Shown here: positions 1 through 64,000 of the stretch, piece by piece | Layout of the letters: the number at the start of each line of letters is the position of its first letter | Position numbering within the stretch: the stretch's first letter is position 1 | DNA from: Acidimicrobiia bacterium | GTDB taxonomy: Bacteria > Actinomycetota > Acidimicrobiia > Spongiisociales > UBA11373 | DNA length: 64,000 nt | Direction of reading: 5' to 3' | NCBI GenBank assembly: GCA_041551965.1 | Contig: JBFELU010000002.1 | Span: 5,829 to 69,828, forward strand | The notes under the pieces: model-generated | Database searches by the model: none | Told to the model about the DNA's origin: nothing | What the model saw: only the letters and a program-made list of their open reading frames with translations | Made by a program: the position numbers and the translations under genes

Positions 1-1601
1 ACGGCCCAGGCGCCGGCATCCTCGGGGGGCACGGCCGCCCGGTAGCGCCCGGCCGCGACGAGGATGCCGAGCACGGCCGCGCCGATCGAGATGAAGGCCA
101 GGATCCACGGGGTGGCGCCGCTCGGGATGTGACTGAGGTGCACGCCTTCGAAGGCCGGCTCCAGGAAGTGTTCCAGGCCGAGACGCCATGGGGTGTTGAC
201 CAGTCCGGCCACCACCGAGCCGACAGCAAGGACGGCGAGCGGGCCCACCATGACCGGGGGAGACTCGTGGGGCTCGACCCCATCCGCCCAACGCTTCGAC
301 CCGCCGAACGTCAGGAACATGAGCCGCGTCATGTAGAAGGCCGTCAGCAGCGCCGTGAGGAGCCCCACCGCCCAGAGGACGATCCAGAGTCCTCCCCGCT
401 CGAACACCGTCGCCAGGATCTCGTCCTTCGACCAGAACCCGGCGAAAGGCGGTATCCCCGAGATGGCGAGCCAGGCGATCGCCATCGTGGCGAAGGTCCA
501 CGGCATGATCCGCGCCAGGCCGCCCATGCGCCGCATGTCCTGTTCGTCGGCCATGGCATGGATCACCGAGCCGGCTCCCAGGAAGAGCAGCGCCTTGAAG
601 AAGGCATGAGTCATGAGGTGGAAGATCCCCGCCACGTGAGCGGCGGCCCCCACCGCCATGAACATGTAGCCCAGCTGGCTGATCGTGGAGTAGGCGAGCA
701 CCCGCTTGATATCGAACTGGGCCATGGCGATGGTGGCGGCGTAGAGGGCGGTCACCGCGCCGACCGTCGCCACGACGCCCGCCGAGACCGGAGCGAGCTC
801 GAACAGAGCGGCCGTCCTGGCCACCATGTAGACGCCGGCGGTCACCATCGTGGCGGCGTGGATGAGGGCCGACACGGGCGTGGGGCCCTCCATGGCGTCG
901 GGCAACCATACGTAGAGGGGCAGCTGCGCCGACTTCCCGGCGGCGCCGAGGAACAGCAGCAGGGTGATGGCCGTCGCCAGTCCGGTGCCGAGCTCGGCCG
1001 GCGCCTCGGTGAAGACCGCCTCGAACCCCAGGGTTCCGAAGGTGTTGAAGATGAGCATGAGCGCAACGAGGAAGCCCACGTCGCCGACCCGGTTGACCAC
1101 GAAAGCCTTCTTGCCGGCCGCGGCCGCCGTCGGCCGCTCGAACCAGAACGAGATGAGCAGGTACGACGACACCCCCACCAACTCCCAGCCCACGAACAGC
1201 ACGGCGAAGTTGTCTCCGAGCACCAGGATGAGCATCGAGGTGATGAAGAGGTTGAGATAGGCGAAGAAGCGGCCGTAGCGCTCGTCCCCGTGCATGTAGC
1301 CGATCGAGTAGACGTGGATGAGTGCCCCGACACCCGTCACGACGAGCGTCATCACCGCCGACAGCGGGTCCCACAGGAAGGCGGCATCGACCCCGAGGGC
1401 CGGGAGCCACTCGAACCAGGTGATCACCTCCGCGTGACCCTGCCCGGAGAAGAAATCGAACGCGGCCGGCAGCGCCAGGAAGAATCCGGCCACGACGGTC
1501 GCCGAGCCGAGGTAGCCGGCCCACGGCTCCCCGATCCGCTTCCCAAAGGCGAGCAGCACCACCGTCCCGGCCAGCGGGAGGAGCAGGGCGAGGGAAACCA
1601 T
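1..1601 (-). CDS. nuoL: NADH-quinone oxidoreductase subunit L (partial; C-terminus lies beyond the window start)
   Basis: Hand translation of the minus strand from the ATG at 1601-1599 gives MVSLALLLPLAGTVVLLAFGKRIGEPW...GWELVGVSSYLLISFWFERPTAAAAGKKAF...LPLYVWLPDAMEGPTPVSALIHAATMV. This is a typical antiporter-like NuoL (about 533 aa visible, no stop before position 1). It is not in the ORF track because it runs off the window edge. Confidence 0.9.
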   Translation of the reverse strand, partial: MVSLALLLPLAGTVVLLAFGKRIGEPWAGYLGSATVVAGFFLALPAAFDFFSGQGHAEVITWFEWLPALGVDAAFLWDPLSAVMTLVVTGVGALIHVYSIGYMHGDERYGRFFAYLNLFITSMLILVLGDNFAVLFVGWELVGVSSYLLISFWFERPTAAAAGKKAFVVNRVGDVGFLVALMLIFNTFGTLGFEAVFTEAPAELGTGLATAITLLLFLGAAGKSAQLPLYVWLPDAMEGPTPVSALIHAATMVTAGVYMVARTAALFELAPVSAGVVATVGAVTALYAATIAMAQFDIKRVLAYSTISQLGYMFMAVGAAAHVAGIFHLMTHAFFKALLFLGAGSVIHAMADEQDMRRMGGLARIMPWTFATMAIAWLAISGIPPFAGFWSKDEILATVFERGGLWIVLWAVGLLTALLTAFYMTRLMFLTFGGSKRWADGVEPHESPPVMVGPLAVLAVGSVVAGLVNTPWRLGLEHFLEPAFEGVHLSHIPSGATPWILAFISIGAAVLGILVAAGRYRAAVPPEDAGAWA

Positions 1602-1612
1602 GGCCTCCACGG

Positions 1613-1918
1613 TTACCCCTTCAGCTCCGACAGCTCATCGACGGACGCGGTGGCCCGGCGCCGGAAGATCGTCACGATGATCGCCAGGCCCACCACCACC
1701 TCGGCGGCCGCCACCACCATGACGAAGAACACCGATATCTGGCCGTCGAGCGTGTTCAGCTCCCTCCCGGCGGCAACGAACGAGAGGTTGACCGCGTTCA
1801 GCATGAGCTCCACGGACATGAACATCACGAGGGCGTTGCGGCGCACCAGGATCCCCGAGGCGCCGATGACGAACAACACCGCCGCCAGCGCCATGTACCA
1901 GCCCGGGGTGACCGTCAC
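1613..1918 (-). CDS. nuoK: NADH-quinone oxidoreductase subunit K
   Basis: C-terminal 101 aa of track ORF 1613..2359. The GTG start at 1918-1916 overlaps the nuoJ stop (GTGA) and follows a GGGAGGA motif. Sequence [47 protein letters not shown] is typical NuoK with 3 TM helices. Confidence 0.85.
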
Positions 1919-2424
1919 CGGTCCTCCCTTCGGTAGAAGGCGAGGGCGATCGTCCCCGCCGCGGCGATGATCAGCAACAGTGCCGTCACCTCGAACGGCA
2001 GGAGCCACTCGTCGAAGAGCCGCTCCCCGATCGCCTCGGCGGTGCCGTTCACCGGATCGCCGACCCTCACCCTCCCAGTACTCCACGCCTCCCGCCCGGC
2101 AACCAGCACGCCGGCGGCCAGCAGGCCCAGGAGGCCCATGGCCAGGGGCCGCTGCAGCGGGAGTGTCTCGCGACGGTCCTCGACCTTGTCGACGCCGATG
2201 AACATGATCACGAACAGGAACAGGGTCATCACCGCACCGGCGTAGACGATCACCTGGACCGCGGCCACGAAGTGGCCGGCGCTGGAGACGTAGAACACCG
2301 CGATCGAGAACATCGTCAACATGAGCCCGAGCGCGGAGTAGACCGGGTTGCGGGCCCACACCGTCGTCACCGCCCCGGCGACGGACGCCGCCCCGAAGAT
2401 GATGAAGAGGACGAGCTCGACCAT
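1915..2424 (-). CDS. nuoJ: NADH-quinone oxidoreductase subunit J
   Basis: 169 aa hydrophobic protein [45 protein letters not shown], in operon position between nuoI and nuoK. Confidence 0.9.
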
Positions 2425-3050
2425 CAGTCCTCGCGCTCCTCCTCGTCGGCGCCGCTCTGGCCGACCTCAGGGGGCCGGTGGCCGACCCCGGCCGTCGGCG
2501 TCCAGCCGGCGACGCCCTCGTAGGCGGCCCGGCCGGCGGGAGCGGTGGCCCGCATCCACCCGTCGGCGATCTTCAGTTCGTCGACATCGATGAGGGGATT
2601 GGGGGCCTGGGGGTGGGGCACCATGCCGTCGGGTTCCATCAGCAGCTCCGAGCGGGTGTAGATCGCGTCGTCGCGGCTGTCGACCGACATCTCGAAGAGA
2701 TGGGTCATCGTGATCGCCTCGGTCGGGCACGCCTCGACGCACAAGCCGCAGAAGATGCAGCGCAGCATGTTGATCTCGTAGATGAACCCGTACCGCTCCC
2801 CTGGGCTCACCGGGGCGTCCGGCGGGTTGTCCTTGCCCCGCACGTAGATGCAGCGGGCCGGGCACACCCCGGCGCACAGCTCGCACCCGATGCACTTCTC
2901 CATGCCGTCGGGATAACGGTTGAGCACGTGGCGGCCGTGGAAGCGCTGCGGCTTGGTGCGCTTCTCCTTCGGGTAGCTGGTGGTGACCCGGCGCCGGAAC
3001 ATCTGGCGGAAGGTCACGGCGAATCCGGCCAGCGGCGTCAGCAGGCCCAC
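2424..3050 (-). CDS. nuoI: NADH-quinone oxidoreductase subunit I (2x[4Fe-4S] ferredoxin-type)
   Basis: Two CxxCxxCxxxCP motifs ([13 protein letters not shown] and [13 protein letters not shown]). N-terminus [33 protein letters not shown] is typical NuoI. Confidence 0.93.
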
Positions 3051-3066
3051 GGCGTCACCTCCCCCG

Positions 3067-4179
3067 TCATGACCACGGCGCTCCGAAGGTCCGCCAGGCC
3101 GTCACCACCGTGAACAGCACCAGCCACGCCAGGCTCGCGGGAATGAGCCGCTTCCAGCCGAGCGTCATCAGTTGGTCGTAGCGCAACCTGGGGAGCGTGG
3201 CCCGCACCCACATGAAGATGAACAGGAGGACGTAGGTCTTCAGGAAGAACCAGAAGATCGGCATCAATCCCGAGAGGAAGCCGGGCAGCACCCCGTCGAA
3301 GGTCGGGCCGAGCCAGCCGCCGAGAAAGAAGGTGGTGGCCAGAGCCGACAGGTTGAACATGTTGATGTACTCGGCCAGGAAGAACAGCGCAAAGCGGATG
3401 CCCGAGTACTCGGTGTGGAAGCCCCCCACAATCTCGGTCTCGGCTTCGACGAGATCGAAGGGAGCCCGGTTTGCCTCGGCGATCGCCGAGATGAAGAAGA
3501 TCACGAAGGAGGGCAACAACCAGAAGATGAACCAGGCCGGGATGGGGCCCCGGAACGAGCCCTGTTGCAACTCGACGATCTGCGACATCGACATCGTCCC
3601 CAGAGCGAACGGCCCGGTGCCCATCTGGCTCGAGGCGAACAGGATCACCGGGATCAGCGACAGGCCCATCGCCGCCTCGTAGGAGATCATCTGGGCGGTG
3701 GCCCGAACCCCGCCGAGGAGCGGGTACTTGGAACCCGAGGACCACCCGGCGAACACGATGGCATACACCGCCAGCGACGACATGGCGAGGACGAACAGCA
3801 CCGCCACGTTGAGATCGGTGCCCTGGAGGGTCACCCGCGTCTGGCCGATCGTGAACGGCTCCCCGATGGGGATCACCAGGAAGATGAGGAAGGCCGGGAT
3901 CATCGCCATCACCGGTGCCGCCAGGTACATCCCGAGCTCGACCTTCCGGGGGGTGATGAGCTCCTTGAAGAAGAGCTTGGCGCCGTCGGCGACGGTCTGC
4001 AGCACCCCGAAAGGCCCGGCCCGCATCGGCCCGACGCGGTTCTGCATGTCGGCCACGATCTTGCGCTCCATCCACACCAGAAGCAGGACGTTGACGACCA
4101 GCAGCGCAAATGCGGCGACGACCTTGATGATGGCCGACCACCACACGTTGGCGAAGAGGTCTTCGAGGAAGCCCGTCAC
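3067..4179 (-). CDS. nuoH: NADH-quinone oxidoreductase subunit H
   Basis: 370 aa polytopic protein with NuoH/ND1 signature regions (VADGAKLFFKE, EAETEIVGGFHTEYSG, LPRLRYDQLM). The start overlaps the nuoG stop (ATGA). Confidence 0.93.
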   Translation of the reverse strand: MTGFLEDLFANVWWSAIIKVVAAFALLVVNVLLLVWMERKIVADMQNRVGPMRAGPFGVLQTVADGAKLFFKELITPRKVELGMYLAAPVMAMIPAFLIFLVIPIGEPFTIGQTRVTLQGTDLNVAVLFVLAMSSLAVYAIVFAGWSSGSKYPLLGGVRATAQMISYEAAMGLSLIPVILFASSQMGTGPFALGTMSMSQIVELQQGSFRGPIPAWFIFWLLPSFVIFFISAIAEANRAPFDLVEAETEIVGGFHTEYSGIRFALFFLAEYINMFNLSALATTFFLGGWLGPTFDGVLPGFLSGLMPIFWFFLKTYVLLFIFMWVRATLPRLRYDQLMTLGWKRLIPASLAWLVLFTVVTAWRTFGAPWS

Positions 4180-6585
4180 GACACCGCCTCCACCGTCACC
4201 GCGGCTCCCGTGCCCACCGACACCCCCAGGTTGAACGGCAGGTAGACCGCACCGGGCACCAGGGAGTCGTCGAAGGCGGCGGTGAGCGTCGCCTCACCCT
4301 TCGAGCCGGTGAGATGCACCTGCGACCCCTCGGCGATCTCGAGCCGTCCCGCATCGTCGGGATGCAGGTAGATCGCAGGATCTGGTGCCAGCCGGGCGAG
4401 CGATGGCCCGGCCTGCACCAGGGTGCCGCCGTCGTAGAGCACCCGGGCCAGGTGCAGGGTCCATTCCGCGGTCTCCGGCGCCGGCGCCTCTTCGGACGGC
4501 CGGTACTCGGGCCCCGATGTCCCCTCCGGACCGGGCGCCACGAGACCCTCCCGGCCGGCACCCCAGACCAGGGAGTCCCAGGTGATTCCCCGATAGGCGG
4601 GAGCCACTGCGGCGATCTCCTTGCCGAGCGCCGCCGCCGAAGTGGCCCCCAGCGACCGGTGCATGCGGCCGGCGAGATCCTCCAGCGCCTCCCACGACGG
4701 GCGTGCCAGCCCCGGGCCCGACAGCAGGGCATTCACCTTCTGCACCCGACCTTCGAGGTTGGTGACCGTGCCCTCGACCTCGCCGAAGCCGAGCACCGGG
4801 AAGACCACGTCGGCTCGTTCGACCGAGACGGTGCGGAACATGTCGAGCGCCACCACGAACTCGGCAGCCTCCAGCGCCGCCGAGCCCTCGGGGTGGTCGG
4901 CGGCCGGGTCGGCGCCGAGGAGCACCAGGCCCTTGACCTCACCCGCGATGAGCCCCGAGAGCACTCGCCCGGCGTCACGACCGGCAGCGTCGGGCAGCGG
5001 ACCCCATACCTCCTCGAGGGAGGCCCGGGCACCGGCGTCGTCCACCGGGACCCTGCCGGGCAACAGGCCGGGGGCGAGCCCCATGTCGATGGCACCGTAG
5101 ACGTTGGGGCGCCGAACCACCGGCATGATCGACACGTCGTGGAGCCCGGCGGCGAAACCGGCCACCGCCTCGGCGAGACGGGGATCCTCGGCAAGGCCGG
5201 TGCGGCCGACGATCGCCACCACCGGGCCCTCGGTGAGAGCGTGACGGGCCTCGGCGTAGTCACCCTCGCCGGCCGCCAGGCTGCGCAACACGTCGGCGCC
5301 GGCACCGGGGCGGTAGCGGAACGAGAACTCCGCCACGTCGTCCAACCCGTTGCGCCGGGGATGGACCACGATCAACCGGGCCCCGAGTTCGGCGGCGGCC
5401 CGCCGCACGCGCAGGTAGAGGACCGGCAGCTCCTCCTTGAGGTCGGGAGCCCACAGCAGGATCGCCCCGGCCTTCTCCAGATCGGGGATCGATCCCCGCG
5501 ACACCACCCCGGTGAGCAGGCGGGGATCGAGGCCGTCGCCCAACTGGGCGTCGACGCTGTTGGTCCCCAGTCCGGATCGCAGGAACTTGCCGAAGGCGTA
5601 GGCCTCTTCGTTGGTTCCCCGGGCCCCGCCGAGTCCGGCTACGGAGTCGGCGCCGGACGAGGTGATCACCGAATCCAGCCCCTCGGCGGCCCGCTCCAGC
5701 GCCTCGGCCCAGGTGGTCTCCCTGAGCGCGCCGTCTTCACGCACGAGCGGCGCGGTGAGCCGGTCCGGTGAGTGGATGAACTCGAAACCGAACCGTCCCT
5801 TGTCACAGAGCCACCCCTGGTTGGTGGCGTCGTTGTCGACACCCTGGAAGCGCAGGACCCGCCCCTGCGAGGCCTGCACCGAGATGCGGCACCCCACCGA
5901 GCAATGGGGGCAAGTGCTCTCGACTGCCTCGAGATCCCAGGGCCGGGCCCGGAACCGGTATGGAGTGGCGGTGAGGGCACCGACCGGGCAGATCTGCACG
6001 GTGTTGCCGCTGAAGTAGGAGGCAAACGGTTCGTCGGGGAAGGTGTTGACCTGGGTGGTGTTGCCCCGGTCGCGGAACTCGATCAGCGGATCCCCCGAGA
6101 TCTCGTCGCTGAACCGGGTGCACCGGGCACAGAGGATGCACCGCTCCCGATCCAGGAGCACGAGCTCCGAGATCGGTATCGGTTTGGGGTAGTGGCGCTT
6201 CTCTTCCACGAAGCGGCTCTCGCCCGGCCCGTGTGACACCGTCTGATCCTGAAGGGGACATTCCCCGCCCTTGTCGCACACCGGGCAGTCGAGGGGATGA
6301 TTGATGAGCAGAAGCTCCAGGATCCCCTCCTGGGCCTTCTCGACCGTCGGTGAGTTGGTATGGACCACCATTCCGTCCGCCACCGGCATCGTGCACGACG
6401 TCCCGAGGGCCGTCCCCCGGGGCCCTTCGACTTCGACCAGGCACATCCGGCACATCCCGACCGGCTTCATGCGCGGGTGCCAGCAGAAGTGAGGGATGTA
6501 GACGCCGACCTCCTGGAGCGCCTCGATCAACAGGGAGCCGGCCGGGACCTGCCGTTCGGCGCCGTCCACCGTGATGGTCACTTTC

Positions 6586-6593
<8 letters not shown>
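4176..6593 (-). CDS. nuoG: NADH-quinone oxidoreductase subunit G (75 kDa, molybdopterin-like)
   Basis: N-terminal 2Fe-2S and 4Fe-4S Cys motifs (HFCWHPRMKPVGMCRMCLVEV, CILCARCTRF). Track ORF extends to 6632. A TTG at 6593 with a GGGGGG Shine-Dalgarno 7 nt upstream, 2 nt after the nuoF stop, gives MSEKVTITVDGAE and is the more likely start. Confidence 0.88.
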
Positions 6594-7868
<1,275 letters not shown>

Positions 7869-7872
<4 letters not shown>

Positions 7873-8477
7873 TCGCCACCCCCCACGCTGCCGAGCGGAC
7901 CGAAGGCCGGAACGGGCGCCACCGCGCCCTCGGCCTCGGCGGGGCCCCACTCGAATGAGCGCCGGCCGCCGAAGCGTTCCTGCATCTCGTCGCCGCGAAC
8001 CACCTCGGGCAGCTCCTCGCGCAGCCAGCGGCACAGGGCCCGGCCCTGCTCCGGGGTCACCCCCTCCACCAACTCGTAGTTGACCTGGACCGCGGGGGCC
8101 CCGCCGCAGGCACCGATGCACTCCACGTGCTCGACCCCGAACAGGTCGTCGGCGTCGCCGTCGGCCACACCGGTCTCGTCGGCGACGGCGTCCAGCACGT
8201 CGTCGGCTCCCAGCAGCATGCACGAGATGGAGGTGCACACCGAGACCAGGTAGCGGCCCGGGGGGCGACGCTTGTACATCGTGTAGAAGGAGGCCACCGC
8301 CTGGACCTGGGCGGGACTGAGCCCGGTCAGGTCCGCCACCCGGCGTTGCCCGGCGTCGGTGAGGTGCCCGTCGTGGAACATCACCAGATAGAGGAGCGGC
8401 ATCACCGCCGACCGTTTGTCGGGGTAGCGGGCGATGATCTCCCGGGCCCGTTCCTCGAGATCCGGTGACCAGGTCAT
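7869..8477 (-). CDS. nuoE: NADH-quinone oxidoreductase subunit E (24 kDa, 2Fe-2S)
   Basis: Thioredoxin-like 2Fe-2S subunit with CTSISCMLLG...VECIGACGGAPA. The start MTWSPDLEERAREIIARYPDKRSAVMPLLYL at 8477 overlaps the nuoD stop (ATGA). The track ORF's upstream extension was rejected. Confidence 0.88.
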
Positions 8478-9904
8478 CGATCTACGTCTCCCAGCACCGG
8501 GTCGACCGAGGCGAGGGTGGCGACCGTGTCGGCGATCAGCGAGTCGGTGAGCATCACCGGAAGGGCCTGCACGTTGGCGAACGACGGGGCCCGAACGTGG
8601 AGGCGCCACGGCTTGGAACCACCGTCCGACACGACGAACATCCCCAGCTCACCGCGAGGCGACTCGATGGCCTGGTAGATCTCACCCTCGGGCACCTTGA
8701 AGCCCTCGGTGAAGATCTTGAAGTGGTGGATCAGCGCCTCCATCGACTGGTTGATGCGCATGCGGGGCGGCGGCGTGATCTTGCGGTCGTCGGAGCGGTA
8801 GTCGCCCCGGGGCATGCGCTCGACGGCCTGGCGCACGAGAGACAGCGACTGCCGCATCTCCTCCATCCGCACCAGATAGCGGTCGAAGGTGTCGCCGTGC
8901 TTCCCGATGGGGACCTCGAAGTCGTATTCCTCGATCCCGGAGTAGGGAAACGCCTTGCGAAGGTCCCAGTCGATCCCGGAGGCCCGCATGATCGGTCCGG
9001 TCACCCCGTAGGCGAGACATTCCTCCGGGGTGATGACCCCGACCCCCTGGGTCCGCTCGATGAAGATCGGGTTCCCTGTGAGCAGATCCTCGTAGTCGGC
9101 GATGCCCCTCGGGATGAGCTCCAGGAGCCGCTCGACGTCGTCCTCCCACCCGTCGGGGAGATCGGCGGCGACGCCGCCGGTGCGGATGTAGTTGTGGTTC
9201 ATCCGCAGCCCGGTGACCTTCTCGAAGAAGTTGAGGATCTCCTCCCGCTCCCGAAAGCCGTAGAGCATCATCGACAGGGCCCCGACGTCCATGCCCTGGG
9301 TGGCCACCCACACCAGGTGGGACGAGAGCCGATTGAGTTCCGTCATCAGGATGCGGATCACCCGGGCCCGGGGCGGGACCTCGATGCCGAGCAGGGCCTC
9401 CGTCGCCAGCGAGAAACAGAGTTCATTGTGGAAGGGCGACAGGTAGTCCATGCGGGTGACGTTGGTGGGGCCCTGGAGGAACGAGAGCGTCTCAGCGGTC
9501 TTCTCCATCCCGGTGTGGAGATAGCCGATGATCGGCTTGGCACGCCGGATCGTCTCCCCGTCGAGTTCGAGTTGGAGGCGGAGCACCCCGTGGGTGGCGG
9601 GGTGCTGGGGTCCCATGTTGACGATCTGGACTTCATCCCCGACGGCTTCGGGTTCCTCCAGGTAGTCGTCGGCGACCAGCCGTCCCTCCTGGTCGGCGAG
9701 CACCGCACCCTCCTCGGCCCCCAGCATCTCCTGGGCGCCCTCGTCGGTGAACCGCCCCAGGTCTGCCGGGGTCTCGGTGCCGGTGAGCCACATCTCGTGG
9801 ACACGGCGCCGATCGACCGCCGGATCGGCCGTCTCGGTGGTGGCGGGGCGCTCGACCGAGGGAGTCTCGAGGTCGCCGGTGCTGAGATCGGGAGGATTGC
9901 TCAT
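8474..9904 (-). CDS. nuoD: NADH-quinone oxidoreductase subunit D (49 kDa)
   Basis: Contains NMGPQHPATHGVLRL, ELDGE and the C-terminal RVRAPSFANVQALP motifs. The 476-aa form has an ~60 aa acidic N-terminal extension. An internal Met would give ~439 aa, but the ATGA overlap with the nuoC stop at 9904 supports the long form. Confidence 0.88.
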   Translation of the reverse strand: MSNPPDLSTGDLETPSVERPATTETADPAVDRRRVHEMWLTGTETPADLGRFTDEGAQEMLGAEEGAVLADQEGRLVADDYLEEPEAVGDEVQIVNMGPQHPATHGVLRLQLELDGETIRRAKPIIGYLHTGMEKTAETLSFLQGPTNVTRMDYLSPFHNELCFSLATEALLGIEVPPRARVIRILMTELNRLSSHLVWVATQGMDVGALSMMLYGFREREEILNFFEKVTGLRMNHNYIRTGGVAADLPDGWEDDVERLLELIPRGIADYEDLLTGNPIFIERTQGVGVITPEECLAYGVTGPIMRASGIDWDLRKAFPYSGIEEYDFEVPIGKHGDTFDRYLVRMEEMRQSLSLVRQAVERMPRGDYRSDDRKITPPPRMRINQSMEALIHHFKIFTEGFKVPEGEIYQAIESPRGELGMFVVSDGGSKPWRLHVRAPSFANVQALPVMLTDSLIADTVATLASVDPVLGDVDR

Positions 9905-10347
9905 GTCGCCTTGTCGGCCCCCTTGAACTGAATCGGCACCGAGCCGACCGGTTCGTCCTTGCGGAGCGGATGCCCGTACCAGTCGTCCGGGAGCAGGATC
10001 CGGGTCAGCGAGGGGTGCCCGGGGAAGCGGATCCCGAAGAGGTCGTAGGCCTCACGCTCGTAGAAGTTGGCCCCGGGGAACACCCCGGTGATCGAGGGAA
10101 CCTCAGGCGGGTCGCCGGCCGCCGCCACCGAGATATGCAGGCGTGCCTTCTCGGCGATGTTGAGGAGGTTGACCACGACTTCGAACCGATCGGGCCGCCG
10201 GTGGAGGTGATCGACGGCGGCCAGGTCCACGAACAGTTCGTAGCCGGCGTCCCGGGCCGCCTCCACGAAAGAGACCAGGTCCTCAGCACCGACACGGACC
10301 CTCCCCTCCCCTTCGAAGGTGGCATCGGGGAAGGCCTCGGGGTTCAT
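9901..10347 (-). CDS. nuoC: NADH-quinone oxidoreductase subunit C (30 kDa)
   Basis: [19 protein letters not shown]...[23 protein letters not shown] is characteristic NuoC, 148 aa. The start at 10347 overlaps the nuoB stop (ATGA). The rest of track ORF 9901..10899 is an out-of-gene extension. Confidence 0.88.
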
Positions 10348-10820
10348 CGCAGTGCCGCCTTCCCCTCCATCACCATGTCCTGGAGCGTGAGGATTCCGTG
10401 GATCAGCGATTGCGGGCCGGGGGGGCAGCCGGGGACGTAGACGTCGACGGGGACTACCTGATCGACACCCTGAACCAGGGCATTGTTGTTGAACATGCCG
10501 CCGGTCGAAGCGCAGGCCCCCATCGAGATGACCCACTTGGGCTCCGGCATCTGGTCGTAGACCTGGCGAAGCACCGGGGCCATCTTTTGGGAGAGGCGCC
10601 CGGCCACGATCATCAGATCGGCCTGGCGGGGCGAGGCCCGGAACACCTCCATGCCGAAGCGGGCCAGGTCGTGGTGGGCGGCGCCGGTCGACATCATCTC
10701 GATGGCACAGCAGGCGAGCCCGAAGGTGGCCGGCCACATGGAACGGGTGCGGGCCCAGTTGACCGCCTTGTGGAGGGTGGTGGTGAGGATGTTCTCCGAG
10801 GGCCGCTCGGCTCGCGCCAT
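10344..10820 (-). CDS. nuoB: NADH-quinone oxidoreductase subunit B (20 kDa, 4Fe-4S N2)
   Basis: [13 protein letters not shown]...[10 protein letters not shown]...YVPGCPP cluster-N2 Cys motifs, 158 aa. The start [27 protein letters not shown] at 10820 overlaps the nuoA stop. Confidence 0.9.
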
Positions 10821-11236
10821 CAGGCGGCCTCCTCGACGTCGGGGGCCACCACCCGGCGATAGCGCTCCCGGCGGGCGATGTTCCAATCGAGCGCCCCACG
10901 GCGCCACACGTAGACCAGGGTCTCGATCAGCAGGAAGGTGAAGATCCCCACTGCGGCCACGCCCGGCCAACCGAGTGTCTCGAATCGCACCGCCCAGGCG
11001 AAGAGGAACACGATCTCGATGTCGAAGATCACGAACAGCATCGCCACCAGATAGAACTTCACGGGGAACCGCTGGACCGGCTCCTGGAGCGGCACGATGC
11101 CGCACTCGTAGGGCTCAAGCTTCTCCGGCGTGGGGTTGCGGGGAGCGATGAGCCGGCCCAGGAGCATGACGAGGCTCGCAAAACCGAGGGCCAGGAGGAA
11201 CATGATGGCGATCGGCAGGTAGTCGGTCAGCGTCAT
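10820..11236 (-). CDS. nuoA: NADH-quinone oxidoreductase subunit A
   Basis: 138 aa protein with 3 TM helices ([27 protein letters not shown]...PYECGIVP). It is the first gene of the operon, with a GGAG Shine-Dalgarno 8-11 nt upstream of its ATG. Confidence 0.9.
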
Positions 11237-11407
11237 GTGGCTTGCTCCACGAATGTGGAGGCTAGCGGGTCGATGGGGCGGTTCGGCCCGGTCCTCGAAT
11301 CCGTCTAGGCCAACGCGACTTGGTGCTCCGAAAGGAATGTCATCGGGCTGGGTTTGGTCAGTTCACCGCTTCCGGGTGCGACGTGCTCAGCAGGCCGGAA
11401 GGGAGGC

Positions 11408-14400
11408 TCAGCCGCCAACGGTGATCGTGAAGATCTGCACGGCCGAAACGTCGATCCCACCGTCGGCGGTGCCGCCGTCGTCGCGGATCCGGATCTCGAG
11501 GGTGGCCGTGCCGATGCCGACCGCGACGGGAGTGAAGGTGAGGGTCCCATCACCGGCCACTGCGGGCAGCACATCGAAGAGACCCGGGTTGTCGTTGGCA
11601 GTCACTTCGAAGGTGAGCACCTGCCAGGCCTCATCCGGGGGACCGGCGACGATCCCGGTTCCCCAGGCGGCCGAGTAGGCGCCCGAACCTTCGGTCACCG
11701 TCACGTCGGGACCCTTGGTGAACCGGGGAACGTCGTTCACCGGCGTCACCACGATGGTGAGCATCACGGTGGGAGAGGTGTCCTCGCCGCCGTCTGCGGT
11801 CCCGCCGTCGTCGCGGAGCCGGATACCGATGAAGGCGGTGCCGGCGGCGTCGGCGGCGGGGGTGAAGCTCAGCGTGCCGTCGAGGGCGACGGCCGGGGGC
11901 GTGGCGAACAGGTCGGCATTGGAGTTGGCCACGACCTCGAAGGAGAGCGCCTGGCCGGCCTCGTCGGCCGGACCGGCGGTCATGCCGGTGGCCCAGGCCG
12001 CGGCATGGGCGCCCGAGTCCTCGGCGATCACCACGTCGAAGCCCCGATCGAAGGCGGGGGCGTCGTTCAACGCGCCGACCGCCACCGTGACCGTGGCGGT
12101 GGCGTATCCCCCGAGACCGTCGGTGATCGAGTAGGTGAAGGTGTCGGTGCCGGAGAAGTCGGCCGGAGGCTCATAGCGATAGCTGCCGCCGCCCACATCG
12201 GTGACCGTGCCGCCCTGAGCGGTCGCCACATCGAATCCCGACAGCGTCACCGGATCCAGATCGGCATCGGTGTCGTTGGCCAGCCAATCGCCCGCGTCCG
12301 AGAACACGATGGCCCCGTCCTCGAAGACCGGGAAGGGTCCGTCGGAGGTCGCGACCGGCGGGTTGTTCGTGGTGGCGTTGTTGGCGCCGCCCACGCTCGT
12401 CACCCGGGTCCCGAAGGCATCGGTGTCGATCGTGAGGGCCGCAGCGGCACAGGTCGCCGCCCCGGAGGTTGCCGGCTCCCAGCAGAAGCTGTCGTCGGCG
12501 TCCTGACCGTTGGGGGCGAGAGACAGCGATTGGCCGAACGCGACCGGGATCAGCGCCCCCTCGTTGTTGGGCAGCGGATCCCAGACCCCGAGGGCGTCGG
12601 GCGGGTTTCCGTTGCGGTTCGCCGCAGTGTCGGGCCCCCAGGCCACGAAGTCGACCAGTTCGTATCCCTCGTCGTACAGCCACAGCTCGTCGCCGGCGGA
12701 ATCGAGGAGCGTGGAGCCGCCGGCCCACAGCTCGAGATCGGTCCCGCCCACCACGTTGGTGAAGCCCGGGTTCGTCGTGGTCTGGTCGACCCCCAACCAC
12801 AGCACCGCATAGCCGCCCGCCGGGATCACGCTCCCGCCGGGGAAGGCATAGGTGAACGAGGCGGGAGCGTCGAAGGACCCGGTGATGTGGTCCGAATCGG
12901 ACAGCATCCACCCCGACACGTCGAGCGGGTGCCCGGAGGCGTTGTAGAGCTCGACGAACTCGTCGTTCTCGATGATGCCTTCCAGTCCCGTGCTCTGCTC
13001 GAAGAGAACCTCATTGATCACGGCCCGGCCCGCTTCCGGCGACAGGACGTAGTCGGTCACCGTCACGGTGACGGTCGCCGTGTCGGTCAGCGCACCGTCG
13101 GTGACGTCGTACGTGAAGGTGTCGACCCCGATGAAGGTGCCGTTGGGGGTGTAGGTACACCCGTTGGCGTCACATGTCACGCTGCCCTGAGCGGTGGCCG
13201 TCGGTCCGGACGGCACGATGCTGAGAGCGTCGCCGTCGGCGTCGGTGTCGTTGTCGACCAGTTCGGCGGCCGGGATCACCAGCGTGGCGACGAGGGCCAC
13301 CTCGAAGTCGGCCGCCGTGTCGCCGCCGTCGGGATCATCACCGGCCAGCGGGGCGTCGGCGACCGGGGTCACCGCGATCAGCACGGCGCCGGTGGCCGGA
13401 TCGGTGCCGTCGGTGACCGAGTAGGTGAACGTGTCGGCCCCGGCGAAGTCGGCGGGCGGGTCATAGCGGTACGACCCGGCGCCGAGATCGGTGACCGTGC
13501 CCCCGGCGGCGGTGATCGCATCGAACCCGGTGAGGGTGATGGCGCCGCCCTCGATGTCGGTGTCGTTCCCCAGCCAGTCGGTGGCCGCGGTGAAGGTGAG
13601 CGGGGTGTCCTCGGCGGTGGTGTACCAATCGCCGGCGGCGTTGGGGGCGTCGTTGACGGCCGACACCGTGACGGTGACCGTCGCGGTATCGCTGTCGGTG
13701 CCGTCGCTCACGGTGTAGGTGAAGGTGTCGGTCCCGCCGAAGTGGGCCGGCGGGGTGTAGGTGTAGGTGCCGTTGCCGTGGTCGACGACGGACCCGCCCG
13801 CGCTGGAGATCCCGTCGAAAGCGCTCACCGTGAGCGGATCGGCGTCGGGATCGGTGTCGTTCCCCAGCCAGTCGGTGGCGGCATGGAACAGCTTGGGAGT
13901 GTCCTCGTCGGTGGCCGCCGAGTCGTCGGTCGCTTCTGGTGGGTCGTTGACCGCACCGACGCTCACCGTCACGGTGGCGGTGTCGGTGCCGCCTGCTCCG
14001 TCGGACACCGTGTAGGTGAAGGTGTCGCTGCCGTTGAACCCTGCCGCCGGGGTGTAGGTATAGGTGCCGTCGAGGTTGTCGACGATGGTGCCGCCCGCGG
14101 TCGACGCGGCATCGAACGCCGTGATGGTGAGCGGGTCGTTCTCGGGGTCGGTGTCGTTCCCCAGCCAATCGGTCGAGGCGGTGAAGACCTTGGGGGTGTC
14201 CTCGTCGGTCGAGGCGGTGTCGTCGACGGCATCGGGCGGATCATCGACGGCGGTGACGGTCACCGTGACGGTGGCGGTGCCGGTGTTCCCGGCGGCGTCG
14301 GTGGCGGTGTAGGTGAAGGTGTCTTCGCCGGAGAACTCGGCGGCCGGGGTGTAGGTGTAGGAGCCGTCCAGGTTGTCGACGATGGTGCCGCCTTCCTTCG

Positions 14401-17398
14401 AGGCGGTGTCGAACTCCTTGATCGTCAGCGTCTCTCCATCGTCGTGGGTGTCGTTCCCCAGCCAGCTCGTCGAAGCGACGAAGGTGAACGCAGTGTCCTC
14501 GGTCGTCGTGGCGGTGTCGTCGACGGCCTTCACCGGATTGACAAACGGGTCGACCGTGACCGTCACCGTTGCCGAGGCACACTTGCCACCGGTGTCGCAG
14601 ATCTTGTAGACGAAGGTGTCGGTGCCCTCGAAGCCGTCGTCGGAGGTGTAGGTGACCTTCCCGTCTGAGGGGACGGCGGTCCCGTCTCCGGGCTGCCCCT
14701 TGATGCTCAAGGTGGCCGCATCGAGCTCACCGTCGATGTCGCTGTCGTTGGCGAGCACATCGACGGTCACCGGCTCTCCCGATTCGGTGGTGGCCGTGTC
14801 GGCCACGGCCGTCGGTTTGTCGTTCACTTCGGTGATGGTGATCGTGACGGTTGCCGAGGCGGTGCCGCCGCGCCCGTCCGAGATCGTGTAGCCGAACGTC
14901 TGAGTGCCGAAGTCCTCCGCGTCCGGGGTGTAGGTGAAGGTGGTCCCCGTCCTGGTGAGCGTCCCCTTCTCCGGATCGGTGCTCGAGGTGATGGTGAGCA
15001 AGTCGCCGTCGGGATCGGAGTCGTTGGACAGCGGAGTGATGACGACCGGTCCTCCGTCCTCGGCGACCGTGGCCGCGTCGTCGGCCGCCGACGGTGGGTT
15101 GTTGGGGTCCTCCTCGACCGTGACCTCGATGGTCACCACGGCCGAGGCCGTCCCGCCGTTGCCGTCGTCGATCACGTAGCCGAACGTGTCGAGAATGAGC
15201 CCGCTCTGGGTGGGCCCGAAGACGGGGGGCGTGTACAGGCAGGCGCCGGCCTCACACGACACGGTGCCGCCGAGCGCCGAGAACGAGTCCGGCGTGGGAG
15301 TGAGCGTATCCCCCTCCGGGTCGCCGTCGTTGGTGAGGATGTCGATTGTGACGGCGACACCTTCGATGGTTGCGCCACCGTCGGGCTCGGCAAAGGGAGG
15401 ATCGTTGACGGGTGCGACCGTCACGGTCACGATGCCTTCGGCGCACGCTCCACGCAGGTCGCAGACGCCGTAGAAGAAGGTCTCGACGCCGGACACCTCC
15501 GGGTCGGGCACGTAGCGGAGCGCACCGTCGAGGGGCATCGCCGTGCCCAGCGTCGGGGGGACCGCCACGAACAGGGTCCCCGGATCGAGTTCGTCCTCGG
15601 GGTCCTCGTCGTTCGACAGAGCCGGGATGACGACCGGCACGTCTTCGTCGGTCTCGGCCGAGTCGTCACCGACCATCGGAGGGTCGTTCACCGGGAGGAC
15701 CTCGATCATCACGGTCGCCACGCCGCCCAACCCGGCGACGTTCTCCACGCGGTAGCGGATCTCCGCCATGCCGAACCAGTTCGGCTCCGGCGTGAAGAGG
15801 ATGCCCTCGGGCAGCACCTCCGTCGTGCCGTGCTCGGGGCCCACGATGACGACCAGGGTCGCCGGATCGAGGCCCAGATCATCGAGATCGTTGGCGAGCA
15901 CGTCGACGAGCACCGGCACGTCCTCGTCGATCACGGCCTCGTCGTCCACCAGGCCGGGTGGTGCATTCGGCGACGAAGACGAGAGCAAGAGCTCGATGAG
16001 AGCCACCGGTTCGCCCTCCGGTCCCATGATGAGGACCGCCAGCCGGTCCTCACCGTCGAAGCCGGGGCCGGGCGTGTACGAGAGGATGCCACCTCGGATC
16101 GTCGCGGTCCCCCATGTCGGAGCATCCCAGATCTCTGCCGCCAGCCCCGCCGCGAGTTCCGACGGATCGAGGACTTCGATGTCGGTCGTCTCCTCGAACA
16201 GCACCCCGATCTCCACCTCCGCCCGTCGGGCATCCCCGAGCTGGATCAGCGGAACGGTCGTAGTGCTGGCGATCGTGACTTCTTCAGCTGGCAGCGGCGG
16301 GAGAGAGATCTCCGGTTCCACATCGGGGGGAGCGATCACCCCGGCACCGGCCAGAGCCAGTGCCGCCGAGGCCGCCACCGACGCCATGCCCACTCCGGCG
16401 CCTGCGCTCCGGAGGAACGGGAGCTGACCGAGCAACGAAGCGGGCCCGGCAACCCAGCGCAGCCGGCTCGGGGCGATGCGCAGGAAAGCCCGGACCACAT
16501 CGGCGTCGAATTGCCCGCCGGCGTTGCGGGCCAGTTCCTCGCGAGCCGCCGCCGCCGACAGGGGCTTCTTGTGGGATCGGCCCGAGGTCATCACGTCGAA
16601 GGCATCGGCAACCGCACAGATGCGGCCTGCCAGCGAGATCTCCTCGCCGGTCTTGCCGTCGGGGTACCCGGTTCCGTCGAAGCGTTCGTGGTGCTCGCCG
16701 ATCGCCCCGGCCCAGTCGCCGAGCCACTCCCGGAGCGGGCCGCACAACTCGAGGCCGTGCTGCGGATGCTGCTCGATCTTCGCCCACTCGGCATCGGTCA
16801 AGCTTCCGGCCTTGCCCAGGATTCCTTCGCTGATTCGAAGCTTCCCGATGTCGTGGAGGGTGGCCGCCCACCCCAGCTTCCCAAGTGATGCTTCATCGAG
16901 GCCGAGCTCTCGGCCCATCAACTCTGCATACGCCGCCACCCGGCCCCGGTCGCCGAACCGGCCGTGCTGACGTACCGCACTCGTGAGCAACTCCCCCAGC
17001 GCACCGTCGAGATCTCCGGGATCCAGGTTGCCGAGTCCGGCCAGATGATCCTCGACGGATCTTCGCGACCGCCGTGCGACCTGCAGACGTGACGGGGCTT
17101 CGCCGGGGAACTCGAGAGTCATCCCCAGCAGCGACGCCAGCGGTCCCAGGGGCCGAAGCAACGTTCGGATCGCAAACAGGCCGGCACCCGATGCCGCGAC
17201 CACGGCGCCCCACCACCCAGCCTGCTGGAGCAGACCGTCGGGGGCCGGCGCGAACCGAGCGGCGGCGACTGCAGCACCGGCGGCGCCTGCCACCGGCAAG
17301 AGCGCCGTCAGCGCCCGCACGCCGCGTGCCGGCCACGGACGCTTCTGCCACCGTTTGGCCGCGCCCCCGGATTCCTGAGGGACTTGATCCGTCATCAC
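11408..17398 (-). CDS. Giant multidomain membrane protein: N-terminal 2 TM helices, cytoplasmic HD-GYP phosphodiesterase domain, third TM helix, then ~1600-aa array of cadherin-like/VCBS-type tandem repeats with an inserted lamin-tail domain (LTD)
   Basis: Single uninterrupted 1996-aa ORF. Hydrophobic helices at about aa 27-48 and 60-80. HD-GYP signatures: LHDIGK (aa ~181), HPQHG, and EHHERFDGTGYPDG (aa ~236), spanning roughly nt 16483..17056. A third hydrophobic segment follows (GVGMASVAASAALALAGAGVIA, aa ~334-356). About 12 repeats of ~95 aa are delimited by VNDPP, VNDAP, VNDKP and VDDPP motifs, with ...TDWLGNDTD...DGTYTYTP..F.G.DTFTYTV.DG....TATVTVTV..VND.P in each. An LTD (VINEVLFEQSTGLEGIIENDEFVELYNASGHPLDVSGWMLSD) lies at about nt 12636..13019. 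GC content and codon usage match neighbouring genes. Confidence 0.8.
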   Translation of the reverse strand: MMTDQVPQESGGAAKRWQKRPWPARGVRALTALLPVAGAAGAAVAAARFAPAPDGLLQQAGWWGAVVAASGAGLFAIRTLLRPLGPLASLLGMTLEFPGEAPSRLQVARRSRRSVEDHLAGLGNLDPGDLDGALGELLTSAVRQHGRFGDRGRVAAYAELMGRELGLDEASLGKLGWAATLHDIGKLRISEGILGKAGSLTDAEWAKIEQHPQHGLELCGPLREWLGDWAGAIGEHHERFDGTGYPDGKTGEEISLAGRICAVADAFDVMTSGRSHKKPLSAAAAREELARNAGGQFDADVVRAFLRIAPSRLRWVAGPASLLGQLPFLRSAGAGVGMASVAASAALALAGAGVIAPPDVEPEISLPPLPAEEVTIASTTTVPLIQLGDARRAEVEIGVLFEETTDIEVLDPSELAAGLAAEIWDAPTWGTATIRGGILSYTPGPGFDGEDRLAVLIMGPEGEPVALIELLLSSSSPNAPPGLVDDEAVIDEDVPVLVDVLANDLDDLGLDPATLVVIVGPEHGTTEVLPEGILFTPEPNWFGMAEIRYRVENVAGLGGVATVMIEVLPVNDPPMVGDDSAETDEDVPVVIPALSNDEDPEDELDPGTLFVAVPPTLGTAMPLDGALRYVPDPEVSGVETFFYGVCDLRGACAEGIVTVTVAPVNDPPFAEPDGGATIEGVAVTIDILTNDGDPEGDTLTPTPDSFSALGGTVSCEAGACLYTPPVFGPTQSGLILDTFGYVIDDGNGGTASAVVTIEVTVEEDPNNPPSAADDAATVAEDGGPVVITPLSNDSDPDGDLLTITSSTDPEKGTLTRTGTTFTYTPDAEDFGTQTFGYTISDGRGGTASATVTITITEVNDKPTAVADTATTESGEPVTVDVLANDSDIDGELDAATLSIKGQPGDGTAVPSDGKVTYTSDDGFEGTDTFVYKICDTGGKCASATVTVTVDPFVNPVKAVDDTATTTEDTAFTFVASTSWLGNDTHDDGETLTIKEFDTASKEGGTIVDNLDGSYTYTPAAEFSGEDTFTYTATDAAGNTGTATVTVTVTAVDDPPDAVDDTASTDEDTPKVFTASTDWLGNDTDPENDPLTITAFDAASTAGGTIVDNLDGTYTYTPAAGFNGSDTFTYTVSDGAGGTDTATVTVSVGAVNDPPEATDDSAATDEDTPKLFHAATDWLGNDTDPDADPLTVSAFDGISSAGGSVVDHGNGTYTYTPPAHFGGTDTFTYTVSDGTDSDTATVTVTVSAVNDAPNAAGDWYTTAEDTPLTFTAATDWLGNDTDIEGGAITLTGFDAITAAGGTVTDLGAGSYRYDPPADFAGADTFTYSVTDGTDPATGAVLIAVTPVADAPLAGDDPDGGDTAADFEVALVATLVIPAAELVDNDTDADGDALSIVPSGPTATAQGSVTCDANGCTYTPNGTFIGVDTFTYDVTDGALTDTATVTVTVTDYVLSPEAGRAVINEVLFEQSTGLEGIIENDEFVELYNASGHPLDVSGWMLSDSDHITGSFDAPASFTYAFPGGSVIPAGGYAVLWLGVDQTTTNPGFTNVVGGTDLELWAGGSTLLDSAGDELWLYDEGYELVDFVAWGPDTAANRNGNPPDALGVWDPLPNNEGALIPVAFGQSLSLAPNGQDADDSFCWEPATSGAATCAAAALTIDTDAFGTRVTSVGGANNATTNNPPVATSDGPFPVFEDGAIVFSDAGDWLANDTDADLDPVTLSGFDVATAQGGTVTDVGGGSYRYEPPADFSGTDTFTYSITDGLGGYATATVTVAVGALNDAPAFDRGFDVVIAEDSGAHAAAWATGMTAGPADEAGQALSFEVVANSNADLFATPPAVALDGTLSFTPAADAAGTAFIGIRLRDDGGTADGGEDTSPTVMLTIVVTPVNDVPRFTKGPDVTVTEGSGAYSAAWGTGIVAGPPDEAWQVLTFEVTANDNPGLFDVLPAVAGDGTLTFTPVAVGIGTATLEIRIRDDGGTADGGIDVSAVQIFTITVGG

Positions 17399-17470
17399 CC
17401 GTAGGCATCGGAGCGCAAAGGGGACGACTTGAGGAGACCGTTGCGGGATCGGGCCCCGGATTGGGTGTGT

Positions 17471-18709
17471 CTAGGGCTCGGGGCCGACTTGGACGATCCG
17501 CTCGACGACCCGGTAGGCCTCTTCCGCCATGTGGTGCTCCCCGGGTCGCAGCAGGTTGGCCATCACCCGCAGGACCCACTCCATCAGCGGGCGGGACCGC
17601 AGCCCGATGCGGGTGAGGGCCTTCATCACACCCGGCCGGCCGATCGCTCTCACGAAGGCTCGAGACGTTCGGTAGTAGAGGCCGTAGGTGTCATCGAGCT
17701 CGTAGCGATAGCCGTGGAGCAGCGACGCGTCTCCGGCGGCGAGGGCGGCATGCACGTGCCGGGCGGCGATCCGGCCGGTCTCGTAGGCGTAGGCGATGCC
17801 CTCCCCGTTGAAGGGATTGACGGCGCCGGCGGCGTCACCCACCAAGACCCAGTTGGGACCGACCTTGGGACCCACCGAGAACGCCATCGGGAGCTTCCCG
17901 CCGCGTGGCTCGCTCACCTTCGAGTGAGGGCCGAGATCCCAGTACTCGGGTGCCGTCACCTCGAGCGCCGTCATCAGCACCGAGGTGTTGACATCCTTCC
18001 AGCGGTGGAAGGTCGACAACACACCGACCCCGACGTTGACGGTGCCGTCGCCCAGCGGGAAGACCCATCCGTAGCCCGGCACGGTGGCTCCCTCGGCATC
18101 TCGGAGATCGAGGTGACTCTCGATGTATCGGTCGTCGGAGCGAGGGCTGGCGTAGTAGCCGCGTGCGGCGAGCCCGAACGGCAGGTGCCGGTCCCTCTCG
18201 GCCGACAGTGACCGGCCGAACCGGCTCAGCGAGCCGTCGGCGACGACGACGATCCGGGGAGAGACGACCTCGCGATCCTCCCCCGCCACCAGCTCCACCG
18301 CAGTGAGGCGACCTTCGTCGAGTACCGGCTTGGCCTCCGTGCCGGCCCGCAGCACGGCACCCTGCTTCTCGGCCAGGCGAGCGACCTCCCAGTCGAGATC
18401 GGCCCGGCGAAGCACGCCACCCCAGTTGGGGTAGACCGGGTGGTCGGGCCATTCCAGCTCGAGCATGAGGTCGCCCGAGTAGGCGCGCAGACCACCGACC
18501 CGGTGGAACTCCGGCAGAGAGAAATCGAAGCCCATGTCCTCGAGTTGGCGGATGGAACGGGGGGTGAGGCCATCGCCACACGGCTTGGGACGGGGGTACT
18601 CCTTCTTCTCGGCCACGAGGACGGAGTGGCCCTCCCGGGCCAGCCAGTGAGCCGCGGCGGCGCCTCCCGGTCCACCGCCGACGACCAGCACGTCGAGTCG
18701 ATCGGCCAT
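17471..18709 (-). CDS. Geranylgeranyl reductase family FAD-dependent oxidoreductase (MenJ-like)
   Basis: MADRLDVLVVGGGPGGAAAAHWLAREGHSVLVAEKKEYPRPKPCGDGLTP is an FAD Rossmann plus GGR-family signature, 412 aa. The 66-aa Ser/Pro-rich N-terminal extension in the track ORF is not homologous. Confidence 0.85.
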   Translation of the reverse strand: MADRLDVLVVGGGPGGAAAAHWLAREGHSVLVAEKKEYPRPKPCGDGLTPRSIRQLEDMGFDFSLPEFHRVGGLRAYSGDLMLELEWPDHPVYPNWGGVLRRADLDWEVARLAEKQGAVLRAGTEAKPVLDEGRLTAVELVAGEDREVVSPRIVVVADGSLSRFGRSLSAERDRHLPFGLAARGYYASPRSDDRYIESHLDLRDAEGATVPGYGWVFPLGDGTVNVGVGVLSTFHRWKDVNTSVLMTALEVTAPEYWDLGPHSKVSEPRGGKLPMAFSVGPKVGPNWVLVGDAAGAVNPFNGEGIAYAYETGRIAARHVHAALAAGDASLLHGYRYELDDTYGLYYRTSRAFVRAIGRPGVMKALTRIGLRSRPLMEWVLRVMANLLRPGEHHMAEEAYRVVERIVQVGPEP

Positions 18710-18752
18710 GGCAGCGAGATTACCGGGGGGTGGATCGGTAGCCGAAGGCGGG

Positions 18753-19619
18753 CTACTCGCCGGCGGCGCCCTCGTCGATCTCGGCGAGACCGCAGTCGAC
18801 GAGAGCCTCGTCGAGTGACTGGCCGCCGAACTGGACCCGTTCGTAGAGGACCACGGCCCGGATCTCCTCTTCGGAAAGGGCGCCCTGGAAGCCGGGCATC
18901 TGGGCACCGCTGCCGCCGACCGGCTTTTCGGTGGCCCCGTAGGTCGACTCGGGCCAGTCGGCCGTGCCGAGGGTCACCCAGTCGACCTGAGCCTGGCACT
19001 GGCCCGGAGGGAAGGTCTGCAACAGGGCCCCACCGGTGAATCCGGGGAAGTTGCCTGCACCGCCCCCGCCCTCACCGTGGCACGCGGCACAGGTGGCGTA
19101 TTCGAGGCTCCCGATCGAGAAGAAGTCGGTCAACGAGAGCCCGTACGGGCTGCCGTCGCAACCCACGGCGACGCCCGAAACCGGATCGACCGCCAGCCGC
19201 CCGGCATCGCCGCAGTTGGGGCCGTTGGGGAAGAAGAGGGCATAGCCGATGGCAAAGGCCGGCACGATCATGAACAAAACCACCAGCCAGCGAGGAATGG
19301 CACCGGCAGCCACCGCGTCCTCCTCGCTCTCGTAGCGGGGTTCCTCCTCGGAGATCACTTCGGGGGCCGGAGGAGCCTCCACTCCGATCACCTCGACCTC
19401 GGGTCCCTCGGCCGGGGCCGGGGCGGCCGGAGCCTCGCCGGTCGGCTCGGCGGCAGGTGCGGTGGATTCGGCGGGAGCAACCGCCTCGCCGCCCCCCCAA
19501 GCCGCCAGCACCGATTCCATGGAAACGCCCTGGGCCTTGGCCCGCGCCTCGGCGGAACGTAGCACCAGCACCTCGGGAGTACCGAGTGCGGCGGCTGCGG
19601 CGGCGAGAAGTTCTTCCAT
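18753..19619 (-). CDS. Membrane-anchored monoheme c-type cytochrome (CcoP-like)
   Basis: Single CAACHGE heme-binding motif and one TM helix (IPRWLVVLFMIVPAFAIGYALFF). The start MEELLAAAAAALGTPEV at 19619 lies 4 nt after the upstream stop. The N-terminal segment EVLVLRSAEARAKAQGVSMESVLAAW resembles the repeat motif of the subunit IV-like protein at 23541. Confidence 0.8.
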   Translation of the reverse strand: MEELLAAAAAALGTPEVLVLRSAEARAKAQGVSMESVLAAWGGGEAVAPAESTAPAAEPTGEAPAAPAPAEGPEVEVIGVEAPPAPEVISEEEPRYESEEDAVAAGAIPRWLVVLFMIVPAFAIGYALFFPNGPNCGDAGRLAVDPVSGVAVGCDGSPYGLSLTDFFSIGSLEYATCAACHGEGGGGAGNFPGFTGGALLQTFPPGQCQAQVDWVTLGTADWPESTYGATEKPVGGSGAQMPGFQGALSEEEIRAVVLYERVQFGGQSLDEALVDCGLAEIDEGAAGE

Positions 19620-19623
19620 CGAG

Positions 19624-21531
19624 CTACTCCAGTCCCGCCACGTAGACGGCGAGAGCCGCCCGTTCATCGGCGGACAGGTGATCGAATGCCGGCATCGTCG
19701 ACCAGGGGCGGACCGCCCGCGGATCGGCCAGGTAGTCCGTCAGGGCGGCGGCATCGCCGGCGAACTGCCTGCTTCCGGCATGAGCGAGGTCGGGACCGAT
19801 CCGCATGAGACCCAGCAGATCGACGTCGTCGTTGGCATAGTCGCCGACCACCGAGACCGGACCCAGGCCCACGTCGGTCACGATCCCCCGCACCTGCTGT
19901 GTGTGGCAATACCAGCAACCTTCCCGGACGTAGAGGTCACGCCCGAGGGAACCGACGGGTTCCTCTTCGTGGGGACGGGTCGCCTCGGCGAGAAGCGAGG
20001 GAGGATCCCCGGTATCGGCCGCCGGGAGCACCACCACCGACACCGCCACGACGACGAACACCACTGCAATGCCGCGGAGGATGGTGCGGAGCGGAGCACG
20101 GGGGCCGTCGACCCCGACGTCCTCATCGAGACCGGCTCCGCCCAGCGTGACCAGGAAGCCGAGCAACAAGAAGAGGGCGGCGATGACCACCAGGCCGAGC
20201 CCGACCACCTGGGTCACCTGCAACCCCTCCAGTGGCACCACGGAGCTGCGAAAGGCTTCGCCGACATTGGCCGCCGAGTCCGGGCTCACCGACCCGACCC
20301 AGGTGTAGCCCTGCTGGAGACCGCCGATCCAACGAGAGGCGAGGACCGTGCCCAGCCCCGCCGCCAACGCCCCGATCTGCACGGCGCCGAGAGCACGGGG
20401 CCACGAACGATTCGAAGCCGCATGAACGGCGGCAAAGGCAAACGCCGTGGCGGCGCCGAAGAGCGCCAGGACCTCGACGGATCCCTCCCACAGTGTGAAG
20501 TGGAGGACCGAACTCGCACCGCGAAGCGACCCGATGAAGAGATGGATCGCCGTGATCACCACCAAGCCGACACCGATGACCGACAACTGGACCGATCGCG
20601 ACTCTGAGACCACCGCCCACCGCCCCCGCAGCGCGTGCGCGAAGTCGGCGGCGATGGTGAACGCCGCCACGATGAGACCGGCGCCGAAAAGCACCGGCAC
20701 CGTCTCGAGCCAGTCCGGCGTCGGTCCGTATTGGAGCTCCCGAGGAGCCATCCACAGCCAGGAGAAGAGCAGCGACCAGAAGCCGATCGCACCGAGCCGA
20801 GGATGAAAGGACCAACCGGTCGACCGGCCGACCAGGTAGTAGGCGATACCGATGCCGAGCATCGCCGGGCCGAGGCCGCCGATCACCGTGGCGGCGAACC
20901 GCCCCTGCAGTGCCGCAGGAACACCGTCGAGCCCGGGGATCGCTCCGGTCACGAAGCCCGCCCATTGCAGCCAAAGTCCGGCCACGACATACCAGGCCGC
21001 CGTGGGCAGCCCCTCGGTCGACCCCCGCACGGCTCGCGTGACGGCCGCGGCCATTGCCAACAAGCCGACTGCGACCGCGGCGTCGGACCACCAGGGGAGC
21101 TCGAGCAACCGGCCGCCGGCGCTCTCACCGAGGAGGATGCCCGCCGTTCCCGCGCCGAGACCACCCGCGACCGCCAGCAGGCCACCCACGGTCAATGCAG
21201 GGGCCGGCCGTTGCCCGCCGAGCCGGGGAATCACCCAGATCGCACCACCGGCCAGGCCGAGAGTGAGCCAACCCACCACCACGGCATTCAACGACGCGGG
21301 CAGGAGCCGCCCGTACGCGAGGTACTCCTCTCCGGCCAGGAAGTCGGGCCAAACGAGCTTGGCCGCAGCGGCGGCATACGCGGCCGAGCCGATCAACAGC
21401 AGCACGACGGCCACCGCCAGGTAGAGGCGGGCGATCCCGGACGGAGCCATACCGGTGGCGGCGTTCGGGGATTCGATGGTGTCGGTGGCGGGCACTCCCC
21501 CGTCCCTCCGTCGTGTGTCGGCCGAGAACAT
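19624..21531 (-). CDS. Fused CcoN-like 12-TM domain plus CcoO/FixO-like monoheme cytochrome c (cbb3-type oxidase-like; catalytic His ligands apparently absent)
   Basis: 636 aa from the ATG at 21531 (MFSADTRRRDGG); the upstream part of the 1027-aa track ORF is an artifact overlapping plus-strand genes. A ~450 aa polytopic domain with a WW motif is followed by a TM anchor, then RDLYVREGCWYCHTQQVRG...IGPDLAHAG...RPWSTMPAF. This matches the CcoO signature (IYIREGCYxCHSQ...GPDL...MPsY). The membrane domain has only 5 His in total, no HH pair, and the WW motif is followed by SD rather than GHNA. Confidence 0.72.
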   Translation of the reverse strand: MFSADTRRRDGGVPATDTIESPNAATGMAPSGIARLYLAVAVVLLLIGSAAYAAAAAKLVWPDFLAGEEYLAYGRLLPASLNAVVVGWLTLGLAGGAIWVIPRLGGQRPAPALTVGGLLAVAGGLGAGTAGILLGESAGGRLLELPWWSDAAVAVGLLAMAAAVTRAVRGSTEGLPTAAWYVVAGLWLQWAGFVTGAIPGLDGVPAALQGRFAATVIGGLGPAMLGIGIAYYLVGRSTGWSFHPRLGAIGFWSLLFSWLWMAPRELQYGPTPDWLETVPVLFGAGLIVAAFTIAADFAHALRGRWAVVSESRSVQLSVIGVGLVVITAIHLFIGSLRGASSVLHFTLWEGSVEVLALFGAATAFAFAAVHAASNRSWPRALGAVQIGALAAGLGTVLASRWIGGLQQGYTWVGSVSPDSAANVGEAFRSSVVPLEGLQVTQVVGLGLVVIAALFLLLGFLVTLGGAGLDEDVGVDGPRAPLRTILRGIAVVFVVVAVSVVVLPAADTGDPPSLLAEATRPHEEEPVGSLGRDLYVREGCWYCHTQQVRGIVTDVGLGPVSVVGDYANDDVDLLGLMRIGPDLAHAGSRQFAGDAAALTDYLADPRAVRPWSTMPAFDHLSADERAALAVYVAGLE

Positions 21532-21639
21532 TAGCCCCACCGTCCGAGGTCCACGCGGGGCGGGACGATTGTCTCGAACAGACCGGGCGGCGTCAAAGCA
21601 CGTCGGCCCGGTTCTCCCCCGGGCGGCGGGGCGCGTACA

Positions 21640-22290
21640 ATGTCGCCGCTTTCGGAGGAGGAGCCCGGCCGCGTGACCGAGCAGCAACGCGTCAGGATCG
21701 GCATCGCCGGAATCGGCGCAGGCTCGGTGCTGCTCGTGGTCGGGGTGCTGATCGCTCACTTCACGGGGCTGGCTGAAACCGACGGAGTGGGCCGGGAGAT
21801 CTACCCCCACATCCCCCGATGTCTGCCGTGGGAAGACGATCCCGCCAAGTGCTGGATGCTGCCGACGGGAGGGCAGATCATCGCGTTCGTCGGCAGCCAG
21901 CTGCTCCTGGCCGGAATCGTGCTCGGCTGGATCCTGGGGCGGCCCCTCACCTGGGCCCGGGCCTCCGCGGCCGCCATGCTTTTCACGGTCGAGGCGATCC
22001 TCCTCTTCGGCGTGGTCCCCAATCAGTGGCTCACGCTGGCGCAGGGGACCTTCGAGTGGACCGAGCAGAAGATCGCCTTCACGTTGCCGCGATGGCTCGT
22101 GCTCAACAACGAGGTCGGAATCTCCTACGGGGCGATCAAGGATCTCGTCTCCGGCGGCTACTCGGCGGTGATGCTCGGCGTGATCGCCGTCACCGCGTAT
22201 CAGTTGCAGGAGCGGGCCAAGCGCAAGGATGAGCCGCCGCCCCCGCGGATCTCGGCCTACGGTCGACCGATGGTGAAGGGAGAGCGCTAG
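21640..22290 (+). CDS. Integral membrane protein (4-5 TM), first gene of the bc-type complex operon
   Basis: Hydrophobic 216 aa protein with high GC3. An alternative GTG start at 21673 follows a GGAGGAGG Shine-Dalgarno; a TACAAT -10-like hexamer lies at 21635-21640. Confidence 0.6.
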
Positions 22291-22740
22291 ATGGCGAAGA
22301 CGGACGTTTGGTTCGAGACGCCCCCTTTCCGCGACGACTACCAACTCGCCGTCGTCGACGAGCAGTACCTTCTCGACGCCGTCAAGCCGAAGCAGTTCCT
22401 CCACATCGACCAAAGCGAGTGCATCCTCTGCGAAGGATGCGTCGACATCTGCCCGTGGAAGTGCATCCACTACCTCTCGATCGACGCCATCGCCGAATCG
22501 TCCAACGTCGACGACCCTCGCGCCGACGAGGGCAATCGGGGCTTCTTCGTGGTCGACGAGGACGAGTGCACCCGTTGTGCGCTGTGTGTGGACCGCTGCC
22601 CCACCGGCGTGATCAGCCTCGGCAAGTTCGCCGGGTCGCTGGCGGACCAGGCCGACCGGCGGGGTGTGGAGGCACCGTGGGAGGTCGACAGCGGGCAGCG
22701 CGACCACAAGAACGGCTACGCATACGGAATGCGGTTCTAG
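22291..22740 (+). CDS. 2x[4Fe-4S] ferredoxin-domain protein
   Basis: Two cluster motifs, [12 protein letters not shown] and [16 protein letters not shown] overlap with the upstream gene. Confidence 0.8.
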
Positions 22741-22748
22741 GAGGAGAG

Positions 22749-23528
22749 GTGGCAGACAACGGCAACGGCAGGGTGCGGCTGGGCGAACGGATCGCCCACG
22801 TGACCGATCGGGTCCGCGACAGCGAGGTGTGGACCAGCATCTTCCGGCCCGGATCCCCGTTCCGCAAGGGCTACGCCGACAGCCCCCGGAATCGGTCCTA
22901 CGTGATCATGAACAACGTGCTGTATCACCTCCACCCGGTGAAGGTGAAGCGGCACGCGGTGCGCCTCTCCTACACCCTCTGTCTCGGCGGGTTGAGCTTC
23001 TTCCTCTTCATCCTGCTCACGATCACCGGCATCTTCCTGATGTTCTATTACACCCCCACCTCCCCCGACGCCTACACCGACATCGCCGAGTTGTCGACCG
23101 GAGTGGCGTTCGGGCAGTTGGTTCACAACATCCACCGATGGGGCGCCCACCTGATGGTCATCACCGTGTTCCTGCACATGACACGTGTCTTCTATCACGG
23201 TGCCTACAAGCCGCCGCGGGAGTTCAACTGGGTGGTCGGCGTCGTCTTGCTCTTCCTCACCCTGCTCCTCTCGTTCACCGGCTATCTGCTCCCCTGGGAC
23301 CAATTGGCACTTTGGGCAGTCACGGTGGGCTCGAACATGGCCGGCTACACCCCGGTGTTCGGAAACCAGGTCAGCTTCGTCCTCCTCGGTGGCATCGAGG
23401 TCGGAGCCCCCACGCTTCTGCGTTTCTACGTGCTCCATGTGCTGGCTCTTCCGTTCCTGATCGTGATCTTCATGGCCGTCCACTTCTGGCGAGTGCGCAA
23501 GGACGGCGGCATCTCGGGACCCCTCTAG
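22749..23528 (+). CDS. qcrB: Cytochrome b6-type subunit of menaquinol:cytochrome c reductase (b6c/bc complex)
   Basis: GTG start at 22749 after a GGAGGAG Shine-Dalgarno. Strong similarity to PetB: FYCLGG..., [44 protein letters not shown]...[23 protein letters not shown], ending ...[10 protein letters not shown]. Confidence 0.9.
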
Positions 23529-23540
23529 AAAGGAGCGCAG

Positions 23541-24632
23541 TTGTCAGACATCCCCGAGTCGCTGCTTCGTCGCTCCGCCGAGGCCAAGGCCAAGGCCACC
23601 GGACGCCCCGTCGAGGAGATCCTCGCCGAGATGAAAGGCGAGGCCCCACCGGAGCCCGCCGAAGCGGCCCCGACCCCGACCGATGAGCCGGCCGCCGCTC
23701 CCGAGAGCGTCGCCGAAAAGGCGGCTGCGGCGACCGCGCAATTGCCGGATCACCTGTTGCGCCGCTCCGCCGAGGCCAAGGCCAAGGCCCAGGGACGACC
23801 GGTGGAGGAGGTCCTCGCCGAGTTGAAGGCGTCGGGCGCCGCCACCCCGCCCCCGCTACCCGAGAAACCCGCCCCCGAAGAGGCGGTTCCCGCGGCCGCC
23901 CCGGCGGCGCAGGCCGACCCCGAGCAAGCCGCCGCCGCCGCCAAAATGCCTGAGAAACTATTGCGCCGCTCCGCCGAGGCCAAGGCCAAGGCCACCGGAC
24001 GCCCCGTCGAGGAGATCCTCGCCGAACTCAAGGGCGAGGCCGCCCCCGCCGCACCGGCTCCCGCGGCCGCCCCGGCGGCGCAGGCCCCGGCAGCGGCCCC
24101 CGCGCCCCAGCCGAGCCTCCCCCCGGTGCCGGAGGGGGTCCGCACCCAGCGCCTCCTCACCGTCGTCAAGGCCAAGGCGATCCAGCAGGTCAAGGCCGAG
24201 CCCACCGACAAGGTGAACGTGTGGCCTCACCTGCTGGCCATCGAGTTCGTGGCCCTCTTGGCGGTGACCGCGCTCCTGGTGATCTTCTCGGTGTTCCAGG
24301 ATGCGCCGCTCCTCGAGCTGGCCAACCCGAACGACCAGCCCAATCCCTCGAAGGCTCCCTGGTACTTCCTCGGGCTGCAGGAACTGCTGTCCTACTTCGA
24401 CCCGCAGGTCGCCGGAGTGCTGATCCCCGGCCTGGGACTCGCCGGCCTGGCGATCATCCCCTACATCGACCGGAACCCCTCGACGCGGCCGGCCGACCGC
24501 AAGTTCGCCATCATGCTGTTCACGTTCTTCGTGGTGGCCTCGGCGATCCTCACGATCATCGGCTCCTTCTACCGGGGGAAGGGGTTCAACTTCACGTTCC
24601 CCTGGAGAGACGGGATCTTCTTCGACCTATGA
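23541..24632 (+). CDS. Subunit IV (PetD-like) of the b6c-type complex, with a ~210-aa N-terminal extension carrying three tandem ~65-aa repeats
   Basis: The C-terminal ~150 aa (KAPWYFLGLQELLSYF...PGLGLAGLAIIPYIDRNP) matches PetD/subunit IV. The N-terminal part carries three copies of LLRRSAEAKAKA[TQ]GRPVEE[IV]LAE[ML]K[GA]... Confidence 0.85.
   Translation: MSDIPESLLRRSAEAKAKATGRPVEEILAEMKGEAPPEPAEAAPTPTDEPAAAPESVAEKAAAATAQLPDHLLRRSAEAKAKAQGRPVEEVLAELKASGAATPPPLPEKPAPEEAVPAAAPAAQADPEQAAAAAKMPEKLLRRSAEAKAKATGRPVEEILAELKGEAAPAAPAPAAAPAAQAPAAAPAPQPSLPPVPEGVRTQRLLTVVKAKAIQQVKAEPTDKVNVWPHLLAIEFVALLAVTALLVIFSVFQDAPLLELANPNDQPNPSKAPWYFLGLQELLSYFDPQVAGVLIPGLGLAGLAIIPYIDRNPSTRPADRKFAIMLFTFFVVASAILTIIGSFYRGKGFNFTFPWRDGIFFDL
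23553..24041 (+). repeat. Three in-frame tandem coding repeats (~190-210 nt each) within the subunit IV gene
   Basis: Copies 1 and 3 share a run of roughly 50-60 identical nucleotides. The exact span was not determined, and the repeat boundaries differ (ctgcttcgtcgctcc versus ctattgcgccgctcc) (cgctccgccgaggccaaggccaaggccaccggacgccccgtcgaggagatcctcgccga), while copy 2 has diverged. All three encode LLRRSAEAKAKAxGRPVEE. Confidence 0.75.
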
Positions 24633-25405
24633 CCGTGCTCGTCATCGCCTTCGTCGCCATCGCCGTCGTCCTGGCGGCGGCCCTGTTCACCGTGGCGTGG
24701 CGCCGCGAGGACGCGGTGTCCGCTCCGGTCGAACGACCGAGGAGGGTGCGCCGCACCCGGGAGCCGGAACCGGCACCCGAGCCCGAGGCCGAGGAGGAGG
24801 TCCCGCTCGACCCGCTGGAAACACGGCCCGAGATCGACGCCGCCGGCTACGACGTCACGAGGAGACAGTTCTTCAACCGCGGCGTGCTCGGGGTCTTCGG
24901 AATCTTCCTGGCCCAATTCGGGATCGCCGCGCTCGCCTTCATGTGGCCCAAGCTCCGCTCCGGCGGGTTCGGCAGCAAGGTCAATGCCGGCAAGCTGGAG
25001 GACATCGAGAAGGAGGTGTTCCTGCCCGATGGCCGGATCGCTCCGCTCTTCGTCTCCGCCGCCCAGGCCTACGTCCTCCCGTTCCAGGGTGAGGTGGCCG
25101 GATCGTCATTCGAAGGCCTCCCCGTGGTGGCCGGCGGCTTGATCGCCTTGTGGCAGCGGTGTGTGCACCTCGGATGCCGGGTCCCGGAGTGCACCTCCTC
25201 CCAGGGCTTCGAGTGCCCCTGTCACGGATCGAAGTACAACTACCACGGCGAATACGAGGACGGGCCGGCACCCCGCAACCTCGATCGGTTCGTGGTCACT
25301 CTCAACGAGAACAACGAATTGATCATCGACACCGGCCAGGTGATCCAGACCGCCCGATCAACCACCAAGACGGCTGAGTACCCGCAGGGGCCGTCGTGCA
25401 TCTGA
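24629..25405 (+). CDS. qcrA: Rieske [2Fe-2S] iron-sulfur subunit
   Basis: CVHLGCRVPEC and CPCHGSKY Rieske boxes. N-terminal TM helix MTVLVIAFVAIAVVLAAALF. ATGA overlap with the upstream stop. Confidence 0.9.
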   Translation: MTVLVIAFVAIAVVLAAALFTVAWRREDAVSAPVERPRRVRRTREPEPAPEPEAEEEVPLDPLETRPEIDAAGYDVTRRQFFNRGVLGVFGIFLAQFGIAALAFMWPKLRSGGFGSKVNAGKLEDIEKEVFLPDGRIAPLFVSAAQAYVLPFQGEVAGSSFEGLPVVAGGLIALWQRCVHLGCRVPECTSSQGFECPCHGSKYNYHGEYEDGPAPRNLDRFVVTLNENNELIIDTGQVIQTARSTTKTAEYPQGPSCI

Positions 25406-25415
25406 GGAGCCGCTG

Positions 25416-26903
25416 ATGGGAATCGGTGCCTTCGTCCTGGCGCTGGCGGTGCTCGGCACGTTGGCGTGGCTGTGGTTCCTGGTGGGGTCGAGCCGGGTCC
25501 GCCGCCGCCGGGAAGCGCCGCCGGCCAATCAATCCCCTTTCATGACCGACGACGAGTTGGAGTCGCGACGGCTCAATTCCACTCTCGTCGGTGCCCTGGT
25601 CGCCAGCGCGGTGCTGGCGATCATCCTGCCCGTCTACTTCCTCGCCGAGACCGACCGCCAGGTGGCTTCGGTCGAGCACTTCGACGAGGTGGCGATCGAA
25701 CGAGGAGAGCACTGGTACGAGGAGTTCCAGTGCGGCGACTGCCACGGTCCGACCGGTGGAGGAGGAGGTGCCGACTACTTGGAGAGGCGCAGCGGCCTCA
25801 CCACATCGTGGGCGGCTCCGTCGATCAACGACGTCCTCTACCGCTATGACGCCGACGAGGTTCGCTACTGGCTGGTCTTCGGCAGGGCCGGCAGTCCCAT
25901 GCCCGCCTGGGGAACCGAGGGAGGCGGACCGCTCAACAGCCAGCAGATCGACGAACTGATCGCCTACCTCGACGCCTTCAGGATTCCCCAGGTGGAGGCG
26001 GTCTCCGAGGTCGAGGGTTCGGTGGCGAGAGAGCTCGCCCGGCTCGCCAACGCCGATGCCACCATCGCCGATGCGATCGATCGGCAGCGGGAGGAAATCC
26101 GGGCCATCGAGGAGGCACCGGCCGTCTATGCGGTGCTCTCCGACGTCGAGGAACGGCTGGCCGGGATCCTGGCCGAGACGTGCAGCGACGAATCAGCGGC
26201 CATCGTGGACAGGACCTGCGAGGAGGAGACGCCGGATCGAGACCGCGACGGTTTGCCGGACGAGGCCGAACGGCAGCTGGCGGAGCTCATCTCCTTCGTC
26301 GTGGCCGAGGCACCGCCCAGCGACGCCGCCGCCGCCCTGGAACGGGCGACGTTCGATCCGGATGCTGCGTTCTCGACGTCGGAGGGCACGACTCCGGTGG
26401 CCGACCTCGCGCTCGCCGAGGCCGTCGCCGGGGAGATCGCGACGATCGTTCGCGACCTCCGCTTGACGGTGGACTCTCAGGAACGCTTGCTGGAGACGGC
26501 AGCCGCCGGGCTCGAGTTCCTGGAGGAGGCTGCCGAGGAACGGCGCTTCGCCATCGATTTCGACGCCCTCGCCGTTGCCTTCGACGGCAACGTCTCCGAC
26601 GCCCGGCGCGGAGCCGCCCTCTACAACGCCTACTGCGCCCGGTGCCACACAGCCGGCTACTCGGCCGGGGTGGCATTCACGCAAGAGGCCGGCTCGGGTG
26701 GTTTCGGGCCGTCGCTGACCGGAGGCCGCTCGGTGGTTCAGTTCCCCGACCCGGCCGACCATCTCGGATTCATCGTCAACGGCTCCGAGAACGGGAAGGC
26801 CTACGGCGTCAACGGCGTGGGCCGGGGCTGGATGCCGGGATTCGGAGTGGTCCTCAGCGAGGAGGACCTGATGTTGATCGTCACGTTCGAGAGGACCCTG
26901 TGA
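25416..26903 (+). CDS. qcrC: Membrane-anchored diheme c-type cytochrome of the bc complex
   Basis: Two heme motifs, CGDCHG (aa ~106) and CARCHT (aa ~407), plus an N-terminal TM helix. An acidic Ala/Glu-rich segment of ~250 aa separates the heme sites. Confidence 0.85.
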   Translation: MGIGAFVLALAVLGTLAWLWFLVGSSRVRRRREAPPANQSPFMTDDELESRRLNSTLVGALVASAVLAIILPVYFLAETDRQVASVEHFDEVAIERGEHWYEEFQCGDCHGPTGGGGGADYLERRSGLTTSWAAPSINDVLYRYDADEVRYWLVFGRAGSPMPAWGTEGGGPLNSQQIDELIAYLDAFRIPQVEAVSEVEGSVARELARLANADATIADAIDRQREEIRAIEEAPAVYAVLSDVEERLAGILAETCSDESAAIVDRTCEEETPDRDRDGLPDEAERQLAELISFVVAEAPPSDAAAALERATFDPDAAFSTSEGTTPVADLALAEAVAGEIATIVRDLRLTVDSQERLLETAAAGLEFLEEAAEERRFAIDFDALAVAFDGNVSDARRGAALYNAYCARCHTAGYSAGVAFTQEAGSGGFGPSLTGGRSVVQFPDPADHLGFIVNGSENGKAYGVNGVGRGWMPGFGVVLSEEDLMLIVTFERTL

Positions 26904-27403
26904 TGCCGACCGGCCTGCGCCGCGATGAACGAGGGCTGAGCAGCCTCGAGTGGCTCGGCATCGTGTTGGCGGTGCTCATCCTGCTGTCGCTGATACCCCA
27001 GTTCCGGGCGGCACTGGACGTCTTCTACGAGAACCTGGTCGGCAAGAACAACGTGAGCCCCGACGGCGAACCGGCGCCCGGCGTCCTGGTCCGCGGTCTG
27101 ATCGTCGCCGTCGCCTCGCTGGCCGTGTTCGCCGGATCGGTCTACCTCATCAACTACACGAACCTGGGCCGGAGGCTCGCCTTCCTCGTGACCGGCACCG
27201 CCTTCTTCGGATTCCTGGCGGTCGTCGGCCTGCTCTACTCCCTCTACGCGCCGCGCGGGCTGCGGCCCACCTCGCTCGAGGGTCTCAACGCCTTTGAGCT
27301 CCGCATCCTCCCCGGGGCGTTGATGGTCGGATCGCTCATCCTGTTCGCCATGTTCCTCACCGCCCTCAACCGGTTCGAATCGGAGAGCGGGGACGACGAG
27401 TAA
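26903..27403 (+). CDS. Small polytopic membrane protein, last gene of the bc-complex operon
   Basis: 166 aa with 4 hydrophobic segments. The ATG overlaps the qcrC TGA (TGATG). High GC3. Confidence 0.6.
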   Translation: MPTGLRRDERGLSSLEWLGIVLAVLILLSLIPQFRAALDVFYENLVGKNNVSPDGEPAPGVLVRGLIVAVASLAVFAGSVYLINYTNLGRRLAFLVTGTAFFGFLAVVGLLYSLYAPRGLRPTSLEGLNAFELRILPGALMVGSLILFAMFLTALNRFESESGDDE

Positions 27404-27411
27404 CCGGGGCC

Positions 27412-28038
27412 CTAGGCGTCGGCTCCGGCCCGATGCAGGTAGTACGACAGCACCTTGAGCTCCGTCGACAGGTCGACTCGCCGCACATCCACGTCGTCGG
27501 GGACCTGGACGTGGGCGGGTGCGAAGTTGAGAATCGACTTGACACCGGAATCGGCGAGGAGGTCGGCCACCTCCTGGGCCGAGTCGGCCGGCGTGGTGAT
27601 CATCCCGATCGAGACCCGCCGTTTCTTCACCGCCTCCGCAAGCCTCTCGACCGGCTCGATCTCGAGTGAGTGGATGTGGGCCCCGACCTTGCCCGGGTCG
27701 CTGTCGAAGAGACCGACGACGACGAAGCCCTCCTCGGCGAATCCCCGGTAATTGGCGAGGGCGAGACCGAGGTTCCCCACCCCGACGATGGCCACCCGCC
27801 AATCCTGAGTGAGCCCGAGGGCCCGCCGGATCTCATAGCGGAGGTGCTCCACCTCGTAGCCGACGCCGCGTACCCCGTATGAACCGAGATAGGAGAGGTC
27901 CTTGCGGACCTTGGCGGAGTTCACCCCGGCACCGGCGGCGAGCTCCTCGCTCGAAATCCCCTCTTCGGAGACCCGATCGAGGACCTTCAGATACAGCGGC
28001 AGGCGCTGCACGGTGGCGCGGGGAACGGTCGGTTTCAC
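27412..28038 (-). CDS. rex: Redox-sensing transcriptional repressor Rex
   Basis: QRLPLYLKVL winged-helix N-terminus and AIVGVGNLGLALANY Rossmann NADH motif. GTG start. Confidence 0.85.
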   Translation of the reverse strand: MKPTVPRATVQRLPLYLKVLDRVSEEGISSEELAAGAGVNSAKVRKDLSYLGSYGVRGVGYEVEHLRYEIRRALGLTQDWRVAIVGVGNLGLALANYRGFAEEGFVVVGLFDSDPGKVGAHIHSLEIEPVERLAEAVKKRRVSIGMITTPADSAQEVADLLADSGVKSILNFAPAHVQVPDDVDVRRVDLSTELKVLSYYLHRAGADA

Positions 28039-28070
28039 GAGCGCACAATATAGTCCGGGCCGCGGGCCTC

Positions 28071-28325
28071 TCAGCCGTAGCGGGCCCGCAGCATGGCCCG
28101 CAGCACCCGCAGCCTCCCGAACCGCCCCGCCAGCAACTCATCTCCCTCCGGTCCCAACACCACCGGGACCCGATCCCCGTAGCGGTCGGCGAGACCCTGG
28201 GCGTCGACGTCGATCACGTCGACCGAGACCTGGAGGCGATCCGCCCACTCGGCCACGTGAGGCCATGCCTCGTCGCACAGGGTGCAGCCCCGGCGGGTCA
28301 CGAAGGTGATCTTCCTCATCGGCAC
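28071..28325 (-). CDS. Glutaredoxin-like / thioredoxin-fold small protein
   Basis: 84 aa with a CTLCDEA (CxxC) motif near the N-terminus. Lies 32 nt upstream of rex and is probably co-transcribed with it. Confidence 0.7.
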   Translation of the reverse strand: MPMRKITFVTRRGCTLCDEAWPHVAEWADRLQVSVDVIDVDAQGLADRYGDRVPVVLGPEGDELLAGRFGRLRVLRAMLRARYG

Positions 28326-28422
28326 TCGCCATCCCCGGCTATGGTCGGCCTCCGGATGCGCCCGGGCACCGTCTTCGCACTGCTGGCATTGCTGGTGATC
28401 CTCATCGCCGCAGGGGTGGTAT

Positions 28423-29244
28423 TCATCGTGCAGCTCCTGTCGGTCCAGCCCTGAAGCCGACCGAGACCCGCTCGGCCAAAGCGAACACCTCGTCGGCCCT
28501 CCCTCCTCGGACCGCGATGGCCATCAGACCGTACGAATCGGTGTGCACCAGGCCGACGCCCTCCCCGACATCGGCGTATGCCATCACCCAGGGCAGATCG
28601 TGGCTCGTCGAACCGACCCGGACCTTCACGACGTCGCCCGGGACGAGACCCGCGGCCTCCAGGTCGGCGGGCCCGATGTTGGTCTGGGCGTTGCCGAATG
28701 AATCGATCCACCACACTTCTCCCTGGACGAAACCGTCGCCTTGCTCGGGCAGCGGCAGGAGCAGCGGCATCAGCGTCCCGGTATCGACGGGAGCCCCGAG
28801 GTCTCCGAGCTCTGCCTCTCCCGAGGCGAGCACGGCGGCCGCCGGCGCAAAGACGTCGCGGCCCTCGAAGGTGGCTCCCTGTGACGGGAGCCGATAGGCG
28901 GGCGCATCGAGAACCACCGCCCGGCCCACCCCTCCGACCACCGCCACGGCCGGAGCCAACAGGCCGTTGTCGGGCCCCACGAAGTGACCCCACTCGGTCT
29001 CGAGTGCCACCGGGCGCCTTCCCCCACCCACTCCGGGATCGACGACCCCCAACACCACGCCCTCGGGCAGGTACTGCACCGCCCGGAGCAGCGCCAGGGC
29101 CCCGGCCCGCACGTTGCCACGCGGAACCCCGTGGGTCACATCGATCACCCGAATCTCCGGGGCGATGCGGGCGATCACACCGTGGACGACGCCGACGAAC
29201 TCGTCGGCGTGGCCGAAGTCGGAGAGGAACGAGATCGAGGCCAT
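28423..29244 (-). CDS. S-adenosyl-L-methionine hydroxide adenosyltransferase family protein (DUF62)
   Basis: MASISFLSDFGHADEFVGVVHGVIARIAP...DVTHGVP...GVVDPGVGG...VGPDNGLL is the SAM hydrolase/fluorinase-family fold, 273 aa. Confidence 0.75.
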   Translation of the reverse strand: MASISFLSDFGHADEFVGVVHGVIARIAPEIRVIDVTHGVPRGNVRAGALALLRAVQYLPEGVVLGVVDPGVGGGRRPVALETEWGHFVGPDNGLLAPAVAVVGGVGRAVVLDAPAYRLPSQGATFEGRDVFAPAAAVLASGEAELGDLGAPVDTGTLMPLLLPLPEQGDGFVQGEVWWIDSFGNAQTNIGPADLEAAGLVPGDVVKVRVGSTSHDLPWVMAYADVGEGVGLVHTDSYGLMAIAVRGGRADEVFALAERVSVGFRAGPTGAAR

Positions 29245-29337
29245 CGCCGGCGGAGGATACCCGGCCCGCCGAAGACATCACCCCGATACAATCCGCGACC
29301 CGACGAGGAGGCGGCGATCAACGACATCCACGCCGGT

Positions 29338-30201
29338 TTGCTGGATGACCTCACCCGCCGCCGCGGCGTGGTCATGCTGATCGGGGCGCGCGACACAGGC
29401 AAGACCTCGTTCGGTCTGCGCCTGCTCGAGGCGGCGGTGCACGCCGGGAAGACCGCCGCCTACGTCGACGCCGACGTCGACCAGACCACCACCGGACCAC
29501 CGGGATGCGCCGGTCTCCACTTCGTTCGGGACCGTCGCGACCTCGAGGATCTCGAGCGGGCCGATGCGCTCCAGTTCGTGGGCTCGATCACACCCGAGGG
29601 CCTCGTGCTCCAGCAGGTGGTGGCGACTGCAGCGCTGGTGGATCGAGCCCGCGATGAGGCCGACATCGTGGTCGTGGACACCACCGGCGTCGTCTCCGGG
29701 GTCACCGGCCAGACCCTCAAGTACCACAAGATGGAGCTGTGCCGACCCGACATGGTGGTGGGTCTGCAGCGGGGTGCCGAGTTGGAACCGCTCATCGGCA
29801 TGCTGCGGAGGTTCTTCTCCGCCGACGTCGAGATCGCCCCGGTGGACCCCGAGATCCGGACGCCGTCACCCGATGAACGGGAGGCGGCTCGCACCAAGGG
29901 ATTCACGGCCGCCTTTGCCGAGCCGCAACAGCGATGGCGGGTACGCCCGACCGTATTCGCCCCGACCCTCCCCGCCGGTCTGGATCTCGCCCGCCTCGAT
30001 CGAGTGCTGGTCGGCGCCCTCGACGGCACCGGATGGTGCCTCGGTCTCGGCGTGCTCGAGTTCGCCGACGACGTGCTGCGCGTCAGCACCAACGCCGGCG
30101 ACGGGATGCGGGGCTTGCGGCTGGGCTCGATGACGGTCGATACCACGACCTACGAGGTGCAGCGCATAAAGCTGCGCGACCTCATGTTCGGGATCGACTG
30201 A
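29338..30201 (+). CDS. P-loop NTPase of the Clp1/Grc3 polynucleotide 5'-kinase-like family
   Basis: Walker A GARDTGKTSFG, then VDADVDQT, then IVVVDTTGVVSG, which matches the Clp1_P arrangement. The start is uncertain: TTG 29338, GTG 29371 or ATG 29377; the track's ATG 28984 extension overlaps the divergent gene. Confidence 0.55.
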   Translation: MLDDLTRRRGVVMLIGARDTGKTSFGLRLLEAAVHAGKTAAYVDADVDQTTTGPPGCAGLHFVRDRRDLEDLERADALQFVGSITPEGLVLQQVVATAALVDRARDEADIVVVDTTGVVSGVTGQTLKYHKMELCRPDMVVGLQRGAELEPLIGMLRRFFSADVEIAPVDPEIRTPSPDEREAARTKGFTAAFAEPQQRWRVRPTVFAPTLPAGLDLARLDRVLVGALDGTGWCLGLGVLEFADDVLRVSTNAGDGMRGLRLGSMTVDTTTYEVQRIKLRDLMFGID

Positions 30202-30498
30202 GGAGCGCGAAAGAATCCGCCCCAGAAACTTGTCGACACCGCTTGTGCACAACCCCCTGTGGATGAGTGTGGATATGTGGAAAAGTCCCCCGAAGGCGCT
30301 CCACCAAGGGCAAGGTATGGTGAGATGGGTTCGATTCAATGCGCGACATCGCGAAATCGACGTTCCGGGAGCCCCGTTGACGACACCCTCGTCCCCCAAT
30401 AGGGTCGGCCGCGCAAGGCCCGAGGTGCCGATGCGAGACGGCGCTCCGTTTGGGGAAGTGCGGGGCGGCGGCCGTGGAGGTTCGTCGGGCCTTCGCCC

Positions 30499-31020
30499 AT
30501 GATCAGCGGGATTCGGCTCCCGGTGCGATGGTCGACCATCGGTTTCCCGGCCGCCTTCCGTGCCGAGGTCATCACGATCACCGACGGCTCACCCGCATGG
30601 AGTTGGGAAGGGACCATCCCCGAACTCGGGATCCCCACCTTCCGCCCCCCGACGGCCGACGTCGTCCCCGGGTGGGGCGTGGACCATCTCGTCCTGCTCG
30701 TGCCCACCATCGAGATCTCGGTGCTCGACATCGAGCGGGCCGGCTACCGGGTCCGGCGGCGGGCGGAAGTCCGCGGCAGCCCGGTCGCCTTCTTCCGCGT
30801 GGGCCCAGTGCTCGAGGTCATCGAGGCCGCGGTGCCCGAGCCGACCTTGTACGGGATTGCGCTCTGGACCCGGGAGGATCTGAGTGAGGTCGCCCGACGC
30901 CTGCGCTCGACGGGCACCGACCTGGGGGGCCCGAGGCGGGCGATTCAGCCGGGCCGGGAGATCCTGACGGTGCGCGGCCTCGGAGCCGGTCTCGCCGTCA
31001 TGACGCCGCCGACGGCATGA
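30499..31020 (+). CDS. VOC/glyoxalase-like domain protein (tentative)
   Basis: 173 aa with high GC3; the GVDHLVLLVPTIEISVLDIERAGYRV segment resembles a VOC fold. It follows a 300-bp lower-GC non-coding region. Confidence 0.5.
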   Translation: MISGIRLPVRWSTIGFPAAFRAEVITITDGSPAWSWEGTIPELGIPTFRPPTADVVPGWGVDHLVLLVPTIEISVLDIERAGYRVRRRAEVRGSPVAFFRVGPVLEVIEAAVPEPTLYGIALWTREDLSEVARRLRSTGTDLGGPRRAIQPGREILTVRGLGAGLAVMTPPTA

Positions 31021-32197
31021 TTCCGGCGTAGAGCTCGAGGAGACGATCGACCGTCGCCACCCAGGAGAACTGCTCGGCGTGTGCCACCGCGCCGGCCGAC
31101 AGTCTCGCTGCGGTGGCCGGATCACCGAGCACCCGCACCAGGGCTTCTCCGAAGTGGGCCGGATCCCAACCGTCGACGAGAAACCCGGAGGTGCCGTCGG
31201 ACACCGCATGGGCCAGTCCGCCGACGCGGGAAGCGATCACAGGGAGCCCGCACGCCTGGGCCTCGGCGGCAACCAGCCCGAACGACTCGCTCCGGGACGG
31301 GACGAGGAGCACGTCGGCGGCCCGGAAGGCGTCGGCCATGGCCGCGTGCGGCATCGGCGGCCGGAATTCGATCCGATGGCCGGCGGCCAGGTCGCGCAGC
31401 TTCTCGATCTCCCGTTCTCCTCTGGGCCCACTGGGGCCGCCGATCACCAACATCTGGAGATCGGGGACCCGGTCGGCGGCGGTGACGAAGGCGCGAACGG
31501 CCACGTCGGCCGCCTTGAGCGGCTGGATCCTCCCGGCGAACAGCACCATCGGCCCCTCCGAAAGGCCGAGGGCCGCCCGGGAGCGGGCCCGATCGCCGGG
31601 ATGGAACACGTCGTGATCGACGCCGGGCGGAGAGACGCAGAGACGCTCGGGGTCCGCCCCGTAGTGCTCGAGGAGTTGGCCGGCTTCGACCGGGGTCGAT
31701 GCGACCACACACCCGGCCCGGCTGATCACCTCCGTCTCGGCGGCGATGCGGAGCAGGCTCGTCGGGGGGTCGTCGGCCCGGCGGTTGGCGTCCTTGACGC
31801 GTCCCAGTGTGTGAAACGAGATGGCAAAGGGAACATCGAGGACATCCTGGAGAAGCACTCCCGCCCAGCCGGACAGCCAGTAATGGGAGTGGACGACATC
31901 GTGACGCACTTCGCGGGCGGCGGCCCACTTGATGACTCCCTCGGCGAACTCCCCGACGGCTCCGGCCGGGTCGTCCGAAGCGACGTCGACATGGACCACC
32001 CGGTACCCGCCGGATGACTCCACCTCGTCGGGCACGTTGGCGTCGCGACGGGCGGTGAACACATCGACCGCCACTCCCCGGGCGGCGAGCGCGCCGGCGA
32101 GCTCGTCGATGTAGACATTCATGCCGCCGGCGTTCCCCGATCCGGGAACCGTCAGCGGGCAGGTGTGGATGCTCAGGAACGCAACCCGCTCGATCAT
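30998..32197 (-). CDS. GT4 glycosyltransferase, MshA-like (D-inositol-3-phosphate glycosyltransferase family)
   Basis: N-terminus RVAFLSIHTCPLTVPGSGNAGGMNVYIDELAGALAARGVAVDVFT matches the MshA signature ([26 protein letters not shown]). C-terminal GT4 EX7E region. Confidence 0.7.
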   Translation of the reverse strand: MIERVAFLSIHTCPLTVPGSGNAGGMNVYIDELAGALAARGVAVDVFTARRDANVPDEVESSGGYRVVHVDVASDDPAGAVGEFAEGVIKWAAAREVRHDVVHSHYWLSGWAGVLLQDVLDVPFAISFHTLGRVKDANRRADDPPTSLLRIAAETEVISRAGCVVASTPVEAGQLLEHYGADPERLCVSPPGVDHDVFHPGDRARSRAALGLSEGPMVLFAGRIQPLKAADVAVRAFVTAADRVPDLQMLVIGGPSGPRGEREIEKLRDLAAGHRIEFRPPMPHAAMADAFRAADVLLVPSRSESFGLVAAEAQACGLPVIASRVGGLAHAVSDGTSGFLVDGWDPAHFGEALVRVLGDPATAARLSAGAVAHAEQFSWVATVDRLLELYAGIMPSAAS

Positions 32198-33102
32198 GTC
32201 GTACCCTCCAGGAGGTACAACTCCCGCGGCTCTGCTCCCATTCTGAACTTGTAGGTCTCGTCACCCTTGAGGAAGTCGAAGACCGACCGCCCCGCCGCCA
32301 CCGAATCCGACAACAGGAGCTCGAGCAGCACCATGCCCGGCGAAGTCGCCGCGGCCGACGGGTCGAAGGCCGAGTTGTAGAGGTAGTAGGCATCGGGGGT
32401 CTCGAACCCGAACGACGCCGCCAGTGCGATGCCCTCCTCGCCGGTGAGGAGATGGATGCCGGCCCCGGACACTTCGAGCAGCGAGCCGAAGAAGGACTCC
32501 AAGGCCGGGGTCATGAACAACCCCTTCGGTCCGGGGGCACTCCGATGCATCTCCGCAAACCGGGCGAGGGCGGTGCGGTCGGTTGCCCTGGTGATTCGGG
32601 CCGGACCGTGGGTCTCGGTGAAGCGGCGCATCTTGCGTCGCGTCTCATGGCGCTGCTTCGACCCCAGAGCGGCCAGGCGATCCTCATCGGTCGCGGGAAG
32701 GTTCAGCACGGCGCTCACCTCGTCCGGCCGAGCCACCACGGCGAAGCCGGCGGCCTCGAGACCGTCCTTCAACTGCGCGGCGGCTTCCCCCGGGAGCGAG
32801 TCGAACAGGAACCGGGTCCCCGGTTGGAGCGTTCCCAGGAACTCAGCCGCCGCGGCGCCTCCCCCCGATCCCAGCGGGCTGTGGTAGTCGGTGAGGTCTG
32901 CCTCGCCCAGGAACTCCACGGTTCCCGTCACCTCCCGCAAGGGCAGGAGCGCCGTCTCGGATTCCACCAACCGCAACTCGCCGCCGCCACGGTGACGCCA
33001 CCAGGCCTCGAGGAACCCGCGATGAGGGAAGGGCCCCACCGCCGCAGCGGCCGGCGGACGGGTCCAATCGACCGCGGACCAGTCGTCGGTGACCTCGATC
33101 AC
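32194..33102 (-). CDS. GNAT-fold acyltransferase, FemAB/CelD (BioF2-like) family
   Basis: 302 aa with a C-terminal VFDFLKGDETYKFRMGAEPRELY motif typical of the CelD/BioF2-like acetyltransferase domain. The start overlaps the GT4 stop. Confidence 0.6.
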   Translation of the reverse strand: MIEVTDDWSAVDWTRPPAAAAVGPFPHRGFLEAWWRHRGGGELRLVESETALLPLREVTGTVEFLGEADLTDYHSPLGSGGGAAAAEFLGTLQPGTRFLFDSLPGEAAAQLKDGLEAAGFAVVARPDEVSAVLNLPATDEDRLAALGSKQRHETRRKMRRFTETHGPARITRATDRTALARFAEMHRSAPGPKGLFMTPALESFFGSLLEVSGAGIHLLTGEEGIALAASFGFETPDAYYLYNSAFDPSAAATSPGMVLLELLLSDSVAAGRSVFDFLKGDETYKFRMGAEPRELYLLEGTT

Positions 33103-34040
33103 TCGGCGTCCTCCAGGGGCCGGGTCGTGCCGACGCGACGGGCTCCGCCGAGTACGGGGGGTCGCGCCACCTCAGCCAGGGCCTGCTCCGGATGAGCGGG
33201 GAGCAGGCCGAGACGACGCAGCATCTCGATCACGGCGATCACGGCCGCCGGCAGCGCCCCGGTCCACGCCTTGGCGGCGATCCCCACTCCGGAGAAGTGG
33301 GCCAGGCCGAGGCACCCCATTGCCCCCCCTTTGACGGCCGCCGGGATCCAACGCGCCAACTGCGTCTCCTCTCGATCCCCGTCCGCGGTGAGCGCGGAGA
33401 AGCGGGACACAGCCCGCGCCACCTCCGAGAGCCGCGGATCCGAAGCCAGCGCCGCGTAGGCGGTGGCCAATCCGATCACGGTGCCGCCGAAGGTCGGCAC
33501 CCCACACCCATCGACCCCGACGGGACCGACGTCCTCCCGGGTCGTCTCGGCCAGGCACGAGGCGATCTCCTTCTGGAGGGGATGGGCAGAATCGGTGTAG
33601 TGGAAAGACCATTCGAGCGCGGCACAGGCCCGCAACATCGCGGCGTGCTTTCCGGAGCAGTTGTGGGCCAACCGCCTCGGGGATGCCCAACCGGCGGCTC
33701 CGGCACGGCGCATCGCCGAAGGGCTCATCGGCCAGGAAGGAGGGCAGGCGAGGTTCTCCTCCCCCAAGCCGACCTCCCGCAGCATCTCGGTGACGTGGGC
33801 GAGGTGCACCGGTTGACCGCCGTGACTCGCCGACGCGATCGCCAGCCGCTCCGGCGCCAAGTCGGCGCCGAGCCGTTGGGAAACCGAGGCCTGAAAGGGC
33901 TTGATCGCCGAGCGGAAGAAGAACCTTCGATCGAGATCGGTGCCAAAGGTCTCCAGGACCTTGCCGGACGAATCCACTGCAGCGACCGTCACCGAGTGCC
34001 GGGCCTCCACCAGCCCGGATCGCTCCACGCCGATCTGCAC
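33099..34040 (-). CDS. Asparaginase II family protein (PF06089-type)
   Basis: RSAIKPFQA...CSGKHAAMLRAC...GVDGCGVP are asparaginase-II family signatures, 313 aa. Confidence 0.75.
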   Translation of the reverse strand: MQIGVERSGLVEARHSVTVAAVDSSGKVLETFGTDLDRRFFFRSAIKPFQASVSQRLGADLAPERLAIASASHGGQPVHLAHVTEMLREVGLGEENLACPPSWPMSPSAMRRAGAAGWASPRRLAHNCSGKHAAMLRACAALEWSFHYTDSAHPLQKEIASCLAETTREDVGPVGVDGCGVPTFGGTVIGLATAYAALASDPRLSEVARAVSRFSALTADGDREETQLARWIPAAVKGGAMGCLGLAHFSGVGIAAKAWTGALPAAVIAVIEMLRRLGLLPAHPEQALAEVARPPVLGGARRVGTTRPLEDAE

Positions 34041-34041
34041 G

Positions 34042-34581
34042 TCAGTCCTGCTGCAGCAACTCGTGGGGATCGGCCAGACCTTCGCGATAGCGGCGGGTCA
34101 ATTCGTGCTGCACCGCATCATGGGCTTCGAACACCGCTCGTCGCTGCCGCGATATCTCGCCCTCGGCCTCGGTGAGCGTTGCCTGGATCTGCTCCAACTC
34201 CTCGTCGTCGATCTCGTGGAGATGCACGAGGAAGTCGTCGCCGAGCACGCGGTCGATGGCCCGGCGACCCCGCCCCGAGAACTCCGGGGCATCGATCTCG
34301 AGCCGGCGCGAGGCAACCGGTGCGGTCGACGGCGTGGCTCCGGCCAGGATGTCGGGGAGCGCCTCGATCAGGCTCCGCTCTTCCTCACCGCTCCGGCGTC
34401 GCATCTCGAAGGACAGCAGATCCATGCGTCCGTGCAGCAGGCGGCGGTAGTAGGACAGCTCGGTGTCCAACTCATCGCAGATACGGCGACGACGGCGGAG
34501 CTCGTCGATGCCGATCTCGGTGAGCTCGGCCACGAACTCGGGGGATTCGACCAGGTCGATACGGCGGCGGTTCTTTGTCAC
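34042..34581 (-). CDS. Coiled-coil protein with two RsiG-like c-di-GMP-binding helix motifs (putative anti-sigma factor RsiG homologue)
   Basis: 179 aa, charged and helical. Motif 1: D39-x3-S43-x2-R46-x3-H50-x3-D54 (DTELSYYRRLLHGRMD). Motif 2, exactly 100 aa later: E139-x3-S143-x2-R146-x3-F150-x3-D154 (EGEISRQRRAVFEAHD). Both have the spacing of the RsiG E-x3-S-x2-R-x3-Q-x3-D motif. Confidence 0.5.
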   Translation of the reverse strand: MTKNRRRIDLVESPEFVAELTEIGIDELRRRRRICDELDTELSYYRRLLHGRMDLLSFEMRRRSGEEERSLIEALPDILAGATPSTAPVASRRLEIDAPEFSGRGRRAIDRVLGDDFLVHLHEIDDEELEQIQATLTEAEGEISRQRRAVFEAHDAVQHELTRRYREGLADPHELLQQD

Positions 34582-34613
34582 GACATCACCCTCAGGACCG
34601 AGAGCCTAGGGGG

Positions 34614-35759
34614 TCAGCATACGGCCCGGACCGAAGGATACGGGTTCACGGCAATGGTGCCACCCGGAAAGATCCCGAAGTGGAGGTGATAGGCCCCCGG
34701 TGCCGGATTCCCCGTGTCTCCCACCGTCCCGATCACGGTTCCGATGGTGATGGTGTCGCCGCTCCCGAGATCGGCGGCGAACGCGTCGAGGTGGGCGTAG
34801 AAGTAAGACACGCCGTAGTCGGAGTGCAGCCAGGCAGTGTTGCCGCCGAGCACACTCGATCCGTATCGAATGACGCCGTTGGCCACCGCCACCAGCGGCG
34901 TGCCCCTCGGCGCCATCATGTCCGTCCCCCGGTGGGTGCGGCCCCCGGAACGAGGAGCACCCCACGTGTCGATGAAGGACGAGGGCCCGGCCACCGGACA
35001 GATGAACCCCGGGGTGAGATCGAACCCGATCCCGGCCGCCGGTCCCGCCGTCGCCTCCAGGAGAGCCCGGCGAATCCGCTCCTCCTCCTCGCGTCGGCGG
35101 CGCTCTTCTTCCTCGCGTCTCCGCTGCTCGGCCAGTTCGCCTTCGACCTGGGCCAGATCCTGATCTGCCTCGGCGAGACCTTGCTCCGCTTCGGCGAAAA
35201 GCTCGTTCATGCGGGCCGCCACCGCCTCCGCTTCGAGCCGCAATTCGGTTACCCGATCCGAGTCGGCCGCGACCTGCTCTTCGAGCCGCTCCATCTCGTC
35301 GGTGATCGCCAGCAGCGACGTCAACGCTGCGGCATCGGCCTCGATGGCACCGGCGAGGATCTCCCGGGCGATGACCGCCTGCTGCACCCGATCGGAGGCA
35401 AACACGAGCGATACCTCGTCGGCCCGTTCTCCCCGCATGTAGGCGTCGACCGCTCGCAGCCGAACGGTCTCCCTGAGATTCCCGACCTCGTTCTCGTAGG
35501 TATCGATGCGGCTCCGCAGCTGACCCATCCGGAAGGTGAGCTCTTGGAACTCCGCGTTGATCTCCTCGTAGCGAGTCACGGCCGCCTCGAGGTCCTGGAG
35601 GGCAGCGGCCCGCTCGGTCGCCGCCGCCTCTCGATCGCGTCGGGCCTCCTCAACCTCTTCTTCCGTCACCGAACGCGCCGGGACCGCCGTCGCCATCAGC
35701 CACAACAGCATCAGGCCGACGGCGGTCAGCAGCCGACGGTTGGCGAAGCGCATCTTCAT
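34614..35759 (-). CDS. M23 family metallopeptidase with N-terminal signal/TM and long coiled-coil (EnvC/RipA-like architecture)
   Basis: Start MKMRFANRRLLTAVGLMLLWLMATAVPA at 35759. About 200 aa of coiled coil (EQRRREEEERRRREEEER), then the LytM domain HRGTDMMAPRGTPLVAVANGV...AWLHSDYGVSYFYAHL...GDTGN...HLHFG. Confidence 0.8.
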   Translation of the reverse strand: MKMRFANRRLLTAVGLMLLWLMATAVPARSVTEEEVEEARRDREAAATERAAALQDLEAAVTRYEEINAEFQELTFRMGQLRSRIDTYENEVGNLRETVRLRAVDAYMRGERADEVSLVFASDRVQQAVIAREILAGAIEADAAALTSLLAITDEMERLEEQVAADSDRVTELRLEAEAVAARMNELFAEAEQGLAEADQDLAQVEGELAEQRRREEEERRRREEEERIRRALLEATAGPAAGIGFDLTPGFICPVAGPSSFIDTWGAPRSGGRTHRGTDMMAPRGTPLVAVANGVIRYGSSVLGGNTAWLHSDYGVSYFYAHLDAFAADLGSGDTITIGTVIGTVGDTGNPAPGAYHLHFGIFPGGTIAVNPYPSVRAVC

Positions 35760-35839
35760 CGAGTGCCCGTCATCGTATGAGTGAATCGGGGTTATCCCCA
35801 GCCTTTCATCGGCAGCCCCGCCGTGGTGGTGAATCGGAT

Positions 35840-36820
35840 TCAGGCGAGCAGCCGCAGCACGAGCCAGAACGGGCCCGAGGCCATCAGCAGCCCGTCGACG
35901 GCGTGGAAGCTCCCCGGCATGGCCCCCGACGAGTAGAAGCCCCCGGTGCGAAGCAGCGAACCGATCGTCCTCCCGGCGACCAGAGCCACCGCCGCTGCCG
36001 CCGCCGCCACCAGGCCCAGCACGAGGTCGTCCATGAGGGTCGCGCCCCCGATCCCACCCGCCGCCAAGGCGGCGAGCGAGGCGACGACCATCGAGTCGAG
36101 GCCGGGGACGTTCGCTTGGGCGGCAAACCACCCGAGTACCGCCGCAGCCACGGCCACGACCAGGAAGGCGAGAGCATCGTCCTCCGACCTCAGCCGGAGC
36201 AGCACGAGGGCCGAGGAGCCGAACCCGGCGATCAAGGCCAGCATCGCGCTGCCCGCCACCGATTCGATCGGACGGAGGTGTGGTCTCACGACCGCCCACA
36301 CCAGGGCGACGAGTCCGGCCCCGATCGTGGCCCCGGCCATCCCGGCACCGCCCCACCGGTAGGTGGCGAGCGCTCCGCCCACCACGCCGACCAGGAGGGG
36401 ACCGAAGCCGAGATGGACGTCGCGGCTGCGGGCCGACTCGGTGATGTCGTAGGCCCACAGCAGACCGGTGAGCACGACGGCGACGGTGAACCACTGCAAC
36501 GAAACGGCGTTGGTGACGAAGAGGGCGAGCGCGATCGCGAGGACGAGGCCGATCTCCATGCCGATGGGAGAACGAATCGTGGTTGCGCCCCCCGAAACCG
36601 GGGGAATGAGGGCAACCTCGTCGTCATCACCGACGGGGGTTTCCCCATCGGCCTGCTCCCCGTTCACCCACACCTGGGCGGCCGGAAGGCCCCGCTCGAA
36701 GGCAGGCCCGAATCGATCGGCCGCCCGGCCGAGCACCTCGGCGACCGACGATCCCTCGATCTCCGCCGACGCCGAGCCGGCCGCCTCGCGGAGATTCGCA
36801 AAGAGACGCAGGCGGGCCAT
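35840..36820 (-). CDS. MoaD/ThiS-like beta-grasp domain (ending PPVSGG) fused in frame to a ~245-aa polytopic membrane domain
   Basis: N-terminal 78 aa MARLRLFANLREAAG...VWVNGEQADGETPVGDDDEVALIPPVSGG is a sulfur-carrier fold with a diglycine end. No stop follows; the ORF continues as ATTIRSPIGMEIGLVLAIALALF... with 7-8 hydrophobic helices. The junction sits in a run of 6 G (6 C on the plus strand, ~36590). Confidence 0.55.
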   Translation of the reverse strand: MARLRLFANLREAAGSASAEIEGSSVAEVLGRAADRFGPAFERGLPAAQVWVNGEQADGETPVGDDDEVALIPPVSGGATTIRSPIGMEIGLVLAIALALFVTNAVSLQWFTVAVVLTGLLWAYDITESARSRDVHLGFGPLLVGVVGGALATYRWGGAGMAGATIGAGLVALVWAVVRPHLRPIESVAGSAMLALIAGFGSSALVLLRLRSEDDALAFLVVAVAAAVLGWFAAQANVPGLDSMVVASLAALAAGGIGGATLMDDLVLGLVAAAAAAVALVAGRTIGSLLRTGGFYSSGAMPGSFHAVDGLLMASGPFWLVLRLLA

Positions 36821-36918
36821 CAGGCGGCCACCATTCGATCACGTGGGGCGAGGTGCATGTCTCTCCGGTCGGTCAGGCGCCAGCGTACCGGGAGAGGGAA
36901 GGGTGACCACCGATTAGC

Positions 36919-37821
36919 TTGCGTCGGGTGGAACGGATCGGCATCGTCGAAGTGGGGCCGCGCGACGGTCTTCAGGCCGAAGATGCGGTACTGACGGTCG
37001 AAGATCGCCTTGCCCTGATCGAGTTCTTGGCCGGCGCCGGCGCCTCACGCATCGAGGTCGCCTCGTTCGTCCGGCCGGATCGAGTTCCGCAGATGGCCGG
37101 AGCGGAGGAGATCTGTGCCGGGCTCGACCCCGGTCGAGCGTGGTCGGCGATCGGCCTGGTGCTCAACCGCAGGGGGATGGAGCGGGCCCTGGCCACCTCG
37201 CTCGACGAGGTCAATCTCGTCGCCTACGCTTCCGACGGCTACAGCCTCCGCAACACCGGCAGACCGGCCGCCGACCGGAATGGAGAGGTCCTGGAGTCGA
37301 CCGCCGCAGCCGTTGCCGCGGGGCGCCGGACGGGCGTGACGGTCGCGGTGGCCTTCGGCGACCCCGTCGACGGCGAGGTCCCGGCCTCGAGGCTCGCCAC
37401 ATTGGCGGCCGATCTGCAGGACGCAGGTGCTTCCGAGGTCAATCTGGGCGACACCATCGGCGTGGCCGTTCCCTCGATGGTTTCCGATCGGGTTGCCGCC
37501 GTGCGTAACGCGGCACCGGGCCTGTCCCTTCGATGCCACTTCCACAACACCCGCAACAACGGCTACGCCAATGTGCTGGCGGCGCTCACCGCAGGCGTCG
37601 ACGCCGTCGACTCGTCCATCGGCGGGTACGGCGGTAGTCCGTTCTCCCCGGGAGCCGGCGGCAACGTGGCCACCGAGGACCTCGTGTGGATGCTGGAGCG
37701 CATGGGCAGCACCACGGGCATGGACCTCGAGAGGCTGATGGCCACTTCGGTCTGGCTGGCGGAACGTCTCGGCGACCGCCGGCCCCCCTCCCTACTTCCT
37801 CGCGCTGGACCGTTCCCCTAA
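36919..37821 (+). CDS. HMG-CoA lyase-like (pyruvate carboxyltransferase/DRE-TIM) family protein
   Basis: VERIGIVEVGPRDGLQAE...RIEVASFV...HFHNTRNNGYANVLAALTAGVDAVDSSIGGYGGSPFSPGAGGNVATEDLV are HMGL-family signatures. Confidence 0.8.
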   Translation: MRRVERIGIVEVGPRDGLQAEDAVLTVEDRLALIEFLAGAGASRIEVASFVRPDRVPQMAGAEEICAGLDPGRAWSAIGLVLNRRGMERALATSLDEVNLVAYASDGYSLRNTGRPAADRNGEVLESTAAAVAAGRRTGVTVAVAFGDPVDGEVPASRLATLAADLQDAGASEVNLGDTIGVAVPSMVSDRVAAVRNAAPGLSLRCHFHNTRNNGYANVLAALTAGVDAVDSSIGGYGGSPFSPGAGGNVATEDLVWMLERMGSTTGMDLERLMATSVWLAERLGDRRPPSLLPRAGPFP

Positions 37822-39014
37822 GAATCGTCTTCGTCGGTCGGTTCGACGAGTGAGACCGGCTCCCGGGCCGGGTCCCCACCCTCGAACCTGGCGATCACGT
37901 CGCCCTCTCCGAACGAGCCGTCGCCGCTGAAATCGATGTGGATCTCGATCCACACCGCGGCCGGAATCTCGACCGGCGGTTCGAGGGGCAACACCACATC
38001 GCGGTAGGTGCCTCGCTCGAGGAACTCGCCCACCACCAGCGTGTCGCCCGGGGAGCCGTCGACGTCGGCCCGTACGACCAAGAAGCCGCCGCTGGGAAGC
38101 GTGACCGAGTCGATGGTCACTTCGACGCCCTCCGACTCCTGCTCGGAGACGAGGATGACCGCGGGAGCTCGGGGGACAGCGGTGATCGGCGCCGAGTCGG
38201 CGGCCTCGAACCCATCGATCCGGAGGGCCACCACGTCCTCGACGTCGGAGCCTTCGATGTCGGCGCCCTCGATGTCCAGGGCGCCGTTGCGGTTGCGATC
38301 GACGATCAACTGGGCCCACAACGTTGCCGAGATCTCGAGGCGCTCTGCGAGCTCGACCACGACATCGGTGTGCGACCCCTCCGACAGGAGCTCACCGACA
38401 CCCACGATCTCACCGGGGGCGCCTGCCTGATCTGCTCGCACGACGACGAAGCCGGCGGCGGGAAGCAGCACGTCGGCCACGACGACTTCCACGCCCAGTG
38501 ATCGCTGCGCCTCGAAGACCACGTCGGCCGGGGTCAGAGCGGGCAGCAATCCCACCGTCGCCGATGTGGACGCAGTCTCGCCGTTGGCTCGCGTCGCAGG
38601 GACGTCGACGAAACCGTCCGGCGGCTCGAACGTGAAGACGCCGTCTCGATCCATGTCGATGTGGACCATGGCGTGCACAACGTCCTCCCCCTCGATCGGC
38701 ACGAAGAGAGGAACCGAGACGTTGCCGATGACTCCCGCCGAGAGCCTCTCCCCGACACCGATGACCTCCCCCGGAGCCCCGGCTTCGTCGCTGTGGAGCG
38801 CGACGAACCCGTCGGACGGCAGCGACACGGACCTGACGATCACCGTGGAACCCTCGGACAACTGGTCCTCGAAGACGAGGTCTGCCGGGCCGGTGGCGGG
38901 AGGGAGGGCATTCGGGTCACCGACCGTCGTCGTGGTGACACCGGAGGACTCGTAGGCGCAGGCCCCGACCATCAGGGCGAGTGCCATCACCAGGATTCGA
39001 CGGGGAGCGATCAC
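37818..39014 (-). CDS. Lipoprotein with three ~115-aa tandem beta-rich repeats; third gene of the znuA-znuB operon
   Basis: Signal peptide plus lipobox (LMVGAC). Three repeats follow the pattern S[VL]xLPxxGF[VL]VxxADxAGAPGExxGVGExLSxG...VxLxxxxExxAxxWxxxxxDxxRDGxxxFE. The stop lies 7 nt from the znuB start on the same strand. Confidence 0.7.
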   Translation of the reverse strand: MIAPRRILVMALALMVGACAYESSGVTTTTVGDPNALPPATGPADLVFEDQLSEGSTVIVRSVSLPSDGFVALHSDEAGAPGEVIGVGERLSAGVIGNVSVPLFVPIEGEDVVHAMVHIDMDRDGVFTFEPPDGFVDVPATRANGETASTSATVGLLPALTPADVVFEAQRSLGVEVVVADVLLPAAGFVVVRADQAGAPGEIVGVGELLSEGSHTDVVVELAERLEISATLWAQLIVDRNRNGALDIEGADIEGSDVEDVVALRIDGFEAADSAPITAVPRAPAVILVSEQESEGVEVTIDSVTLPSGGFLVVRADVDGSPGDTLVVGEFLERGTYRDVVLPLEPPVEIPAAVWIEIHIDFSGDGSFGEGDVIARFEGGDPAREPVSLVEPTDEDDS

Positions 39015-39020
39015 GGCGGC

Positions 39021-39878
39021 TCAGGGTACTCCATGGACCGAGTCCCGGACCTCGGTGCGCCGGAAGCGTCGCACCATCCGATCGACGATCAGCACGGCGA
39101 AGAACACCGCCACCGCCAGACCGGACATCGTCGCCCCGGCCGCCGTATCCAGGTGGAACGAGATGAGGAGCCCGGCCACGACCTCGGCCGCGCCGATGAC
39201 GGCGGCCGCCGCCATCACCGCGGGAACACGGTGCACCACCAGCACGGCGGTGGCCGGAGGGGCGATGAGCAGCCCGAACACCAACAGGGCCCCCACCGCT
39301 TGAAACGAGGCAACGACCGCCACGGTGATCAGGCCCATCATGACGAGGTGGGCGACCCGGGGCCGCAGCCCGAGCGCCTCCGCCTTCTCTTCGTTGAACG
39401 ACAGCGCCAGCAGCGGCCGGTAGAACCACGCCACGCCGATGATGACGGTCCCGGCCGCAAGCGACTGCAGCACGAGGTCTCCGGTCGTCGTGCCGAGAAC
39501 GTCGCCGAAGAGGATGGCGACGAGGTCGACGGCGAACGATCCGCTGCGGGAGATGAGGATCACGCCGAGAGCGAGCATGCCCACGAACAGCAGCCCGATG
39601 GCGGTGTCCTCGGTCAACCTGGTCGTCCGGTGCACCAGGGCGATGGCTCCGATCATCACGACGGCAGCGACGGCCGCCCCCACGGCGAGATTCACATCGA
39701 GGAGGAAAGCGACGGCGACCCCGGGGAGGATGCCGTGGGCCAGCGCATCACCCATGAACGCCAGGCCGCGGATGATGACCCAGGTGCCCACCACCGAGGT
39801 CGTGGCCACGGCGAGGATTCCCGACAGCAGCGCTCGCTGCATGAAGTCGTAGGAGAACGGTTCGGTCAGCCAGTCCAT
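39021..39878 (-). CDS. znuB: Metal (Zn/Mn) ABC transporter permease, ABC-3 family
   Basis: 285 aa, 8-9 TM, ZnuB/MntB-like (LLSGILAVATTSVVGTWVIIRGLAFMGDALAHGILPGVA). Confidence 0.85.
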   Translation of the reverse strand: MDWLTEPFSYDFMQRALLSGILAVATTSVVGTWVIIRGLAFMGDALAHGILPGVAVAFLLDVNLAVGAAVAAVVMIGAIALVHRTTRLTEDTAIGLLFVGMLALGVILISRSGSFAVDLVAILFGDVLGTTTGDLVLQSLAAGTVIIGVAWFYRPLLALSFNEEKAEALGLRPRVAHLVMMGLITVAVVASFQAVGALLVFGLLIAPPATAVLVVHRVPAVMAAAAVIGAAEVVAGLLISFHLDTAAGATMSGLAVAVFFAVLIVDRMVRRFRRTEVRDSVHGVP

Positions 39879-39885
39879 GATCGCC

Positions 39886-40785
39886 TCATCGGGTCAGAGC
39901 CTCGGTGATCCGCTCGGCATCGGTGCGCAACAAGGAGAGGTACGTCTCGGCCCCCGACCCGGGCGGCCCCAGGGAACCGGTATACAGGGGCACGACCGCC
40001 ACGTCGAGTCCGGTTTCGGCGGCGACCGTATCGGCGAGATCGGTGGGCCGGGTGGAATCGACGAAGACGGCCGACACGCCGGTGGCAACGATCGTGCGTA
40101 CGAGGTCGGCGAGATCGCCGGCACTGGGTTCGGCCAGTGTGGAACCGCCAGGGACGATCACCCCGACGACGTCGAAGCCGTAGCGGTCGGCGAAGTAGCC
40201 GAGGGAGTCGTGATCCGTCACCAGGAGCCGTTGCGCCGGCGGAATCGCGGCCACCATGACGGCCACCTCTTCGTGGACCGCCAGGATCTCCGCTCGATAG
40301 GCCGCCGCCGCGTCTCGCCACTCGGCCGCAACATCCTCATCGAGGTCGGCGAGGGCCTCCCCGATCAGTGTGACCGCCGTCGCCATCCGCACGGGATCGA
40401 GCCACACGTGGGGATCGAACGAGCCCGATCCGAGGACCAGGGGATCGACCGCCGGACCGACTTCGAGCACCGCCACTCCGTCTCCCCGAGCCCCCTCCAC
40501 TACGTCTTCCAGCCCCTCCTCGAGACCGAGGCCGTTGATCACCACCAGTTCCGCATTCCGGAGGAGCGCCGCCTGGGCCGCCGAGGCCTGGTAGGCGTGG
40601 GGATCGACCCCTGCGGGAATGAGCACCTCGACCTTCGCCCGCCCCCCGACGATCCTGTCGGCGATGTCACCGAGGATCGACGTGGAGGCAACGACACGGG
40701 TGCCGTCGTCATCGGCGGCACCGCCCTCGCAGGCCGCCGGAAGCACCAGGAGGGGCACCATCAGCAGCGGAAGCATGCGACGCAA
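39886..40785 (-). CDS. znuA: Metal ABC transporter substrate-binding lipoprotein (ZnuA/TroA family)
   Basis: Signal peptide MRRMLPLLMVPLLVLPAAC, then TroA-fold motifs (VVASTSILGDIA...DPHVWLDP...DSLGYFADRYG). The TTG start at 40785 preserves the RR n-region; the ATG at 40776 is an alternative. Confidence 0.85.
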   Translation of the reverse strand: MRRMLPLLMVPLLVLPAACEGGAADDDGTRVVASTSILGDIADRIVGGRAKVEVLIPAGVDPHAYQASAAQAALLRNAELVVINGLGLEEGLEDVVEGARGDGVAVLEVGPAVDPLVLGSGSFDPHVWLDPVRMATAVTLIGEALADLDEDVAAEWRDAAAAYRAEILAVHEEVAVMVAAIPPAQRLLVTDHDSLGYFADRYGFDVVGVIVPGGSTLAEPSAGDLADLVRTIVATGVSAVFVDSTRPTDLADTVAAETGLDVAVVPLYTGSLGPPGSGAETYLSLLRTDAERITEALTR

Positions 40786-40798
40786 CGAGGTCCCTTTC

Positions 40799-40811
40799 GA
40801 GAACGGTTCTC
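40799..40811. promoter_or_regulatory. Candidate Zur operator: 13-bp palindrome GAGAAC-G-GTTCTC in the 45-bp znuA/zur divergent intergenic region
   Basis: Perfect 6-bp inverted arms with a 1-nt spacer, centred between the divergent znuA and zur starts. Fur-family boxes are palindromic, but this does not match the usual actinobacterial Zur consensus (TGAAAATGATTTTCA-like). Confidence 0.35.
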
Positions 40812-40830
40812 ATTCTAGTAGAGTTGGCGC

Positions 40831-41292
40831 ATGCCCTCCACCGCCACCCTCCCCACCGACATCGAGCGGGCCGTGCGAACCCGCCTCGGTGACCGGGCGG
40901 CCCGTTTCACCCCAACCCGGCGAGCGGTGGTGGCTGAACTCGCCGCCGCAGAAGGCCCCCTGACCCCGGCCGACCTGCTCCGGCGGCTCGGAGCCCGGGT
41001 GCCGGTGTCGTCGCTGTACCGGACGCTCGCCACCCTCGACGAGGGTGGCATCGTGCACCGCACCCACGACGCCGAGGGCATCACCCGCTTCGAGTTGGCA
41101 GAGTGGCTCAACGGCCACCATCACCACCTCGTCTGCGTCGGCTGCGGCGAGGTGCGCGACATCGAGATCAACGGCGATTGGGAAAGCACCATCGCCGCCC
41201 TGGTGGGGCGGGTGGCGGCCGCCAGCGGCTATGCCGTCTCCGGCCACCGCATCGATATCGAAGGGACCTGCACCCGGTGCGCGGAGAACTAG
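40831..41292 (+). CDS. zur: Fur-family zinc uptake regulator
   Basis: 153 aa with a winged-helix N-terminus, a His-rich HHHH metal site, CVGCGEV and CTRCAE structural zinc motifs; positioned divergently from znuA. Confidence 0.8.
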   Translation: MPSTATLPTDIERAVRTRLGDRAARFTPTRRAVVAELAAAEGPLTPADLLRRLGARVPVSSLYRTLATLDEGGIVHRTHDAEGITRFELAEWLNGHHHHLVCVGCGEVRDIEINGDWESTIAALVGRVAAASGYAVSGHRIDIEGTCTRCAEN

Positions 41293-42083
41293 CGGCCGCG
41301 GGCTCCGGCGTGATCCTCGCCTACGACGGTGAAGTCGGCCTCCACGAGTCCGACTTCGCCGTCCCTTCGGGTCGGGTGACTGCGGTGATCGGCCCCAACG
41401 GATCGGGCAAGTCGACGTTGTTGCACGGTCTCGCCGGTCTGCTCGAGCCTCGGAAGGGAACCCTCCGGGTCCTGGGCGGACCGCCGGCGAGAGCCCGGCG
41501 CAGGATCGCCTACGTCTTGCAGACCATCAAGGTCAACGAGGTGATCCCGATCACCGTTCGAGAGGCCGTCGCCATGGGCCGCTACGCCCTGCTCGGTCCC
41601 TTCCGGCCGATGAGCCGCACCGATCGGATTGCGGTCGATCGAGCCCTCGATCGGCTCGAAATCGGTGAGATCGCCCACGCCCACCTCACCGATCTGTCGG
41701 GAGGGCAGCGGCAGCGGGTCTTCGTGGCGCAGGGACTGGCGCAAGAAGCGGACCTGTTGCTGCTCGATGAGCCGCTCACGGGGCTCGATCTCGTCTCGCG
41801 CGACCGGATCGCCCGAGCGATCCACACCGAGACGGAGCGGGGTGCCACGGTCGTGGTGACCACGCACGATGTCGCCGAGGCCAACTCGGCCGACCACGTG
41901 TTGCTGATGTCGGGCCGGGTCCACACCGAGGGACCTCCTGCGGAGGCGCTGTCACCCGATCGGCTGTCCGATGCCTACGGGATCGGCATCATGCACCTCG
42001 AGGATGGTTCGATCGTCCTCGATGACGATGCCCACCGGCCCGAGGGCGAACGCCACGTCCACTTCGAGCGGGGCCGGGCCTAA
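41277..42083 (+). CDS. znuC: Metal ABC transporter ATP-binding protein
   Basis: Walker A GPNGSGKST, signature LSGGQRQR, Walker B LLLLDEP and an H-loop. The start is GTG 41277 or GTG 41310; the track ORF start at 41103 overlaps zur in another frame. Confidence 0.8.
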   Translation: MRGELAAAGSGVILAYDGEVGLHESDFAVPSGRVTAVIGPNGSGKSTLLHGLAGLLEPRKGTLRVLGGPPARARRRIAYVLQTIKVNEVIPITVREAVAMGRYALLGPFRPMSRTDRIAVDRALDRLEIGEIAHAHLTDLSGGQRQRVFVAQGLAQEADLLLLDEPLTGLDLVSRDRIARAIHTETERGATVVVTTHDVAEANSADHVLLMSGRVHTEGPPAEALSPDRLSDAYGIGIMHLEDGSIVLDDDAHRPEGERHVHFERGRA

Positions 42084-42775
42084 CGAATCGTTGCGGCCCA
42101 CGCCCCGAAGAAACGGTCGGCCGTCTCCCGTTGCGCCGCGGCCGCAGCGGTGATCTCGGCGATGAACTCCCCACGGTCCACCCCATGGATCTCGAGATCG
42201 CGTTTCGCCTCCTCGATCTCCATCCATGCACCGAGGATCTCCGGTGACGCTTCCGGGTGGGGCTGGATGCCGAGCGCCGACCCGAGCCGGAAGGCCTGGG
42301 GGTGCCGCTCGGTGTGGGCCAGCAATGTCGCTCCGGGAGGCAGGTCCCAGGTGTCACCGTGCCACACCGGCACCGGACCGGTGAGGTGGCTCGCCACGGG
42401 ATCCGCGCGCCCGGCGCTCGTGAGCGACACCGGCCTGATCGCGATCTCGGAGCCTCCCTCGGCCTTGTAGGCCCGGCCGCCCAAGACGTCGGCCAGCAGT
42501 TGACACCCCAGACAGATGCCGAGCACCGGGATCCCCGCCGTTGCCGAGCCGGCCAGAAAGCGCTTCTCGTCGGTGAGAAAGGGATGGGCTTCCTCCTCGT
42601 GAGCGCCCATCACCCCGCCCAGGGACACCACCGCGCCCCAACCCTCGATCCCGGGGACCGCGTCACCCCGGTGGAGCAACCGCGTTTCGACCGCATGGCC
42701 GGCCGCCTCGAGCGCATCGCCCAGATAGCCGGTGGTGATCTTGTCGCCGTGCTGGAACACCAGGACCGTCGACAT
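42080..42775 (-). CDS. Class I glutamine amidotransferase-like protein
   Basis: MSTVLVFQHGD...GICLGCQLLA catalytic Cys and the HPE triad region, 231 aa. Convergent with znuC, with a 4-nt overlap. Confidence 0.7.
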   Translation of the reverse strand: MSTVLVFQHGDKITTGYLGDALEAAGHAVETRLLHRGDAVPGIEGWGAVVSLGGVMGAHEEEAHPFLTDEKRFLAGSATAGIPVLGICLGCQLLADVLGGRAYKAEGGSEIAIRPVSLTSAGRADPVASHLTGPVPVWHGDTWDLPPGATLLAHTERHPQAFRLGSALGIQPHPEASPEILGAWMEIEEAKRDLEIHGVDRGEFIAEITAAAAAQRETADRFFGAWAATIR

Positions 42776-42813
42776 GGCGGGGAGTGTACGGCGAGGGCCC
42801 GCGCTCCCACCTC

Positions 42814-43923
42814 CTATGACCCGTCTTCCGAGATCCTCCGGCGAAGGCCCCACCGCCGCACCCGGGGCGGGCGCCGGTCCATGGTGCTCCGATCAGAGGT
42901 CCACGGGGCGTAGGGCGCCATCGTCGCCTCGGCAAGCGCCAACAGCACGGTGTCGTAGTTGACCCGCCAGCCGGCAAAGTCGCGCCACGCCTGATCTCGA
43001 TCCGGCTTGAGCGGCAGTCCCGATGCCGCCAACCGCTCACACGCCTCATCGAACTCGCGGCGATGCAGGCTGATCGGATCGTCGGGAGCCGGATCGGGAT
43101 CGAACTCGATCCCGAAGAACTCGGCAATGCGACGCAATGCCAGGTATCCGGAACGGATCGCCAGGGCCGCATGGGGTTGCGGCGCGACCTCCAGCGTCGA
43201 CAGAGTGAGGGAAGCGGCATCGAGCACGGTTCCGGCCGCCGTCACCCAGTGCCGATCGGGCTGCGGCGAGCGGAAGAAGGTGAGGGCGGGATAGGAGGTA
43301 TGGCTCTCCTCGATCTGGGCAAACCAGACTTCCCAATCGCTCCATGTGTCGCCGAGCCGATCGGTCCATCCGATGCGCTGATACCGAAGGAGCATCTCGA
43401 CCGCGGAAGGAGGGGTCCCGGCTCTGGTTTCGAGGAGGGCCACCAGCGTCTCTCGCCGAGAGAAGGCCCCGTAAAGGGTCGGCAGATAGGTGATGAGCAA
43501 TGCCAGCAATCCGAGACCGAGCGCCGCCTCCAAAAAGGCGAGGGCCCGCAAGCCGGTACCGTCCACCGGAGCGAACCCCAGGGTCAGCAAGGAAGAGCCG
43601 CTCTCCCAGAAGGCGTCGGCCCAACCCTCCTGCTCGACCGCCCAGAAGACGGTCATGAAGCCGACCGTGACCAGCGCCAGCCAGGCGGCGACCAGGGTGA
43701 GCATCCCGATCGGCGCGAAGTGGGCCATGACCCGGTCGCGCCAGTCGAACGAGGGTCGCAGCGCCGCCAGGCCCCGGAACACCCCGCCCACACCGCGGAA
43801 CACGAGGCGCGACAGCAGACTCTGGGCGCTGCGGGGCAGGATCACCGTCCGAACCGCCGAGAGCACGGTCCACGCGGTGAGGCCCATGCCGCCGAACGCC
43901 ACGGCGATGCGAACGACGATCAC
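42814..43923 (-). CDS. Integral membrane protein, function unknown
   Basis: 369 aa with an N-terminal half of ~6 TM helices and a soluble C-terminal half. High GC3. Overlaps the next gene's start by 40 nt. Confidence 0.55.
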   Translation of the reverse strand: MIVVRIAVAFGGMGLTAWTVLSAVRTVILPRSAQSLLSRLVFRGVGGVFRGLAALRPSFDWRDRVMAHFAPIGMLTLVAAWLALVTVGFMTVFWAVEQEGWADAFWESGSSLLTLGFAPVDGTGLRALAFLEAALGLGLLALLITYLPTLYGAFSRRETLVALLETRAGTPPSAVEMLLRYQRIGWTDRLGDTWSDWEVWFAQIEESHTSYPALTFFRSPQPDRHWVTAAGTVLDAASLTLSTLEVAPQPHAALAIRSGYLALRRIAEFFGIEFDPDPAPDDPISLHRREFDEACERLAASGLPLKPDRDQAWRDFAGWRVNYDTVLLALAEATMAPYAPWTSDRSTMDRRPPRVRRWGLRRRISEDGS

Positions 43924-43969
43924 GCAGCCTCCTTCACCGCGGGAAGGGTAGGGTCCTGCCCCGCGTCAC

Positions 43970-44713
43970 TCACTCCGCCAGCACCATCCGGGCGGCGGCC
44001 CCGAGGGCGGCCACCACCAGGACCCAGCGGATCCAGTTGGCCGCTCCTTCCTTCACCGCCAGATGCGACGCGATGAAGGCACCACCCATGCTTCCCAAGC
44101 CGAGCACCAGGCCGGCCGTCCAGTCGACCTGGGAAGCGCGAGCGAACAGCAGCAGCACCACCGGGGCGTAGCACAGGATGAGGAACACCTTGGCGGCATT
44201 GCCCTTGACGAGACCCAGTCCCATGCCGAGGACCAGGCCGGCGAGGAGCGGGAATCCGACCCCGGCCTGCACGAAGCCCCCGTAGAAGCCGATGGCCGCG
44301 AAGACCACCGACCGCCACGGCTCGCGAAGCCGCGGCTCGGCGGCTGCCACCCACCGCGAGGGCTTGATGAGCACCGACACCGCCACCAGCACCACCGCTA
44401 CGGCGAAGGCCTTGCGCATCACGTCGGCGGAGACCTCGGTGGCCACCCACCCTCCGCCGACGGCTCCAACCGCCACCGGGAGGATCAGGGGAACGGCCGC
44501 CCGCCACGGCATCGCCCCGCCCCTGGCGTAGCCGGTGGCGCCCACGATGTTCTGCATCAGGATGGCGACCCGCAGTGTGCCGTTGGCGACGTTGGGCCCC
44601 ACGATCTCAGTGAGAACGGGGATCGACACCACCGAGCCACCCCCGGCGACCGTGTTGACGAAGCCGGCCAGCAGGCCGGCGGCGAAGACGGCGACGATCT
44701 CGAGGGGAGACAC
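43970..44713 (-). CDS. Sulfite exporter TauE/SafE family membrane protein
   Basis: GTG start at 44713 (VSPLEIVAVFAAGLLAGFVNTVAGGGS), a typical TauE N-terminus with the GGG motif; 247 aa, 7-8 TM. The 5' part of the track ORF is an artifact. Confidence 0.8.
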   Translation of the reverse strand: MSPLEIVAVFAAGLLAGFVNTVAGGGSVVSIPVLTEIVGPNVANGTLRVAILMQNIVGATGYARGGAMPWRAAVPLILPVAVGAVGGGWVATEVSADVMRKAFAVAVVLVAVSVLIKPSRWVAAAEPRLREPWRSVVFAAIGFYGGFVQAGVGFPLLAGLVLGMGLGLVKGNAAKVFLILCYAPVVLLLFARASQVDWTAGLVLGLGSMGGAFIASHLAVKEGAANWIRWVLVVAALGAAARMVLAE

Positions 44714-44743
44714 TGCCGATGGTACCGGCCGTACGATGCAGCC

Positions 44744-44929
44744 ATGAGCGACATCCCGACCGAGATCACCTGCGTCGAATGCGGAGGCACCGCCCACTGC
44801 ATGTCCTACGCCCCCGCCGAGGGGTTCGCCCCCGGCGACGTCGTCGCATTCGTGTGCGAGGAGTGCGGGCAGCGTCACGACGTGGAGATCGAACCCGAGG
44901 ACTCCGGCGATCGGTGGCCGACGGAGTAG
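44744..44929 (+). CDS. Small zinc-ribbon protein (CxxC...CxxC)
   Basis: 61 aa, MSDIPTEITCVECGGTAHCMSYAPAEGFAPGDVVAFVCEECGQRHDV. Two CxxC pairs and high GC3. Divergent from the TauE gene. Confidence 0.45.
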   Translation: MSDIPTEITCVECGGTAHCMSYAPAEGFAPGDVVAFVCEECGQRHDVEIEPEDSGDRWPTE

Positions 44930-44959
44930 CCTGCACTCAGGCGATCCGGAGAGCAATCC

Positions 44960-45922
44960 ATGGGGCGAAGCGTGCGAACCCTCCTGGCGCTCGGGGTGAT
45001 CGTGGTGATGACCGCAGGACCGGCAGCGGCCCAGGAAACCGAGCCGGTCATCGATCTGAGCGAGTTCATCGCCACGTACATCGGACCCGGGCCGGGAGGT
45101 GAGGACCTCACCGAGGACCGGAACGGGGACGGCATTCCCGACATCCCGATCGGGATCCCCGGCATCTGGGACGAGCAGGAAGGAGCGGCGACTCCGGCCG
45201 AGTTCGCCGACCGGGTGTCGACCGGAGCGGGCTTCGACCTCTCCGAGGCCGGCAGCACGCTGGTCGGGCCCTGCGGCGGGGTGGTGATCTCCTACGACAA
45301 TGAGGGGAACTCGATCGATGCCGCCGTCGACTTTGCCGACGCCGGTCCCCCCGTCGACATCTACGGCGAGCCGACCTTCCAGGCCGGACGACCGTTCAAG
45401 GTGAGGACCGACGGAGTCGTTGCCTTCTACGGCTTCACGCTCGATACCGCGCCGTTCTCGACCGCCGGCGTCCAGGCGGGTGTGAACTACGGCGACCCTG
45501 CTCCGGCGTTCCACGATCACCAGTGGCAGCTCGATGTGATGGAGATCGCCGCCGACTTCGGAGGCGACCCCAACCAGCGGGACAAGAATCGCAACGCCGG
45601 GTTGCTCGATCTGGGTGGCGTGCTGGGTGAGGAGAGCGGTGCCACGAGCATCGATCTCCCCTTCGACTTCCGGGCCAAGGTCAAGGCCCGGGGGGCGATC
45701 ATCGATCTGTGGGGCCCGGAACGGCTCCCCGACTTCGACGGAGACACGATTGCCGGCCTCGCCGGAGGCAACGTCTACTGCTACGGCGAAGGTTGGGTGG
45801 AATTCGTCGGTGACGGGTTCCCACTCTTCACCGCTCCGGGTGCTCTGGCGACAGCATTGGCCGCCGCCGGCTTCGCAGGGCTGTTGTTCAACGCCAGACC
45901 GGCACTGTCGTGGAGGGCATGA
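44960..45922 (+). CDS. Secreted/cell-surface protein of unknown function
   Basis: Signal peptide MGRSVRTLLALGVIVVMTAGPAAAQ, acidic mature domain, C-terminal hydrophobic tail (GALATALAAAGFAGLLF). Confidence 0.6.
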   Translation: MGRSVRTLLALGVIVVMTAGPAAAQETEPVIDLSEFIATYIGPGPGGEDLTEDRNGDGIPDIPIGIPGIWDEQEGAATPAEFADRVSTGAGFDLSEAGSTLVGPCGGVVISYDNEGNSIDAAVDFADAGPPVDIYGEPTFQAGRPFKVRTDGVVAFYGFTLDTAPFSTAGVQAGVNYGDPAPAFHDHQWQLDVMEIAADFGGDPNQRDKNRNAGLLDLGGVLGEESGATSIDLPFDFRAKVKARGAIIDLWGPERLPDFDGDTIAGLAGGNVYCYGEGWVEFVGDGFPLFTAPGALATALAAAGFAGLLFNARPALSWRA

Positions 45923-46251
45923 TGGCTGAGACGATTCTGAAGCGTCATCCGTTTCGTGCCGCAGCCTGGGGGTTCCTCCTCGGGTTGGCGGTGGTCCTCT
46001 ACCTGACCGTGGTATGGCCGGTCATCGCCTTCGACAACTGGACGACCGTGGCGGTGAAGGCCGTCATCGTGATCCTGGCCGCAATGGCACTGAGCGTCCT
46101 GTGGGGTTTGTTCGGGCCGGCCAAGAAGCTGCGCGGGGCATCGGCCCCCCCGCCGGTCGACGACGGTCCACCACCCCCACCGGTCGACGACGGTCCACCA
46201 CCCCCACCGGTCGACGACGAACCGCTACCACCACCGAACGAGAGCGAATAG
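45919..46251 (+). CDS. Membrane protein with C-terminal proline-rich PPPPVDDG x3 repeats
   Basis: Two TM helices, then the tail ASAPPPVDDGPPPPPVDDGPPPPPVDDEPLPPPNESE. The start is one of the clustered ATGs at 45910, 45919 or 45922. Confidence 0.55.
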   Translation: MMAETILKRHPFRAAAWGFLLGLAVVLYLTVVWPVIAFDNWTTVAVKAVIVILAAMALSVLWGLFGPAKKLRGASAPPPVDDGPPPPPVDDGPPPPPVDDEPLPPPNESE

Positions 46252-46284
46252 TCTCCCGCCGGTGATGAGACCGGCGAGGTCTGC

Positions 46285-47808
46285 ATGAGGGCGCTCGTCG
46301 GCTTCCTCGGGCTCCTCGCCGGGCTCGTGGTCGCCGCAGTGCTGTTGTTCACGCGCGGCGAGATCCTCGCCCTCGTGGGGCTTGTGCTGATCATCGTTGC
46401 AGCCCTCGCTCTCGCCGCCGTGCTACCCCCGGGGGCGGCACTGGCTCTGGCGGCGGTGGAACTCACCGTCATCGTTCTCGGAGGGGCGTGGATCGCCCGC
46501 CAGGCGGTTTCGATCGTCGATGCCCTCACCACGACCGAGGGACCCGCCGACCCCGCCGACCCGCTGCTCTTCGAGATCGCCTCCCAGAAGTTTGACGACA
46601 TCGAGGGCTCGGGCGGCTTCCGACTCGAACTCATGGAGGACGAACTCGAAGCATTCGTCCAGGACGGCCTGAGCGGTGAGGACGTGCCCCTCAGCAGGGT
46701 CACGATCGACGTCGTCGACGGAGAGGAGGGCGAACAGGGGCGCCTCGAGTTCGTCGGGGCCTTCAAGAGCGGCGACCTCGAAGTGGAGGGGAGCCTCACT
46801 GCGCGTCTCGAGATGGGAGCCGTGCTGATCGAACTCCTCGACATCGACCTGGGTTCGCTGCGCCTCCCCGGTCTGGCCGAGGGTGCCGTCGAGGACCTGA
46901 TCGAGTCGATCACCGACCTCAACGAGACGCTGGCCGCCCAACAGGCCGACGTCCAGTCGATCGAGATCGGCAACGACCGGATCGTCATCACCGGCACCCA
47001 GGGAAGGGGCGAGCTGCTCACCTCGGCGGCGCTCCTGGAGGGACTGAGAGATCAGGCTGCGACGGTGAGCACCACCGTCCAGCCTCCTCCAGAGCGGATC
47101 GGTCCGGGCACCGTCGACGGCCTCCGGGCCGACGGCCCCACCTACTACGTCGCTCTGGGGGACTCCCTGGCCGCCAACGTCGGGGTCGATGCGGCGCGCG
47201 ACGGCTACGTCTCCCGTTTCCACAAGGCGATCGAGGAACGGGACGACGCGTCGTACGGCCTGCGCAACTTCGGGATCTCCGGAGAGACCAGCGGGACCTT
47301 GATCCGGGGCGGGCAACTCGACGACGCGGTGGCCTTCATGGAGGGACACGAGGTCGCCTACGTGACGATCGACATAGGGGCCAACGACCTCCTGGGTCAC
47401 CTGGGGTCGGCCGAGTGCTCCGCCGATCTCGACGACCCGGGGTGCCGCAGCCGCATCGACACCACATTCATCGTCTACGAGGAGAACCTGGAGCGCATCT
47501 TCGACGAGCTCCGCGATGCCGCTCCCGACGCGACGATCGTGTTCATGCGGGCCTACAACCCCTTCAGCCTCGGCTTCGGCGCCTCGATCGGCCTCGAGGA
47601 GGCGAGCAACGAGATCCTCGATTCCTTCAACGACGTGGCCGCCCAAATCGGCAGCGAGCAGGGGGTGCTCGTCGCCGACGCCTTCACACCGATGCAGGAC
47701 ACTGCCGCGGCGACCACCCACATGCTCGACGATCCGCCGGACATCCACCCCGTTGCGATCGGATTCGACGTCCTGGCGGCGGCGCTGCTCGACGCTCTGG
47801 AAGGCTGA
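46285..47808 (+). CDS. SGNH/GDSL hydrolase-family protein with N-terminal TM helices
   Basis: YYVALGDSLAANVG (GDSL block I), GANDLL, and the C-terminal DxxH region (DDPPDIHPVAIGFD). N-terminal membrane anchor plus a ~250-aa domain. Confidence 0.75.
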   Translation: MRALVGFLGLLAGLVVAAVLLFTRGEILALVGLVLIIVAALALAAVLPPGAALALAAVELTVIVLGGAWIARQAVSIVDALTTTEGPADPADPLLFEIASQKFDDIEGSGGFRLELMEDELEAFVQDGLSGEDVPLSRVTIDVVDGEEGEQGRLEFVGAFKSGDLEVEGSLTARLEMGAVLIELLDIDLGSLRLPGLAEGAVEDLIESITDLNETLAAQQADVQSIEIGNDRIVITGTQGRGELLTSAALLEGLRDQAATVSTTVQPPPERIGPGTVDGLRADGPTYYVALGDSLAANVGVDAARDGYVSRFHKAIEERDDASYGLRNFGISGETSGTLIRGGQLDDAVAFMEGHEVAYVTIDIGANDLLGHLGSAECSADLDDPGCRSRIDTTFIVYEENLERIFDELRDAAPDATIVFMRAYNPFSLGFGASIGLEEASNEILDSFNDVAAQIGSEQGVLVADAFTPMQDTAAATTHMLDDPPDIHPVAIGFDVLAAALLDALEG

Positions 47809-47865
47809 GCGCGCAAACTTTCCCCGGCTCGCGAAAACCTTCCCGGGCCCCTGCTTGACCAAACC

Positions 47866-47936
47866 ACACCGGTGGGATTAATACTCGGGGGACGGCCGAC
47901 CCTTGACTGGATGACACCGGTGTAATTACACTGGTG
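47866..47936 (+). promoter_or_regulatory. nrdJ promoter region with two related palindromic boxes (NrdR-box-like)
   Basis: Box A is ACACCGGTGGGATTAATACT (47866-47885). Box B is ACACCGGTGTAATTACACTGGTG (47914-47936), a 22-bp near-perfect palindrome containing the perfect palindromes ACACCGGTGT and GTGTAATTACAC. Box B overlaps a -10-like TACACT (47927-47932), 18 nt after a -35-like TTGACT (47903-47908). Lies ~110 nt upstream of the nrdJ ATG. Confidence 0.4.
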
Positions 47937-48042
47937 AGTCCCAAGATTTTGTGGCACTTCCTTCGCCGGACCACAACATCTTGTGGGTGTGGACAACTTG
48001 GGAAGAGCGGGTTCGGCCCGCAGGGAGACGGGAGGAGCGCAC

Positions 48043-51000
48043 ATGGGTTCGGCGAGCGGACTTCGCATCGGCCGGTTGTTCACCAAGGCAGACGAGGACC
48101 CCCTCGACAGCGTCTCGTGGAGCCGGCGCGACTCCAAGATCACCAACCCCGACGGATCGGTGGTCTTCGAGATGAACGATGCCGAGATCCCGACCGCCTG
48201 GTCCCAGGTGGCCGCCGACATCATGGTCTCCAAGTATTTCCGGAAGGCCGGTGTCCCCCAGTTCGATCGCGACGGCGCCCCGATCCTCGCCGACGACGGC
48301 TCGCCCATCCTCGGGCCGGAACGATCCGCCCGGCAAGTCATCACGCGGCTGGCTTCGACGTGGCGGTGGTGGGGTGAGCGTTACGGCTACTTCGCCTCGG
48401 AGGCCGACGCGGCCGCCTTCGAAGACGAGCTCTGCCACATGCTCGTCCACCAGATGGCGGCACCCAACAGCCCGCAGTGGTTCAACACCGGGCTCCATCA
48501 CGCCTACGGTCTGACCGGGCCGCCGCAGGGTTTCTGGTATGTCGATCCCAACACCGGCGAGCTGTGTGAGTCCCCCGACTCGTACAGCCGCCCCGCCCCC
48601 CACGCCTGCTTCATCCAGTCGATCAACGACGACCTCGTCAACGAGGGCGGGATCATGGACCTTTGGGTCCGTGAGGCTCGCCTCTTCAAGTTCGGGAGCG
48701 GCACCGGGACCAACTTCTCCACGCTGCGCGCCGAGAACGAGCGCCTCTCCGGCGGCGGCCGTTCCTCGGGCGTGATGTCGTTCCTCAAGATCGGCGACCG
48801 GGCCGCCGGCGCCATCAAGTCGGGAGGCACCACGCGCCGGGCCGCCAAGATGGTGATCCTCGACCTCGACCACCCCGACATCGAGGAGTTCATCGACTGG
48901 AAGAAGGAAGAGGAGCGCAAGGTCAGGGCCCTCATCGCGGCCGGCTATCCGGCCGATTTCAACGGAGAGGCCTACCAGACGATCTCCGGCCAGAACTCCA
49001 ACAACTCGGTCCGGGTCGCCAACGATTTCCTCGACGCCGTCATCGGCGACGAGGACTGGGAACTGCGCGCGAGGACCACCGGCGGGGTGATGAAGACGGT
49101 GCGGGCCCGGGACCTTTGGCGCCGGATCGCCGAAGCCGCCTGGGAGTGTGCCGATCCCGGGGTGCAGTTCGACACCACCATCAACGAGTGGCACACCGCT
49201 CCGGCCGGGGGCCGGATCAGGGCCTCCAACCCGTGCTCCGAGTACATGTTCTTGGACGACACGGCCTGCAACCTCGCCAGCCTCAATCTCGTGTCGTTCT
49301 ACGAGGACGACACCGGCAACTTCGACATCGAGGCGTACAAGCACGCCATCCGGCTGTGGACCGTCGTCCTCGAGATCTCGGTGACCATGGCCCACTTCCC
49401 GTCCCAGGAGATCGCCCAGGGTTCGTACGACTACCGCACCCTGGGTCTCGGCTACGCCAACCTCGGATCGCTCCTCATGCGAAGCGGCATCCCCTACGAC
49501 TCAGACGAAGGGCGCGCCATCACCGGGGCCCTCACCGCCATTCTCACCGGGGATGCCTACGCCACTTCGGCCGAGATGGCGGCGGTGCTGGGACCTTTCC
49601 CCCGATTCTCGGAGAACCGGGACTCCATGTTGCAGGTGATGCGGAACCACCGGCGGGCGGCCTACGACGCCGACGCCTCGGCGTACGAGGGAATCAGCTC
49701 GAAGATCGTGGGCATAGACCCCGATCACTGTCCGGCCCCGCTCATCGAGGCGGCCCGGACGTCTTGGGATGCCGCCGTGGAGCTGGGAGAGCAGTACGGC
49801 TACCGCAACGCCCAGGCCACGGTGCTCGCTCCGACGGGGACCATCGGCCTCTTGATGGATTGCGACACGACCGGCGTCGAGTCGGACTACGCCCTGGTGA
49901 AGTTCAAGAAGCTGGCCGGCGGCGGGTACTTCAAGATCGCCAACCAGTCGATCGAACCGGCCCTCCGAGCGCTCGGGTACACCGAGCCGCAGCGGCGCGA
50001 CCTCGTCGAGTACGTCATCGGGACGATGCGGATCGACGGTGTGCCACACATCAACCGCATCTCGCTGATCGAAGCCGGGCTGACCGAAGCCGAGGTCGAT
50101 GCCATCGAGACCACCCTGCCCGGCGTCTTCGATCTGCGGCATGCGTTCAACTTCAATGTGCTCGGGGCCGAAGCCATGAACCGTCTCGGCATCGACGCCG
50201 ACGAAGTGGCCGCTCCCGGATTCGACCTGCTGGAGCGGCTCGGTTTCACCCAACGCCAGATCGACGAGGCCAACGCCGTCATCTGCGGCCACCAGACCGT
50301 CGAGGGAGCCCCCCATCTCTTCGACGAGCACCTGGCGGTCTTCGATTGCGCCAACCGCAACGGGAAGTTCGGCACCCGCTACATCGACCCAACCGGCCAC
50401 ATCCGGGCAATGGCGGCGGCACAGCCGTTCATCTCAGGGGCCATCTCGAAGACCATCAACATGCCCCATGAGGTCACCATCGGTGAGATCGAGGACGCCT
50501 ACCGGCTGTCGTGGGAGCTGGGCCTGAAGGCCATCGCCCTCTATCGAGACGGGTCCAAGGCCAGCCAGCCGCTGTCGTCGGCCACCTCCGGCGAAGGGGA
50601 CCACACCGAGGACGAAGACGAGGCCCTCAACGAGGCGATCGACGCCGAGGCCCGGGTCGTCACCGGCGTCTTCGCCCCCGGGGTCAGCCCCACTGCGGCA
50701 TATCAGGGAGTGACCCGACCCCGGTTCCTGCTGCCGGCTCGCCGCCGCGGGTTCACCCAGGAAGCTCGGGTCGGCGGCCACAAAGTCTTCCTCCGCACCG
50801 GCGAGTACGACGACGGGACGCTGGGAGAGCTGTTCATCGACCTGGCCAAGGAGGGCGCCACCCTCCGCGGGATCCTTTCGTGCTTTGCCATCGCCGTCTC
50901 CAAGGGCCTCCAATACGGCGTGCCGCTGGAGGAGTTCGTCGACACGTTCACGTTCCACACGTTCGAGCCTCGCGGGCTGGTGGAGGGCCACCCCAACATC

Positions 51001-51477
51001 AAGATGGCCAACTCAATCGTCGACTACGTGTTCCGATCCCTCGGGCTCGAGTATCTGGGCCGCACCGATCTGGTGCAGGTCCCACCCGAGGTTGAGCTGC
51101 CCGAGCCGCCGAGCGGGCTGGCGGTGGATGCCGGTCTCCAGCTGGAGCTGACCGACTCACCCCCGATGCCCACCGAACCGGCTCCCATGCCGCCCACCGC
51201 CCCGATCTCCCATCCGGCGGTGACGGGCGATGAGGACATCAATGCCAACGGCACCAACGGGCACCACACACCGATCGTCGAGCAGCCATCCATTGCGGTG
51301 CGCTCCTCGAGTGATGCCACCGTCGCTGATGCCACCGGCCAGACCGCATCCGTCCAATCGGCTCTAGGGTCGATGATGGGCGATGCCCCGTTGTGCGATA
51401 CCTGCGGACACATCACGGTCCGCAACGGCTCGTGCTATCGGTGCCTCAACTGCGGCAACTCGATGGGCTGCAGCTGA
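48043..51477 (+). CDS. nrdJ: Class II (adenosylcobalamin-dependent) ribonucleoside-diphosphate reductase
   Basis: 1144 aa with NrdJ family blocks (RVANDFLDAVIGDEDWEL, NPCSEYMFLDDTACNLASLNL, TMRIDGVPHINR) and the C-terminal Cys cluster CDTCGHITVRNGSCYRCLNCGNSMGC. The start MGSASGLRIG at 48043 follows GGGAGGAG. Confidence 0.9.
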   Translation: MGSASGLRIGRLFTKADEDPLDSVSWSRRDSKITNPDGSVVFEMNDAEIPTAWSQVAADIMVSKYFRKAGVPQFDRDGAPILADDGSPILGPERSARQVITRLASTWRWWGERYGYFASEADAAAFEDELCHMLVHQMAAPNSPQWFNTGLHHAYGLTGPPQGFWYVDPNTGELCESPDSYSRPAPHACFIQSINDDLVNEGGIMDLWVREARLFKFGSGTGTNFSTLRAENERLSGGGRSSGVMSFLKIGDRAAGAIKSGGTTRRAAKMVILDLDHPDIEEFIDWKKEEERKVRALIAAGYPADFNGEAYQTISGQNSNNSVRVANDFLDAVIGDEDWELRARTTGGVMKTVRARDLWRRIAEAAWECADPGVQFDTTINEWHTAPAGGRIRASNPCSEYMFLDDTACNLASLNLVSFYEDDTGNFDIEAYKHAIRLWTVVLEISVTMAHFPSQEIAQGSYDYRTLGLGYANLGSLLMRSGIPYDSDEGRAITGALTAILTGDAYATSAEMAAVLGPFPRFSENRDSMLQVMRNHRRAAYDADASAYEGISSKIVGIDPDHCPAPLIEAARTSWDAAVELGEQYGYRNAQATVLAPTGTIGLLMDCDTTGVESDYALVKFKKLAGGGYFKIANQSIEPALRALGYTEPQRRDLVEYVIGTMRIDGVPHINRISLIEAGLTEAEVDAIETTLPGVFDLRHAFNFNVLGAEAMNRLGIDADEVAAPGFDLLERLGFTQRQIDEANAVICGHQTVEGAPHLFDEHLAVFDCANRNGKFGTRYIDPTGHIRAMAAAQPFISGAISKTINMPHEVTIGEIEDAYRLSWELGLKAIALYRDGSKASQPLSSATSGEGDHTEDEDEALNEAIDAEARVVTGVFAPGVSPTAAYQGVTRPRFLLPARRRGFTQEARVGGHKVFLRTGEYDDGTLGELFIDLAKEGATLRGILSCFAIAVSKGLQYGVPLEEFVDTFTFHTFEPRGLVEGHPNIKMANSIVDYVFRSLGLEYLGRTDLVQVPPEVELPEPPSGLAVDAGLQLELTDSPPMPTEPAPMPPTAPISHPAVTGDEDINANGTNGHHTPIVEQPSIAVRSSSDATVADATGQTASVQSALGSMMGDAPLCDTCGHITVRNGSCYRCLNCGNSMGCS

Positions 51478-51504
51478 CGCACCGCCTCCTCGGTGATGCT
51501 GGAT

Positions 51505-51530
51505 GTGGAGGGCCCTGCGTGGCCCTCCAC
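51505..51530. terminator. Bidirectional intrinsic-terminator-like hairpin between convergent nrdJ and dipeptidase genes
   Basis: GTGGAGGGCC-ctgcgt-GGCCCTCCAC: a perfect 10-bp GC-rich stem with a 6-nt loop in the 57-bp convergent intergenic gap. No U-tract (usual for high-GC actinobacteria). Confidence 0.55.
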
Positions 51531-51534
51531 CGCA

Positions 51535-52653
51535 TCAGCGTTCATCGGCGGCGGCCAGGACCCTCAGAGCGTTGCCCCCCAGCACCTTGCGGACGTCGAC
51601 TTCCGGCCACCCCCGGGCCAACAGCAGCTCGGTGATCGCCGGATAGCGGGACACGTCCTCGAGGCCGTCGGGAAGCTCGTCGACGCCGTCGAAGTCGGAG
51701 CCGATGCCGACGTGATCGACCCCGGCCACGGCGGCGATGTGTTCGATGTGATCGACGACGTCGTCGACGCCTCCCCGATCCAGGTCGGGACGCTCCCTGG
51801 CCTGCCGAGCCGCCCGATAGCCCGCCTCGTCCTCGGGAGCGAAGGCGGCCCGGGCGCGTCGCTCTTCCTCGAACATGTCGAGCGCCCGGCGGGCGGTCTC
51901 GGCCACGAGGAAGGCCGGGCAGAAGTTCACCATCACCACACCCCCGTTCTCGGCGACCCCCTCGAGTACGTCGTCGGGGACGTTGCGGGGATGGGGAGCG
52001 AGCGCGTACGCCGAGGAGTGAGAGGCGATCACCGGGGCCCGGCTCACCTCCAGGGCATGCCGCATGGTGTCCGCCGACACGTGGGAGATGTCGACCAGCA
52101 TGCCCAGACGGTTCATCGCTTCGACGACCTCGACCCCGAAGGGGCTGAGGCCGCCGTGACGCGGTTCGTCGGTCGCCGAATCCGCCCACTCCGTCGTGTC
52201 GGCGTGGGTGAGGGTCAGATAGCGGACGCCGCGCTCGGCCAGGCCTTCGAGCGCCTCCAAGGAGCTCTCGATGCAATGGCCGCCTTCGGCGCCGAGCAGG
52301 CCGGCGACCCGGCCCCCGTCCCTGATCCGGATCGCCTCGGCCGCGTCGGCCGCCTGGGCCGACCATTCCGACGCCCGGTCCGTCATGCGTCCCACCAGAT
52401 CGATCTGAGCGTGGGTGTCGGCGAGGGGGCTCCTGCTCCAAGCCGGCACGAACACCGACCAGAACTGGACTCCGACGCCCCCCTCGAGGAGACGGGGGAA
52501 GTCGGTGTGGTATCCGGGAAGAGGGCGAGCGGGGTCGGCCTCGTCGACCGAGCCACCGGCCCGGGTACGGATCTCCCAGGGAAGGTCGTTGTGACCATCG
52601 ACGACGGGTAGATCCCGATGAATGCGGTGCGCCGCGGCGCGAAGGTCGGTCAC
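51535..52653 (-). CDS. Membrane dipeptidase, peptidase family M19 (renal dipeptidase-like)
   Basis: VVDGHNDLPW, HxD zinc ligands, SHSSAYAL and GIGSDFDG motifs, 372 aa. Confidence 0.85.
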   Translation of the reverse strand: MTDLRAAAHRIHRDLPVVDGHNDLPWEIRTRAGGSVDEADPARPLPGYHTDFPRLLEGGVGVQFWSVFVPAWSRSPLADTHAQIDLVGRMTDRASEWSAQAADAAEAIRIRDGGRVAGLLGAEGGHCIESSLEALEGLAERGVRYLTLTHADTTEWADSATDEPRHGGLSPFGVEVVEAMNRLGMLVDISHVSADTMRHALEVSRAPVIASHSSAYALAPHPRNVPDDVLEGVAENGGVVMVNFCPAFLVAETARRALDMFEEERRARAAFAPEDEAGYRAARQARERPDLDRGGVDDVVDHIEHIAAVAGVDHVGIGSDFDGVDELPDGLEDVSRYPAITELLLARGWPEVDVRKVLGGNALRVLAAADER

Positions 52654-52661
52654 CGGGCCGG

Positions 52662-53909
52662 ATGGTAGGCCGGCGTACCATCGACGCCATGCGCCGAACC
52701 GAGGAACGGCCCACCTTCGTCACCCATCTCGAGTGCAGCGGCACTGGGGAGCGACACCCGGCCGGGATGCTGCACGGGTTGTCGCGGGCCGGCAGCCCCC
52801 TCCTGGTCCGCTACGACCTTGCCGCCCTGGCCGCGACGCTCGATCGGGACGCCGTCGATGCCCGCCCCGCCGACCTGTGGCGGTTTCGGGAGTTCCTCCC
52901 GACCGGAGGCGACGTCGTCTCGTTGGGTGAGCCGGCGACGCCACTCATCAAGCTCACCCGGACGGGCGCCGAACTGGGCGCCGACCGCCTATTGGTCAAG
53001 GATGAAGGACGGCTCCCCACCGGATCCTTCAAGGCCCGGGGTATGGCCGTGGCGGTGAGCATGGCCCGGACGTTCGGCGTGTCGAGGATGGCGCTCCCCA
53101 CCAACGGCAATGCCGGGGCGGCTCTCGCCGCCTACGGAACCCGGGCCGGCATCGAGACCTACGTCTTCTGCCCCAGCGACACCCCCGAGGTCAATGTGCG
53201 GGAGACCGCCCTCCACGGTGGCCGTGTCCGGATGGTCGACGGTCTCATCGACGACTGCGGACGGTTGGTCGCCGAGGGCGTCGAGGAGATGGCATGGTTC
53301 GATGCCTCCACGCTCAAGGAGCCGTATCGAATCGAGGGGAAGAAGACGATGGGGCTCGAGTTGGCCCTGCAGCTCGGGTGGGAGCTCCCCGACGTGATTC
53401 TCTACCCGACCGGCGGCGGCACCGGTCTGATCGGGATGTGGAAGGCGTTCCGGGAGCTGGAAGCCGTCGGTTGGATCGACGGGGGCATGCCGAGGATGGT
53501 GGCCGTCCAGGCCGACGGGTGCGCACCGATCGTCCGGGCCTTCGAGGAGGGTGCCGACCGCGCCCGCCGCTGGGAGGGCGCTCACACGGTGGCCAGCGGC
53601 ATCCGCGTCCCGGCGGCCATCGGCGATTCGCTCATCTTGCGTGCGATCCGGGAGAGCGGAGGTTTTGCGATTGCGGTTTCCGACGATGAGATCCTGCGTG
53701 CCCGGAGCGATGCCGCCGGACTCGACGGCCTGCTGCTGTGCCCGGAAGGGGCGGCGACGCTGGCCGCCTACCGATCGGCGGTGGCCGGGGGCCTGATCTC
53801 GGCCGAGGAGAGAGCGGTGCTGTTCAACTGCGCCACCGGCCTCAAGTACCCGATGCCGGCGGTCGAGGGCCGCCCGGGCACACCCGCCGACTCCTCCGGC
53901 CTACGCTGA
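52662..53909 (+). CDS. thrC: Threonine synthase (PLP-dependent)
   Basis: N-terminal zinc-ribbon-like THLECSGTGERH...PLLVRYDL, PLP lysine motif GSFKARGMAV, and GGGTGLIGMWKAF. An alternative start lies 9 codons in. Confidence 0.85.
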   Translation: MVGRRTIDAMRRTEERPTFVTHLECSGTGERHPAGMLHGLSRAGSPLLVRYDLAALAATLDRDAVDARPADLWRFREFLPTGGDVVSLGEPATPLIKLTRTGAELGADRLLVKDEGRLPTGSFKARGMAVAVSMARTFGVSRMALPTNGNAGAALAAYGTRAGIETYVFCPSDTPEVNVRETALHGGRVRMVDGLIDDCGRLVAEGVEEMAWFDASTLKEPYRIEGKKTMGLELALQLGWELPDVILYPTGGGTGLIGMWKAFRELEAVGWIDGGMPRMVAVQADGCAPIVRAFEEGADRARRWEGAHTVASGIRVPAAIGDSLILRAIRESGGFAIAVSDDEILRARSDAAGLDGLLLCPEGAATLAAYRSAVAGGLISAEERAVLFNCATGLKYPMPAVEGRPGTPADSSGLR

Positions 53910-53914
53910 CCGCC

Positions 53915-54838
53915 ATGCGCGGAGCGGCAATGCGAACGGCGACCGCGGCGCTCATCGCTGCGAGCCTCATCGCGGCCGCATGTTCCGGTGACGGGGAACC
54001 CACCGGGTTCGAGGGAGAGGATCCCTACCTGTCCCTCCTGCGGGGAGTGGCCCGTGAGGTCAACCTCGCCATCGATGCCGTCGACACTGCCGTCGACGCC
54101 CCCGCCGACTCGCCCGAGATGCTCTTTCTCGCCTTGGCCGACACCCGGGCCGCCCGCGACGTGGCGATCGCCCGGGACAAGGCTCTCCGGCTCGAGCCGG
54201 GACCCGACCAGGAGTCCGACCACGAGCGCTACCTCACCTTCCTCGACTTTGCGCTCGCCCGGTCCCGGGATCTCGACGAGGCGGTCGCCTCCCAGGACGC
54301 CGTCGAGGCCGCGACGATCGCGTTCGACCTGGAAGCAGCGGCGGGACTGCTGTTCATCGGCCTCTCCCCCGAGGCCTGCGCCGCCACCACCTTCAATGAG
54401 CGCCTCTGCCGCCCGCCGGTGTCGGAGGAGGGGTTCGCCACCGCGATCCACCCCCACGTGCTCCGTCTCACCGCCGCCTACTTGCCCGGGATCGACGAGC
54501 TCCCCCTCGGCCTCTCATCGATCGGCTACAACGGCTACATCGCCGCCATCGGGCCGACGCTGATCGAGGTGCTCGAGTCGGCTCTCGAGGGGGTCCGCGA
54601 TCTCACCCCACCCTCCGAGGTCGCCGCCGACCACGAGATCCTCGTGGCCTACCTCACCGAGACGGCGGCGGCCCACGAGCGCTCGCTCGACGCAGCCGAA
54701 TCCGGCGACGCGGCGACCGCGACCGTCGCTCACTTGGCAGCGCAGCGGGAGTTCTGCACGAGCGGTCCGGCGCTTTCACAGGAGGGGCGCCGGTACCTGG
54801 CGGTCTTCTTCCTCGACGAGTTCGGGATCTGCAACTAG
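53915..54838 (+). CDS. Lipoprotein of unknown function
   Basis: Start MRGAAMRTATAALIAASLIAAAC (lipobox) at 53915; the track ORF's upstream part overlaps thrC in another frame. Ala/Glu/Asp-rich helical protein with two conserved Cys. Confidence 0.6.
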   Translation: MRGAAMRTATAALIAASLIAAACSGDGEPTGFEGEDPYLSLLRGVAREVNLAIDAVDTAVDAPADSPEMLFLALADTRAARDVAIARDKALRLEPGPDQESDHERYLTFLDFALARSRDLDEAVASQDAVEAATIAFDLEAAAGLLFIGLSPEACAATTFNERLCRPPVSEEGFATAIHPHVLRLTAAYLPGIDELPLGLSSIGYNGYIAAIGPTLIEVLESALEGVRDLTPPSEVAADHEILVAYLTETAAAHERSLDAAESGDAATATVAHLAAQREFCTSGPALSQEGRRYLAVFFLDEFGICN

Positions 54839-55803
54839 CGGGAGAGCCCTTCGCCGAGCATCCGCCGGGTCACCAGATCATTGATCGTCCCTGCGCCCCG
54901 ATCGTGATCGTCGATCGTCACGACGAAATGGCGGCCCCGGTCGCGCACGATCCTGATGCCGGGCCCCCGCCGCACCACCACCGCCGTGGCCTCTCCGGTC
55001 ATCCGGTAGCCCCAGCCGCCGTAGGCGAGAGGCCGCACGTCGTCCAGTGCCTCGGCATGGTCGATGTCGTCGAGCTTGATGCGGCGCCTCGGCCAACCCC
55101 ACCAGCCGAAACCAACGACGAATCCTTCCGCCGACGCGCTGGCCCTCACCGAGGAGAGCAATGCGATCGGGATCGCCACCACCACCGGGATCCATCGCCA
55201 TGCGCCGGGCATGAACGGGATCGCCCCGAGAGGGAGCAGTGCGGCGACCGACGGCCATCGGGCCGAGGCGACGCCGTTCCACCGTCCCTCATCGCCGGGC
55301 TCGAGACCGGCCGAGGGTATCCGACCTGGGCGGCGGCGATCCTCACCGAGCCGGCCGCCATCCTCGCCGAGGGCCCAACCCACGACACCGCCCACCACCG
55401 CCAGCCCGAGGGCCACCACGACCGCCCACCAGGCGAGACGCCCGGCCGCCGGCCATGTGGATGCATCGAGGTTCCGTTCGACGATGGAGACCTGGACGGC
55501 GGCGAGCAACGTGCCCAGGAAGTAGGTGAAGCCGACGACCGGAGCAGGTGGGAGCACACCCCCGCGTCCCGCGAGGACGAGCCCGAGCCACGCCACCGCC
55601 CACATCCCGGCGATGAGGCCCAGCGACCACCACGCCCCCATCGACCCGTTGGGCTCGCCACCGGCGGCCCAGTGAACGGCGAGTGGGTCGGGGAGGCGGT
55701 GGGCGAGGGCCGACTGGAGTGCGACGATGATCGCCATCAGAAGCCCGGGAACGATCCATACGGCTACGATCCGGCGGGCAGTGAGCCCTTCCACCCCGAC
55801 CAC
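54835..55803 (-). CDS. Integral membrane protein with C-terminal soluble (PH-like?) domain
   Basis: 322 aa with 6-8 Trp-rich TM helices and a C-terminal ~80 aa segment (FVVGFGWWGWPRRRIKLDDIDHAE...HFVVTIDDHDRGAGTINDLVTRR). Confidence 0.55.
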   Translation of the reverse strand: MVGVEGLTARRIVAVWIVPGLLMAIIVALQSALAHRLPDPLAVHWAAGGEPNGSMGAWWSLGLIAGMWAVAWLGLVLAGRGGVLPPAPVVGFTYFLGTLLAAVQVSIVERNLDASTWPAAGRLAWWAVVVALGLAVVGGVVGWALGEDGGRLGEDRRRPGRIPSAGLEPGDEGRWNGVASARWPSVAALLPLGAIPFMPGAWRWIPVVVAIPIALLSSVRASASAEGFVVGFGWWGWPRRRIKLDDIDHAEALDDVRPLAYGGWGYRMTGEATAVVVRRGPGIRIVRDRGRHFVVTIDDHDRGAGTINDLVTRRMLGEGLSR

Positions 55804-55824
55804 CTCCGGCCCGCTGTGCCCTCG

Positions 55825-56451
55825 ATGATCGACCCTCGAGTGGCCGAGATCAAGCAGGATGCGGCCCGTCTGGCCGGCTCCGACCCTCGTCTCGCCCGCG
55901 CCGCCGTCCTGGCCGGCGACTTCCCCCTGGAGCTGCGTCGCCCAGGCTTCGCCACCCTGCTCTGGGTGATCCTGGGACAGCAGGTCTCAATTGCCGCGGC
56001 GGCCGCCATGGAGGCGCGGCTCACCGACACGCTGGGCACGGTGACCCCTGAGGGAGTGCTGGGGCTCGATCGCACCACGATGCGCCGCTGCGGATTCAGC
56101 CGCCAGAAGGAGGGCTACGCCCGCGATCTGGCGGCCGCGTTGATCGAGGGTTCATTCGATCTCGCTGCGGTGGCAGCCATGACCGACGATGAGGCGATCG
56201 CGCACCTCACGACCCGCCGCGGCATCGGGCTCTGGACGGCCGAGAACTACCTGTTGTGGGGCCTGGGGAGGCGGGACATCTTCCCGGCGGGAGACTTGGC
56301 GCTCCAGATCGGGTGGCAGCGCCTCACCGGCGAGTCGAGCCGGCCCGGTCCCGAGACCCTCCGCTCGGCCGCCGAGTCGTGGCGCCCGCGCCGCACGGCT
56401 GCGGCGCTGCTCGTCTGGCACAGCTACCTCGCCACCAATCCGACGGACTAG
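55825..56451 (+). CDS. alkA: HhH-GPD superfamily DNA glycosylase (3-methyladenine DNA glycosylase II/AlkA-like)
   Basis: ATLLWVILGQQVSIAAAAAMEARL...GIGLWTAENYLLWGLGRRDIFPAGDLAL is a helix-hairpin-helix/Gly-Pro-rich-Asp catalytic module, 208 aa from the ATG at 55825. Confidence 0.75.
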   Translation: MIDPRVAEIKQDAARLAGSDPRLARAAVLAGDFPLELRRPGFATLLWVILGQQVSIAAAAAMEARLTDTLGTVTPEGVLGLDRTTMRRCGFSRQKEGYARDLAAALIEGSFDLAAVAAMTDDEAIAHLTTRRGIGLWTAENYLLWGLGRRDIFPAGDLALQIGWQRLTGESSRPGPETLRSAAESWRPRRTAAALLVWHSYLATNPTD

Positions 56452-57104
56452 GCCGACGAGGCTGCCGATCGCTTCCAGATCGCCCAGTGCCACATCGGCG
56501 TGGTGGCGGCGGCAACCCGCTCGAAGCCGGCCCGTCGGATCCTTTCGTCGATCGCCTCCGGATCATGCACGAACACCCGGAAATCGATTCGCCGGAGCCG
56601 AAGCAGGAGGTTGAGGAACCCAAACTGGAGCTCGACCCACCATCGCTTGCGGGGGTAGCTGAAGGCCGCCACCGAGGTGGCATGGCCCAGGGCAGTGTCG
56701 ACCAGGGCCGGCATGTCGGGATAACAGCAGACGACCCGGTTCAGAAACACCACGTCGGCAGGGGCGACGTCGGGGGCCAAGTGCACGAAGTCGCCGCTCA
56801 GTCGAGTGAAGCGCCCCCCGAACCCGGATCCGGTCAGCAAGCCTTCGGCTTCCGCGATGGTCTCGGTGGACAGATCCACACAGACCGTGGAAGCGGCGCC
56901 GCGGCGCAGCATCTCCAACTGGGCCACCCCACTCCCTCCGCCGACTTCGAGCACCGTCGATCCCTCCAGGAGTCCCCCCAAACCATCGACCATCGGCTTC
57001 GCCGTCGAGTCCAGGCCGCGGCGGCCGAAGTCGTCGATCTGGCGCCGGGCCCAACGCCGGGTGAAGACCCGGTCGTAGGGGCCGGGGTCACAGCAGCTGC
57101 TCAT
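56448..57104 (-). CDS. Class I SAM-dependent methyltransferase
   Basis: VLEVGGGSGVAQLEMLRRGAASTVCVDLS is methyltransferase motif I, followed by the post-I acidic residue and motif II (VVFLNRVV). Confidence 0.75.
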   Translation of the reverse strand: MSSCCDPGPYDRVFTRRWARRQIDDFGRRGLDSTAKPMVDGLGGLLEGSTVLEVGGGSGVAQLEMLRRGAASTVCVDLSTETIAEAEGLLTGSGFGGRFTRLSGDFVHLAPDVAPADVVFLNRVVCCYPDMPALVDTALGHATSVAAFSYPRKRWWVELQFGFLNLLLRLRRIDFRVFVHDPEAIDERIRRAGFERVAAATTPMWHWAIWKRSAASSA

Positions 57105-57196
57105 GCTGGCGGACCATAACGCCCTGTGGAATGCGTTGCTCCCTCCCCGGGTTAATCTCGATGAGCAATATTTAGCGCTAAGGAAGAGAGAGACCG

Positions 57197-57412
57197 ATGA
57201 CCTCCGTTCGTGAAGCCCTCTCGGGCCTCAAATTGCGCCGCCCCGATCCGATCGAGAAGATCAAGCTCGCTTTCCTGGCGGCCGGGTTCGTCTCATTCGT
57301 GTTGTCCGTGTCCCTGTGGTTCTTCGTCGACAAGAGCCAAGGGCTCTTCGTCGGCCTCTGGGTACCGGCCATCCACTCCCTGGGCACCCTCGTGCTGGCG
57401 GGCCGCTCATGA
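57197..57412 (+). CDS. Small two-TM membrane protein
   Basis: 71 aa. Good Shine-Dalgarno (AAGGAAGAGAGAG) 6 nt upstream, in a lower-GC leader. High GC3. Confidence 0.5.
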   Translation: MTSVREALSGLKLRRPDPIEKIKLAFLAAGFVSFVLSVSLWFFVDKSQGLFVGLWVPAIHSLGTLVLAGRS

Positions 57413-57549
57413 GCGACCTCGTCATCTTCATCGCCGGATCGGCCGTGTTCTCGATCACTACCGGCGCCACACTGCTCTACGGCTATCTGACCTTCGCTCG
57501 CAAGGCCGACGACGAGGCGCCGGCCTACCCGGCCGACGCGACCCTCTGA
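57409..57549 (+). CDS. Small single-TM membrane peptide
   Basis: 46 aa, MSDLVIFIAGSAVFSITTGATLLYGYLTFARKADDEAPAYPADATL. ATGA overlap on both sides, so it is translationally coupled between the 71-aa protein and the SDR. Confidence 0.4.
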   Translation: MSDLVIFIAGSAVFSITTGATLLYGYLTFARKADDEAPAYPADATL

Positions 57550-58244
57550 TGGCGGCCCGCAACCTCACCGGCGCCCGGGTCGTCGTGCTCGGCGGCTCCG
57601 GGGAATTGGGGTACCGCATCGCCGGCGCCCTGGCCGCCAAGGGAGCCAGAGTCCTCCTGGCCGGCCGCGACGCCGACCGGCTGCGAGCCCGGGCGGCCGT
57701 CGTGGGGCCCGATACCCCATCGGCCGTATTCGACCTTCGGCGACCCGATCACATCCCCGCCCTCTTCGACACCGCCACCGCACTCCTGGGCGGGATCGAC
57801 GGGATCGTGAACGCCGCCGGCGTCGTCGCCTTCGGTGTGCTCGCAGACGTCGACGACACCACCATGGAGGAACTTGTCGAGGTCGACTTCACGGGTCCGC
57901 TCCGGATCATGCGGGAAGCAGCGTCGCGCCTCGATGGCGGGTTCATCGTGAACCTGACCGGCGTCGTCGCCGAGCAACCCGTCGCCGGAATGGCCCTGTA
58001 CTCCGCGGTCAAGGCCGGCCTCAGCGCGGCAACCCGGGCGGTGGCACGGGAACTCCGAAGAAGCGGCATCGACGCCATCGACATCCGGCCCCCACACACC
58101 GAGACCGGGCTCGCAGAGCGCGCCGTCGCCGGATCGGCACCCCCGATGAAGCCCGGCCTCGACCCGGACCACGTGGCCGATCGGGTGGTGTCCGCCATCG
58201 AGTCGGGGGCTCGGGAGCTCGGCGCCGCCGACTTCGGCGCCTGA
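57549..58244 (+). CDS. Short-chain dehydrogenase/reductase (SDR) family oxidoreductase
   Basis: VVVLGGSGELGYRIAGALAAKGARV (TGxxxGxG-type NAD(P) motif), NAAG, and the YxxxK-like catalytic region (YSAVKAG). Confidence 0.8.
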   Translation: MAARNLTGARVVVLGGSGELGYRIAGALAAKGARVLLAGRDADRLRARAAVVGPDTPSAVFDLRRPDHIPALFDTATALLGGIDGIVNAAGVVAFGVLADVDDTTMEELVEVDFTGPLRIMREAASRLDGGFIVNLTGVVAEQPVAGMALYSAVKAGLSAATRAVARELRRSGIDAIDIRPPHTETGLAERAVAGSAPPMKPGLDPDHVADRVVSAIESGARELGAADFGA

Positions 58245-58247
58245 GCT

Positions 58248-59732
58248 TCAGAGCTCGCCGGACCCGAGGGCTTTCTTCATCTCGGCCGCCCGCTCCCGAA
58301 CGGCATCGAGGTCTTGCAGGCGGCCGAGGCTTCCCAACACCAGCGCCATGCGGTGATTGCGTTCGAGAACCGGGCGGTGGCGGGCCAAGAAATCCCAGTA
58401 GAGCGTCGTAAAGGGGCAGGCCCGATCTCCGGTTCGGCGGGTTGGATCGAAAGGGCACCCGCCGCAGTAGTCGCTCATGCGCGAGATGTAGGCGCCGCCC
58501 GACACATACGGCTTGGAGCTCATCCCGCCGCCGTCGGCCCACATCCCCATGCCGATGACGTTCGGCACCATGACCCATTCGGCGCCGTCGACGAAGCTCG
58601 CCCACATCCACTCCAACACGGCCTGCGGCCGGACCCCGGCCAACGTCGCCAGATTGGTCAGCACCATGAGACGCTGGATGTGGTGTGCCCACCCCCGCCG
58701 GCGGACTCCGTCGAGGACATCCGCGACACATCGCATCGCAGTCTCGGCCCGGCCCTCGAAGACCGGCGGCAGCGGCCCTGTCTCCCCCAACACGTTGGAA
58801 TCGGCCATATCGGGCCGCAGCCAGTAGACACCCCACACGAACTCCCGCCATCCGATCACCTGCCGGACGAAACCCTCCGCCGACTCGATCGGCACCGCCC
58901 CGGCGCGGTAGGCGGCCTCGACGGCGTCACAGACCTCACCGGGGAGCAACAACCCGAGATTGAGATACGGACTGAGGAGGGAGTGAGCGACGTGCCAGCT
59001 GCCGGTGGTCATGGCGTCCTCGTGCGGCCCGAAGCCGGGAAGGACCTCGTCGACGAAGTGCTGGAGGCGCCGCAGGGCCCCGGCTCTCGTCGTCGCCCAG
59101 AGACCCGTCGTCGGGTCGCCCCAGGCGGTTGGGGGCAGCGAAGCCGAGACCTCCGCGTCGAGAGCGTCGAGCTCGTCGACCGGGGGTGGCGGCCACGGTG
59201 GCGGACCCTTCGGAGGCGGCTCCCGGTTCGCCCGATCGAAGTTCCACCGTCCCCCGGCCGGTTCGTCGCCATCCATCAGGTAGCCGAGCCGGCGGCGTTG
59301 TCGTCGGTAGAAGTCCTCCAATCGCAGCGTCCGCCTGCCTCTCGCCCACTCGGCGAAGTCCCGGTGATGGCACAGGAACTGATTGCTCCGGTGGAGCTCG
59401 ACCCCGAGCCCATCCAGAAGTACCCATGAAGACCGGGAGAGCGGCTCGGTCGCCACCACCCGAGAGGGTCCGAATTCCCGGAGATGGGCCTCGAGACCGG
59501 CCGCCAAGTGAGGAGCGAGCCGATAGTCGACCTCGAATCCCTCCGCCCTCCGCTCCTCGGCGAACCGACGCATCGCGGTCAGCACCAGGTGGAGCCTCTG
59601 CCGGTGGAATGGCTTCGAGTGGATCTTGGCGGCGCTCTCGACGAACAGCAGCCGCGCCCTCTCCGGCGAGGCGGCCCCGAGGGCGCCGAGCCATCGATTG
59701 AGCTGGTCGCCCAGTACCCAGACGGTCTCCAT
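58248..59732 (-). CDS. Cryptochrome/photolyase-family protein of the Fe-S cluster-containing bacterial (6-4) photolyase group (FeS-BCP/CryPro)
   Basis: 494 aa. The C-terminal four-Cys cluster YCGGCPFDP...RACPF is typical of the FeS-BCP clade, along with the FAD-binding region WREF...HHIQRLMV. Confidence 0.8.
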   Translation of the reverse strand: METVWVLGDQLNRWLGALGAASPERARLLFVESAAKIHSKPFHRQRLHLVLTAMRRFAEERRAEGFEVDYRLAPHLAAGLEAHLREFGPSRVVATEPLSRSSWVLLDGLGVELHRSNQFLCHHRDFAEWARGRRTLRLEDFYRRQRRRLGYLMDGDEPAGGRWNFDRANREPPPKGPPPWPPPPVDELDALDAEVSASLPPTAWGDPTTGLWATTRAGALRRLQHFVDEVLPGFGPHEDAMTTGSWHVAHSLLSPYLNLGLLLPGEVCDAVEAAYRAGAVPIESAEGFVRQVIGWREFVWGVYWLRPDMADSNVLGETGPLPPVFEGRAETAMRCVADVLDGVRRRGWAHHIQRLMVLTNLATLAGVRPQAVLEWMWASFVDGAEWVMVPNVIGMGMWADGGGMSSKPYVSGGAYISRMSDYCGGCPFDPTRRTGDRACPFTTLYWDFLARHRPVLERNHRMALVLGSLGRLQDLDAVRERAAEMKKALGSGEL

Positions 59733-59791
59733 GGGCTACCGAGGCTGGCACATCGGGCGCCACCGTGCCCGCCGCCGGCAGACGGCCCGAG

Positions 59792-61936
59792 CTACGGAGA
59801 ACTGCCGATCCGATGTGCGCAGTAGGCGGCCATGAGCCGCAGGGCCCGGTCGGCGCGGCGGAACACCGGGATCCCCTCTTCCAACAGTCGGCCGGCCATC
59901 GGATCGTAGAGCCGCCCGCCGTCGACCACGATCACCCAAGCGAGATCGGTCTCCCGCCACAACCCGATCATCCGCGCAACGAATGAACCCGGCTCGTCGA
60001 TCTCCAACGTGGCGAGCGCAGGGGTCATCGGCACGCAGCCCACAACCCCGACATCCACCCCCGGATCGCCGAGAACCATCCGCACTGCGCTCTCGAATCG
60101 GGCATCCCCCATCATCGGGGTCAAGTCCAGGGGGTTGCGGACTCCGACGATGCCGTCGACGCCGGCTGCCGCCAGGGTCTCGGTCAGTGCCGCCGTCGTG
60201 GCCGCGCCGAACCGAGCCAACCGGAACCCGGACGCCCGATCGGCGATGGCGACGCACTCGAACCCGGCGTTGGACACCGCACCCAGCCCATTGCCGTCGA
60301 CCCGCCGGTCCCGGAGAAGAGCCGTCAGCATCACCAGGTCCTCGAAATCGCTCAGCGAATCGGCGATGAGGACGCCGGCCCGAGCGGCCAGGGCCTCGGT
60401 GATGGCGTGATCACCGGCGACGGCCGCCGTGTGGAAGGCAGCCGATCGGGCGCCGTCGGCGCTGCGACCGCCTTGATACAGGATCACCGAACCGCCCCGA
60501 GCCCTGACGGCCGCCGCACCTTCCAGGAAGCGGCGACCGTCACCCGGACGGAATCCTTCCAGGTAGCAGGCGACCACGTCGACCTCGCGATCGCCGGCGA
60601 AGTGAACGGCGAAGTCGCCGACCGTGAGATCGATCTGGTTCCCGAGGGTCACGACGAAACGGGGCCGCAGCCAAGGCAGCCCAGCCAATCGGGCGATGGC
60701 GAACGCACCGCTCTGAGAGACCACCGCCACCGGATGCACGGATCGCCCCTCGAACCCGAGCCGCTCCGGAGGGATGAACAGCGTGTCGTAGGAACCGGGG
60801 ACCGAGATGATCCCCATGCTGTTGCTGCCGATGACGAGCGGACCTCCCCACTCGGTGCGCCGCGAGGCGCCGATCGTGTCTGTGATCGACTCCGCCAGGT
60901 CCTCGCTTCCCTCGCGCTCGCCGACGCCGCCCGGAACGAGGATCACCGACTCGGCCACCCGATCTGCAACAACCTGCTCCAGGAGCGAAGGCGCCTGCCC
61001 CGCCGCCACGCTCAGCACCAGCAAATCCACGCGATCGAGGGCGGTGAGATCTGGGACACAGCGGCATCCGTCGATCTCATCCGACCCCGGCTTCACAACG
61101 GTCACCCGATCCGGGGGATAGCCGGCGCGCAGGAGGTTGCCGAGAATGATGCGGCCCGGATTGACCGTCTTGCTGACCCCGACCACGCCGATCGACGACG
61201 GGGTCAACAGATGGCCCATCCCTTCCAGCGGGCGGGACGGAGCCACCGTCGGAGGGGTGCCGAGCCTCGCCGCCGCATCGAGGGCGATTGCGGTGCCTTC
61301 CACGAAGACGACCGGGTTGCACTCCAGTTCGAGGACGTCCTCGGGAAGATCGGCGACTCCGGAGCGGAAGCGGTCGAGGAACGGCACCAGGGCGTCGACC
61401 GGTGCCGGAGTATTGCGGAATCGGCTCGTGAGCAGACGGCCCAGGGCAGAGTCCGCCACGATGGCGGCCGGATCATCGGTCTCCAGCAGCACGATCGGGG
61501 GGGTCCCGATCAGCAGCTCGGCAAAAACCCCCCCGGGAGCCAGGGTCACCACCGGCCCGAAATCGTGAGTGCGTCTCATCCCGATGAGCAGTTCCGCCGG
61601 CGGACCGACGGCGTGGGGCACGAACTCCGCGATCAGGAAACCCCGCAAACCTCCGGCCCCATCGCCCATGGCGGCGGCGGTGGCGGCGGCGTGCTCCCTC
61701 TTCGTCACCCGCACGAGCCCCGCTTCGGTCTTGTGGATCAGTCCCGGGGCCAGTGCCTTCACCACGACCCGATCTCCCGAGAGCTCGGCGATCATCTGAG
61801 CCACTTCGTCGGGCCCCGACGCCACCACGTGACCGGGAAAGGCGACACCGAGCGTCCGTGCCAGGCCCATGGCTTCCGTCTCGATGAGCTCGGTCCTGCC
61901 CTCGGCTCGGGCCGCCGAGAGCAAGTCTCCCGTCAT
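59792..61936 (-). CDS. ADP-forming acyl-CoA synthetase (acetate--CoA ligase, NDP-forming; fused alpha/beta domains)
   Basis: 714 aa. N-terminal ATP-grasp (beta-like) domain and C-terminal CoA-binding/succinyl-CoA-synthetase-like domains (GVVGVSKTVNPGRIILGNL, GSNSMGIIS, catalytic His region). Start overlaps the iorB stop. Confidence 0.78.
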   Translation of the reverse strand: MTGDLLSAARAEGRTELIETEAMGLARTLGVAFPGHVVASGPDEVAQMIAELSGDRVVVKALAPGLIHKTEAGLVRVTKREHAAATAAAMGDGAGGLRGFLIAEFVPHAVGPPAELLIGMRRTHDFGPVVTLAPGGVFAELLIGTPPIVLLETDDPAAIVADSALGRLLTSRFRNTPAPVDALVPFLDRFRSGVADLPEDVLELECNPVVFVEGTAIALDAAARLGTPPTVAPSRPLEGMGHLLTPSSIGVVGVSKTVNPGRIILGNLLRAGYPPDRVTVVKPGSDEIDGCRCVPDLTALDRVDLLVLSVAAGQAPSLLEQVVADRVAESVILVPGGVGEREGSEDLAESITDTIGASRRTEWGGPLVIGSNSMGIISVPGSYDTLFIPPERLGFEGRSVHPVAVVSQSGAFAIARLAGLPWLRPRFVVTLGNQIDLTVGDFAVHFAGDREVDVVACYLEGFRPGDGRRFLEGAAAVRARGGSVILYQGGRSADGARSAAFHTAAVAGDHAITEALAARAGVLIADSLSDFEDLVMLTALLRDRRVDGNGLGAVSNAGFECVAIADRASGFRLARFGAATTAALTETLAAAGVDGIVGVRNPLDLTPMMGDARFESAVRMVLGDPGVDVGVVGCVPMTPALATLEIDEPGSFVARMIGLWRETDLAWVIVVDGGRLYDPMAGRLLEEGIPVFRRADRALRLMAAYCAHRIGSSP

Positions 61937-62511
61937 CGGCCGGCCGCAGCGGACCGACCCGATCGAAGAGCCCGGACGTTGGACTCCACGATCCCGGCCC
62001 CCTTCGATGCCAGGCCCTCACGAACGCACTCCTCGAGCGTCCCGAAGTCGATGGGGAGCACGACGCTGGCGGCACCGGCCATGACGACGTTGGCCGCCTT
62101 CACGGTGCCGGATTCCCTCGCCACCGCATCGGCATCGATCACCACCGAGCCGGGCACCTCATGGATTGCGTCCAGGACACGGCCGATCGACGGGTAGTCG
62201 GGGATGTTGCGAAGAGGGGAGCTCGACGTGACCACCGTGCCGCCCGGAGCGAGGTAGGCGAGGTACCTGAGCGCTTCGACGGGTTCGAGGCCGAGGATCA
62301 GTTCGGCGGTGCCGCGAGGGATCAGACCGCTCTCTATCGGCTCGGTGGCCATCCGCAGATCGGCCTGGACCGCGCCCCCCCGCTGCGCCATGCCGTGAAC
62401 CTCTCCTTGCTTGACCACCATCCCGTCGCGGCGGGCGGCCTCGGCGAGGATTGCCGCCAGGAAGAGGACGCCCTGGCCCCCGACCCCGGCGAGCACCACA
62501 TCCGTCTTCAC
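61933..62511 (-). CDS. iorB: Indolepyruvate:ferredoxin oxidoreductase subunit beta (2-oxoacid:ferredoxin oxidoreductase gamma-type)
   Basis: GTG start at 62511 overlapping the iorA TGA (GTGA). Sequence VKTDVVLAGVGGQGVLFLAAILAEAA...VHGMAQRGG is the IorB signature. Confidence 0.8.
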   Translation of the reverse strand: MKTDVVLAGVGGQGVLFLAAILAEAARRDGMVVKQGEVHGMAQRGGAVQADLRMATEPIESGLIPRGTAELILGLEPVEALRYLAYLAPGGTVVTSSSPLRNIPDYPSIGRVLDAIHEVPGSVVIDADAVARESGTVKAANVVMAGAASVVLPIDFGTLEECVREGLASKGAGIVESNVRALRSGRSAAAGR

Positions 62512-64000
62512 CGGCCGGCCCCACCGGTGGCGCGACGCCGCTTCTTGACCGCCTCGATGCACTCCCTCACCACGATGATCACCGACAGCCCACGATGCTC
62601 GATCTCCTTACGCACCAGCGCTGCCAACTCCTCGACGCGAGAGGGTTTCATCTCCATGGTGTGAACGTGGGCCGGGTCGGCTCCCACGCCGCGAACCATC
62701 GAGTCGAGCTGCGATCCCGGCAGGACGGTCGGCTGGAGCCCGGTCATGGCAATCGTGCCGTTGTCGAGGATCACGAGGGTCATGTCGGTGTCGGCGGCAA
62801 CCGCGTCCATGAGGGGGGTGACCCCGGAGTGCAGGAACGTGCTGTCGCCGATCACCGCCAAGGCGGGACGAAGCCCGGCATCCGAGGCTCCCTTGGCCAT
62901 GCCGACCGAGGCACCCATGCAGACACACGATTCGATGGCCTCGTACGGCGGGAGCGCGCCGAGCGTGTAACAGCCGATGTCGGCGGTGACCACCGGCTCG
63001 TCGACGGTGGCGAGGGCCGCGGCGATGGCGTCGTACGCATCGGCGTGCGGGCATCCCCGGCAGAGCTGCGGCGGACGGGCCGGCAGTTCGAGGCCGCCGA
63101 ACGAGATCTCTTCGCGAGGGGGAAGCCCCAGAGCCGCCCGCACCGTGTCGGGTGTCAGCTCGCCGTCGAGGGGCAACGCTCCATCTTCCTTGCCCCGGAT
63201 CTCCCAGCGGTGCGGAAGCACGCCGCGCAGAGCCCTCTCCACGAAGGGGTATCCCTCCTCGACCACCAGGATTCGGTCGACCCGCTCCGCCAATAGCACC
63301 AATGCATCGGATGGAATCGGGTAGGCCCCGATGTGGAGGTGCTCGGGCGTTTCCGCCAGATCGGAGAGGTTCTCCTGGTAGTAGTTGCGGGCGATGCCCG
63401 TCGTGACGACGCCGAGGCGCCCCCCATCCCCCGGCCGGAACACGTTGTGGGGGGTGGCTTCAGTGAAAGCACGCAGCTCGTCCTGGAGATCGAGTAGCCC
63501 TCGCCACAAGCGACGAGAGGCCGATGGAAGAAGGGTCCAATCGGCGGCACGGCTGGTGCGGCCGAGCGGGTTCTGGGACCGGGGCTCGGTGGGATGGACG
63601 AGTGCCCGGCCGTGGCACAGGCGAGTGACGAGCCGCACCACGACGGGGATATGGAAGCGCTCCGAAAGGTCGAAGGCCTCCCGCGTCATGGCGTAGGCCT
63701 CGTCCTGCGTCGCCGGCTCGAGACACAGGATGCGGGCGAAATCGGCCAGCCAGCGACTGTCCTGCTCGTTCTGGGAGGAGTGCATTCCCGGATCGTCGGC
63801 CACGGCCACGACGAGTCCCCCGGTGATGTCCACGAGCGCCGAGTTCACGAAGGGGTCGGCGGCGACGTTGAGCCCGACATGCTTCATCGAGACCAGGGCC
63901 CGGCGCCCCGCCATCGACACCCCCAGCGCCTGCTCGTAGGCGGTCTTCTCGTTGACGCACCAATGGGCCACTACTCCCCGATCGGTGGCGTGGGCCTCCA
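62508..64000 (-). CDS. iorA: Indolepyruvate:ferredoxin oxidoreductase subunit alpha (partial; N-terminus beyond the window end)
   Basis: TPP-binding region ADIGCYTLGALPPY...GDSTFLHSG and the CRGCPH ferredoxin-like Cys motif. The frame stays open to position 64000. The Met at 63971 is internal, since the N-terminal TPP/ferredoxin domain of IorA is missing. Confidence 0.85.
   Translation of the reverse strand, partial: EAHATDRGVVAHWCVNEKTAYEQALGVSMAGRRALVSMKHVGLNVAADPFVNSALVDITGGLVVAVADDPGMHSSQNEQDSRWLADFARILCLEPATQDEAYAMTREAFDLSERFHIPVVVRLVTRLCHGRALVHPTEPRSQNPLGRTSRAADWTLLPSASRRLWRGLLDLQDELRAFTEATPHNVFRPGDGGRLGVVTTGIARNYYQENLSDLAETPEHLHIGAYPIPSDALVLLAERVDRILVVEEGYPFVERALRGVLPHRWEIRGKEDGALPLDGELTPDTVRAALGLPPREEISFGGLELPARPPQLCRGCPHADAYDAIAAALATVDEPVVTADIGCYTLGALPPYEAIESCVCMGASVGMAKGASDAGLRPALAVIGDSTFLHSGVTPLMDAVAADTDMTLVILDNGTIAMTGLQPTVLPGSQLDSMVRGVGADPAHVHTMEMKPSRVEELAALVRKEIEHRGLSVIIVVRECIEAVKKRRRATGGAGR

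Follow-up and report, generated by a model that had tools for sequence, protein, structure and literature searches.

The question raised by this locus is why an operon that would encode a b6-type Rieske/cytochrome b quinol:cytochrome c oxidoreductase, with menaquinol as the assumed substrate, begins with genes for a membrane protein and a ferredoxin. In the window, which is the whole stretch of 64,000 nucleotides of Acidimicrobiia DNA analysed here, Pfam and NCBIfam searches together with sequence reading identified at positions 21640-27403 seven co-oriented genes on the plus strand, separated by gaps of 12 nt or less. The first is the longest open reading frame from ATG 21640 (21640-22290) and encodes a membrane protein of no known family with four transmembrane (TM) helices; it is directly followed (TAGATG, 0 nt) by the gene of a 149-aa 2x[4Fe-4S] ferredoxin-like protein matched by many Fer4 families (22291-22740). 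After 8 nt with GGAGGAG comes the split cytochrome b6 (259 aa, GTG start, 22749-23528; PF00033 and NCBIfam ExtP) and after 12 nt with AAGGAG subunit IV (SUIV; 363 aa, TTG start, 23541-24632; PF00032, with an APWY Qo motif). The gene of the Rieske [2Fe-2S] protein (24629-25405; PF00355) is joined to the latter by an ATGA overlap, the dihaem cytochrome c gene (495 aa, 25416-26903; PF13442 and PF00034, with CGDCH and CARCH) follows after 10 nt with GGAG, and the last gene, for a small 4-TM protein of 167 aa (26900/26903-27403), is attached by a GTGA/TGATG overlap. This content and order are those given in the earlier note, which also described every junction as overlapping or tightly coupled; tight they are throughout, but only two of them are true overlaps.

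The seven genes would constitute a single transcription unit with the promoter directly ahead of the membrane-protein gene. A -10 hexamer TACAAT (sequence reading; 21636-21641, plus strand) and a Shine-Dalgarno sequence GGAGGAGG (21654-21661, plus strand) had been assigned to a 108-bp divergent intergenic region (21532-21639); both are real and conserved, but neither lies fully inside it, the hexamer overlapping ATG 21640 and the Shine-Dalgarno sequence standing downstream of that codon, 11 nt before GTG 21673. In 63 of 77 related loci the 100 nt ahead of the membrane gene include a TACAAT/TAGAAT-type hexamer, against 0.8 loci obtained by chance from random 112-nt segments, and this hexamer mostly precedes the start of the gene by 30-45 nt (mode 35-37). 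GGAGG-like purine-rich blocks were seen at the Shine-Dalgarno position in many relatives when the alignment was judged by eye and uncounted, and many homologues of the membrane protein begin at the residue aligned with codon 12. The positions of both signals and their conservation indicate GTG 21673 (205 aa), and not ATG 21640, as the likely true start of gene 1, which would lengthen the intergenic region to about 141 bp. Between the ferredoxin and b6 genes a -10-like hexamer was found in none of 74 loci.

The core subunits allow the complex to be classified. Cytochrome b6 reached 158 bits with PF00033 and 304.5 bits with the NCBIfam ExtP equivalog, passing its cut-off of 290; it possesses four haem-ligand histidines and a CLGG (CxGG) motif for haem cn attachment, preserved in all 67 loci with this region covered, and among solved structures it is closest to cyanobacterial and chloroplast b6 (166 bits; mycobacterial QcrB, 80 bits). 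SUIV carries APWYF, as in all 61 loci with the region covered, and a cytoplasmic N-terminal extension of about 215 aa with three LLRRSAEAKAKAxGRPVEE repeats beginning at 23565, 23757, and 23961; it failed the ExtQ model (57 against a cut-off of 150). The C-terminal HF-x-R-x-RK-x-G-GISGPL of b6 and the WP..LL..F segment of SUIV presumably resemble Qi-site elements of b6f, which suggests a working Qi site. The Rieske protein contains the motif CVHLGC...CPCHGS and, by reading of the translation, an N-terminal TM helix, an internal RRQFF Tat-like motif, and then a second TM helix; its best NCBIfam match was b6f PetC (57 bits, below cut-off), and the actinobacterial QcrA model gave 17.6 bits (cut-off 275). 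The cytochrome c is membrane-anchored, with a long acidic linker between its two haem domains, and scored 24 bits against the actinobacterial QcrC model (cut-off 200).

The designation "Firmicutes/Actinobacteria-type" b6c, used in the earlier note, had to be abandoned because the actinobacterial QcrA/B/C models failed and the SUIV-cytochrome c fusion of Bacillus is absent. On sequence criteria the complex belongs instead to the APWY/ExtP-like clade of split cytochromes b, which is biochemically uncharacterised (PMC4122944) and includes Geobacter ExtP/ExtQ (NCBIfam models NF040969/NF040970) and the split cytochrome b of Ilumatobacter coccineus (PMC4122944; PMC5877670). The clade is matched by b6, which passes the ExtP cut-off, and by SUIV, which has APWY; the ext cluster of Geobacter, however, lacks a ferredoxin and surrounds its b/Rieske core with multihaem cytochromes, a porin, and a rhodanese (PMC5877670), and the literature consulted mentions neither a ferredoxin nor this membrane protein for actinobacterial members. 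The complex shares with cyanobacterial b6f and Bacillus or heliobacterial b6c the split b, the four histidines, the CxGG haem-cn cysteine, a 3-TM SUIV, and the Rieske protein, but differs in its APWY Qo motif instead of PEWY or PDWY, in the gene order b6-SUIV-Rieske-c, in the separate 495-aa dihaem cytochrome instead of cytochrome f or an SUIV-c fusion, in the repeat-bearing 215-aa extension of SUIV, and in three additional genes, among them the dicluster ferredoxin, with no PetG/L/M/N genes seen.

Of the additional proteins, the ferredoxin contains two complete CxxCxxCxxxCP motifs with a long NuoI-like inter-cluster loop, is predicted to be cytoplasmic, having no signal or Tat motif in its sequence, and ends in conserved segments, FETPPxRDDYQL at the N-terminus and NGYxYGMRF at the C-terminus. 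Its eight cluster cysteines, together with C58 and H60, which adjoin cluster 1, are invariant in 25 diverse aligned sequences, and substitution of a cluster cysteine was found in none of the 71 distinct sequences listed. With 64-96% identity across loci it is among the best conserved products of the operon, comparable to b6 (76-96%), whereas the Rieske protein, cytochrome c, and membrane protein are far lower (37-91%). It is 28% identical over 120 residues to the genuine NuoI of the nuo operon in the window (2424-3050) and failed all NuoI models (best 40 bits, cut-off 113); it is a distant paralogue of NuoI. The structure predicted for the ferredoxin alone was unusable (pLDDT 45). NuoI (Nqo9/TYKY) and PsaC, which have the same two motifs and long loop, serve as cluster wires on a membrane complex, attached to its cytoplasmic or stromal face, NuoI being located at the interface of the peripheral and membrane arms of complex I; the present protein differs from both in its unique conserved terminal segments and in being always encoded with b6c genes.

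The membrane protein matched no Pfam or NCBIfam family except DUF7139 below threshold. Its predicted topology is N-in/C-in, with the invariant motifs facing the cytoplasm by the positive-inside rule, and it displays an invariant His40, several conserved Trp motifs (TWA, PNQW, EW), and an invariant cytoplasmic S-x-YGRP tail at the C-terminus. Pfam, NCBIfam, solved structures, and the literature yielded nothing that covers the two leading genes as a pair. The product of gene 7 also has no Pfam or NCBIfam family; it occupies the same position in nearly all loci with 43-96% identity, and in the Acidimicrobiales operon the last gene is larger and partially homologous to it.

Whether the pair belongs to the complex was approached through gene order in 80 species-level Acidimicrobiia loci (GTDB, MAGs) kept from 119 relatives. 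The order membrane protein-ferredoxin-b6-SUIV-Rieske-cytochrome c-TM protein is kept wherever the contig is long enough, a recurrence in 80 independent loci that exceeds chance, and in four of four Acidimicrobiales contigs a shorter 3-TM homologue heads the same ferredoxin-b6-SUIV-Rieske-cytochrome c operon. In all these 80 and 4 loci the membrane-protein homologue is directly upstream of b6, with the ferredoxin between them except in two lineages. The membrane-protein and ferredoxin genes are separated by a median of 0 nt, and by no more than 20 nt in 97% of loci; the gap from ferredoxin to b6 is at most 172 nt and reaches 50-170 nt in about half of them. The pair was found only in Acidimicrobiia, the 80 kept loci and all named sources being Acidimicrobiia or Actinomycetota MAGs except for three contigs with different bin names (L023 and L054 as proteobacterial, and one "Gemmatimonadales" record). 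The co-occurrence of the pair with qcr genes that the earlier note proposed to check is thus found throughout, with no sign of separate transcription or of conservation outside this context, and the pair very probably belongs functionally to the b6c complex. The two exceptional lineages retain the membrane protein and CLGG b6: in L014 the ferredoxin is absent, and in L036 it is reduced to 67 aa, which lack seven of the eight cluster cysteines and keep exactly the conserved termini. The core complex can therefore do without the clusters, and the membrane protein is more than a mere ferredoxin anchor.

The surroundings form a respiratory gene island with nuo, a cbb3-like operon, and a geranylgeranyl-reductase-family gene. 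The redox sensor Rex (27412-28038, minus strand; 302 bits) is convergent and lies 8 nt past the last stop of the operon, in the place that had been noted; no Rex operator was found near the operon promoter, and none of three Acidimicrobiales contigs reaching past the operon has Rex there, their downstream flank being nuo, with haem-biosynthesis genes upstream in one contig. The adjacency to Rex thus looks like local synteny.

Our best explanation as a whole, advanced tentatively, is a b6c complex with an accessory pair whose ferredoxin is wired to haem cn/Qi. The core would comprise b6 with haems bL, bH, and cn, SUIV with the APWY Qo site, the Rieske protein, and the dihaem cytochrome c. To these the Acidimicrobiia would add three lineage-specific proteins: the 4-TM protein of gene 1 and the small TM protein of gene 7 as putative peripheral membrane subunits, and the NuoI/PsaC-like protein held on the cytoplasmic (n) face, where it could touch the membrane protein, at its conserved cytoplasmic loop and S-x-YGRP tail, as well as b6 and SUIV, at their N-terminal extensions. 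The two clusters may serve as a short wire between the solvent-exposed haem cn/Qi site and a cytoplasmic low-potential partner, possibly a dehydrogenase or reduced soluble ferredoxin from 2-oxoacid:ferredoxin oxidoreductases; the thermodynamically easy direction would be inward, from ferredoxin through cn/bH to menaquinone, and this full mechanism is proposed with greater reserve. On the n side haem cn is exposed to the solvent, and whether ferredoxin electrons enter there is under debate (PMC7908018); in the related Acidimicrobiia UBA5794 2-oxoglutarate:ferredoxin oxidoreductase replaces 2-oxoglutarate dehydrogenase (PMC12008989), so that a route for ferredoxin re-oxidation would be needed. 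A Pfam scan of the window at about 1.9-11 kb and 28-41 kb identified no partner gene (KOR/POR, FNR). According to Kao & Hunte, APWY-type complexes may operate in reverse (PMC4122944), which would change the logic of an inward wire. A precedent is provided by the anammox complexes R/b-2 and R/b-3 of Kuenenia stuttgartiensis, in which cytoplasmic NAD(P) oxidoreductase/Fe-S subunits on a short CxGG cytochrome b imply that electrons have an additional path on the cytoplasmic side (PMC5600118, PMC12954380). Here the tie is genetic only, and the module consists of the 149-aa 2x[4Fe-4S] protein and a dedicated 4-TM (or 3-TM) protein without FAD or NAD(P) domain and without multihaem/HAO-like partners, in another phylum with a probably aerobic or microaerobic respiration.

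That the leading genes form an independent module, e.g., a small membrane-bound redox protein merely sharing a promoter with the b6c genes as part of one respiratory regulon, is very unlikely: it would suit the respiratory island and the wider ferredoxin-b6 gaps, but the pair stands away from b6 in 0 of 84 loci, the membrane protein lacks a cofactor-binding motif for a quinone reductase on its own, and no internal promoter signal precedes b6. Biogenesis factors absent from the mature complex are quite unlikely; in such a role, the pair might assist the covalent attachment of haem cn on the cytoplasmic side or deliver Fe-S or haem, with reducing power coming from the ferredoxin and haem being handled by the Trp-rich membrane protein. 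Apart from the CCB factors of chloroplasts and cyanobacteria, we know of no maturation system dedicated to haem cn, which favours such a role, as do His40, the Trp motifs, and the apparent co-transcription of the membrane protein with a CxGG cytochrome b6. Yet the pair was found only in Acidimicrobiia whereas CxGG cytochromes b are present in many phyla (PMC5600118), it bears no similarity to CCB1 or other Pfam families, L014 and L036 retain the CLGG cysteine without a functional ferredoxin, and a ferredoxin so highly conserved is suggestive of a stoichiometric subunit.

If the pair is part of the complex, electrons may also flow outward, as proposed for the anammox Rieske/cytochrome b complexes (PMC12954380, PMC5600118): from quinol at Qo one electron would pass to Rieske/cytochrome c, while the other would travel via bL, bH, and cn to the [4Fe-4S] clusters and from there reach a cytoplasmic acceptor (the ferredoxin pool or, through a partner, NAD(P)+) rather than the Qi quinone. 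The n-side redox modules and CxGG cytochromes b of anammox bacteria (PMC12954380, PMC5600118), the suspected non-standard operation of the APWY clade (PMC4122944), and the conserved, tightly coupled operon agree with this scheme, which we still consider unlikely, since it runs uphill, against the membrane potential and towards low-potential clusters, the operon encodes no NAD(P)/FAD subunit, the Qi-like elements suggest a working Qi site, and two lineages tolerate loss of the clusters. Unlikely as well is a permanent n-side cap which is not a through-wire and which adjusts how active or stable the complex is according to the redox state or integrity of its clusters (O2, ROS, or iron status). 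The conserved termini left in the cluster-less L036 remnant speak for a role in binding or structure that needs no clusters, and the extra invariant Cys58/His60 beside cluster 1 would fit sensing, but the invariance of the eight ligand cysteines argues for functional clusters, and a spacing of about 12 Å between two clusters is characteristic of wires such as NuoI and PsaC, not of sensors.

If the wire to haem cn/Qi does run inward, the complex would gain a ferredoxin:quinone reductase side-activity besides the Q cycle. The conserved leading pair thus suggests an extra cytoplasmic-side electron route in the b6-type complex of uncultured Acidimicrobiia.

The b6c operon comprises seven plus-strand open reading frames across 21640-27403 of the window (G+C 67-70%), which were identified with Pfam and NCBIfam. 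The leading gene encodes a membrane protein (21640-22290, 216 aa) that belongs to no family and matches DUF7139 only below threshold; it is followed by the genes of a dicluster ferredoxin (22291-22740, 149 aa; many Fer4 families, two cluster motifs), cytochrome b6 (22749-23528, GTG start, 259 aa; PF00033/PF13631), subunit IV (SUIV; 23541-24632, TTG start, 363 aa; PF00032), a Rieske protein (24629-25405, 258 aa; PF00355), a cytochrome c (25416-26903, 495 aa; CGDCH and CARCH), and a small TM protein without family (26900/26903-27403, 167 aa). The junctions in gene order are 0 nt (TAGATG), 8 nt, 12 nt, ATGA (the overlap of the SUIV and Rieske genes), 10 nt, and GTGA/TGATG, a GGAG-type ribosome-binding site lies inside every non-overlapping gap, and no terminator-like site was found on the plus strand within the operon. 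As judged from the translations, the motifs for haems bL, bH, and cn, the Rieske cluster, two c haems, and two [4Fe-4S] clusters are all intact.

The association of the membrane protein and the ferredoxin with the b6c genes was examined in related genomes. Relatives of the membrane protein form 166 clusters in a collection of 5.8 billion proteins, all of them unnamed or "hypothetical" and mostly labelled Acidimicrobiia, and 85 matches emerged when 1.84 billion representatives were scanned exhaustively with HMMER. In a scan of one genome per GTDB species 119 loci were found and 80 were kept, all 80 being metagenome-assembled genomes (MAGs) almost invariably labelled Acidimicrobiia or Actinomycetota. 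When all window proteins were compared with the kept loci by tblastn, the order membrane protein, ferredoxin, b6, SUIV, Rieske, cytochrome c, small TM protein held in every locus whose contig reaches far enough. The identity to the window was 76-96% for b6, 64-96% for the ferredoxin, 39-91% for the membrane protein, 42-90% for SUIV, 44-91% for the Rieske protein, 37-87% for cytochrome c, and 43-96% for the small TM protein. The gap between the membrane protein and ferredoxin genes has a median of 0 nt and does not exceed 20 nt in 97% of loci; the ferredoxin and b6 genes are separated by a median of 50 nt and by 172 nt at most. Most loci carry CcoNO-like and CcoP-like genes divergently upstream and Rex downstream, the latter convergent except in a few.

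The weaker HMMER matches proved to be short forms of 137-165 aa that cover TM2-TM4 and the tail, come from Acidimicrobiales MAGs, belong to a larger family (2,626 clusters), and are homologous to the long form of the window (hhalign probability 99.6%). Behind the short form, all four Acidimicrobiales contigs examined encode a 138-aa ferredoxin and then b6, and the three longer contigs continue with SUIV, Rieske, cytochrome c, a 270-314-aa membrane protein, and then directly nuoA-D. Rex is adjacent to the operon in none of these three, and no CcoNO-like fusion gene was called in any of the four; the divergent position is occupied by a CcoP-like cytochrome c in three of four, one of which adds an uncharacterised 369-aa gene. 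Since the flanks differ in this second lineage set, labelled Acidimicrobiales, while the core order is kept, the core association survives the change of flanks. The proposal of the earlier note that the two leading genes are tied to the qcr/b6c genes is therefore upheld, as they are linked to them in 84/84 loci and the pair was not met in other contexts. Two loci with the full Acidimicrobiia-type operon (L023 and L054) are binned as "Kiloniellaceae" and "Gammaproteobacteria" MAGs, and one ferredoxin/membrane protein pair is labelled "Gemmatimonadales"; in all likelihood these labels reflect faulty binning and not lateral transfer.

The operon start was redefined by comparative alignment. The TACAAT hexamer (21636-21641, plus strand) overlaps the ATG at 21640, and the GGAGGAGG Shine-Dalgarno sequence (21654-21661) lies inside the longest reading frame of the membrane protein gene. 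In upstream regions of related loci, aligned on the codon equivalent to window codon 12, a GTG, TTG, or ATG at codon 12 is repeatedly preceded, at a distance of about 35 nt, by a GCGTACAATG / GCATAGAATG-type element, with a purine-rich block between this -10-type element and the codon-12 start. In 63 of 77 loci the 100 nt upstream of the membrane protein gene contain a strict -10-like hexamer, against 0.8 (maximum 5) for random segments of the same loci, and the hexamer was found between the ferredoxin and b6 genes in 0 of 74. Owing to a poor -35 element, no site on the plus strand came out of a generic promoter scan, and the comparative alignment was needed to see the -10 element. The overlap of the conserved -10 element with ATG 21640, the conserved Shine-Dalgarno sequence, and the starts of homologues together imply that the real start would be GTG 21673, which shortens the protein to 205 aa and extends the intergenic region to about 141 bp. 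Hence the hexamer and the Shine-Dalgarno sequence pointed out in the earlier note are real and conserved in relatives, while the 108-bp intergenic region given there is probably too short; the ATG at 21640 is a longest-frame choice within the conserved -10 element. The seven genes are one conserved, tightly coupled set under one conserved promoter.

The gene of the redox sensor Rex (27412-28038, minus strand, 302 bits) does converge on the operon, as had been noticed before, and is followed on its own strand by a glutaredoxin-like (DUF836) gene (28071-28325). A dedicated regulation of the b6c operon by Rex is unsupported by the operator search, in which TGTGAAN4TTCACA with up to 3 mismatches gave 4 matches versus 6.7 expected, none of them near the b6c promoter, a divergent operator being possible. 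The adjacency is probably a matter of synteny rather than of dedicated regulation.

Concerning the type of complex, b6 is a 4-TM cytochrome b with the translated His pairs HRW...H and H...H for haems bL/bH, encoded apart from a 3-TM SUIV and together with a Rieske protein with the [2Fe-2S] boxes CVHLGC and CPCHGS. The CxGG motif for covalent haem cn (ci) on helix A, as defined in PMC5600118, reads YTLCLGG in the window and is present in 67/67 loci covered. By its split cytochrome b, Rieske protein, and CxGG motif the predicted complex fits the b6 (split) type of Rieske/cytochrome b complexes. The b6 protein scores above the cut-off of the NCBIfam ExtP equivalog model (304.5 against 290) and below that of the b6 subfamily model (216 against 325). 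Among solved structures it comes nearest to cyanobacterial and chloroplast b6 (166 bits), mycobacterial QcrB reaching about 80 bits. The designation "Firmicutes/Actinobacteria-type" b6c, used in the earlier note, could not be retained. The actinobacterial bcc complex (QcrCAB) has an unsplit long QcrB, a 3-TM QcrA, and a dihaem QcrC, whereas here cytochrome b is split and all three models (NCBIfam NF050120/NF050121/NF050122) are failed by b6 (QcrB, 109 against 500), the Rieske protein (QcrA, 17.6 against 275), and cytochrome c (QcrC, 24 against 200). The Bacillus type has the order Rieske, b6, and a SUIV/cytochrome c fusion, whereas here the order is b6, SUIV, Rieske, and c, with cytochrome c separate and SUIV devoid of a haem c motif.

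The Qo motif of SUIV is APWY (APWYF) in the window and in 61/61 loci covered, and, since b6 passes the ExtP model as well, the sequences of both subunits place them in the "APWY clade" of Kao & Hunte (PMC4122944). To this clade belong Geobacter ExtP and the split cytochrome b of Ilumatobacter coccineus YM16-304; none of its members has been characterised, and operation in reverse was suggested (PMC4122944). The Geobacter ext (selenite/tellurite) operon, to which the ExtP match hinted, was rejected as a counterpart with scores of 57 against 150 for ExtQ and 16 against 100 for ExtS, and no multihaem, porin, or rhodanese genes were found in the window operon. The ext cluster consists of ExtP/ExtQ, the ExtO Rieske protein, multihaem ExtKL/M/N/S, the ExtI porin, and the ExtH rhodanese and has no ferredoxin (PMC5877670), so that only the cytochrome b clade is common to both. 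Anammox-type Rieske/cytochrome b complexes are encoded together with a large FAD/NAD(P)-binding Fe-S subunit, whereas Pfam detected no FAD or NAD(P) domain among the seven operon products; the nearest FAD protein is the geranylgeranyl-reductase-family product of the divergent operon.

The ferredoxin carries neither a signal nor a Tat motif and should thus be cytoplasmic. Across 25 diverse sequences there is no variation in its eight ligand cysteines, in C58 and H60, or in long segments at either terminus, and the single-chain prediction, made from a shallow alignment, has a pLDDT of 45. In the PDB it is closest to polyferredoxin domains and NuoI, and no subunit of a bc complex is among the best matches. 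Displacement of a complex I NuoI from the nuo genes does not explain the protein, since a full-length NuoI (2424-3050), to which it is 28% identical, is already encoded in the nuo operon of the window. The best NuoI model score of the ferredoxin is 40.3 against 113 (TIGR01971/NF004xxx), and its gene stands in the b6c operon. The membrane protein is modelled with four helices and a beta-hairpin in loop 3 (pLDDT 77), with both termini cytoplasmic by the positive-inside rule and a conserved Cys pair of loop 1 predicted to face outwards. The motifs best conserved between the long and short forms (RP-x-TWA, VPNQWL, and the terminal S-x-YGRP-x-VK) are predicted at or near the cytoplasmic face.

Two related loci have lost the ferredoxin clusters, each on a single MAG contig where an assembly artefact is possible. 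In L014 (JAHLKU010000038.1, 10560-10760) the ferredoxin gene is deleted and the stop of the membrane protein gene is followed after about 60 nt by the b6 start, and in L036 (CAYXHU010000565.1, 350-700) an in-frame deletion leaves a 67-aa remnant in which seven of eight cluster cysteines are gone, with the N-terminal FETP.LRD and C-terminal CPTG...YGMRF retained. Neither locus has lost the membrane protein or the CLGG of b6. According to these losses the clusters are not indispensable and the membrane protein does more than anchor the ferredoxin, while the termini retained in the remnant suggest that the ends of the ferredoxin probably have a binding role.

Several features of the surroundings may be added. 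Divergent from the operon lies a CcoN-CcoO-like fusion gene (19624-21531, minus strand), in which alignment to P. stutzeri CcoN (3mk7_A) shows replacement of all six canonical CcoN metal ligands (H60 to S, H207 to A, H257/H258 to R/E, H345/H347 to S/E), so that the CcoN part would lack the usual means of binding haem b, haem b3, or CuB; the fusion looks like a pseudo-oxidase scaffold, with the CWYCH haem site retained in the CcoO-like part. It is followed on the minus strand by a CcoP-like cytochrome c (18753-19667), the geranylgeranyl-reductase-family gene, a 1996-aa repeat protein (11408-17398), and the complex I operon (1915-11236; nuoA-J, with nuoA at 10820-11236, nuoD, nuoE, nuoG at 4176-6632, nuoH, nuoI, and nuoJ). 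The 1996-aa protein, with an N-terminal TM/HD-GYP-like region (HDIGK...) and many cadherin- or VCBS-like acidic repeats, is an unusual insertion for a respiratory gene island. In Acidimicrobiales (L086, L087, L089) nuoA directly follows the b6c operon on the same strand, and the proximity of nuo in both lineages argues that the b6c-nuo neighbourhood is older than that with Rex or the cbb3-like genes. A motif of about 25 residues, (P-E/D-x)LLRRSAEAKAKA(T/Q)GRPVEE(I/V)LAE, occurs in three copies in the cytoplasmic N-terminal extension of SUIV (23565, 23757, 23961, plus strand), and one copy of the LLRRSAEAKAKAxG motif lies near the N-terminus of the CcoP-like cytochrome c (19565, minus strand); the repeat has no Pfam family, and SUIV of relatives usually has 1-3 copies, with none detected in 6 of 72. 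This common motif may be a docking element for a shared cytoplasmic partner or a supercomplex tether. The Rieske translation has an N-terminal TM helix, a charged linker of about 60 residues, an internal twin-arginine TRRQFFNRG, and a second hydrophobic segment, a layout resembling the Sec-plus-Tat dual targeting reported for the Streptomyces Rieske protein (PMC3471235).

The genomic linkage suggests that the ferredoxin and the 4-TM protein would be stable subunits of the complex, the ferredoxin being bound at the cytoplasmic (n) side and linking haem cn and the Qi site to a cytoplasmic partner. NuoI and PsaC are cluster wires docked on membrane complexes and serve as precedents for an inward electron flow from reduced ferredoxin to menaquinone. 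This direction is favoured also because it is exergonic, because haem cn is a solvent-exposed and debated n-side entry point in b6f (PMC7908018), and because the TCA cycle of related Acidimicrobiia employs 2-oxoglutarate:ferredoxin oxidoreductase (PMC12008989). It is tentatively proposed that the b6-type complex of Acidimicrobiia carries a hard-wired PsaC/NuoI-like dicluster subunit over haem cn, through which electrons of reduced ferredoxin would enter the quinone pool directly via Qi and haem cn.

An outward, bifurcating flow, as in the scheme proposed for anammox complexes (PMC12954380), is considered unlikely, and a structural or redox-sensing cap formed by the ferredoxin is improbable to the same degree. 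A role of the two proteins in biogenesis of the complex appears slightly less probable than either. The least likely rival, and a very doubtful one given the linkage to b6c in every locus, is that the two genes are an unrelated co-transcribed module.

In summary, the core is a familiar Rieske/b6 complex, and three products look like new, conserved, and apparently class-wide additions to it, namely the dicluster protein proposed for the n side, the membrane protein paired with it, and the small TM protein encoded last. Neither Pfam (2025) nor NCBIfam (2026) has a model for the membrane protein or for the b6c-associated ferredoxin subfamily, no solved structure covers them, and no description of either in an actinobacterial b6c operon was found in the literature, the coverage of which was incomplete, so that a prior mention is possible. 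Two protein families are thereby defined, the 4-TM/3-TM "YGRP-tail" protein and the b6c-associated ferredoxin, and Actinomycetota can no longer be expected to rely on the QcrCAB bcc complex alone. Few energy converters are as well studied as the Rieske/cytochrome b complexes, yet the role of haem cn and the uptake of electrons by b6-type complexes from a cytoplasmic or stromal donor are both unresolved (PMC7908018), and the only other complexes with an n-side redox module are those of anammox, the mechanism of which is unsettled (PMC12954380). In what looks like a whole class of abundant environmental Actinomycetota, the b6c operon begins with genes for a dedicated membrane protein and a small dicluster Fe-S protein, which makes it a compact system for testing an n-side electron path. 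If electrons do enter the quinone pool by this hard-wired route, the complex would represent, in natural and permanent form, the ferredoxin:quinone reductase activity long debated for cytochrome b6f, and the presence of haem cn in non-photosynthetic b6-type complexes would be accounted for.

Follow-up and report, generated by a model that had tools for sequence, protein, structure and literature searches.

Clusters of DnaA boxes are known outside replication origins. In E. coli, datA and DARS1/2 are such clusters away from oriC, and datA lies beside a stable-RNA (tRNA-Gly) operon. The DnaA box, TT(A/T)TNCACA, tolerates change at positions 3 and 5, and its position 6 is normally fixed; in the arrays of E. 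coli oriC the boxes are spaced by 11 nt. DnaA also regulates promoters, among them those of dnaA, nrdAB and sda. Box clusters outside oriC have been described in B. subtilis as well (PMC2533591), and gidAB-parAB of P. aeruginosa is transcribed from a DnaA-regulated promoter (PMC13438810).

As for small structured RNAs, SRP RNA carries the universal helix-8 motif GGUCCGGAAGGAAGCAGCC. Acidimicrobiia abound in soil, freshwater and marine samples; nearly all of them are uncultured, and to our knowledge no regulatory RNA has been characterised in them. In other Actinobacteria, Ms1 is an abundant RNA of ~230-300 nt that is flanked by HAD-hydrolase and oxidoreductase genes (PMC9130861).

The locus described here lies in the window, by which we mean the whole stretch of 64,000 nucleotides of Acidimicrobiia DNA that was analysed. 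Its gap at 30202-30498, 297 nt between a stop codon at 30201 and an ATG at 30499, is one conserved non-coding functional unit of Acidimicrobiia, made up of a box array, a promoter and a hairpin RNA gene. Its parts and the two adjoining genes are the following.

Stop codon at 30201: end of a CLP1_P-domain P-loop gene, left of the gap.
30206-30212, forward strand: CGCGAAA motif 1, left edge of the module.
30230-30238, forward strand: box 1, TTGTCGACA, a DnaA-box-like 9-mer with the consensus TTGTCnACA.
30243-30252, no strand: box 2, TTGTGCACAA, a perfect palindrome that reads TTGTGCACA from either strand.
30258-30266, reverse strand: box 3, TGTGGATGA, reading TCATCCACA; module consensus CTGTGGAT, or nnATCCACA in DnaA-box orientation.
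30268-30276, reverse strand: box 4, TGTGGATAT, reading ATATCCACA, which is also its consensus; TGTGGATA on the module strand.
30276-30284, reverse strand: box 5, TGTGGAAAA, reading TTTTCCACA; consensus TTnTCCACA (TGTGGAnAA on the module strand).
30285-30376, no strand: spacer of ~94 nt, free in sequence and constrained in length.
30350-30356: second, weaker copy of CGCGAAA, within the spacer.
30377-30382, forward strand: -35 hexamer TTGACG.
30400-30405, forward strand: -10 hexamer TAGGGT, of the TAnnnT type.
30407-30498, forward strand: small RNA gene, a rod-like hairpin of ~88 nt with a predicted 5' end at ~30411-30413.
30415-30423, forward strand: 5' arm of the basal helix P1 (AAGGCCCGA), pairing with 30485-30493 (TCGGGCCTT).
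30448-30465, forward strand: invariant apical segment GTTTGGGGAAGTGCGGGG, a 10-nt loop UUGGGGAAGU with its closing stem.
30499-31020, forward strand: 173-aa gene directly 3' of the RNA; context, outside the conserved module.

Like datA, DARS and the B. subtilis clusters, this locus holds several DnaA-box-type 9-mers close together at a fixed non-origin site, the strong boxes flanking weaker ones. It differs from them in that the array is 56 bp long, is phase-locked to a promoter ~100 bp off and is always linked to a small RNA gene; besides, no IHF or Fis site is evident at the array, where DnaA binding is putative. It also resembles the DnaA-regulated promoters in having DnaA-type boxes upstream of a promoter. 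In the known cases, however, the boxes lie over or right beside a promoter that makes a protein-coding mRNA, whereas here the array precedes a small RNA gene by 130-185 bp.

A preliminary description, made from the letters of the window, had called the gap a non-coding island of about 300 bp with lowered GC, and this holds: its local GC is 0.585-0.605 against 0.685 window-wide. The window as a whole (68.6% GC) has a strong third-position GC bias. The same description took the gap for the longest in a genome otherwise 95% coding. Three bigger apparent gaps resolve into two missed genes and one overlap from an over-extended start call, so that this is plausibly the window's longest true gap, apart from a 362-nt one at 45923-46284; the coding share comes to ~93% in a codon-usage gene map, as a lower bound. 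One ORF of 90 codons (30230-30502) runs through the gap, and was rightly said to be unlike real genes. Its GC3 is 0.66, against 0.82-0.92 in real genes, and its frame is broken within 10-50 codons in most of the 79 module sequences; a small protein from this ORF was therefore rejected and, like the 6C-type RNA considered below, has next to no chance of being the explanation. A tRNA/tmRNA scan found nothing.

To the left, the longest ORF of the CLP1_P gene (28984-30201, forward strand) overlaps a divergent SAM_HAT gene (28423-29244, reverse strand) by ~260 nt, and homology to relatives was tested from 29350 onward; its true start therefore probably lies well downstream of 28984. The SAM_HAT gene is followed on the left by rex, ~2 kb from the gap. 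A Rex operator was considered for this reason and dropped, because the central 8 bp of the 18-bp Rex site are missing from TTGTGCACAA. To the right, the 173-aa gene is followed by genes for a GT4 glycosyltransferase, a GNAT protein and asparaginase II. The best match of the glycosyltransferase is MshA (TIGR03449), at 398 bits and under the cutoff of 462.5. The 173-aa protein has no Pfam or NCBIfam match, and its gene occurs in only five loci (the window, L001, L008, L015 and L057), each time just 3' of the RNA and in the same orientation. Its ATG in the window abuts the RNA hairpin, so that no ribosome-binding site would fit outside the stem.

With the CLP1_P protein as query, 58 related loci were retrieved, the nearest genomes all being Acidimicrobiia or Actinomycetota MAGs. 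The module of ~295 nt was matched over ~290-300 nt in 44 of them by nhmmer and blastn (45 of 59 with the window), and a 17-nt probe from its most conserved part reached at least 120 metagenome loci. The full module is represented by at least 79 distinct sequences among the related loci and the metagenome matches listed. Plasmid and phage collections gave no match to the module. Its parts follow one another in a set order: CGCGAAA, 21-22 nt, boxes 1-5, a spacer of ~94 nt, TTGAC, 17 nt, TAnnnT and a conserved segment of ~90 nt. In 42 of the 44 matching loci the element is opposite in strand to the CLP1_P gene and shares its strand with the MshA-like gene; L001, L017 and the window carry all of it as one inverted block. 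The earlier judgement that the region is regulatory or a non-coding RNA rather than coding agrees with the conserved promoter and the structured RNA found there.

CGCGAAA at the left edge is near-invariant in the 79 sequences, and 21-22 nt separate it from box 1. The ORF upstream (YbjN or MshA-like) spans this motif in most loci and ends just before box 1; in the window the motif is non-coding, which indicates that it is conserved as DNA. It could be an A-tract/UP-like element, a second protein site or an insertion relic. The two copies of CGCGAAA (30206-30212 and 30350-30356) lie ~144 nt apart and bracket the array and spacer.

The array consists of one forward and four reverse boxes, three of them strong (TTnTnCACA type) and two weak. 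All five 9-mers have at most one mismatch to TTGTCCACA or TTATCCACA and fall within 56 bp, which hold half of all near-matches to these two sequences in the 64 kb of the window; at least three 9-mers that fit TT(A/T/G)TNCACA lie within ~100 bp outside oriC, as expected of a DnaA-box cluster. Across the 79 sequences, the box consensus is nearly fixed at positions 4-9 and variable at position 3, and position 5 differs in box 2. In box 1, T1, T2, A7, C8 and A9 are near-invariant, and because position 6 varies it is a weak DnaA-box match. Box 2 fits TTNTNCACA in 74 of 78 sequences. It is swapped for CTGTGGACAA or CTGTGGATAA in eight genome loci, the replacements holding exact reverse complements of TTGTCCACA or TTATCCACA, and in some lineages its position holds a perfect TGTGGACAA or TGTGGATAA. 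Box 3 keeps its core ATCCACA in 74-77 of 78 sequences and is free at positions 1-2, while box 4 begins 10 nt after it in 78 of 79. Box 5 begins 8-9 nt after box 4, with which it shares one base; its position 3 is fully degenerate and its other positions are conserved.

Most of these elements had been seen before, with some differences in detail. TTGTCGACA and the perfect palindrome TTGTGCACAA are both present, each one position away from where they had been placed, and what had been called tandem palindromes makes better sense as a pair of 9-mer boxes facing opposite ways. The direct repeats are likewise real and were misplaced by one; they comprise three TGTGGA units (at 30258, 30268 and 30276) instead of two and a half. 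They are far from chance, since two tandem TGTGGA-N2-5-TGTGGA arrangements are observed at the array against 0.01 expected from shuffles. In 1.15 Mb of retrieved loci, tandem TGTGGA is absent outside the module, and the boxes are conserved in the 79 sequences. The resemblance to DnaA boxes survives comparison with 78 other sequences.

As RNA, the box region and spacer gave no consensus pair in RNAalifold on either strand. Therefore the array is a DNA-level element, and it is likely to be a protein-binding one that is coupled to the RNA promoter. As for the protein, motif resemblance points to DnaA, a proposal for and against which the balance is about even. Three properties count against a textbook DnaA operator: the start-to-start spacings of 15, 10 and 8-9 nt, the variation at position 6 in box 1, and the distance of the array, at about -185 to -130 from the predicted start site. 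The serious rival, improbable but by no means far-fetched, is another regulator of TGTGGA-like direct repeats, such as a lineage-specific transcription factor, MraZ or a BldC-family protein. Direct repeats 10 and 8-9 nt apart suit multimers that bind repeats, the array lies ~100 bp upstream and in phase, and boxes 3 and 4 are without the TT of the DnaA box; on the other hand, boxes 1, 2 and 5 match the whole 9-mer, with TT kept at positions 1-2, and degeneracy falls on position 3, where DnaA boxes also have it. MraZ binds GTGGG-type repeats with a 10-bp period, but its known sites are upstream of mraZ and not of small RNA genes; the literature on MraZ gave nothing useful for the array. BldC was rejected as the binder because its repeat, AATTxxxx(C) (PMC5859096), does not fit. 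If DnaA binds the array, replication control is joined to RNA-based regulation; if it does not, the array is the operator of an unknown repeat-binding regulator. The array offers a clean, testable DnaA-box-like cluster outside the origin in Actinomycetota.

A cluster of DnaA-box-like sites in a lower-GC stretch could also mark oriC or a second origin, which the preliminary description had thought improbable. This reading is highly improbable indeed and was rejected on skew, gene content and the absence of an AT-rich element. First, cumulative GC skew falls on both sides of the gap and shows no turn at 30.3 kb, and gene strands are mixed on both sides without a switch. Second, oriC is usually linked to dnaA or dnaN in Actinobacteria, and tblastn with an E. 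coli DnaA query gave no dnaA match, either for the window or for the related loci retrieved up to that point, in line with the earlier remark that none is nearby; the ORFs checked have respiratory and metabolic Pfam domains, none related to replication. Third, there are only five boxes, and the spacer, at 0.61 GC, has no AT-rich unwinding element, with no DnaA-trio-like or trinucleotide repeats seen. Finally, the orientation of the module flips between relatives. A local bump in the GC skew elsewhere in the window comes from the internal DNA repeats of a gene at 11408-17320 (reverse strand), which encodes a 1970-aa protein with an N-terminal HD/HD_5 domain, ~10 Big_9/cadherin-like repeats and a lamin-tail domain.

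Downstream of the boxes, the spacer has no conserved sequence among the 79 sequences; its median folding z is -0.2 and its median GC is 0.61. It was considered as a terminator of the upstream operon, and this was rejected since the folding is not significant and a terminator scan was empty. Its length is another matter. The distances from box 5 to the -35 hexamer cluster at ~90, 100-101 and 110 nt, those from box 3 at 100, 110, 120 and 131 nt, and the phasing has a circular resultant of 0.81 at a period of 10-11 nt. These steps of ~10 nt represent perhaps three or four independent indel events among related sequences, and the phasing is therefore supporting evidence, not proof. The array and promoter are moreover kept together through inversions. 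Length steps of a helical turn and joint inversion together argue that an array-bound protein complex would work on the RNA promoter from a fixed face of the helix.

These two properties also bear on the possibility that the array is a DnaA-buffering locus of the datA, DARS or B. subtilis type, which titrates or recycles DnaA to time initiation; the small RNA gene would then be a mere neighbour, or its transcription would tune the locus. Five clustered DnaA-box-like sites outside any origin, kept at one chromosomal position, are what such a locus would show, and E. coli datA adjoins the stable-RNA (tRNA-Gly) operon. A titration site, however, would need neither to accompany the RNA promoter always, inversions included, nor to keep helical phase with it through the spacer, and we consider pure buffering unlikely.

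The promoter itself is of the sigma-70/sigma-A type, with a TTGACA-like -35, a spacing within 16-18 nt and a TAnnnT -10, all conserved. The TTGA of the -35 hexamer never varies, and 57 of 79 sequences extend it to TTGAC; 76 of 79 have 17 nt between the hexamers, and the -10 variants listed (TACTGT, TAGGTT, TAGGGT, TATCTT and others) all fit TAnnnT. A strict promoter scan with the E. coli-type consensus omits it because its -10 follows the actinobacterial TAnnnT pattern; TAGGGT matches TATAAT at three of six positions. The promoter call rests on conservation. The suggestion that the gap holds a regulated promoter or an sRNA was thus well aimed: a conserved promoter is present and is plausibly regulated by the boxes.

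Downstream of the promoter, 30410-30497 folds as a single long hairpin with an MFE of -52.9 kcal/mol and a z of -3.5. The entire gap, taken as 299 nt, was rejected as one structured RNA, with a z of -0.04. In a plain MAFFT alignment, RNAalifold recovers the basal helix and the apical stem. Base pairs of P1 show compensatory changes among 97 sequences, including AU/GC in 44/43, GC/CG/AU in 54/25/10 and AU/GC in 44/39. A structure of 24 pairs gives 92.6% paired cells and 12 compensatory pairs in 45 sequences, and 93.3% and 13 in 97 distinct sequences. In the latter, covariation is 0.391 against 0.170 in shuffled alignments, and slide controls are at most 0.11; none of 500 shuffles reached the observed covariation score or percentage paired, and 9 of 500 reached the number of compensatory pairs. 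This alignment of 97 sequences was fitted to the model, and one made by MAFFT only gives the same picture. The columns of the apical segment are invariant in 45 sequences, its loop is G-rich (UUYGGGGAAGUG), and used as a probe it led to ~80 further RNA loci among the metagenome matches listed. Both this loop and the basal helix are kept across deep divergence.

A covariance model, R1, finds exactly one copy per locus and scores 73.7 bits in the window, on the sense strand. Sense scores of 67-91 bits greatly exceed antisense scores of 19-37, so the RNA strand is the one downstream of the promoter. We hold with high confidence that this is a real structured RNA with its own promoter, the ends being predicted ones. 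Rfam 15 at gathering threshold gave no hits in the window, the models including 6C, or in 20 further RNA-bearing loci; for 30000-30700 at E <=10, only two chance-level hits to archaeal snoRNAs were returned (E 1.8 and 6.6). Literature searches on the loop sequence, on small RNAs of Acidimicrobiia and on RNA motifs of mshA/ybjN returned nothing relevant. This is a new and well-supported small RNA family, with no Rfam entry, ~100 distinct representatives and strong covariation.

Like 6C (RF01066), the RNA is actinobacterial, short and conserved, stands alone and would work via invariant loop nucleotides. 6C, however, has two hairpins with C-rich loops, whereas the RNA here is one long hairpin with a G-rich loop, has other synteny and gives no covariance-model match. 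It is also like the small bacterial SRP (4.5S) RNA in being a rod-like hairpin of ~90-100 nt with conserved internal loops, a GGAA-containing apex and a strong promoter of its own, but it is without the helix-8 motif and the Rfam SRP models do not match. With Ms1/6S RNA of Actinobacteria it shares that it stands alone and was found through conserved synteny; identity with it was rejected on size and synteny, as the RNA here has ~88 nt and lies in an mshA-ybjN-proC-SAM_HAT-rex block.

The preliminary description had itself proposed a 6C-like sRNA, with C-rich loops near 30286 and 30393. The GTCCCCC...GGG strings on which this was based do exist (30285-30291 and 30391-30397), but neither forms a conserved hairpin: the first lies in the unconserved spacer and the second between the -35 and -10 hexamers, both C-runs being at unconserved positions without consensus structure, and neither 6C nor any other usable Rfam hit appears even at E <=10. 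A 6C-like RNA there was wrong in place and kind, since the RNA is at 30407-30498, a segment to which the description had drawn no special attention, and has a G-rich apical loop. The proposal is as good as eliminated, together with the protein from the ORF at 30230-30502.

The invariant G-rich loop and paired stretches suggest that the RNA may pair with C/U-rich targets or be recognised by a protein. The loop complement, CACTTCCCC, has 23 matches in the window against 21 expected, that is, no enrichment.

The RNA also occurs without the box array, in ~30 metagenome loci among the matches listed, with R1 scores of 40-70 bits. In these related uncultured lineages it lies between ybjN (PF10722) and proC and has a different promoter. 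The block order in these loci is RsiG, HTH, MshA-like, YbjN, RNA, ProC, phosphatase, HTH_17 and SAM_HAT, and extends in L179 to an acyl-CoA synthetase and Rex; the window holds part of the same block reversed, with the MshA-like gene, SAM_HAT and rex and the RNA between them. The RNA keeps a set place within an mshA-(ybjN)-...-SAM_HAT-rex gene block. Since sister lineages have the RNA without boxes, the RNA as such does not require them. In some box-less lineages a promoter-like pair TTGTGC-N19-CAGTCA/T replaces TTGAC-17-TAnnnT, and in nine loci (L105, L119, L120, L099, L143, L134, L125, L080 and L068) a mini-hairpin containing CCGACGGG lies ~10-35 nt 5' of the R1 match. The box-less lineages may have a longer RNA or use another sigma factor.

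Proximity to the next gene raises the question of whether the hairpin is a cis-acting leader or riboswitch, for the 173-aa gene here and for proC elsewhere. In the window the ATG at 30499 comes directly after the RNA, a same-strand gene begins within 200 nt in eight of 45 loci, and proC is next in most box-less loci. In the other 37 of the 45, however, no ORF starts on its strand in the next 200 nt, which makes the RNA a stand-alone gene and not a leader. Nor does any Rfam riboswitch match, and the RNA is inverted relative to proC, and indeed to both of its neighbours, in L099 (5168-5253), L143 (684-770) and L179 (6459-6544). Finally, proC has a -10-like motif of its own: in L098, L113, L105, L068, L090 and L120, TAnCCT stands 6-7 nt before its start codon and 40-60 nt downstream of the RNA, and this position suggests that proC mRNA is leaderless, its promoter overlapping the 3' end of the RNA gene. 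A leader function is thus very unlikely. The RNA has its own promoter and no target gene in cis, and its orientation flips independently of the neighbouring genes. Several inversions in place have turned the RNA gene and promoter around between unchanged neighbours, in box-bearing and box-less lineages alike; relative to its neighbours, the RNA gene therefore behaves as an independent cassette.

The reading of the whole that we favour, somewhat more probable than all others together, is a stand-alone small RNA with its promoter under the control of a phased DnaA-box-like array upstream. The sigma-A-type promoter (TTGACG, 17 nt, TAGGGT) would transcribe the rod-shaped hairpin RNA of ~88 nt within 30407-30498, and a protein complex on the array, ~100 bp upstream, would act on it from one constant helical face. 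Were the array protein DnaA, the output of RNA would track the replication-initiation state. The RNA itself would act in trans through its invariant G-rich loop, which would pair with C/U-rich targets or bind a protein. More speculatively, and with rather less chance of being right, DnaA may assemble on the five-box array to gate transcription of the RNA, while conversely this transcription may tune a DnaA-buffering site like datA or DARS. If so, post-transcriptional regulation would be wired directly to replication-initiation status, and both a first DnaA-controlled small RNA and a first DnaA locus outside the origin would be defined for Acidimicrobiia.

Elsewhere in the window, the sole perfect TTGTCCACA is at 47988-47996 on the reverse strand, on the first codons of a gene at 47983-51477 that encodes a class II (B12-dependent) ribonucleotide reductase and follows a 174-nt gap. 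The nrd genes are regulated by DnaA in other bacteria. A single perfect 9-mer of this sequence per 64 kb is about what chance would give.

Follow-up and report, generated by a model that had tools for sequence, protein, structure and literature searches.

The RsiG–WhiG switch controls sporulation in Streptomyces, and in Rubrobacter radiotolerans, which is unicellular and non-sporulating, it controls type IV pili. Flagellated bacteria possess another anti-sigma-28 factor, FlgM, which wraps around σ2 and σ4 and is regulated by secretion without a nucleotide ligand. FlgM inhibits the same sigma family as RsiG, but the two proteins are unrelated in sequence and fold.

As described by Gallagher et al. 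2020 (PMC7005675), Streptomyces venezuelae RsiG reads the central guanines of its ligand through Arg residues on their Hoogsteen faces and the flipped-out guanines through Asp residues on their Watson–Crick faces. Both kinds of residue are essential, which was shown with the R71A/D79A/R169A/D177A mutant, whereas Gln merely stacks on the flipped-out bases, and Ser and Glu provide contacts to phosphate and ribose. A loop folds over the c-di-GMP dimer, with contacts from Ser108, His110, Ser112 and Arg115.

Schumacher et al. 2021 (PMC8325347) give the RsiG motif as E(X)3S(X)2R(X)3[Q/H](X)3D. The same source reports twin-motif RsiG in three of four Acidimicrobiales, and its SI Table S1 names Ilumatobacter coccineus YM304_37910, Acidithrix ferrooxidans AXFE_25810 and Ferrithrix thermotolerans. 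Since these proteins are already listed, the occurrence of RsiG in this lineage was known before. They come from the same bacterial class as the gene described here and belong to the same twin-motif family, judging from the listing; the copy analysed here differs in coming from an uncultured lineage represented by a metagenome-assembled genome (MAG).

The main yield of our analysis is a confident RsiG annotation, and what is new are smaller points: a clade-wide Tyr/Phe in motif 2, a conserved rsiG gene string and a WhiG-like promoter before an HD-GYP gene. Acidimicrobiia are abundant in marine and sediment habitats, and the motif 2 variant, the fixed neighbourhood and the candidate promoter offer handles on what the switch controls in these bacteria; current understanding is not overturned by any of them. 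The accessible sections of the RsiG/WhiG papers do not describe the aromatic motif 2 residue, the conserved N-terminal RRRID or the fixed gene string.

Gene, fold and family

The window, that is, the whole stretch of 64,000 nucleotides that was analysed, has a G+C content of 68%. The rsiG homologue occupies positions 34042–34581 on the (-) strand, is 540 nt long and encodes 179 amino acids, with a GTG start and a TGA stop. A Shine–Dalgarno-like GAGGG (34589–34593, (-)) lies 7 nt before the GTG. The third-position G+C content (GC3) is 0.83, as usual for coding frames in the window. The open reading frame is real, as the earlier note had it, which left the strand unstated.

The gene is clearly a relative of RsiG, the actinobacterial c-di-GMP-dependent WhiG inhibitor. 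Its product is matched in two stretches by Pfam PF22802 (RsiG), for which it scores 64.2 bits where the gathering cut-off is 27 (E 8.8e-18); NCBIfam models give no match. The best phmmer match in the PDB is 6pfj_T (E 3.1e-13), which pairs aa 19–176 with residues 21–175 of the chain; this is the RsiG of S. venezuelae (6PFJ/6PFV), deposited under the name AmfC. The single-motif Rubrobacter RsiG (7lq2, 7lq3 and 7lq4) is matched at E about 3e-4 over the α1 helix.

An AlphaFold2 (AF2) model, a predicted and not a solved structure, was built on 120 orthologues and has a mean pLDDT of 78.7. It contains two long helices, α1 (aa 25–63; 34393–34509, (-); pLDDT 90–94) and α5 (aa 126–166; 34084–34206, (-); pLDDT 91–97), which form the first and second coiled-coil arms, with short helices between them and a disordered linker loop (aa 83–105; 34267–34335, (-)) for which pLDDT falls below 50. 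The first of these helices aligns to α1 of S. venezuelae RsiG. When the model is compared with the PDB by Foldseek, the top four matches are the RsiG chains of 6PFV/6PFJ (probability 1.00, TM-score 0.61–0.72, 34–35% identity). They alone reach E <1e-3, and the next match has an E of 0.7. The model thus shows the RsiG fold, in which a helical insert and a flexible loop connect two long antiparallel helices.

The two arms are also related to each other. The α5 region is identical to the α1 region at 16 of 53 positions (30%) with a fixed offset of 101 residues; for S. venezuelae RsiG, the published value is 33%. The BLOSUM62 local score of the two regions is 60, and none of 2000 shuffles reaches it (mean 23.3, SD 4.5, maximum 44). 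By this comparison, the two long helices arose by internal duplication, reproducing that described for RsiG.

Profile, PDB sequence match, fold and duplication together support the proposal of the earlier note that the gene encodes an RsiG-type homologue. The checks it proposed against an RsiG profile and the 6PFJ/6PFV structure came out positive, the single-motif Rubrobacter protein gave a match as well, and its picture of two antiparallel helices carrying one motif each agrees with the predicted structure. We conclude that the gene product is most likely a monomeric twin-motif member of the RsiG anti-sigma factor family.

Compared with S. venezuelae RsiG (vnz_19430; PMC7005675), the protein is alike in its predicted monomeric twin-motif architecture, its fold and its α1/α5 duplication, with about 34% identity over the full length. 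Common to both are the Arg/Asp pairs, both Ser residues and the motif 2 Glu, and the σ2/σ4 contact residues are conserved. The homologue differs in having a shorter N-terminal tail with the clade-specific RRRID, and three of its motif residues are exchanged: motif 1 begins with Asp and not Glu, and His (motif 1) and Phe (motif 2) replace the two stacking Gln residues. Its c-di-GMP-covering loop is not conserved save for one Arg. In the Rubrobacter radiotolerans protein (7LQ2–7LQ4), α1 and motif 1 align and the mechanism is the same in principle, but that protein has one motif and must dimerise, whereas here both helices are present in one chain.

Homologues are numerous: the protein collection contains 1467, and the best 120 of these, on which the RsiG residue counts below are based, are 56–90% identical to the protein and come from Acidimicrobiia MAGs wherever a taxon is given. 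Some of the close homologues are already titled 'aerial mycelium formation protein' in NCBI. An RsiG relative is encoded by 283 GTDB species representatives, the nearest being 90% identical, and among the best 80 of these 283 records nearly all bear the label of an uncultured Acidimicrobiia or Actinomycetota MAG. Those close homologues that are named come throughout from Acidimicrobiia or Actinomycetota MAGs, matching the restriction of RsiG to Actinomycetota. Three records with GTDB labels of Gemmatimonadales, Saprospiraceae and Acidobacteria (L040, L054 and L077) carry an Acidimicrobiia-type rsiG homologue with 56–58% identity; they are probably mis-binned or mislabelled.

At least 90% of the 120 Acidimicrobiia orthologues retain the N-terminal RRRID (aa 5–9; 34555–34569, (-)), and it is invariant in a subset of 26 sequences. 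It contains RxxD and is not covered by the alignment with S. venezuelae RsiG.

c-di-GMP motifs and sigma-contact residues

Motif 1, DTELSYYRRLLHGRMD, spans aa 39–54 (34420–34467, (-)) and reads D39-x3-S43-x2-R46-x3-H50-x3-D54. Motif 2, EGEISRQRRAVFEAHD, spans aa 140–155 (34117–34164, (-)) and reads E140-x3-S144-x2-R147-x3-F151-x3-D155. The position of motif 1 is that given by the earlier note, which was also right about the presence of motif 2 but placed it at aa 139–154. With motif 2 at aa 140–155, the motifs are 101 residues apart and not 100.

Both motifs agree exactly with the published pattern in their spacing and in Ser, Arg and Asp, and all four base-specifying residues (R46, D54, R147 and D155) are present. 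The three substitutions that the earlier note named are correctly read: motif 1 opens with Asp where the pattern has Glu, a conservative change, Gln is replaced by His in the same motif, and Phe takes the place of Gln in motif 2. However, the second of these is no deviation, because the published motif (PMC8325347) already allows Gln or His at this position, whereas the Phe of motif 2 lies outside the published set.

The motif residues are kept in the orthologues, as would be expected from the earlier proposal. Motif 1 has Asp in 119 and Glu in one of the 120 sequences at its first position, and its Ser, Arg, His and final Asp are found in all 120. Glu, Ser and Arg of motif 2 are likewise invariant (120/120). 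Position 4 of motif 2 is Tyr in 92, Phe in 26 and His in 2 orthologues, with Gln in none; motif 2 ends in Glu in 63 sequences, in Asp in 56 and in Ala in one. We infer that an aromatic Tyr or Phe at position 4 is compatible with stacking. The Phe of motif 2, the Glu that ends motif 2 in about half of the orthologues and the Asp that opens motif 1 are variants that weigh against the RsiG reading and may bear on c-di-GMP binding.

The loop of aa 83–105, which by alignment would be equivalent to the RsiG loop covering the c-di-GMP dimer, is variable apart from R92 (Arg in 96 and Lys in 24 of the 120). R92 is paired in the alignment with Arg115, a stacking residue in S. venezuelae RsiG, and the equivalents of the other loop contacts, Ser108, His110 and Ser112, are not conserved among the 120 orthologues.

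To locate the WhiG-contact surfaces, we mapped the S. venezuelae contact residues onto the homologue through its pairwise alignment with 6pfj_T. Conserved equivalents of σ4 contacts are R29, R32, Y165, L161, L175 and L176. Among these, R29 and R32 (R54 and R57 in S. venezuelae) are each Arg in 120/120 orthologues, Y165 (Y187) is found in all 120, and L175 and L176 (L197 and L198) in 111 and 102, respectively; the equivalent of I183 is among the conserved positions. The σ2 pocket is represented by Y44, L55, L71, L75 and L121. Y44 (Y69 in S. venezuelae) is replaced by nothing other than Phe in the 120 orthologues, L55 (I80) is present in 119, L71 and L75 (V95 and L99) in 116 and 120, and L121 (L143) in 119. 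The sole exception is R33, the counterpart of R58, which is variable (Arg in 41/120). Judging from this alignment, the σ2/σ4 contact equivalents are almost all invariant or conservatively replaced across the Acidimicrobiia.

By analogy with the work on the S. venezuelae and Rubrobacter proteins, we infer ligand binding, sigma capture and a regulon for this RsiG. At high c-di-GMP, a partially intercalated c-di-GMP dimer would sit between α1 and α5. R46 and R147 would recognise the central guanines by their Hoogsteen faces, D54 and D155 the flipped-out guanines by their Watson–Crick faces, and H50 and F151 would stack on the latter. Ligand-loaded RsiG would clamp σ2 and σ4 of a WhiG2-type σ28 and hold it off RNA polymerase; a drop in c-di-GMP would set WhiG free, and its regulon would be transcribed. 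Since the Acidimicrobiia host is non-sporulating, that regulon must differ from the one in S. venezuelae.

Candidate sigma factor partner and gene neighbourhood

Pfam scans of about 50 open reading frames, covering all of the 64-kb window save the putative nuo operon at its left end, found no sigma factor. Likewise, WhiG queries (one from S. venezuelae, two from Acidimicrobiales) revealed no whiG by tblastn, neither in the window nor, among 85 related loci, within 10 kb of rsiG; the sole match was a weak one to an ECF sigma factor in L002. The S. venezuelae WhiG sequence was taken from PDB alignments, and a protein search seeded with it returned Streptomyces only. The Acidimicrobiales WhiG sequences were reached through a search of representatives at 50% identity and cluster look-ups.

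A search seeded with P0268 yielded 118 usable FliA/WhiG sigma factors of 255–260 aa, and those with a taxon label are all from Acidimicrobiales MAGs. The c-di-GMP contacts of WhiG are retained in them, K57 and R62 in 118/118 and G61 in 112/118, and each of the RsiG contacts T235, L236, Y239, E240 and L242 is found in at least 112 of the 118. The E. coli FliA row, which is misaligned, was left out of this reading. WhiG2-type orthologues with K57/G61/R62 are widespread in Acidimicrobiales MAGs.

The gene order around these sigma factors is xerC-whiG-rpsB-tsf-pyrH-frr-cdsA-dxr-rseP, and in Streptomyces it is dprA-whiG-tetR-M23-rpsB-tsf-pyrH-frr-cdsA, as read from loci L087–L091 and L093. The whiG neighbourhood is conserved across the two Actinomycetota classes, and the common rpsB-tsf-pyrH-frr-cdsA setting therefore identifies the Acidimicrobiales sigma factors as positional orthologues of whiG and not as sigma factors of a flagellar cluster. 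Among the matches compared, no RsiG and WhiG pair came from the same contig or the same assembly. Every genome with rsiG has whiG according to PMC7005675 and PMC12871210, and the putative co-occurrence of the two in the source genome rests on this published rule together with the conserved binding surfaces.

The rsiG gene lies in a string of genes on the same strand (30998–36820, (-)), with gaps of a few to tens of nucleotides, in the order ThiS/MoaD-fused membrane protein, M23 peptidase, rsiG, asparaginase II, Acetyltransf_6 GNAT and GT4. Directly upstream is the gene for a secreted M23 peptidase (Pfam Peptidase_M23; 34614–35759, (-), start approximate), and rsiG starts 32 nt past its stop. 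Downstream, Pfam and NCBIfam identify Asparaginase_II (33099–34040, (-)), an Acetyltransf_6 GNAT (32194–33102, (-)) and an MshA-like GT4 (30998–32197, (-)). The rsiG stop is separated from the asparaginase II start by 1 nt, and the next two junctions overlap by 4 nt.

This arrangement is maintained in relatives. Of 86 rsiG loci, 85 have the M23 gene upstream in the same orientation, the median gap being 42 nt, and the downstream order asparaginase II-Acetyltransf_6-GT4 is kept in 74–86 of the 86. The flanking genes M23 and asparaginase II are there in 85–86 of these loci, the remaining three in 70–75; the missing cases go together with loci from short contigs.

The GT4 product scores 398 bits against the mycothiol MshA model TIGR03449, which is under the cut-off of 462.5. 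In relatives, a YbjN-family gene follows GT4; a pairing of mshA with a YbjN gene is familiar from other Actinobacteria.

The two motif matches might be coincidental features of a generic charged coiled coil. In 200,000 shuffles of the protein, the relaxed pattern [ED]x3Sx2Rx7[DE] appears at least once in 6%, but two matches appear in just 0.17%. The pattern by itself is only moderately unlikely and is not decisive in a sequence rich in Glu, Asp and Arg, and we therefore built the case on homology and not on a motif count. The full-length sequence, profile and fold matches are all specific for RsiG; the PF22802, 6pfj_T and Foldseek matches refute coincidence, and its probability is practically nil. 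A quite unlikely reading is that of drift at the second nucleotide site of an RsiG homologue. The stoichiometry or the affinity of its c-di-GMP binding would then differ, or the protein would take a different nucleotide or hold WhiG with no ligand at all. Such drift would account for a motif 2 that never has Gln at position 4 and ends in Glu in 63/120 orthologues, although the α5 motif is strikingly conserved with Gln in the published logos (PMC8325347), and for a loop that has lost its contacts other than R92. However, the Arg and Asp residues that mutagenesis found essential are all present in both motifs of the protein. The Gln serves for stacking alone, the authors of the motif accept His in its place, and Tyr or Phe would presumably stack as well. 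Finally, the invariance of Glu, Ser and Arg in motif 2 argues for continued selection on the site.

The gene neighbourhood suggests yet another reading, a c-di-GMP receptor with the RsiG fold but a partner other than WhiG, acting, for example, in the control of the co-transcribed M23/MshA-like envelope genes. In 86 of 86 loci, the rsiG gene is fixed on one strand and with short gaps between M23 and asparaginase II-GNAT-GT4, the string consists of envelope and metabolic genes without an obvious link to a sigma factor, and whiG is absent within 10 kb in the related loci. Nevertheless, synteny alone is no pointer to a protein partner, and Streptomyces likewise shows no linkage between the two genes, its whiG locus containing no RsiG gene. 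Taken with the σ2/σ4 contact surface, which is invariant or nearly so across the clade, and the published presence of whiG in all rsiG genomes (PMC7005675 and PMC12871210), this makes a partner other than WhiG very unlikely.

HD-GYP gene, candidate promoter and other genes of the window

According to Denis et al. 2026, c-di-GMP enzymes are the most widespread predicted WhiG targets, and WhiG promoters are recognised with a one-mismatch criterion. The HD-GYP protein that the earlier note saw about 17 kb away does exist: its gene is located at 11408–17398 (-), and its start is 16.6 kb from rsiG. The product of 1996 aa has an HD_5 domain with HHERFDGTGYP followed by Big_9/cadherin repeats (Pfam).

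In the 72-nt gap upstream of this gene, we noticed a WhiG/sigma-28-like promoter, TCAA-N16-TCCGATGC (17405–17432, (-)), which fits the one-mismatch criterion of Denis et al. 2026. It ends 9 nt before the ATG, suggesting a leaderless HD-GYP transcript. The sole relative found (L092:2380–2520, 83% amino acid identity) has the same -35 and -10 blocks at the same distance of 16 nt, but it differs in the sequence of the spacer and elsewhere in the intergenic gap. The strict WhiG consensus T[AC]AA-N15–17-GCCGA occurs four times in the window (1.4 expected), always within genes, and with one mismatch it occurs 18 times (7.5 expected), a number that by itself is not significant. Because there is a single comparison and the motif is not rare in the window, the HD-GYP promoter is a lead only. 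Upstream of rsiG and of the M23 gene, no WhiG-type promoter was found.

One scenario combining these features is that the RsiG–WhiG switch of Acidimicrobiia has been rewired to envelope and adhesion functions: rsiG with an aromatic motif 2 would be fixed in an M23/MshA-like operon, and its sigma factor would directly drive, from a leaderless sigma-28-type promoter, transcription of the gene for the giant HD-GYP/cadherin-repeat surface protein. We regard this scenario as unlikely; if true, it would close a feedback loop, as freed WhiG would raise c-di-GMP degradation.

Several other genes of the window are recognisable. A putative nuo (NADH dehydrogenase) operon at 3–11236 (-) is judged from gene sizes and membrane-type N-termini alone. 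Within 21640–28038, a respiratory cluster encoding a 4Fe-4S ferredoxin, a split cytochrome b, a Rieske protein and a dihaem cytochrome c is followed by a Rex-like redox regulator (27412–28038). At 37818–42083, a secreted protein with three DUF7282 repeats adjoins a ZnuA/ABC-3/ABC ATPase metal uptake system and a Fur-family regulator. Finally, 47983–51477 (+) encodes a ribonucleotide reductase of class II (B12-dependent) with 1164 aa, in which the barrel is matched in two stretches and a TSCPD domain forms the C-terminus.

Follow-up and report, generated by a model that had tools for sequence, protein, structure and literature searches.

A MoaD-type β-grasp domain fused in frame to a divergent CdsA-fold membrane domain in the class Acidimicrobiia

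The stretch of DNA analysed here (the window, 64 kb in length) carries on its minus strand, at 35840..36820, a gene for a protein of 326 aa plus stop codon, identified in the ORF list and with a GC3 of 0.87 in frame. Residues 1-78 (36587..36820, minus strand) form a β-grasp domain of the MoaD/ThiS type with the C-terminal sequence IPPVSGG. A linker of seven residues, ATTIRSP, follows (aa 79-85, 36566..36586, minus strand) and the remaining 241 residues (aa 86-326, 35843..36565, minus strand) constitute a nine-helix membrane domain with the CdsA fold. The MoaD-like domain ends ...DDDEVALIPPVSGG and the frame continues, with no stop, for 248 residues beyond; the peptide spanning the junction is ...IPPVSGGATTIR. 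The codons for Ser76-Gly77-Gly78, TCG GGG GGC, generate six consecutive G at the junction (36588..36593; six C on the plus strand). An earlier note on this DNA had described the Gly-Gly terminated domain, the uninterrupted frame and the homopolymer in the same way, but had counted 7-8 transmembrane helices where the structural model gives nine. Public data contain an identical protein whose annotation reads just 'MoaD/ThiS family' or 'molybdopterin converting factor small subunit'; such names describe the first 78 residues and ignore three quarters of the 326-aa protein. The 3′ neighbour is an M23 peptidase (34614..35759, minus strand; Pfam PF01551) that carries a signal/anchor sequence at its N-terminus and a coiled coil.

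The junction does lie inside a six-G run, and the earlier note had allowed that a frameshift there might have fused two separate genes, with an indel restoring a stop after Gly-Gly. We regard this as next to impossible. Adding or removing one G produces no stop after Gly-Gly; instead the downstream frame is destroyed and a long out-of-frame junk translation results. GC3 runs at 0.78-0.94 in a single frame through the junction, and contigs from NCBI and JGI, which are independent, carry an identical protein sequence. In 29 of 29 independent genome loci PPVSGG is in frame with a continuation of 248-260 aa. The G-run at these in-frame loci varies from 2 to 6, so the six-G run is best seen as an accident of synonymous codons. 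An assembly or sequencing frameshift is rejected on these four grounds. Orthologous fusions, which the earlier note had suggested looking for in related genomes, are plentiful. Searching 5.8 billion proteins yielded 369 homologues; the top 120 are all approximately 326 aa long, with 46-77% identity and 99-100% coverage, and the architecture recurs in more than 160 cluster representatives. Among 185,579 species genomes scanned, the full-length fusion was located in at least 25 species, essentially all Acidimicrobiia MAGs; the genomes that supply fusion loci are mostly incomplete MAGs. An internal start at Met88, which would yield the membrane domain alone, was also considered and rejected: family members have M, L, I or F at this position, and such variation makes a conserved internal start unlikely. 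The fusion gene is genuine and is conserved across the class Acidimicrobiia.

MoaD and ThiS are bacterial relatives of ubiquitin. The N-terminal domain displays the β-grasp fold of the ThiS/MoaD family, and residues 5-78 match the whole of Pfam profile PF02597 (43.2 bits against a cut-off of 22.5, E value 6e-11). The NCBIfam MoaD model TIGR01682 scores 42.7 bits, below the equivalog cut-off of 66.15, and the SAMP1 model of the same collection also matches below its equivalog cut-off. A Foldseek comparison with the PDB recognised this domain only. The sequence is 30% identical to E. coli MoaD, having F7, E12, G15 and the PPV(S/T)GG tail in common, and it retains F7, A8, R11, E12, G15 and PPVSGG.

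Among the matches listed in the genome scan, the operonic MoaD proteins of other Acidimicrobiales, of 78 aa, share 50-63% identity with the N-terminal domain; they rank next after the full-length fusions and align with residues 1-78 alone. Since these matches are MoaD genes in operons for the molybdenum cofactor (Moco), the domain descends from a genuine MoaD. The stand-alone proteins, encoded in moaE-moeA-moaA-moaD-moaC operons, have the same length as the domain and the same ...E(V/I)A(V/L)IPPVSGG end, and in a crude neighbour-joining tree, which carries no support values, they nest among the fused N-domains. Their stop codon comes right after Gly-Gly (two have two extra residues) and they lie among Moco genes, whereas the fusion gene does neither. 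Matches beyond Acidimicrobiia are in-frame MoaD-MoaE fusions. The mean pairwise identity is 61% for the N-domain versus 42% for the membrane domain, and 56% versus 29% in distant pairs; judged in this way, the N-domain evolves more slowly than its partner.

A free C-terminal carboxylate is absent from the translated product, with 248 aa placed beyond the Gly-Gly. Of 169 fused sequences, 165 have the dipeptide at the junction, down to membrane-domain identities of about 25%. The following residue in these 165 members is Ala (84), Thr (61), Ser (10), Gln (6), Glu (3) or Arg (1), giving one of the first three in 155 cases. Residues 75-82 have pLDDT values below 50, the linker being disordered in the model, and two homologues carry Gly/Gln/Trp-rich inserts of 25-50 aa immediately after Gly-Gly. 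Three representatives from one subclade present VPSSGP or VPASGP with no Gly-Gly, and keep the rest of both domains.

The membrane domain is far harder to place. The earlier note had looked to an HMM scan for its identity; a Pfam scan of residues 79-326 at E<=10 gave no match, PF01148 included, and the relationship to CdsA emerged by fold match and profile-profile alignment. Foldseek against the PDB returned nothing for this domain, and no CdsA was among the PDB sequences matched by the membrane profile in HMMER. A profile HMM run against 1.84 billion cluster representatives retrieved 102 proteins only, with canonical CdsA absent from them. Most of these matches are 320-340 aa in length with the membrane domain beginning at residue 83-100, so that most are evidently fused. 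The membrane-only alignment offered no stretch conserved enough to seed a genome scan. Using hhalign, no match was obtained with a single E. coli CdsA sequence and alignments were needed on both sides. When the family alignment (176 sequences) was set against a CdsA alignment (115 sequences), a single-pair comparison of home-made alignments, the local mode gave a probability of 80%, E 1.4e-5 over 151 columns, and the global mode a probability of 85% over 210 columns. The register agrees with that of the fold match, and the nine helices of the model are those of the CdsA fold. On this evidence the membrane domain appears to be a divergent homologue of CdsA; with CdsA (PF01148; TmCdsA, PDB code 4Q2E) and the CDP-archaeol synthase CarS (5GUF) it has the fold in common but not the active site.

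TmCdsA consists of nine helices with a cytoplasmic N-terminus, and the start of helix M1 together with the B-loop walls a funnel-shaped, cytoplasmic substrate cavity. The core of the active site is an Asp219-Asp249 dyad holding Mg2+ and K+, with Glu222, Lys226, Lys167, Asp144 and Asp246 as accessory residues; mutation D219A or D249A removes approximately 98% of activity (PMC4083444). The mapping of residues onto this structure derives from one profile-profile alignment, backed by the fold match. By hhalign, Asp219 corresponds to Arg284, Glu222 to Gly287 and Arg227 to Arg291, all within a G283-R284-x2-G287-x3-R291 motif at the end of helix 8 (35948..35974, minus strand), and Lys226 is deleted. 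The metal ligand Asp249 aligns with Asp309 of the P302-G303-x5-D309-G310 motif (35891..35917, minus strand), the counterpart of the CdsA 'PGHGG..DRxD' segment, while Asp246 falls at a variable position. The S-P of the CdsA 'SPxKT' loop aligns with Asp242-Ser243 (36092..36097, minus strand), for which the family consensus is D-P, and the Lys of that loop is lost. Lys167 and Asp144 are likewise not retained in the fusion family. Compared to CdsA, then, the first Asp of the dyad has become Arg, the accessory Lys, Asp and Glu residues and the HGG motif have gone, and the A and B loops are each some 4-5 residues shorter. The family has motifs of its own: in addition to D-P, G-R-x2-G-x3-R and P-G-x5-D-G there is W-x2-D, here W122-x-x-D125 on helix 2 (36446..36457, minus strand), and Arg183 (36272..36274, minus strand) in the loop joining helices 4 and 5, which by the inferred topology is cytoplasmic.

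Conservation was counted over 54 full-length representatives of 50%-identity clusters. Trp122 and Gly303 are present in 54/54, Asp125, Gly283 and Arg291 in 53/54, Arg183, Asp242 and Asp309 in 52/54 and Gly287 in 50/54. Arg284 is found in 46/54, with Lys in three more. Eight of these residues (W122, D125, R183, D242, G283, R291, G303 and D309) are retained in at least 52/54, which argues for a site in use and not for decay of the domain. Under the same topology all of the residues counted, the near-invariant Asp/Arg set included, would lie on the cytoplasmic side of the membrane. The canonical Asp-Asp metal dyad appears, from the alignment, to have been lost, and the conserved polar residues look like a working site with changed chemistry, different from that of a CTP:phosphatidate cytidylyltransferase.

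Is the domain none the less an ordinary phosphatidate cytidylyltransferase, producing CDP-diacylglycerol? The common fold, the remote homology and a nine-helix, N-in topology like that of TmCdsA are what such an enzyme would show. The lack of any PF01148 match at E<=10 and the retrieval of only 102 relatives, with no canonical CdsA, from 1.84 billion representatives weigh against it, as do the exchange of Asp219 for Arg and the loss of Glu222, Lys226, Asp246, Lys167 and Asp144, given that the D219A change alone costs TmCdsA about 98% of its activity (PMC4083444). Canonical CdsA function is rejected on the active-site residues and we hold this explanation to be very improbable.

The gene order downstream is maintained throughout the class: M23 peptidase, (RsiG), (asparaginase II), (Acetyltransf_6 GNAT), GT4 glycosyltransferase, (YbjN). 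At almost every locus the peptidase gene comes after the fusion gene, but in some genomes an opposite-strand aminotransferase gene stands between the two. This is synteny and not a proven operon. M23 is a family of Gly-Gly endopeptidases. As a processing enzyme for the fusion protein it was considered and rejected, since the signal/anchor should render it extracytoplasmic whereas the β-grasp domain, judging from the sequence, would be cytoplasmic; the intervening opposite-strand gene in some genomes weakens the case further. Upstream genes vary, and include MaoC dehydratase (often with overlapping stop and start), SPFH, PAS-LuxR, alcohol dehydrogenase and aminotransferase genes; comparison of these upstream neighbours between genomes gave no functional clue.

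A JAMM/MPN+ protease and an E1-like enzyme, which the earlier note thought worth seeking in the genome, were looked for in the window and in the flanks of the loci. Within the 64 kb there is no ThiF/MoeB, JAMM, MoaE, MoaA or MoaC. Setting the M23 peptidase aside, no protease, E1 (ThiF/MoeB), MoaE or other sulfur-transfer gene occurs in the window or in about 35 neighbourhoods, and when the window and the fusion loci were scanned for the JAMM motif only two matches came up, both spurious. By tblastn, Moco genes flank every stand-alone or MoaE-fused MoaD locus and are found beside no fusion, split or membrane-only locus; a tblastn search for cdsA among the compared loci found none. The genomic context of MoaD proper is therefore missing, with no moaA, moaC, moaE or moeA near any fusion locus.

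The two domains are not always joined. In one lineage (L092/L093) a separate 78-aa MoaD-like gene ends PPVSGG-TAA; after 200 nt of spacer, in which every frame contains stops, comes a gene for a 264-aa membrane protein. The M23-GNAT-GT4 block comes after the membrane gene, as at the fused loci. Separate-gene orthologues had been proposed as evidence against the fusion; one robust lineage of this kind does exist, but with its genes adjacent it supports partnership of the domains and does not speak against their fusion elsewhere. At another locus (L089) the first reading frame ends GGDR-stop and the membrane gene begins 4 nt on. A one-base indel would re-fuse the two, and with a possible assembly indel in the GGGGGA run this locus is not counted as a robust split. 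Membrane-only genes with no adjoining MoaD-like gene occur at L087 and L090. In sequence such forms are close to fused relatives; one membrane-only protein (P0174) is 68% identical to a fused one (P0165). Because each non-fused form is nearest to fused relatives, fission and loss are scattered and secondary.

Could the N-domain simply be the housekeeping MoaD of the lineage, freed by cleavage to serve molybdenum cofactor synthesis, with the membrane partner doing something unrelated? Fusion would in that case serve only to couple expression, in the manner of ubiquitin-ribosomal-protein fusions. The high conservation of the N-domain and the nesting of operonic Acidimicrobiales MoaD among the fused N-domains fit such a role. 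Among the 80 best loci listed, 0/25 fusion species reappear with a stand-alone MoaD, and no fusion is seen in those genomes that have an operonic MoaD; this co-occurrence evidence is weak, since it covers those 80 loci and most of the genomes are incomplete MAGs. The neighbourhoods point the other way. The split and fused genes are always in the M23-GT4 block and never beside moaA, moaC, moaE or moeA, Moco genes flank all the MoaD genes found that stand alone or are fused to MoaE, and the split lineage keeps its MoaD-like gene beside the membrane gene, which suggests a functional tie. We consider a housekeeping role unlikely.

The fusion, the fission in which the L092/L093 genes stay adjacent, and the structure of CdsA lead us to infer that the MoaD-type domain and the membrane domain are obligate working partners. 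Since the N-terminus of CdsA is cytoplasmic and the start of helix 1 walls the cavity, the Gly-Gly tail would be positioned at the mouth of the cytoplasmic cavity. The explanation that we prefer, tentatively and at rather less than even odds, is that the protein is a precursor cut after Gly78, and that the MoaD-type carrier so released works with the membrane partner. On this scheme the fusion protein would be made as a precursor, the cut would liberate a free MoaD-type carrier, and the activated C-terminus of the carrier would then work, within the altered cavity of its membrane partner, on a lipid substrate that is membrane-bound and probably bears a phosphate.

There is precedent for such processing. 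In MoaX of M. tuberculosis, an actinobacterial fusion of MoaD and MoaE, the chain is cut between Gly82 and Ser83, a step on which activity depends (PMC4326299). The D. radiodurans fusion DR2607 is cleaved by a JAMM protease under the distant locus tag dr_0402 (PMC8832034); with the two locus tags so far apart, adjacency of a protease gene to the fusion is not to be expected. In both systems, as here, a MoaD β-grasp with Gly-Gly leads through a short linker, the first residue of which is small, into its partner in frame, and in both the cut falls after the second Gly and is needed for activity (PMC4326299, PMC8832034). In-frame MoaD-MoaE fusions after Gly-Gly are also frequent among the related loci compared (L043, L046, L048, L058 and L062). 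The difference lies in the partner, which is the soluble MoaE in MoaX and DR2607 but here a nine-helix CdsA-fold domain with no similarity to MoaE and no Moco genes nearby.

Several observations support cleavage. Gly-Gly is kept in 165/169 sequences, a small residue follows it, the linker is disordered and the inserts are placed right after Gly-Gly. The split protein of L092/L093 stops exactly after Gly-Gly, and the N-domain has not drifted from operonic MoaD and varies less than the membrane domain. Counting against cleavage are the three SGP representatives that keep both domains with no Gly-Gly, the membrane-only versions closely related to fused ones, and the lack of a protease, E1 or MoaE in the 64-kb window or the 35 or so neighbourhoods. 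The fused state is the overwhelming majority, and this is compatible with a permanent tether too.

Such a tether is the substance of an alternative that we judge nearly as likely as the cleaved precursor. Of the three possibilities raised in the earlier note, the frameshift alone falls; cleavage after Gly-Gly and a non-canonical, uncleaved ubiquitin-like domain both stand, and the sequence by itself favours neither decisively. The product would be an uncleaved two-domain membrane protein in which the MoaD-derived β-grasp, permanently attached, has a regulatory or structural role. It might dock on or gate the CdsA-fold cavity or bind partners non-covalently, and Gly-Gly would be no more than the flexible end of the fold. 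Fusion in more than 160 representatives, an SGP subclade without Gly-Gly in which the N-domain is otherwise conserved, and neighbourhoods free of E1, JAMM and Moco genes wherever checked are all consistent with this arrangement, and the membrane-only variants indicate that the membrane domain is able to stand alone. An actinobacterial parallel exists in EccD/YukD of the ESX/type VII systems, where an N-terminal cytoplasmic β-grasp is likewise combined with a multi-pass membrane domain and YukD is not conjugated (PMC1779556). The families are different, and neither a YukD-family β-grasp nor an ESX/type VII context is found here. A tether accounts less readily for the retention of Gly-Gly in 165/169 sequences, down to about 25% membrane-domain identity, and for an N-domain that has drifted from genuine MoaD no more than the orthologues have among themselves. 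The only robust split lineage, moreover, ends Gly-Gly-stop like a working carrier. YukD and similar recruited ubiquitin folds normally lose the sequence motifs of MoaD, and the N-domain retains them.

What might the membrane partner do? It is conceivable, although improbable, that ubiquitin-like or sulfur-carrier proteins have in the CdsA-fold domain a partner enzyme of a new kind, either an E1-like nucleotidyltransferase or an acceptor enzyme. As the former, it would be a membrane-embedded nucleotidyltransferase that activates the Gly-Gly carboxylate, performing the job of an E1 with another fold. As the latter, it would use the activated Gly as donor and transfer either sulfur or the entire protein to a lipid or polyprenyl phosphate. 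That would amount to a bacterial counterpart of Atg8-phosphatidylethanolamine lipidation, or to a route to a thiolated envelope lipid.

To our knowledge the established partners of MoaD and ThiS, namely E1-like adenylyltransferases, MoaE, ThiG, CysM and JAMM proteases, are all soluble, and we know the CdsA membrane enzyme fold only from liponucleotide synthesis. We found no description in the literature of a MoaD-type domain coupled to a CdsA-fold or CdsA-like membrane protein. The logic of fusing MoaD to its partner is known; the membrane-embedded CdsA-fold partner is new, and the membrane domain family appears to be an undescribed branch of the CdsA superfamily restricted to Acidimicrobiia. 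In these bacteria fusion, and in one lineage the adjacency of two genes, ties a membrane enzyme fold to a MoaD-type domain whose motifs and Gly-Gly tail are under strong selection. The metal-binding site of that fold appears remodelled, Asp to Arg, and the fusion gene is set in a block of cell-envelope genes remote from those for the molybdenum cofactor. We know of no sulfur-carrier or ubiquitin-like chemistry at the membrane in bacteria. If the Gly-Gly tail is used, the fusion would bring chemistry of this type to the membrane; if it is not, the protein would provide a clean case of a sulfur carrier recruited into a membrane protein.

In two homologues of the fusion protein encoded at 35840-36820, P0093 and P0107, an insert of 25-50 aa sits precisely at the junction of the Gly-Gly with the membrane domain. 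Gly, Gln, Trp and Glu abound in these inserts, with GEQQWGTGEQQW as the repeated unit. After the sequence IPPVSGG a MoaE domain continues the MoaD frame in five related loci (L043, L046, L048, L058 and L062), the hosts of which belong to the Dehalococcoidia, Thermoleophilia, Myxococcales, Paenibacillus and a Bacillota MAG. Since the MoaD-MoaE fusions span these groups, fusion of MoaD to a partner, in frame at the GG, is widespread.

In several lineages the end of a gene for a double-hotdog MaoC-type dehydratase is the start of the fusion gene, the two sharing a coordinate or overlapping at ATGA, and translational coupling is therefore suggested. The dehydratase is found upstream of a fusion gene or of a membrane-only gene, that is one lacking the MoaD-like domain, at loci L004, L005, L006 and L087, and directly upstream of the membrane-only variant P0129. 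In the window a divergent HMG-CoA-lyase-like gene (36919-37821) takes the upstream place of the MaoC-type dehydratase.

Downstream, a block comprising an M23 peptidase, RsiG, asparaginase II, an Acetyltransf_6 GNAT, GT4 and YbjN is kept across Acidimicrobiia. The RsiG-like protein of the window (34042-34581, minus strand) matches in position those of L003, L005, L006, L013-L015 and other related loci. RsiG in Streptomyces is a c-di-GMP-binding anti-sigma factor of WhiG. The GT4 and YbjN pair may be similar to the mshA neighbourhood in other Actinobacteria.

Elsewhere in the window, a 1996-aa protein (11408-17398, minus strand) has an N-terminal HD/HD-GYP-type domain at residues 149-301, together with some 11 repeats of bacterial Ig/cadherin-like type as well as a lamin-tail domain; such pairing of a cytoplasmic signalling phosphodiesterase domain with extracellular repeats is unusual. 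At 19624-21600 (minus strand) COX1, the haem-copper oxidase subunit I, and FixO/CcoO mono-haem cytochrome c domains occupy one reading frame, apparently that of a fused subunit of a cbb3-type oxidase. The class II (B12-dependent) ribonucleotide reductase (47983-51477, plus strand) carries a TSCPD domain near the C-terminus. Its length, 1164 aa, and a barrel domain match that is split into two stretches could reflect an insertion, for example an intein. A PLP-dependent enzyme of the PALP family (52662-53909, plus strand, 415 aa) adjoins an M19 membrane dipeptidase, with no ThiS-like gene beside it, and may be either a threonine synthase or an enzyme resembling cysteine synthase.

The protein encoded at 37818-39014 (minus strand), which carries three DUF7282 repeats, directly adjoins a ZnuA/ABC-3 metal-uptake pair (39021-40785, minus strand) and a Fur-family regulator (40831-41292, plus strand). 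In related genomes the DUF7282 protein is again adjacent to ZnuA/ABC-3, and this recurrence suggests that it plays a part in the acquisition of metal, perhaps zinc.
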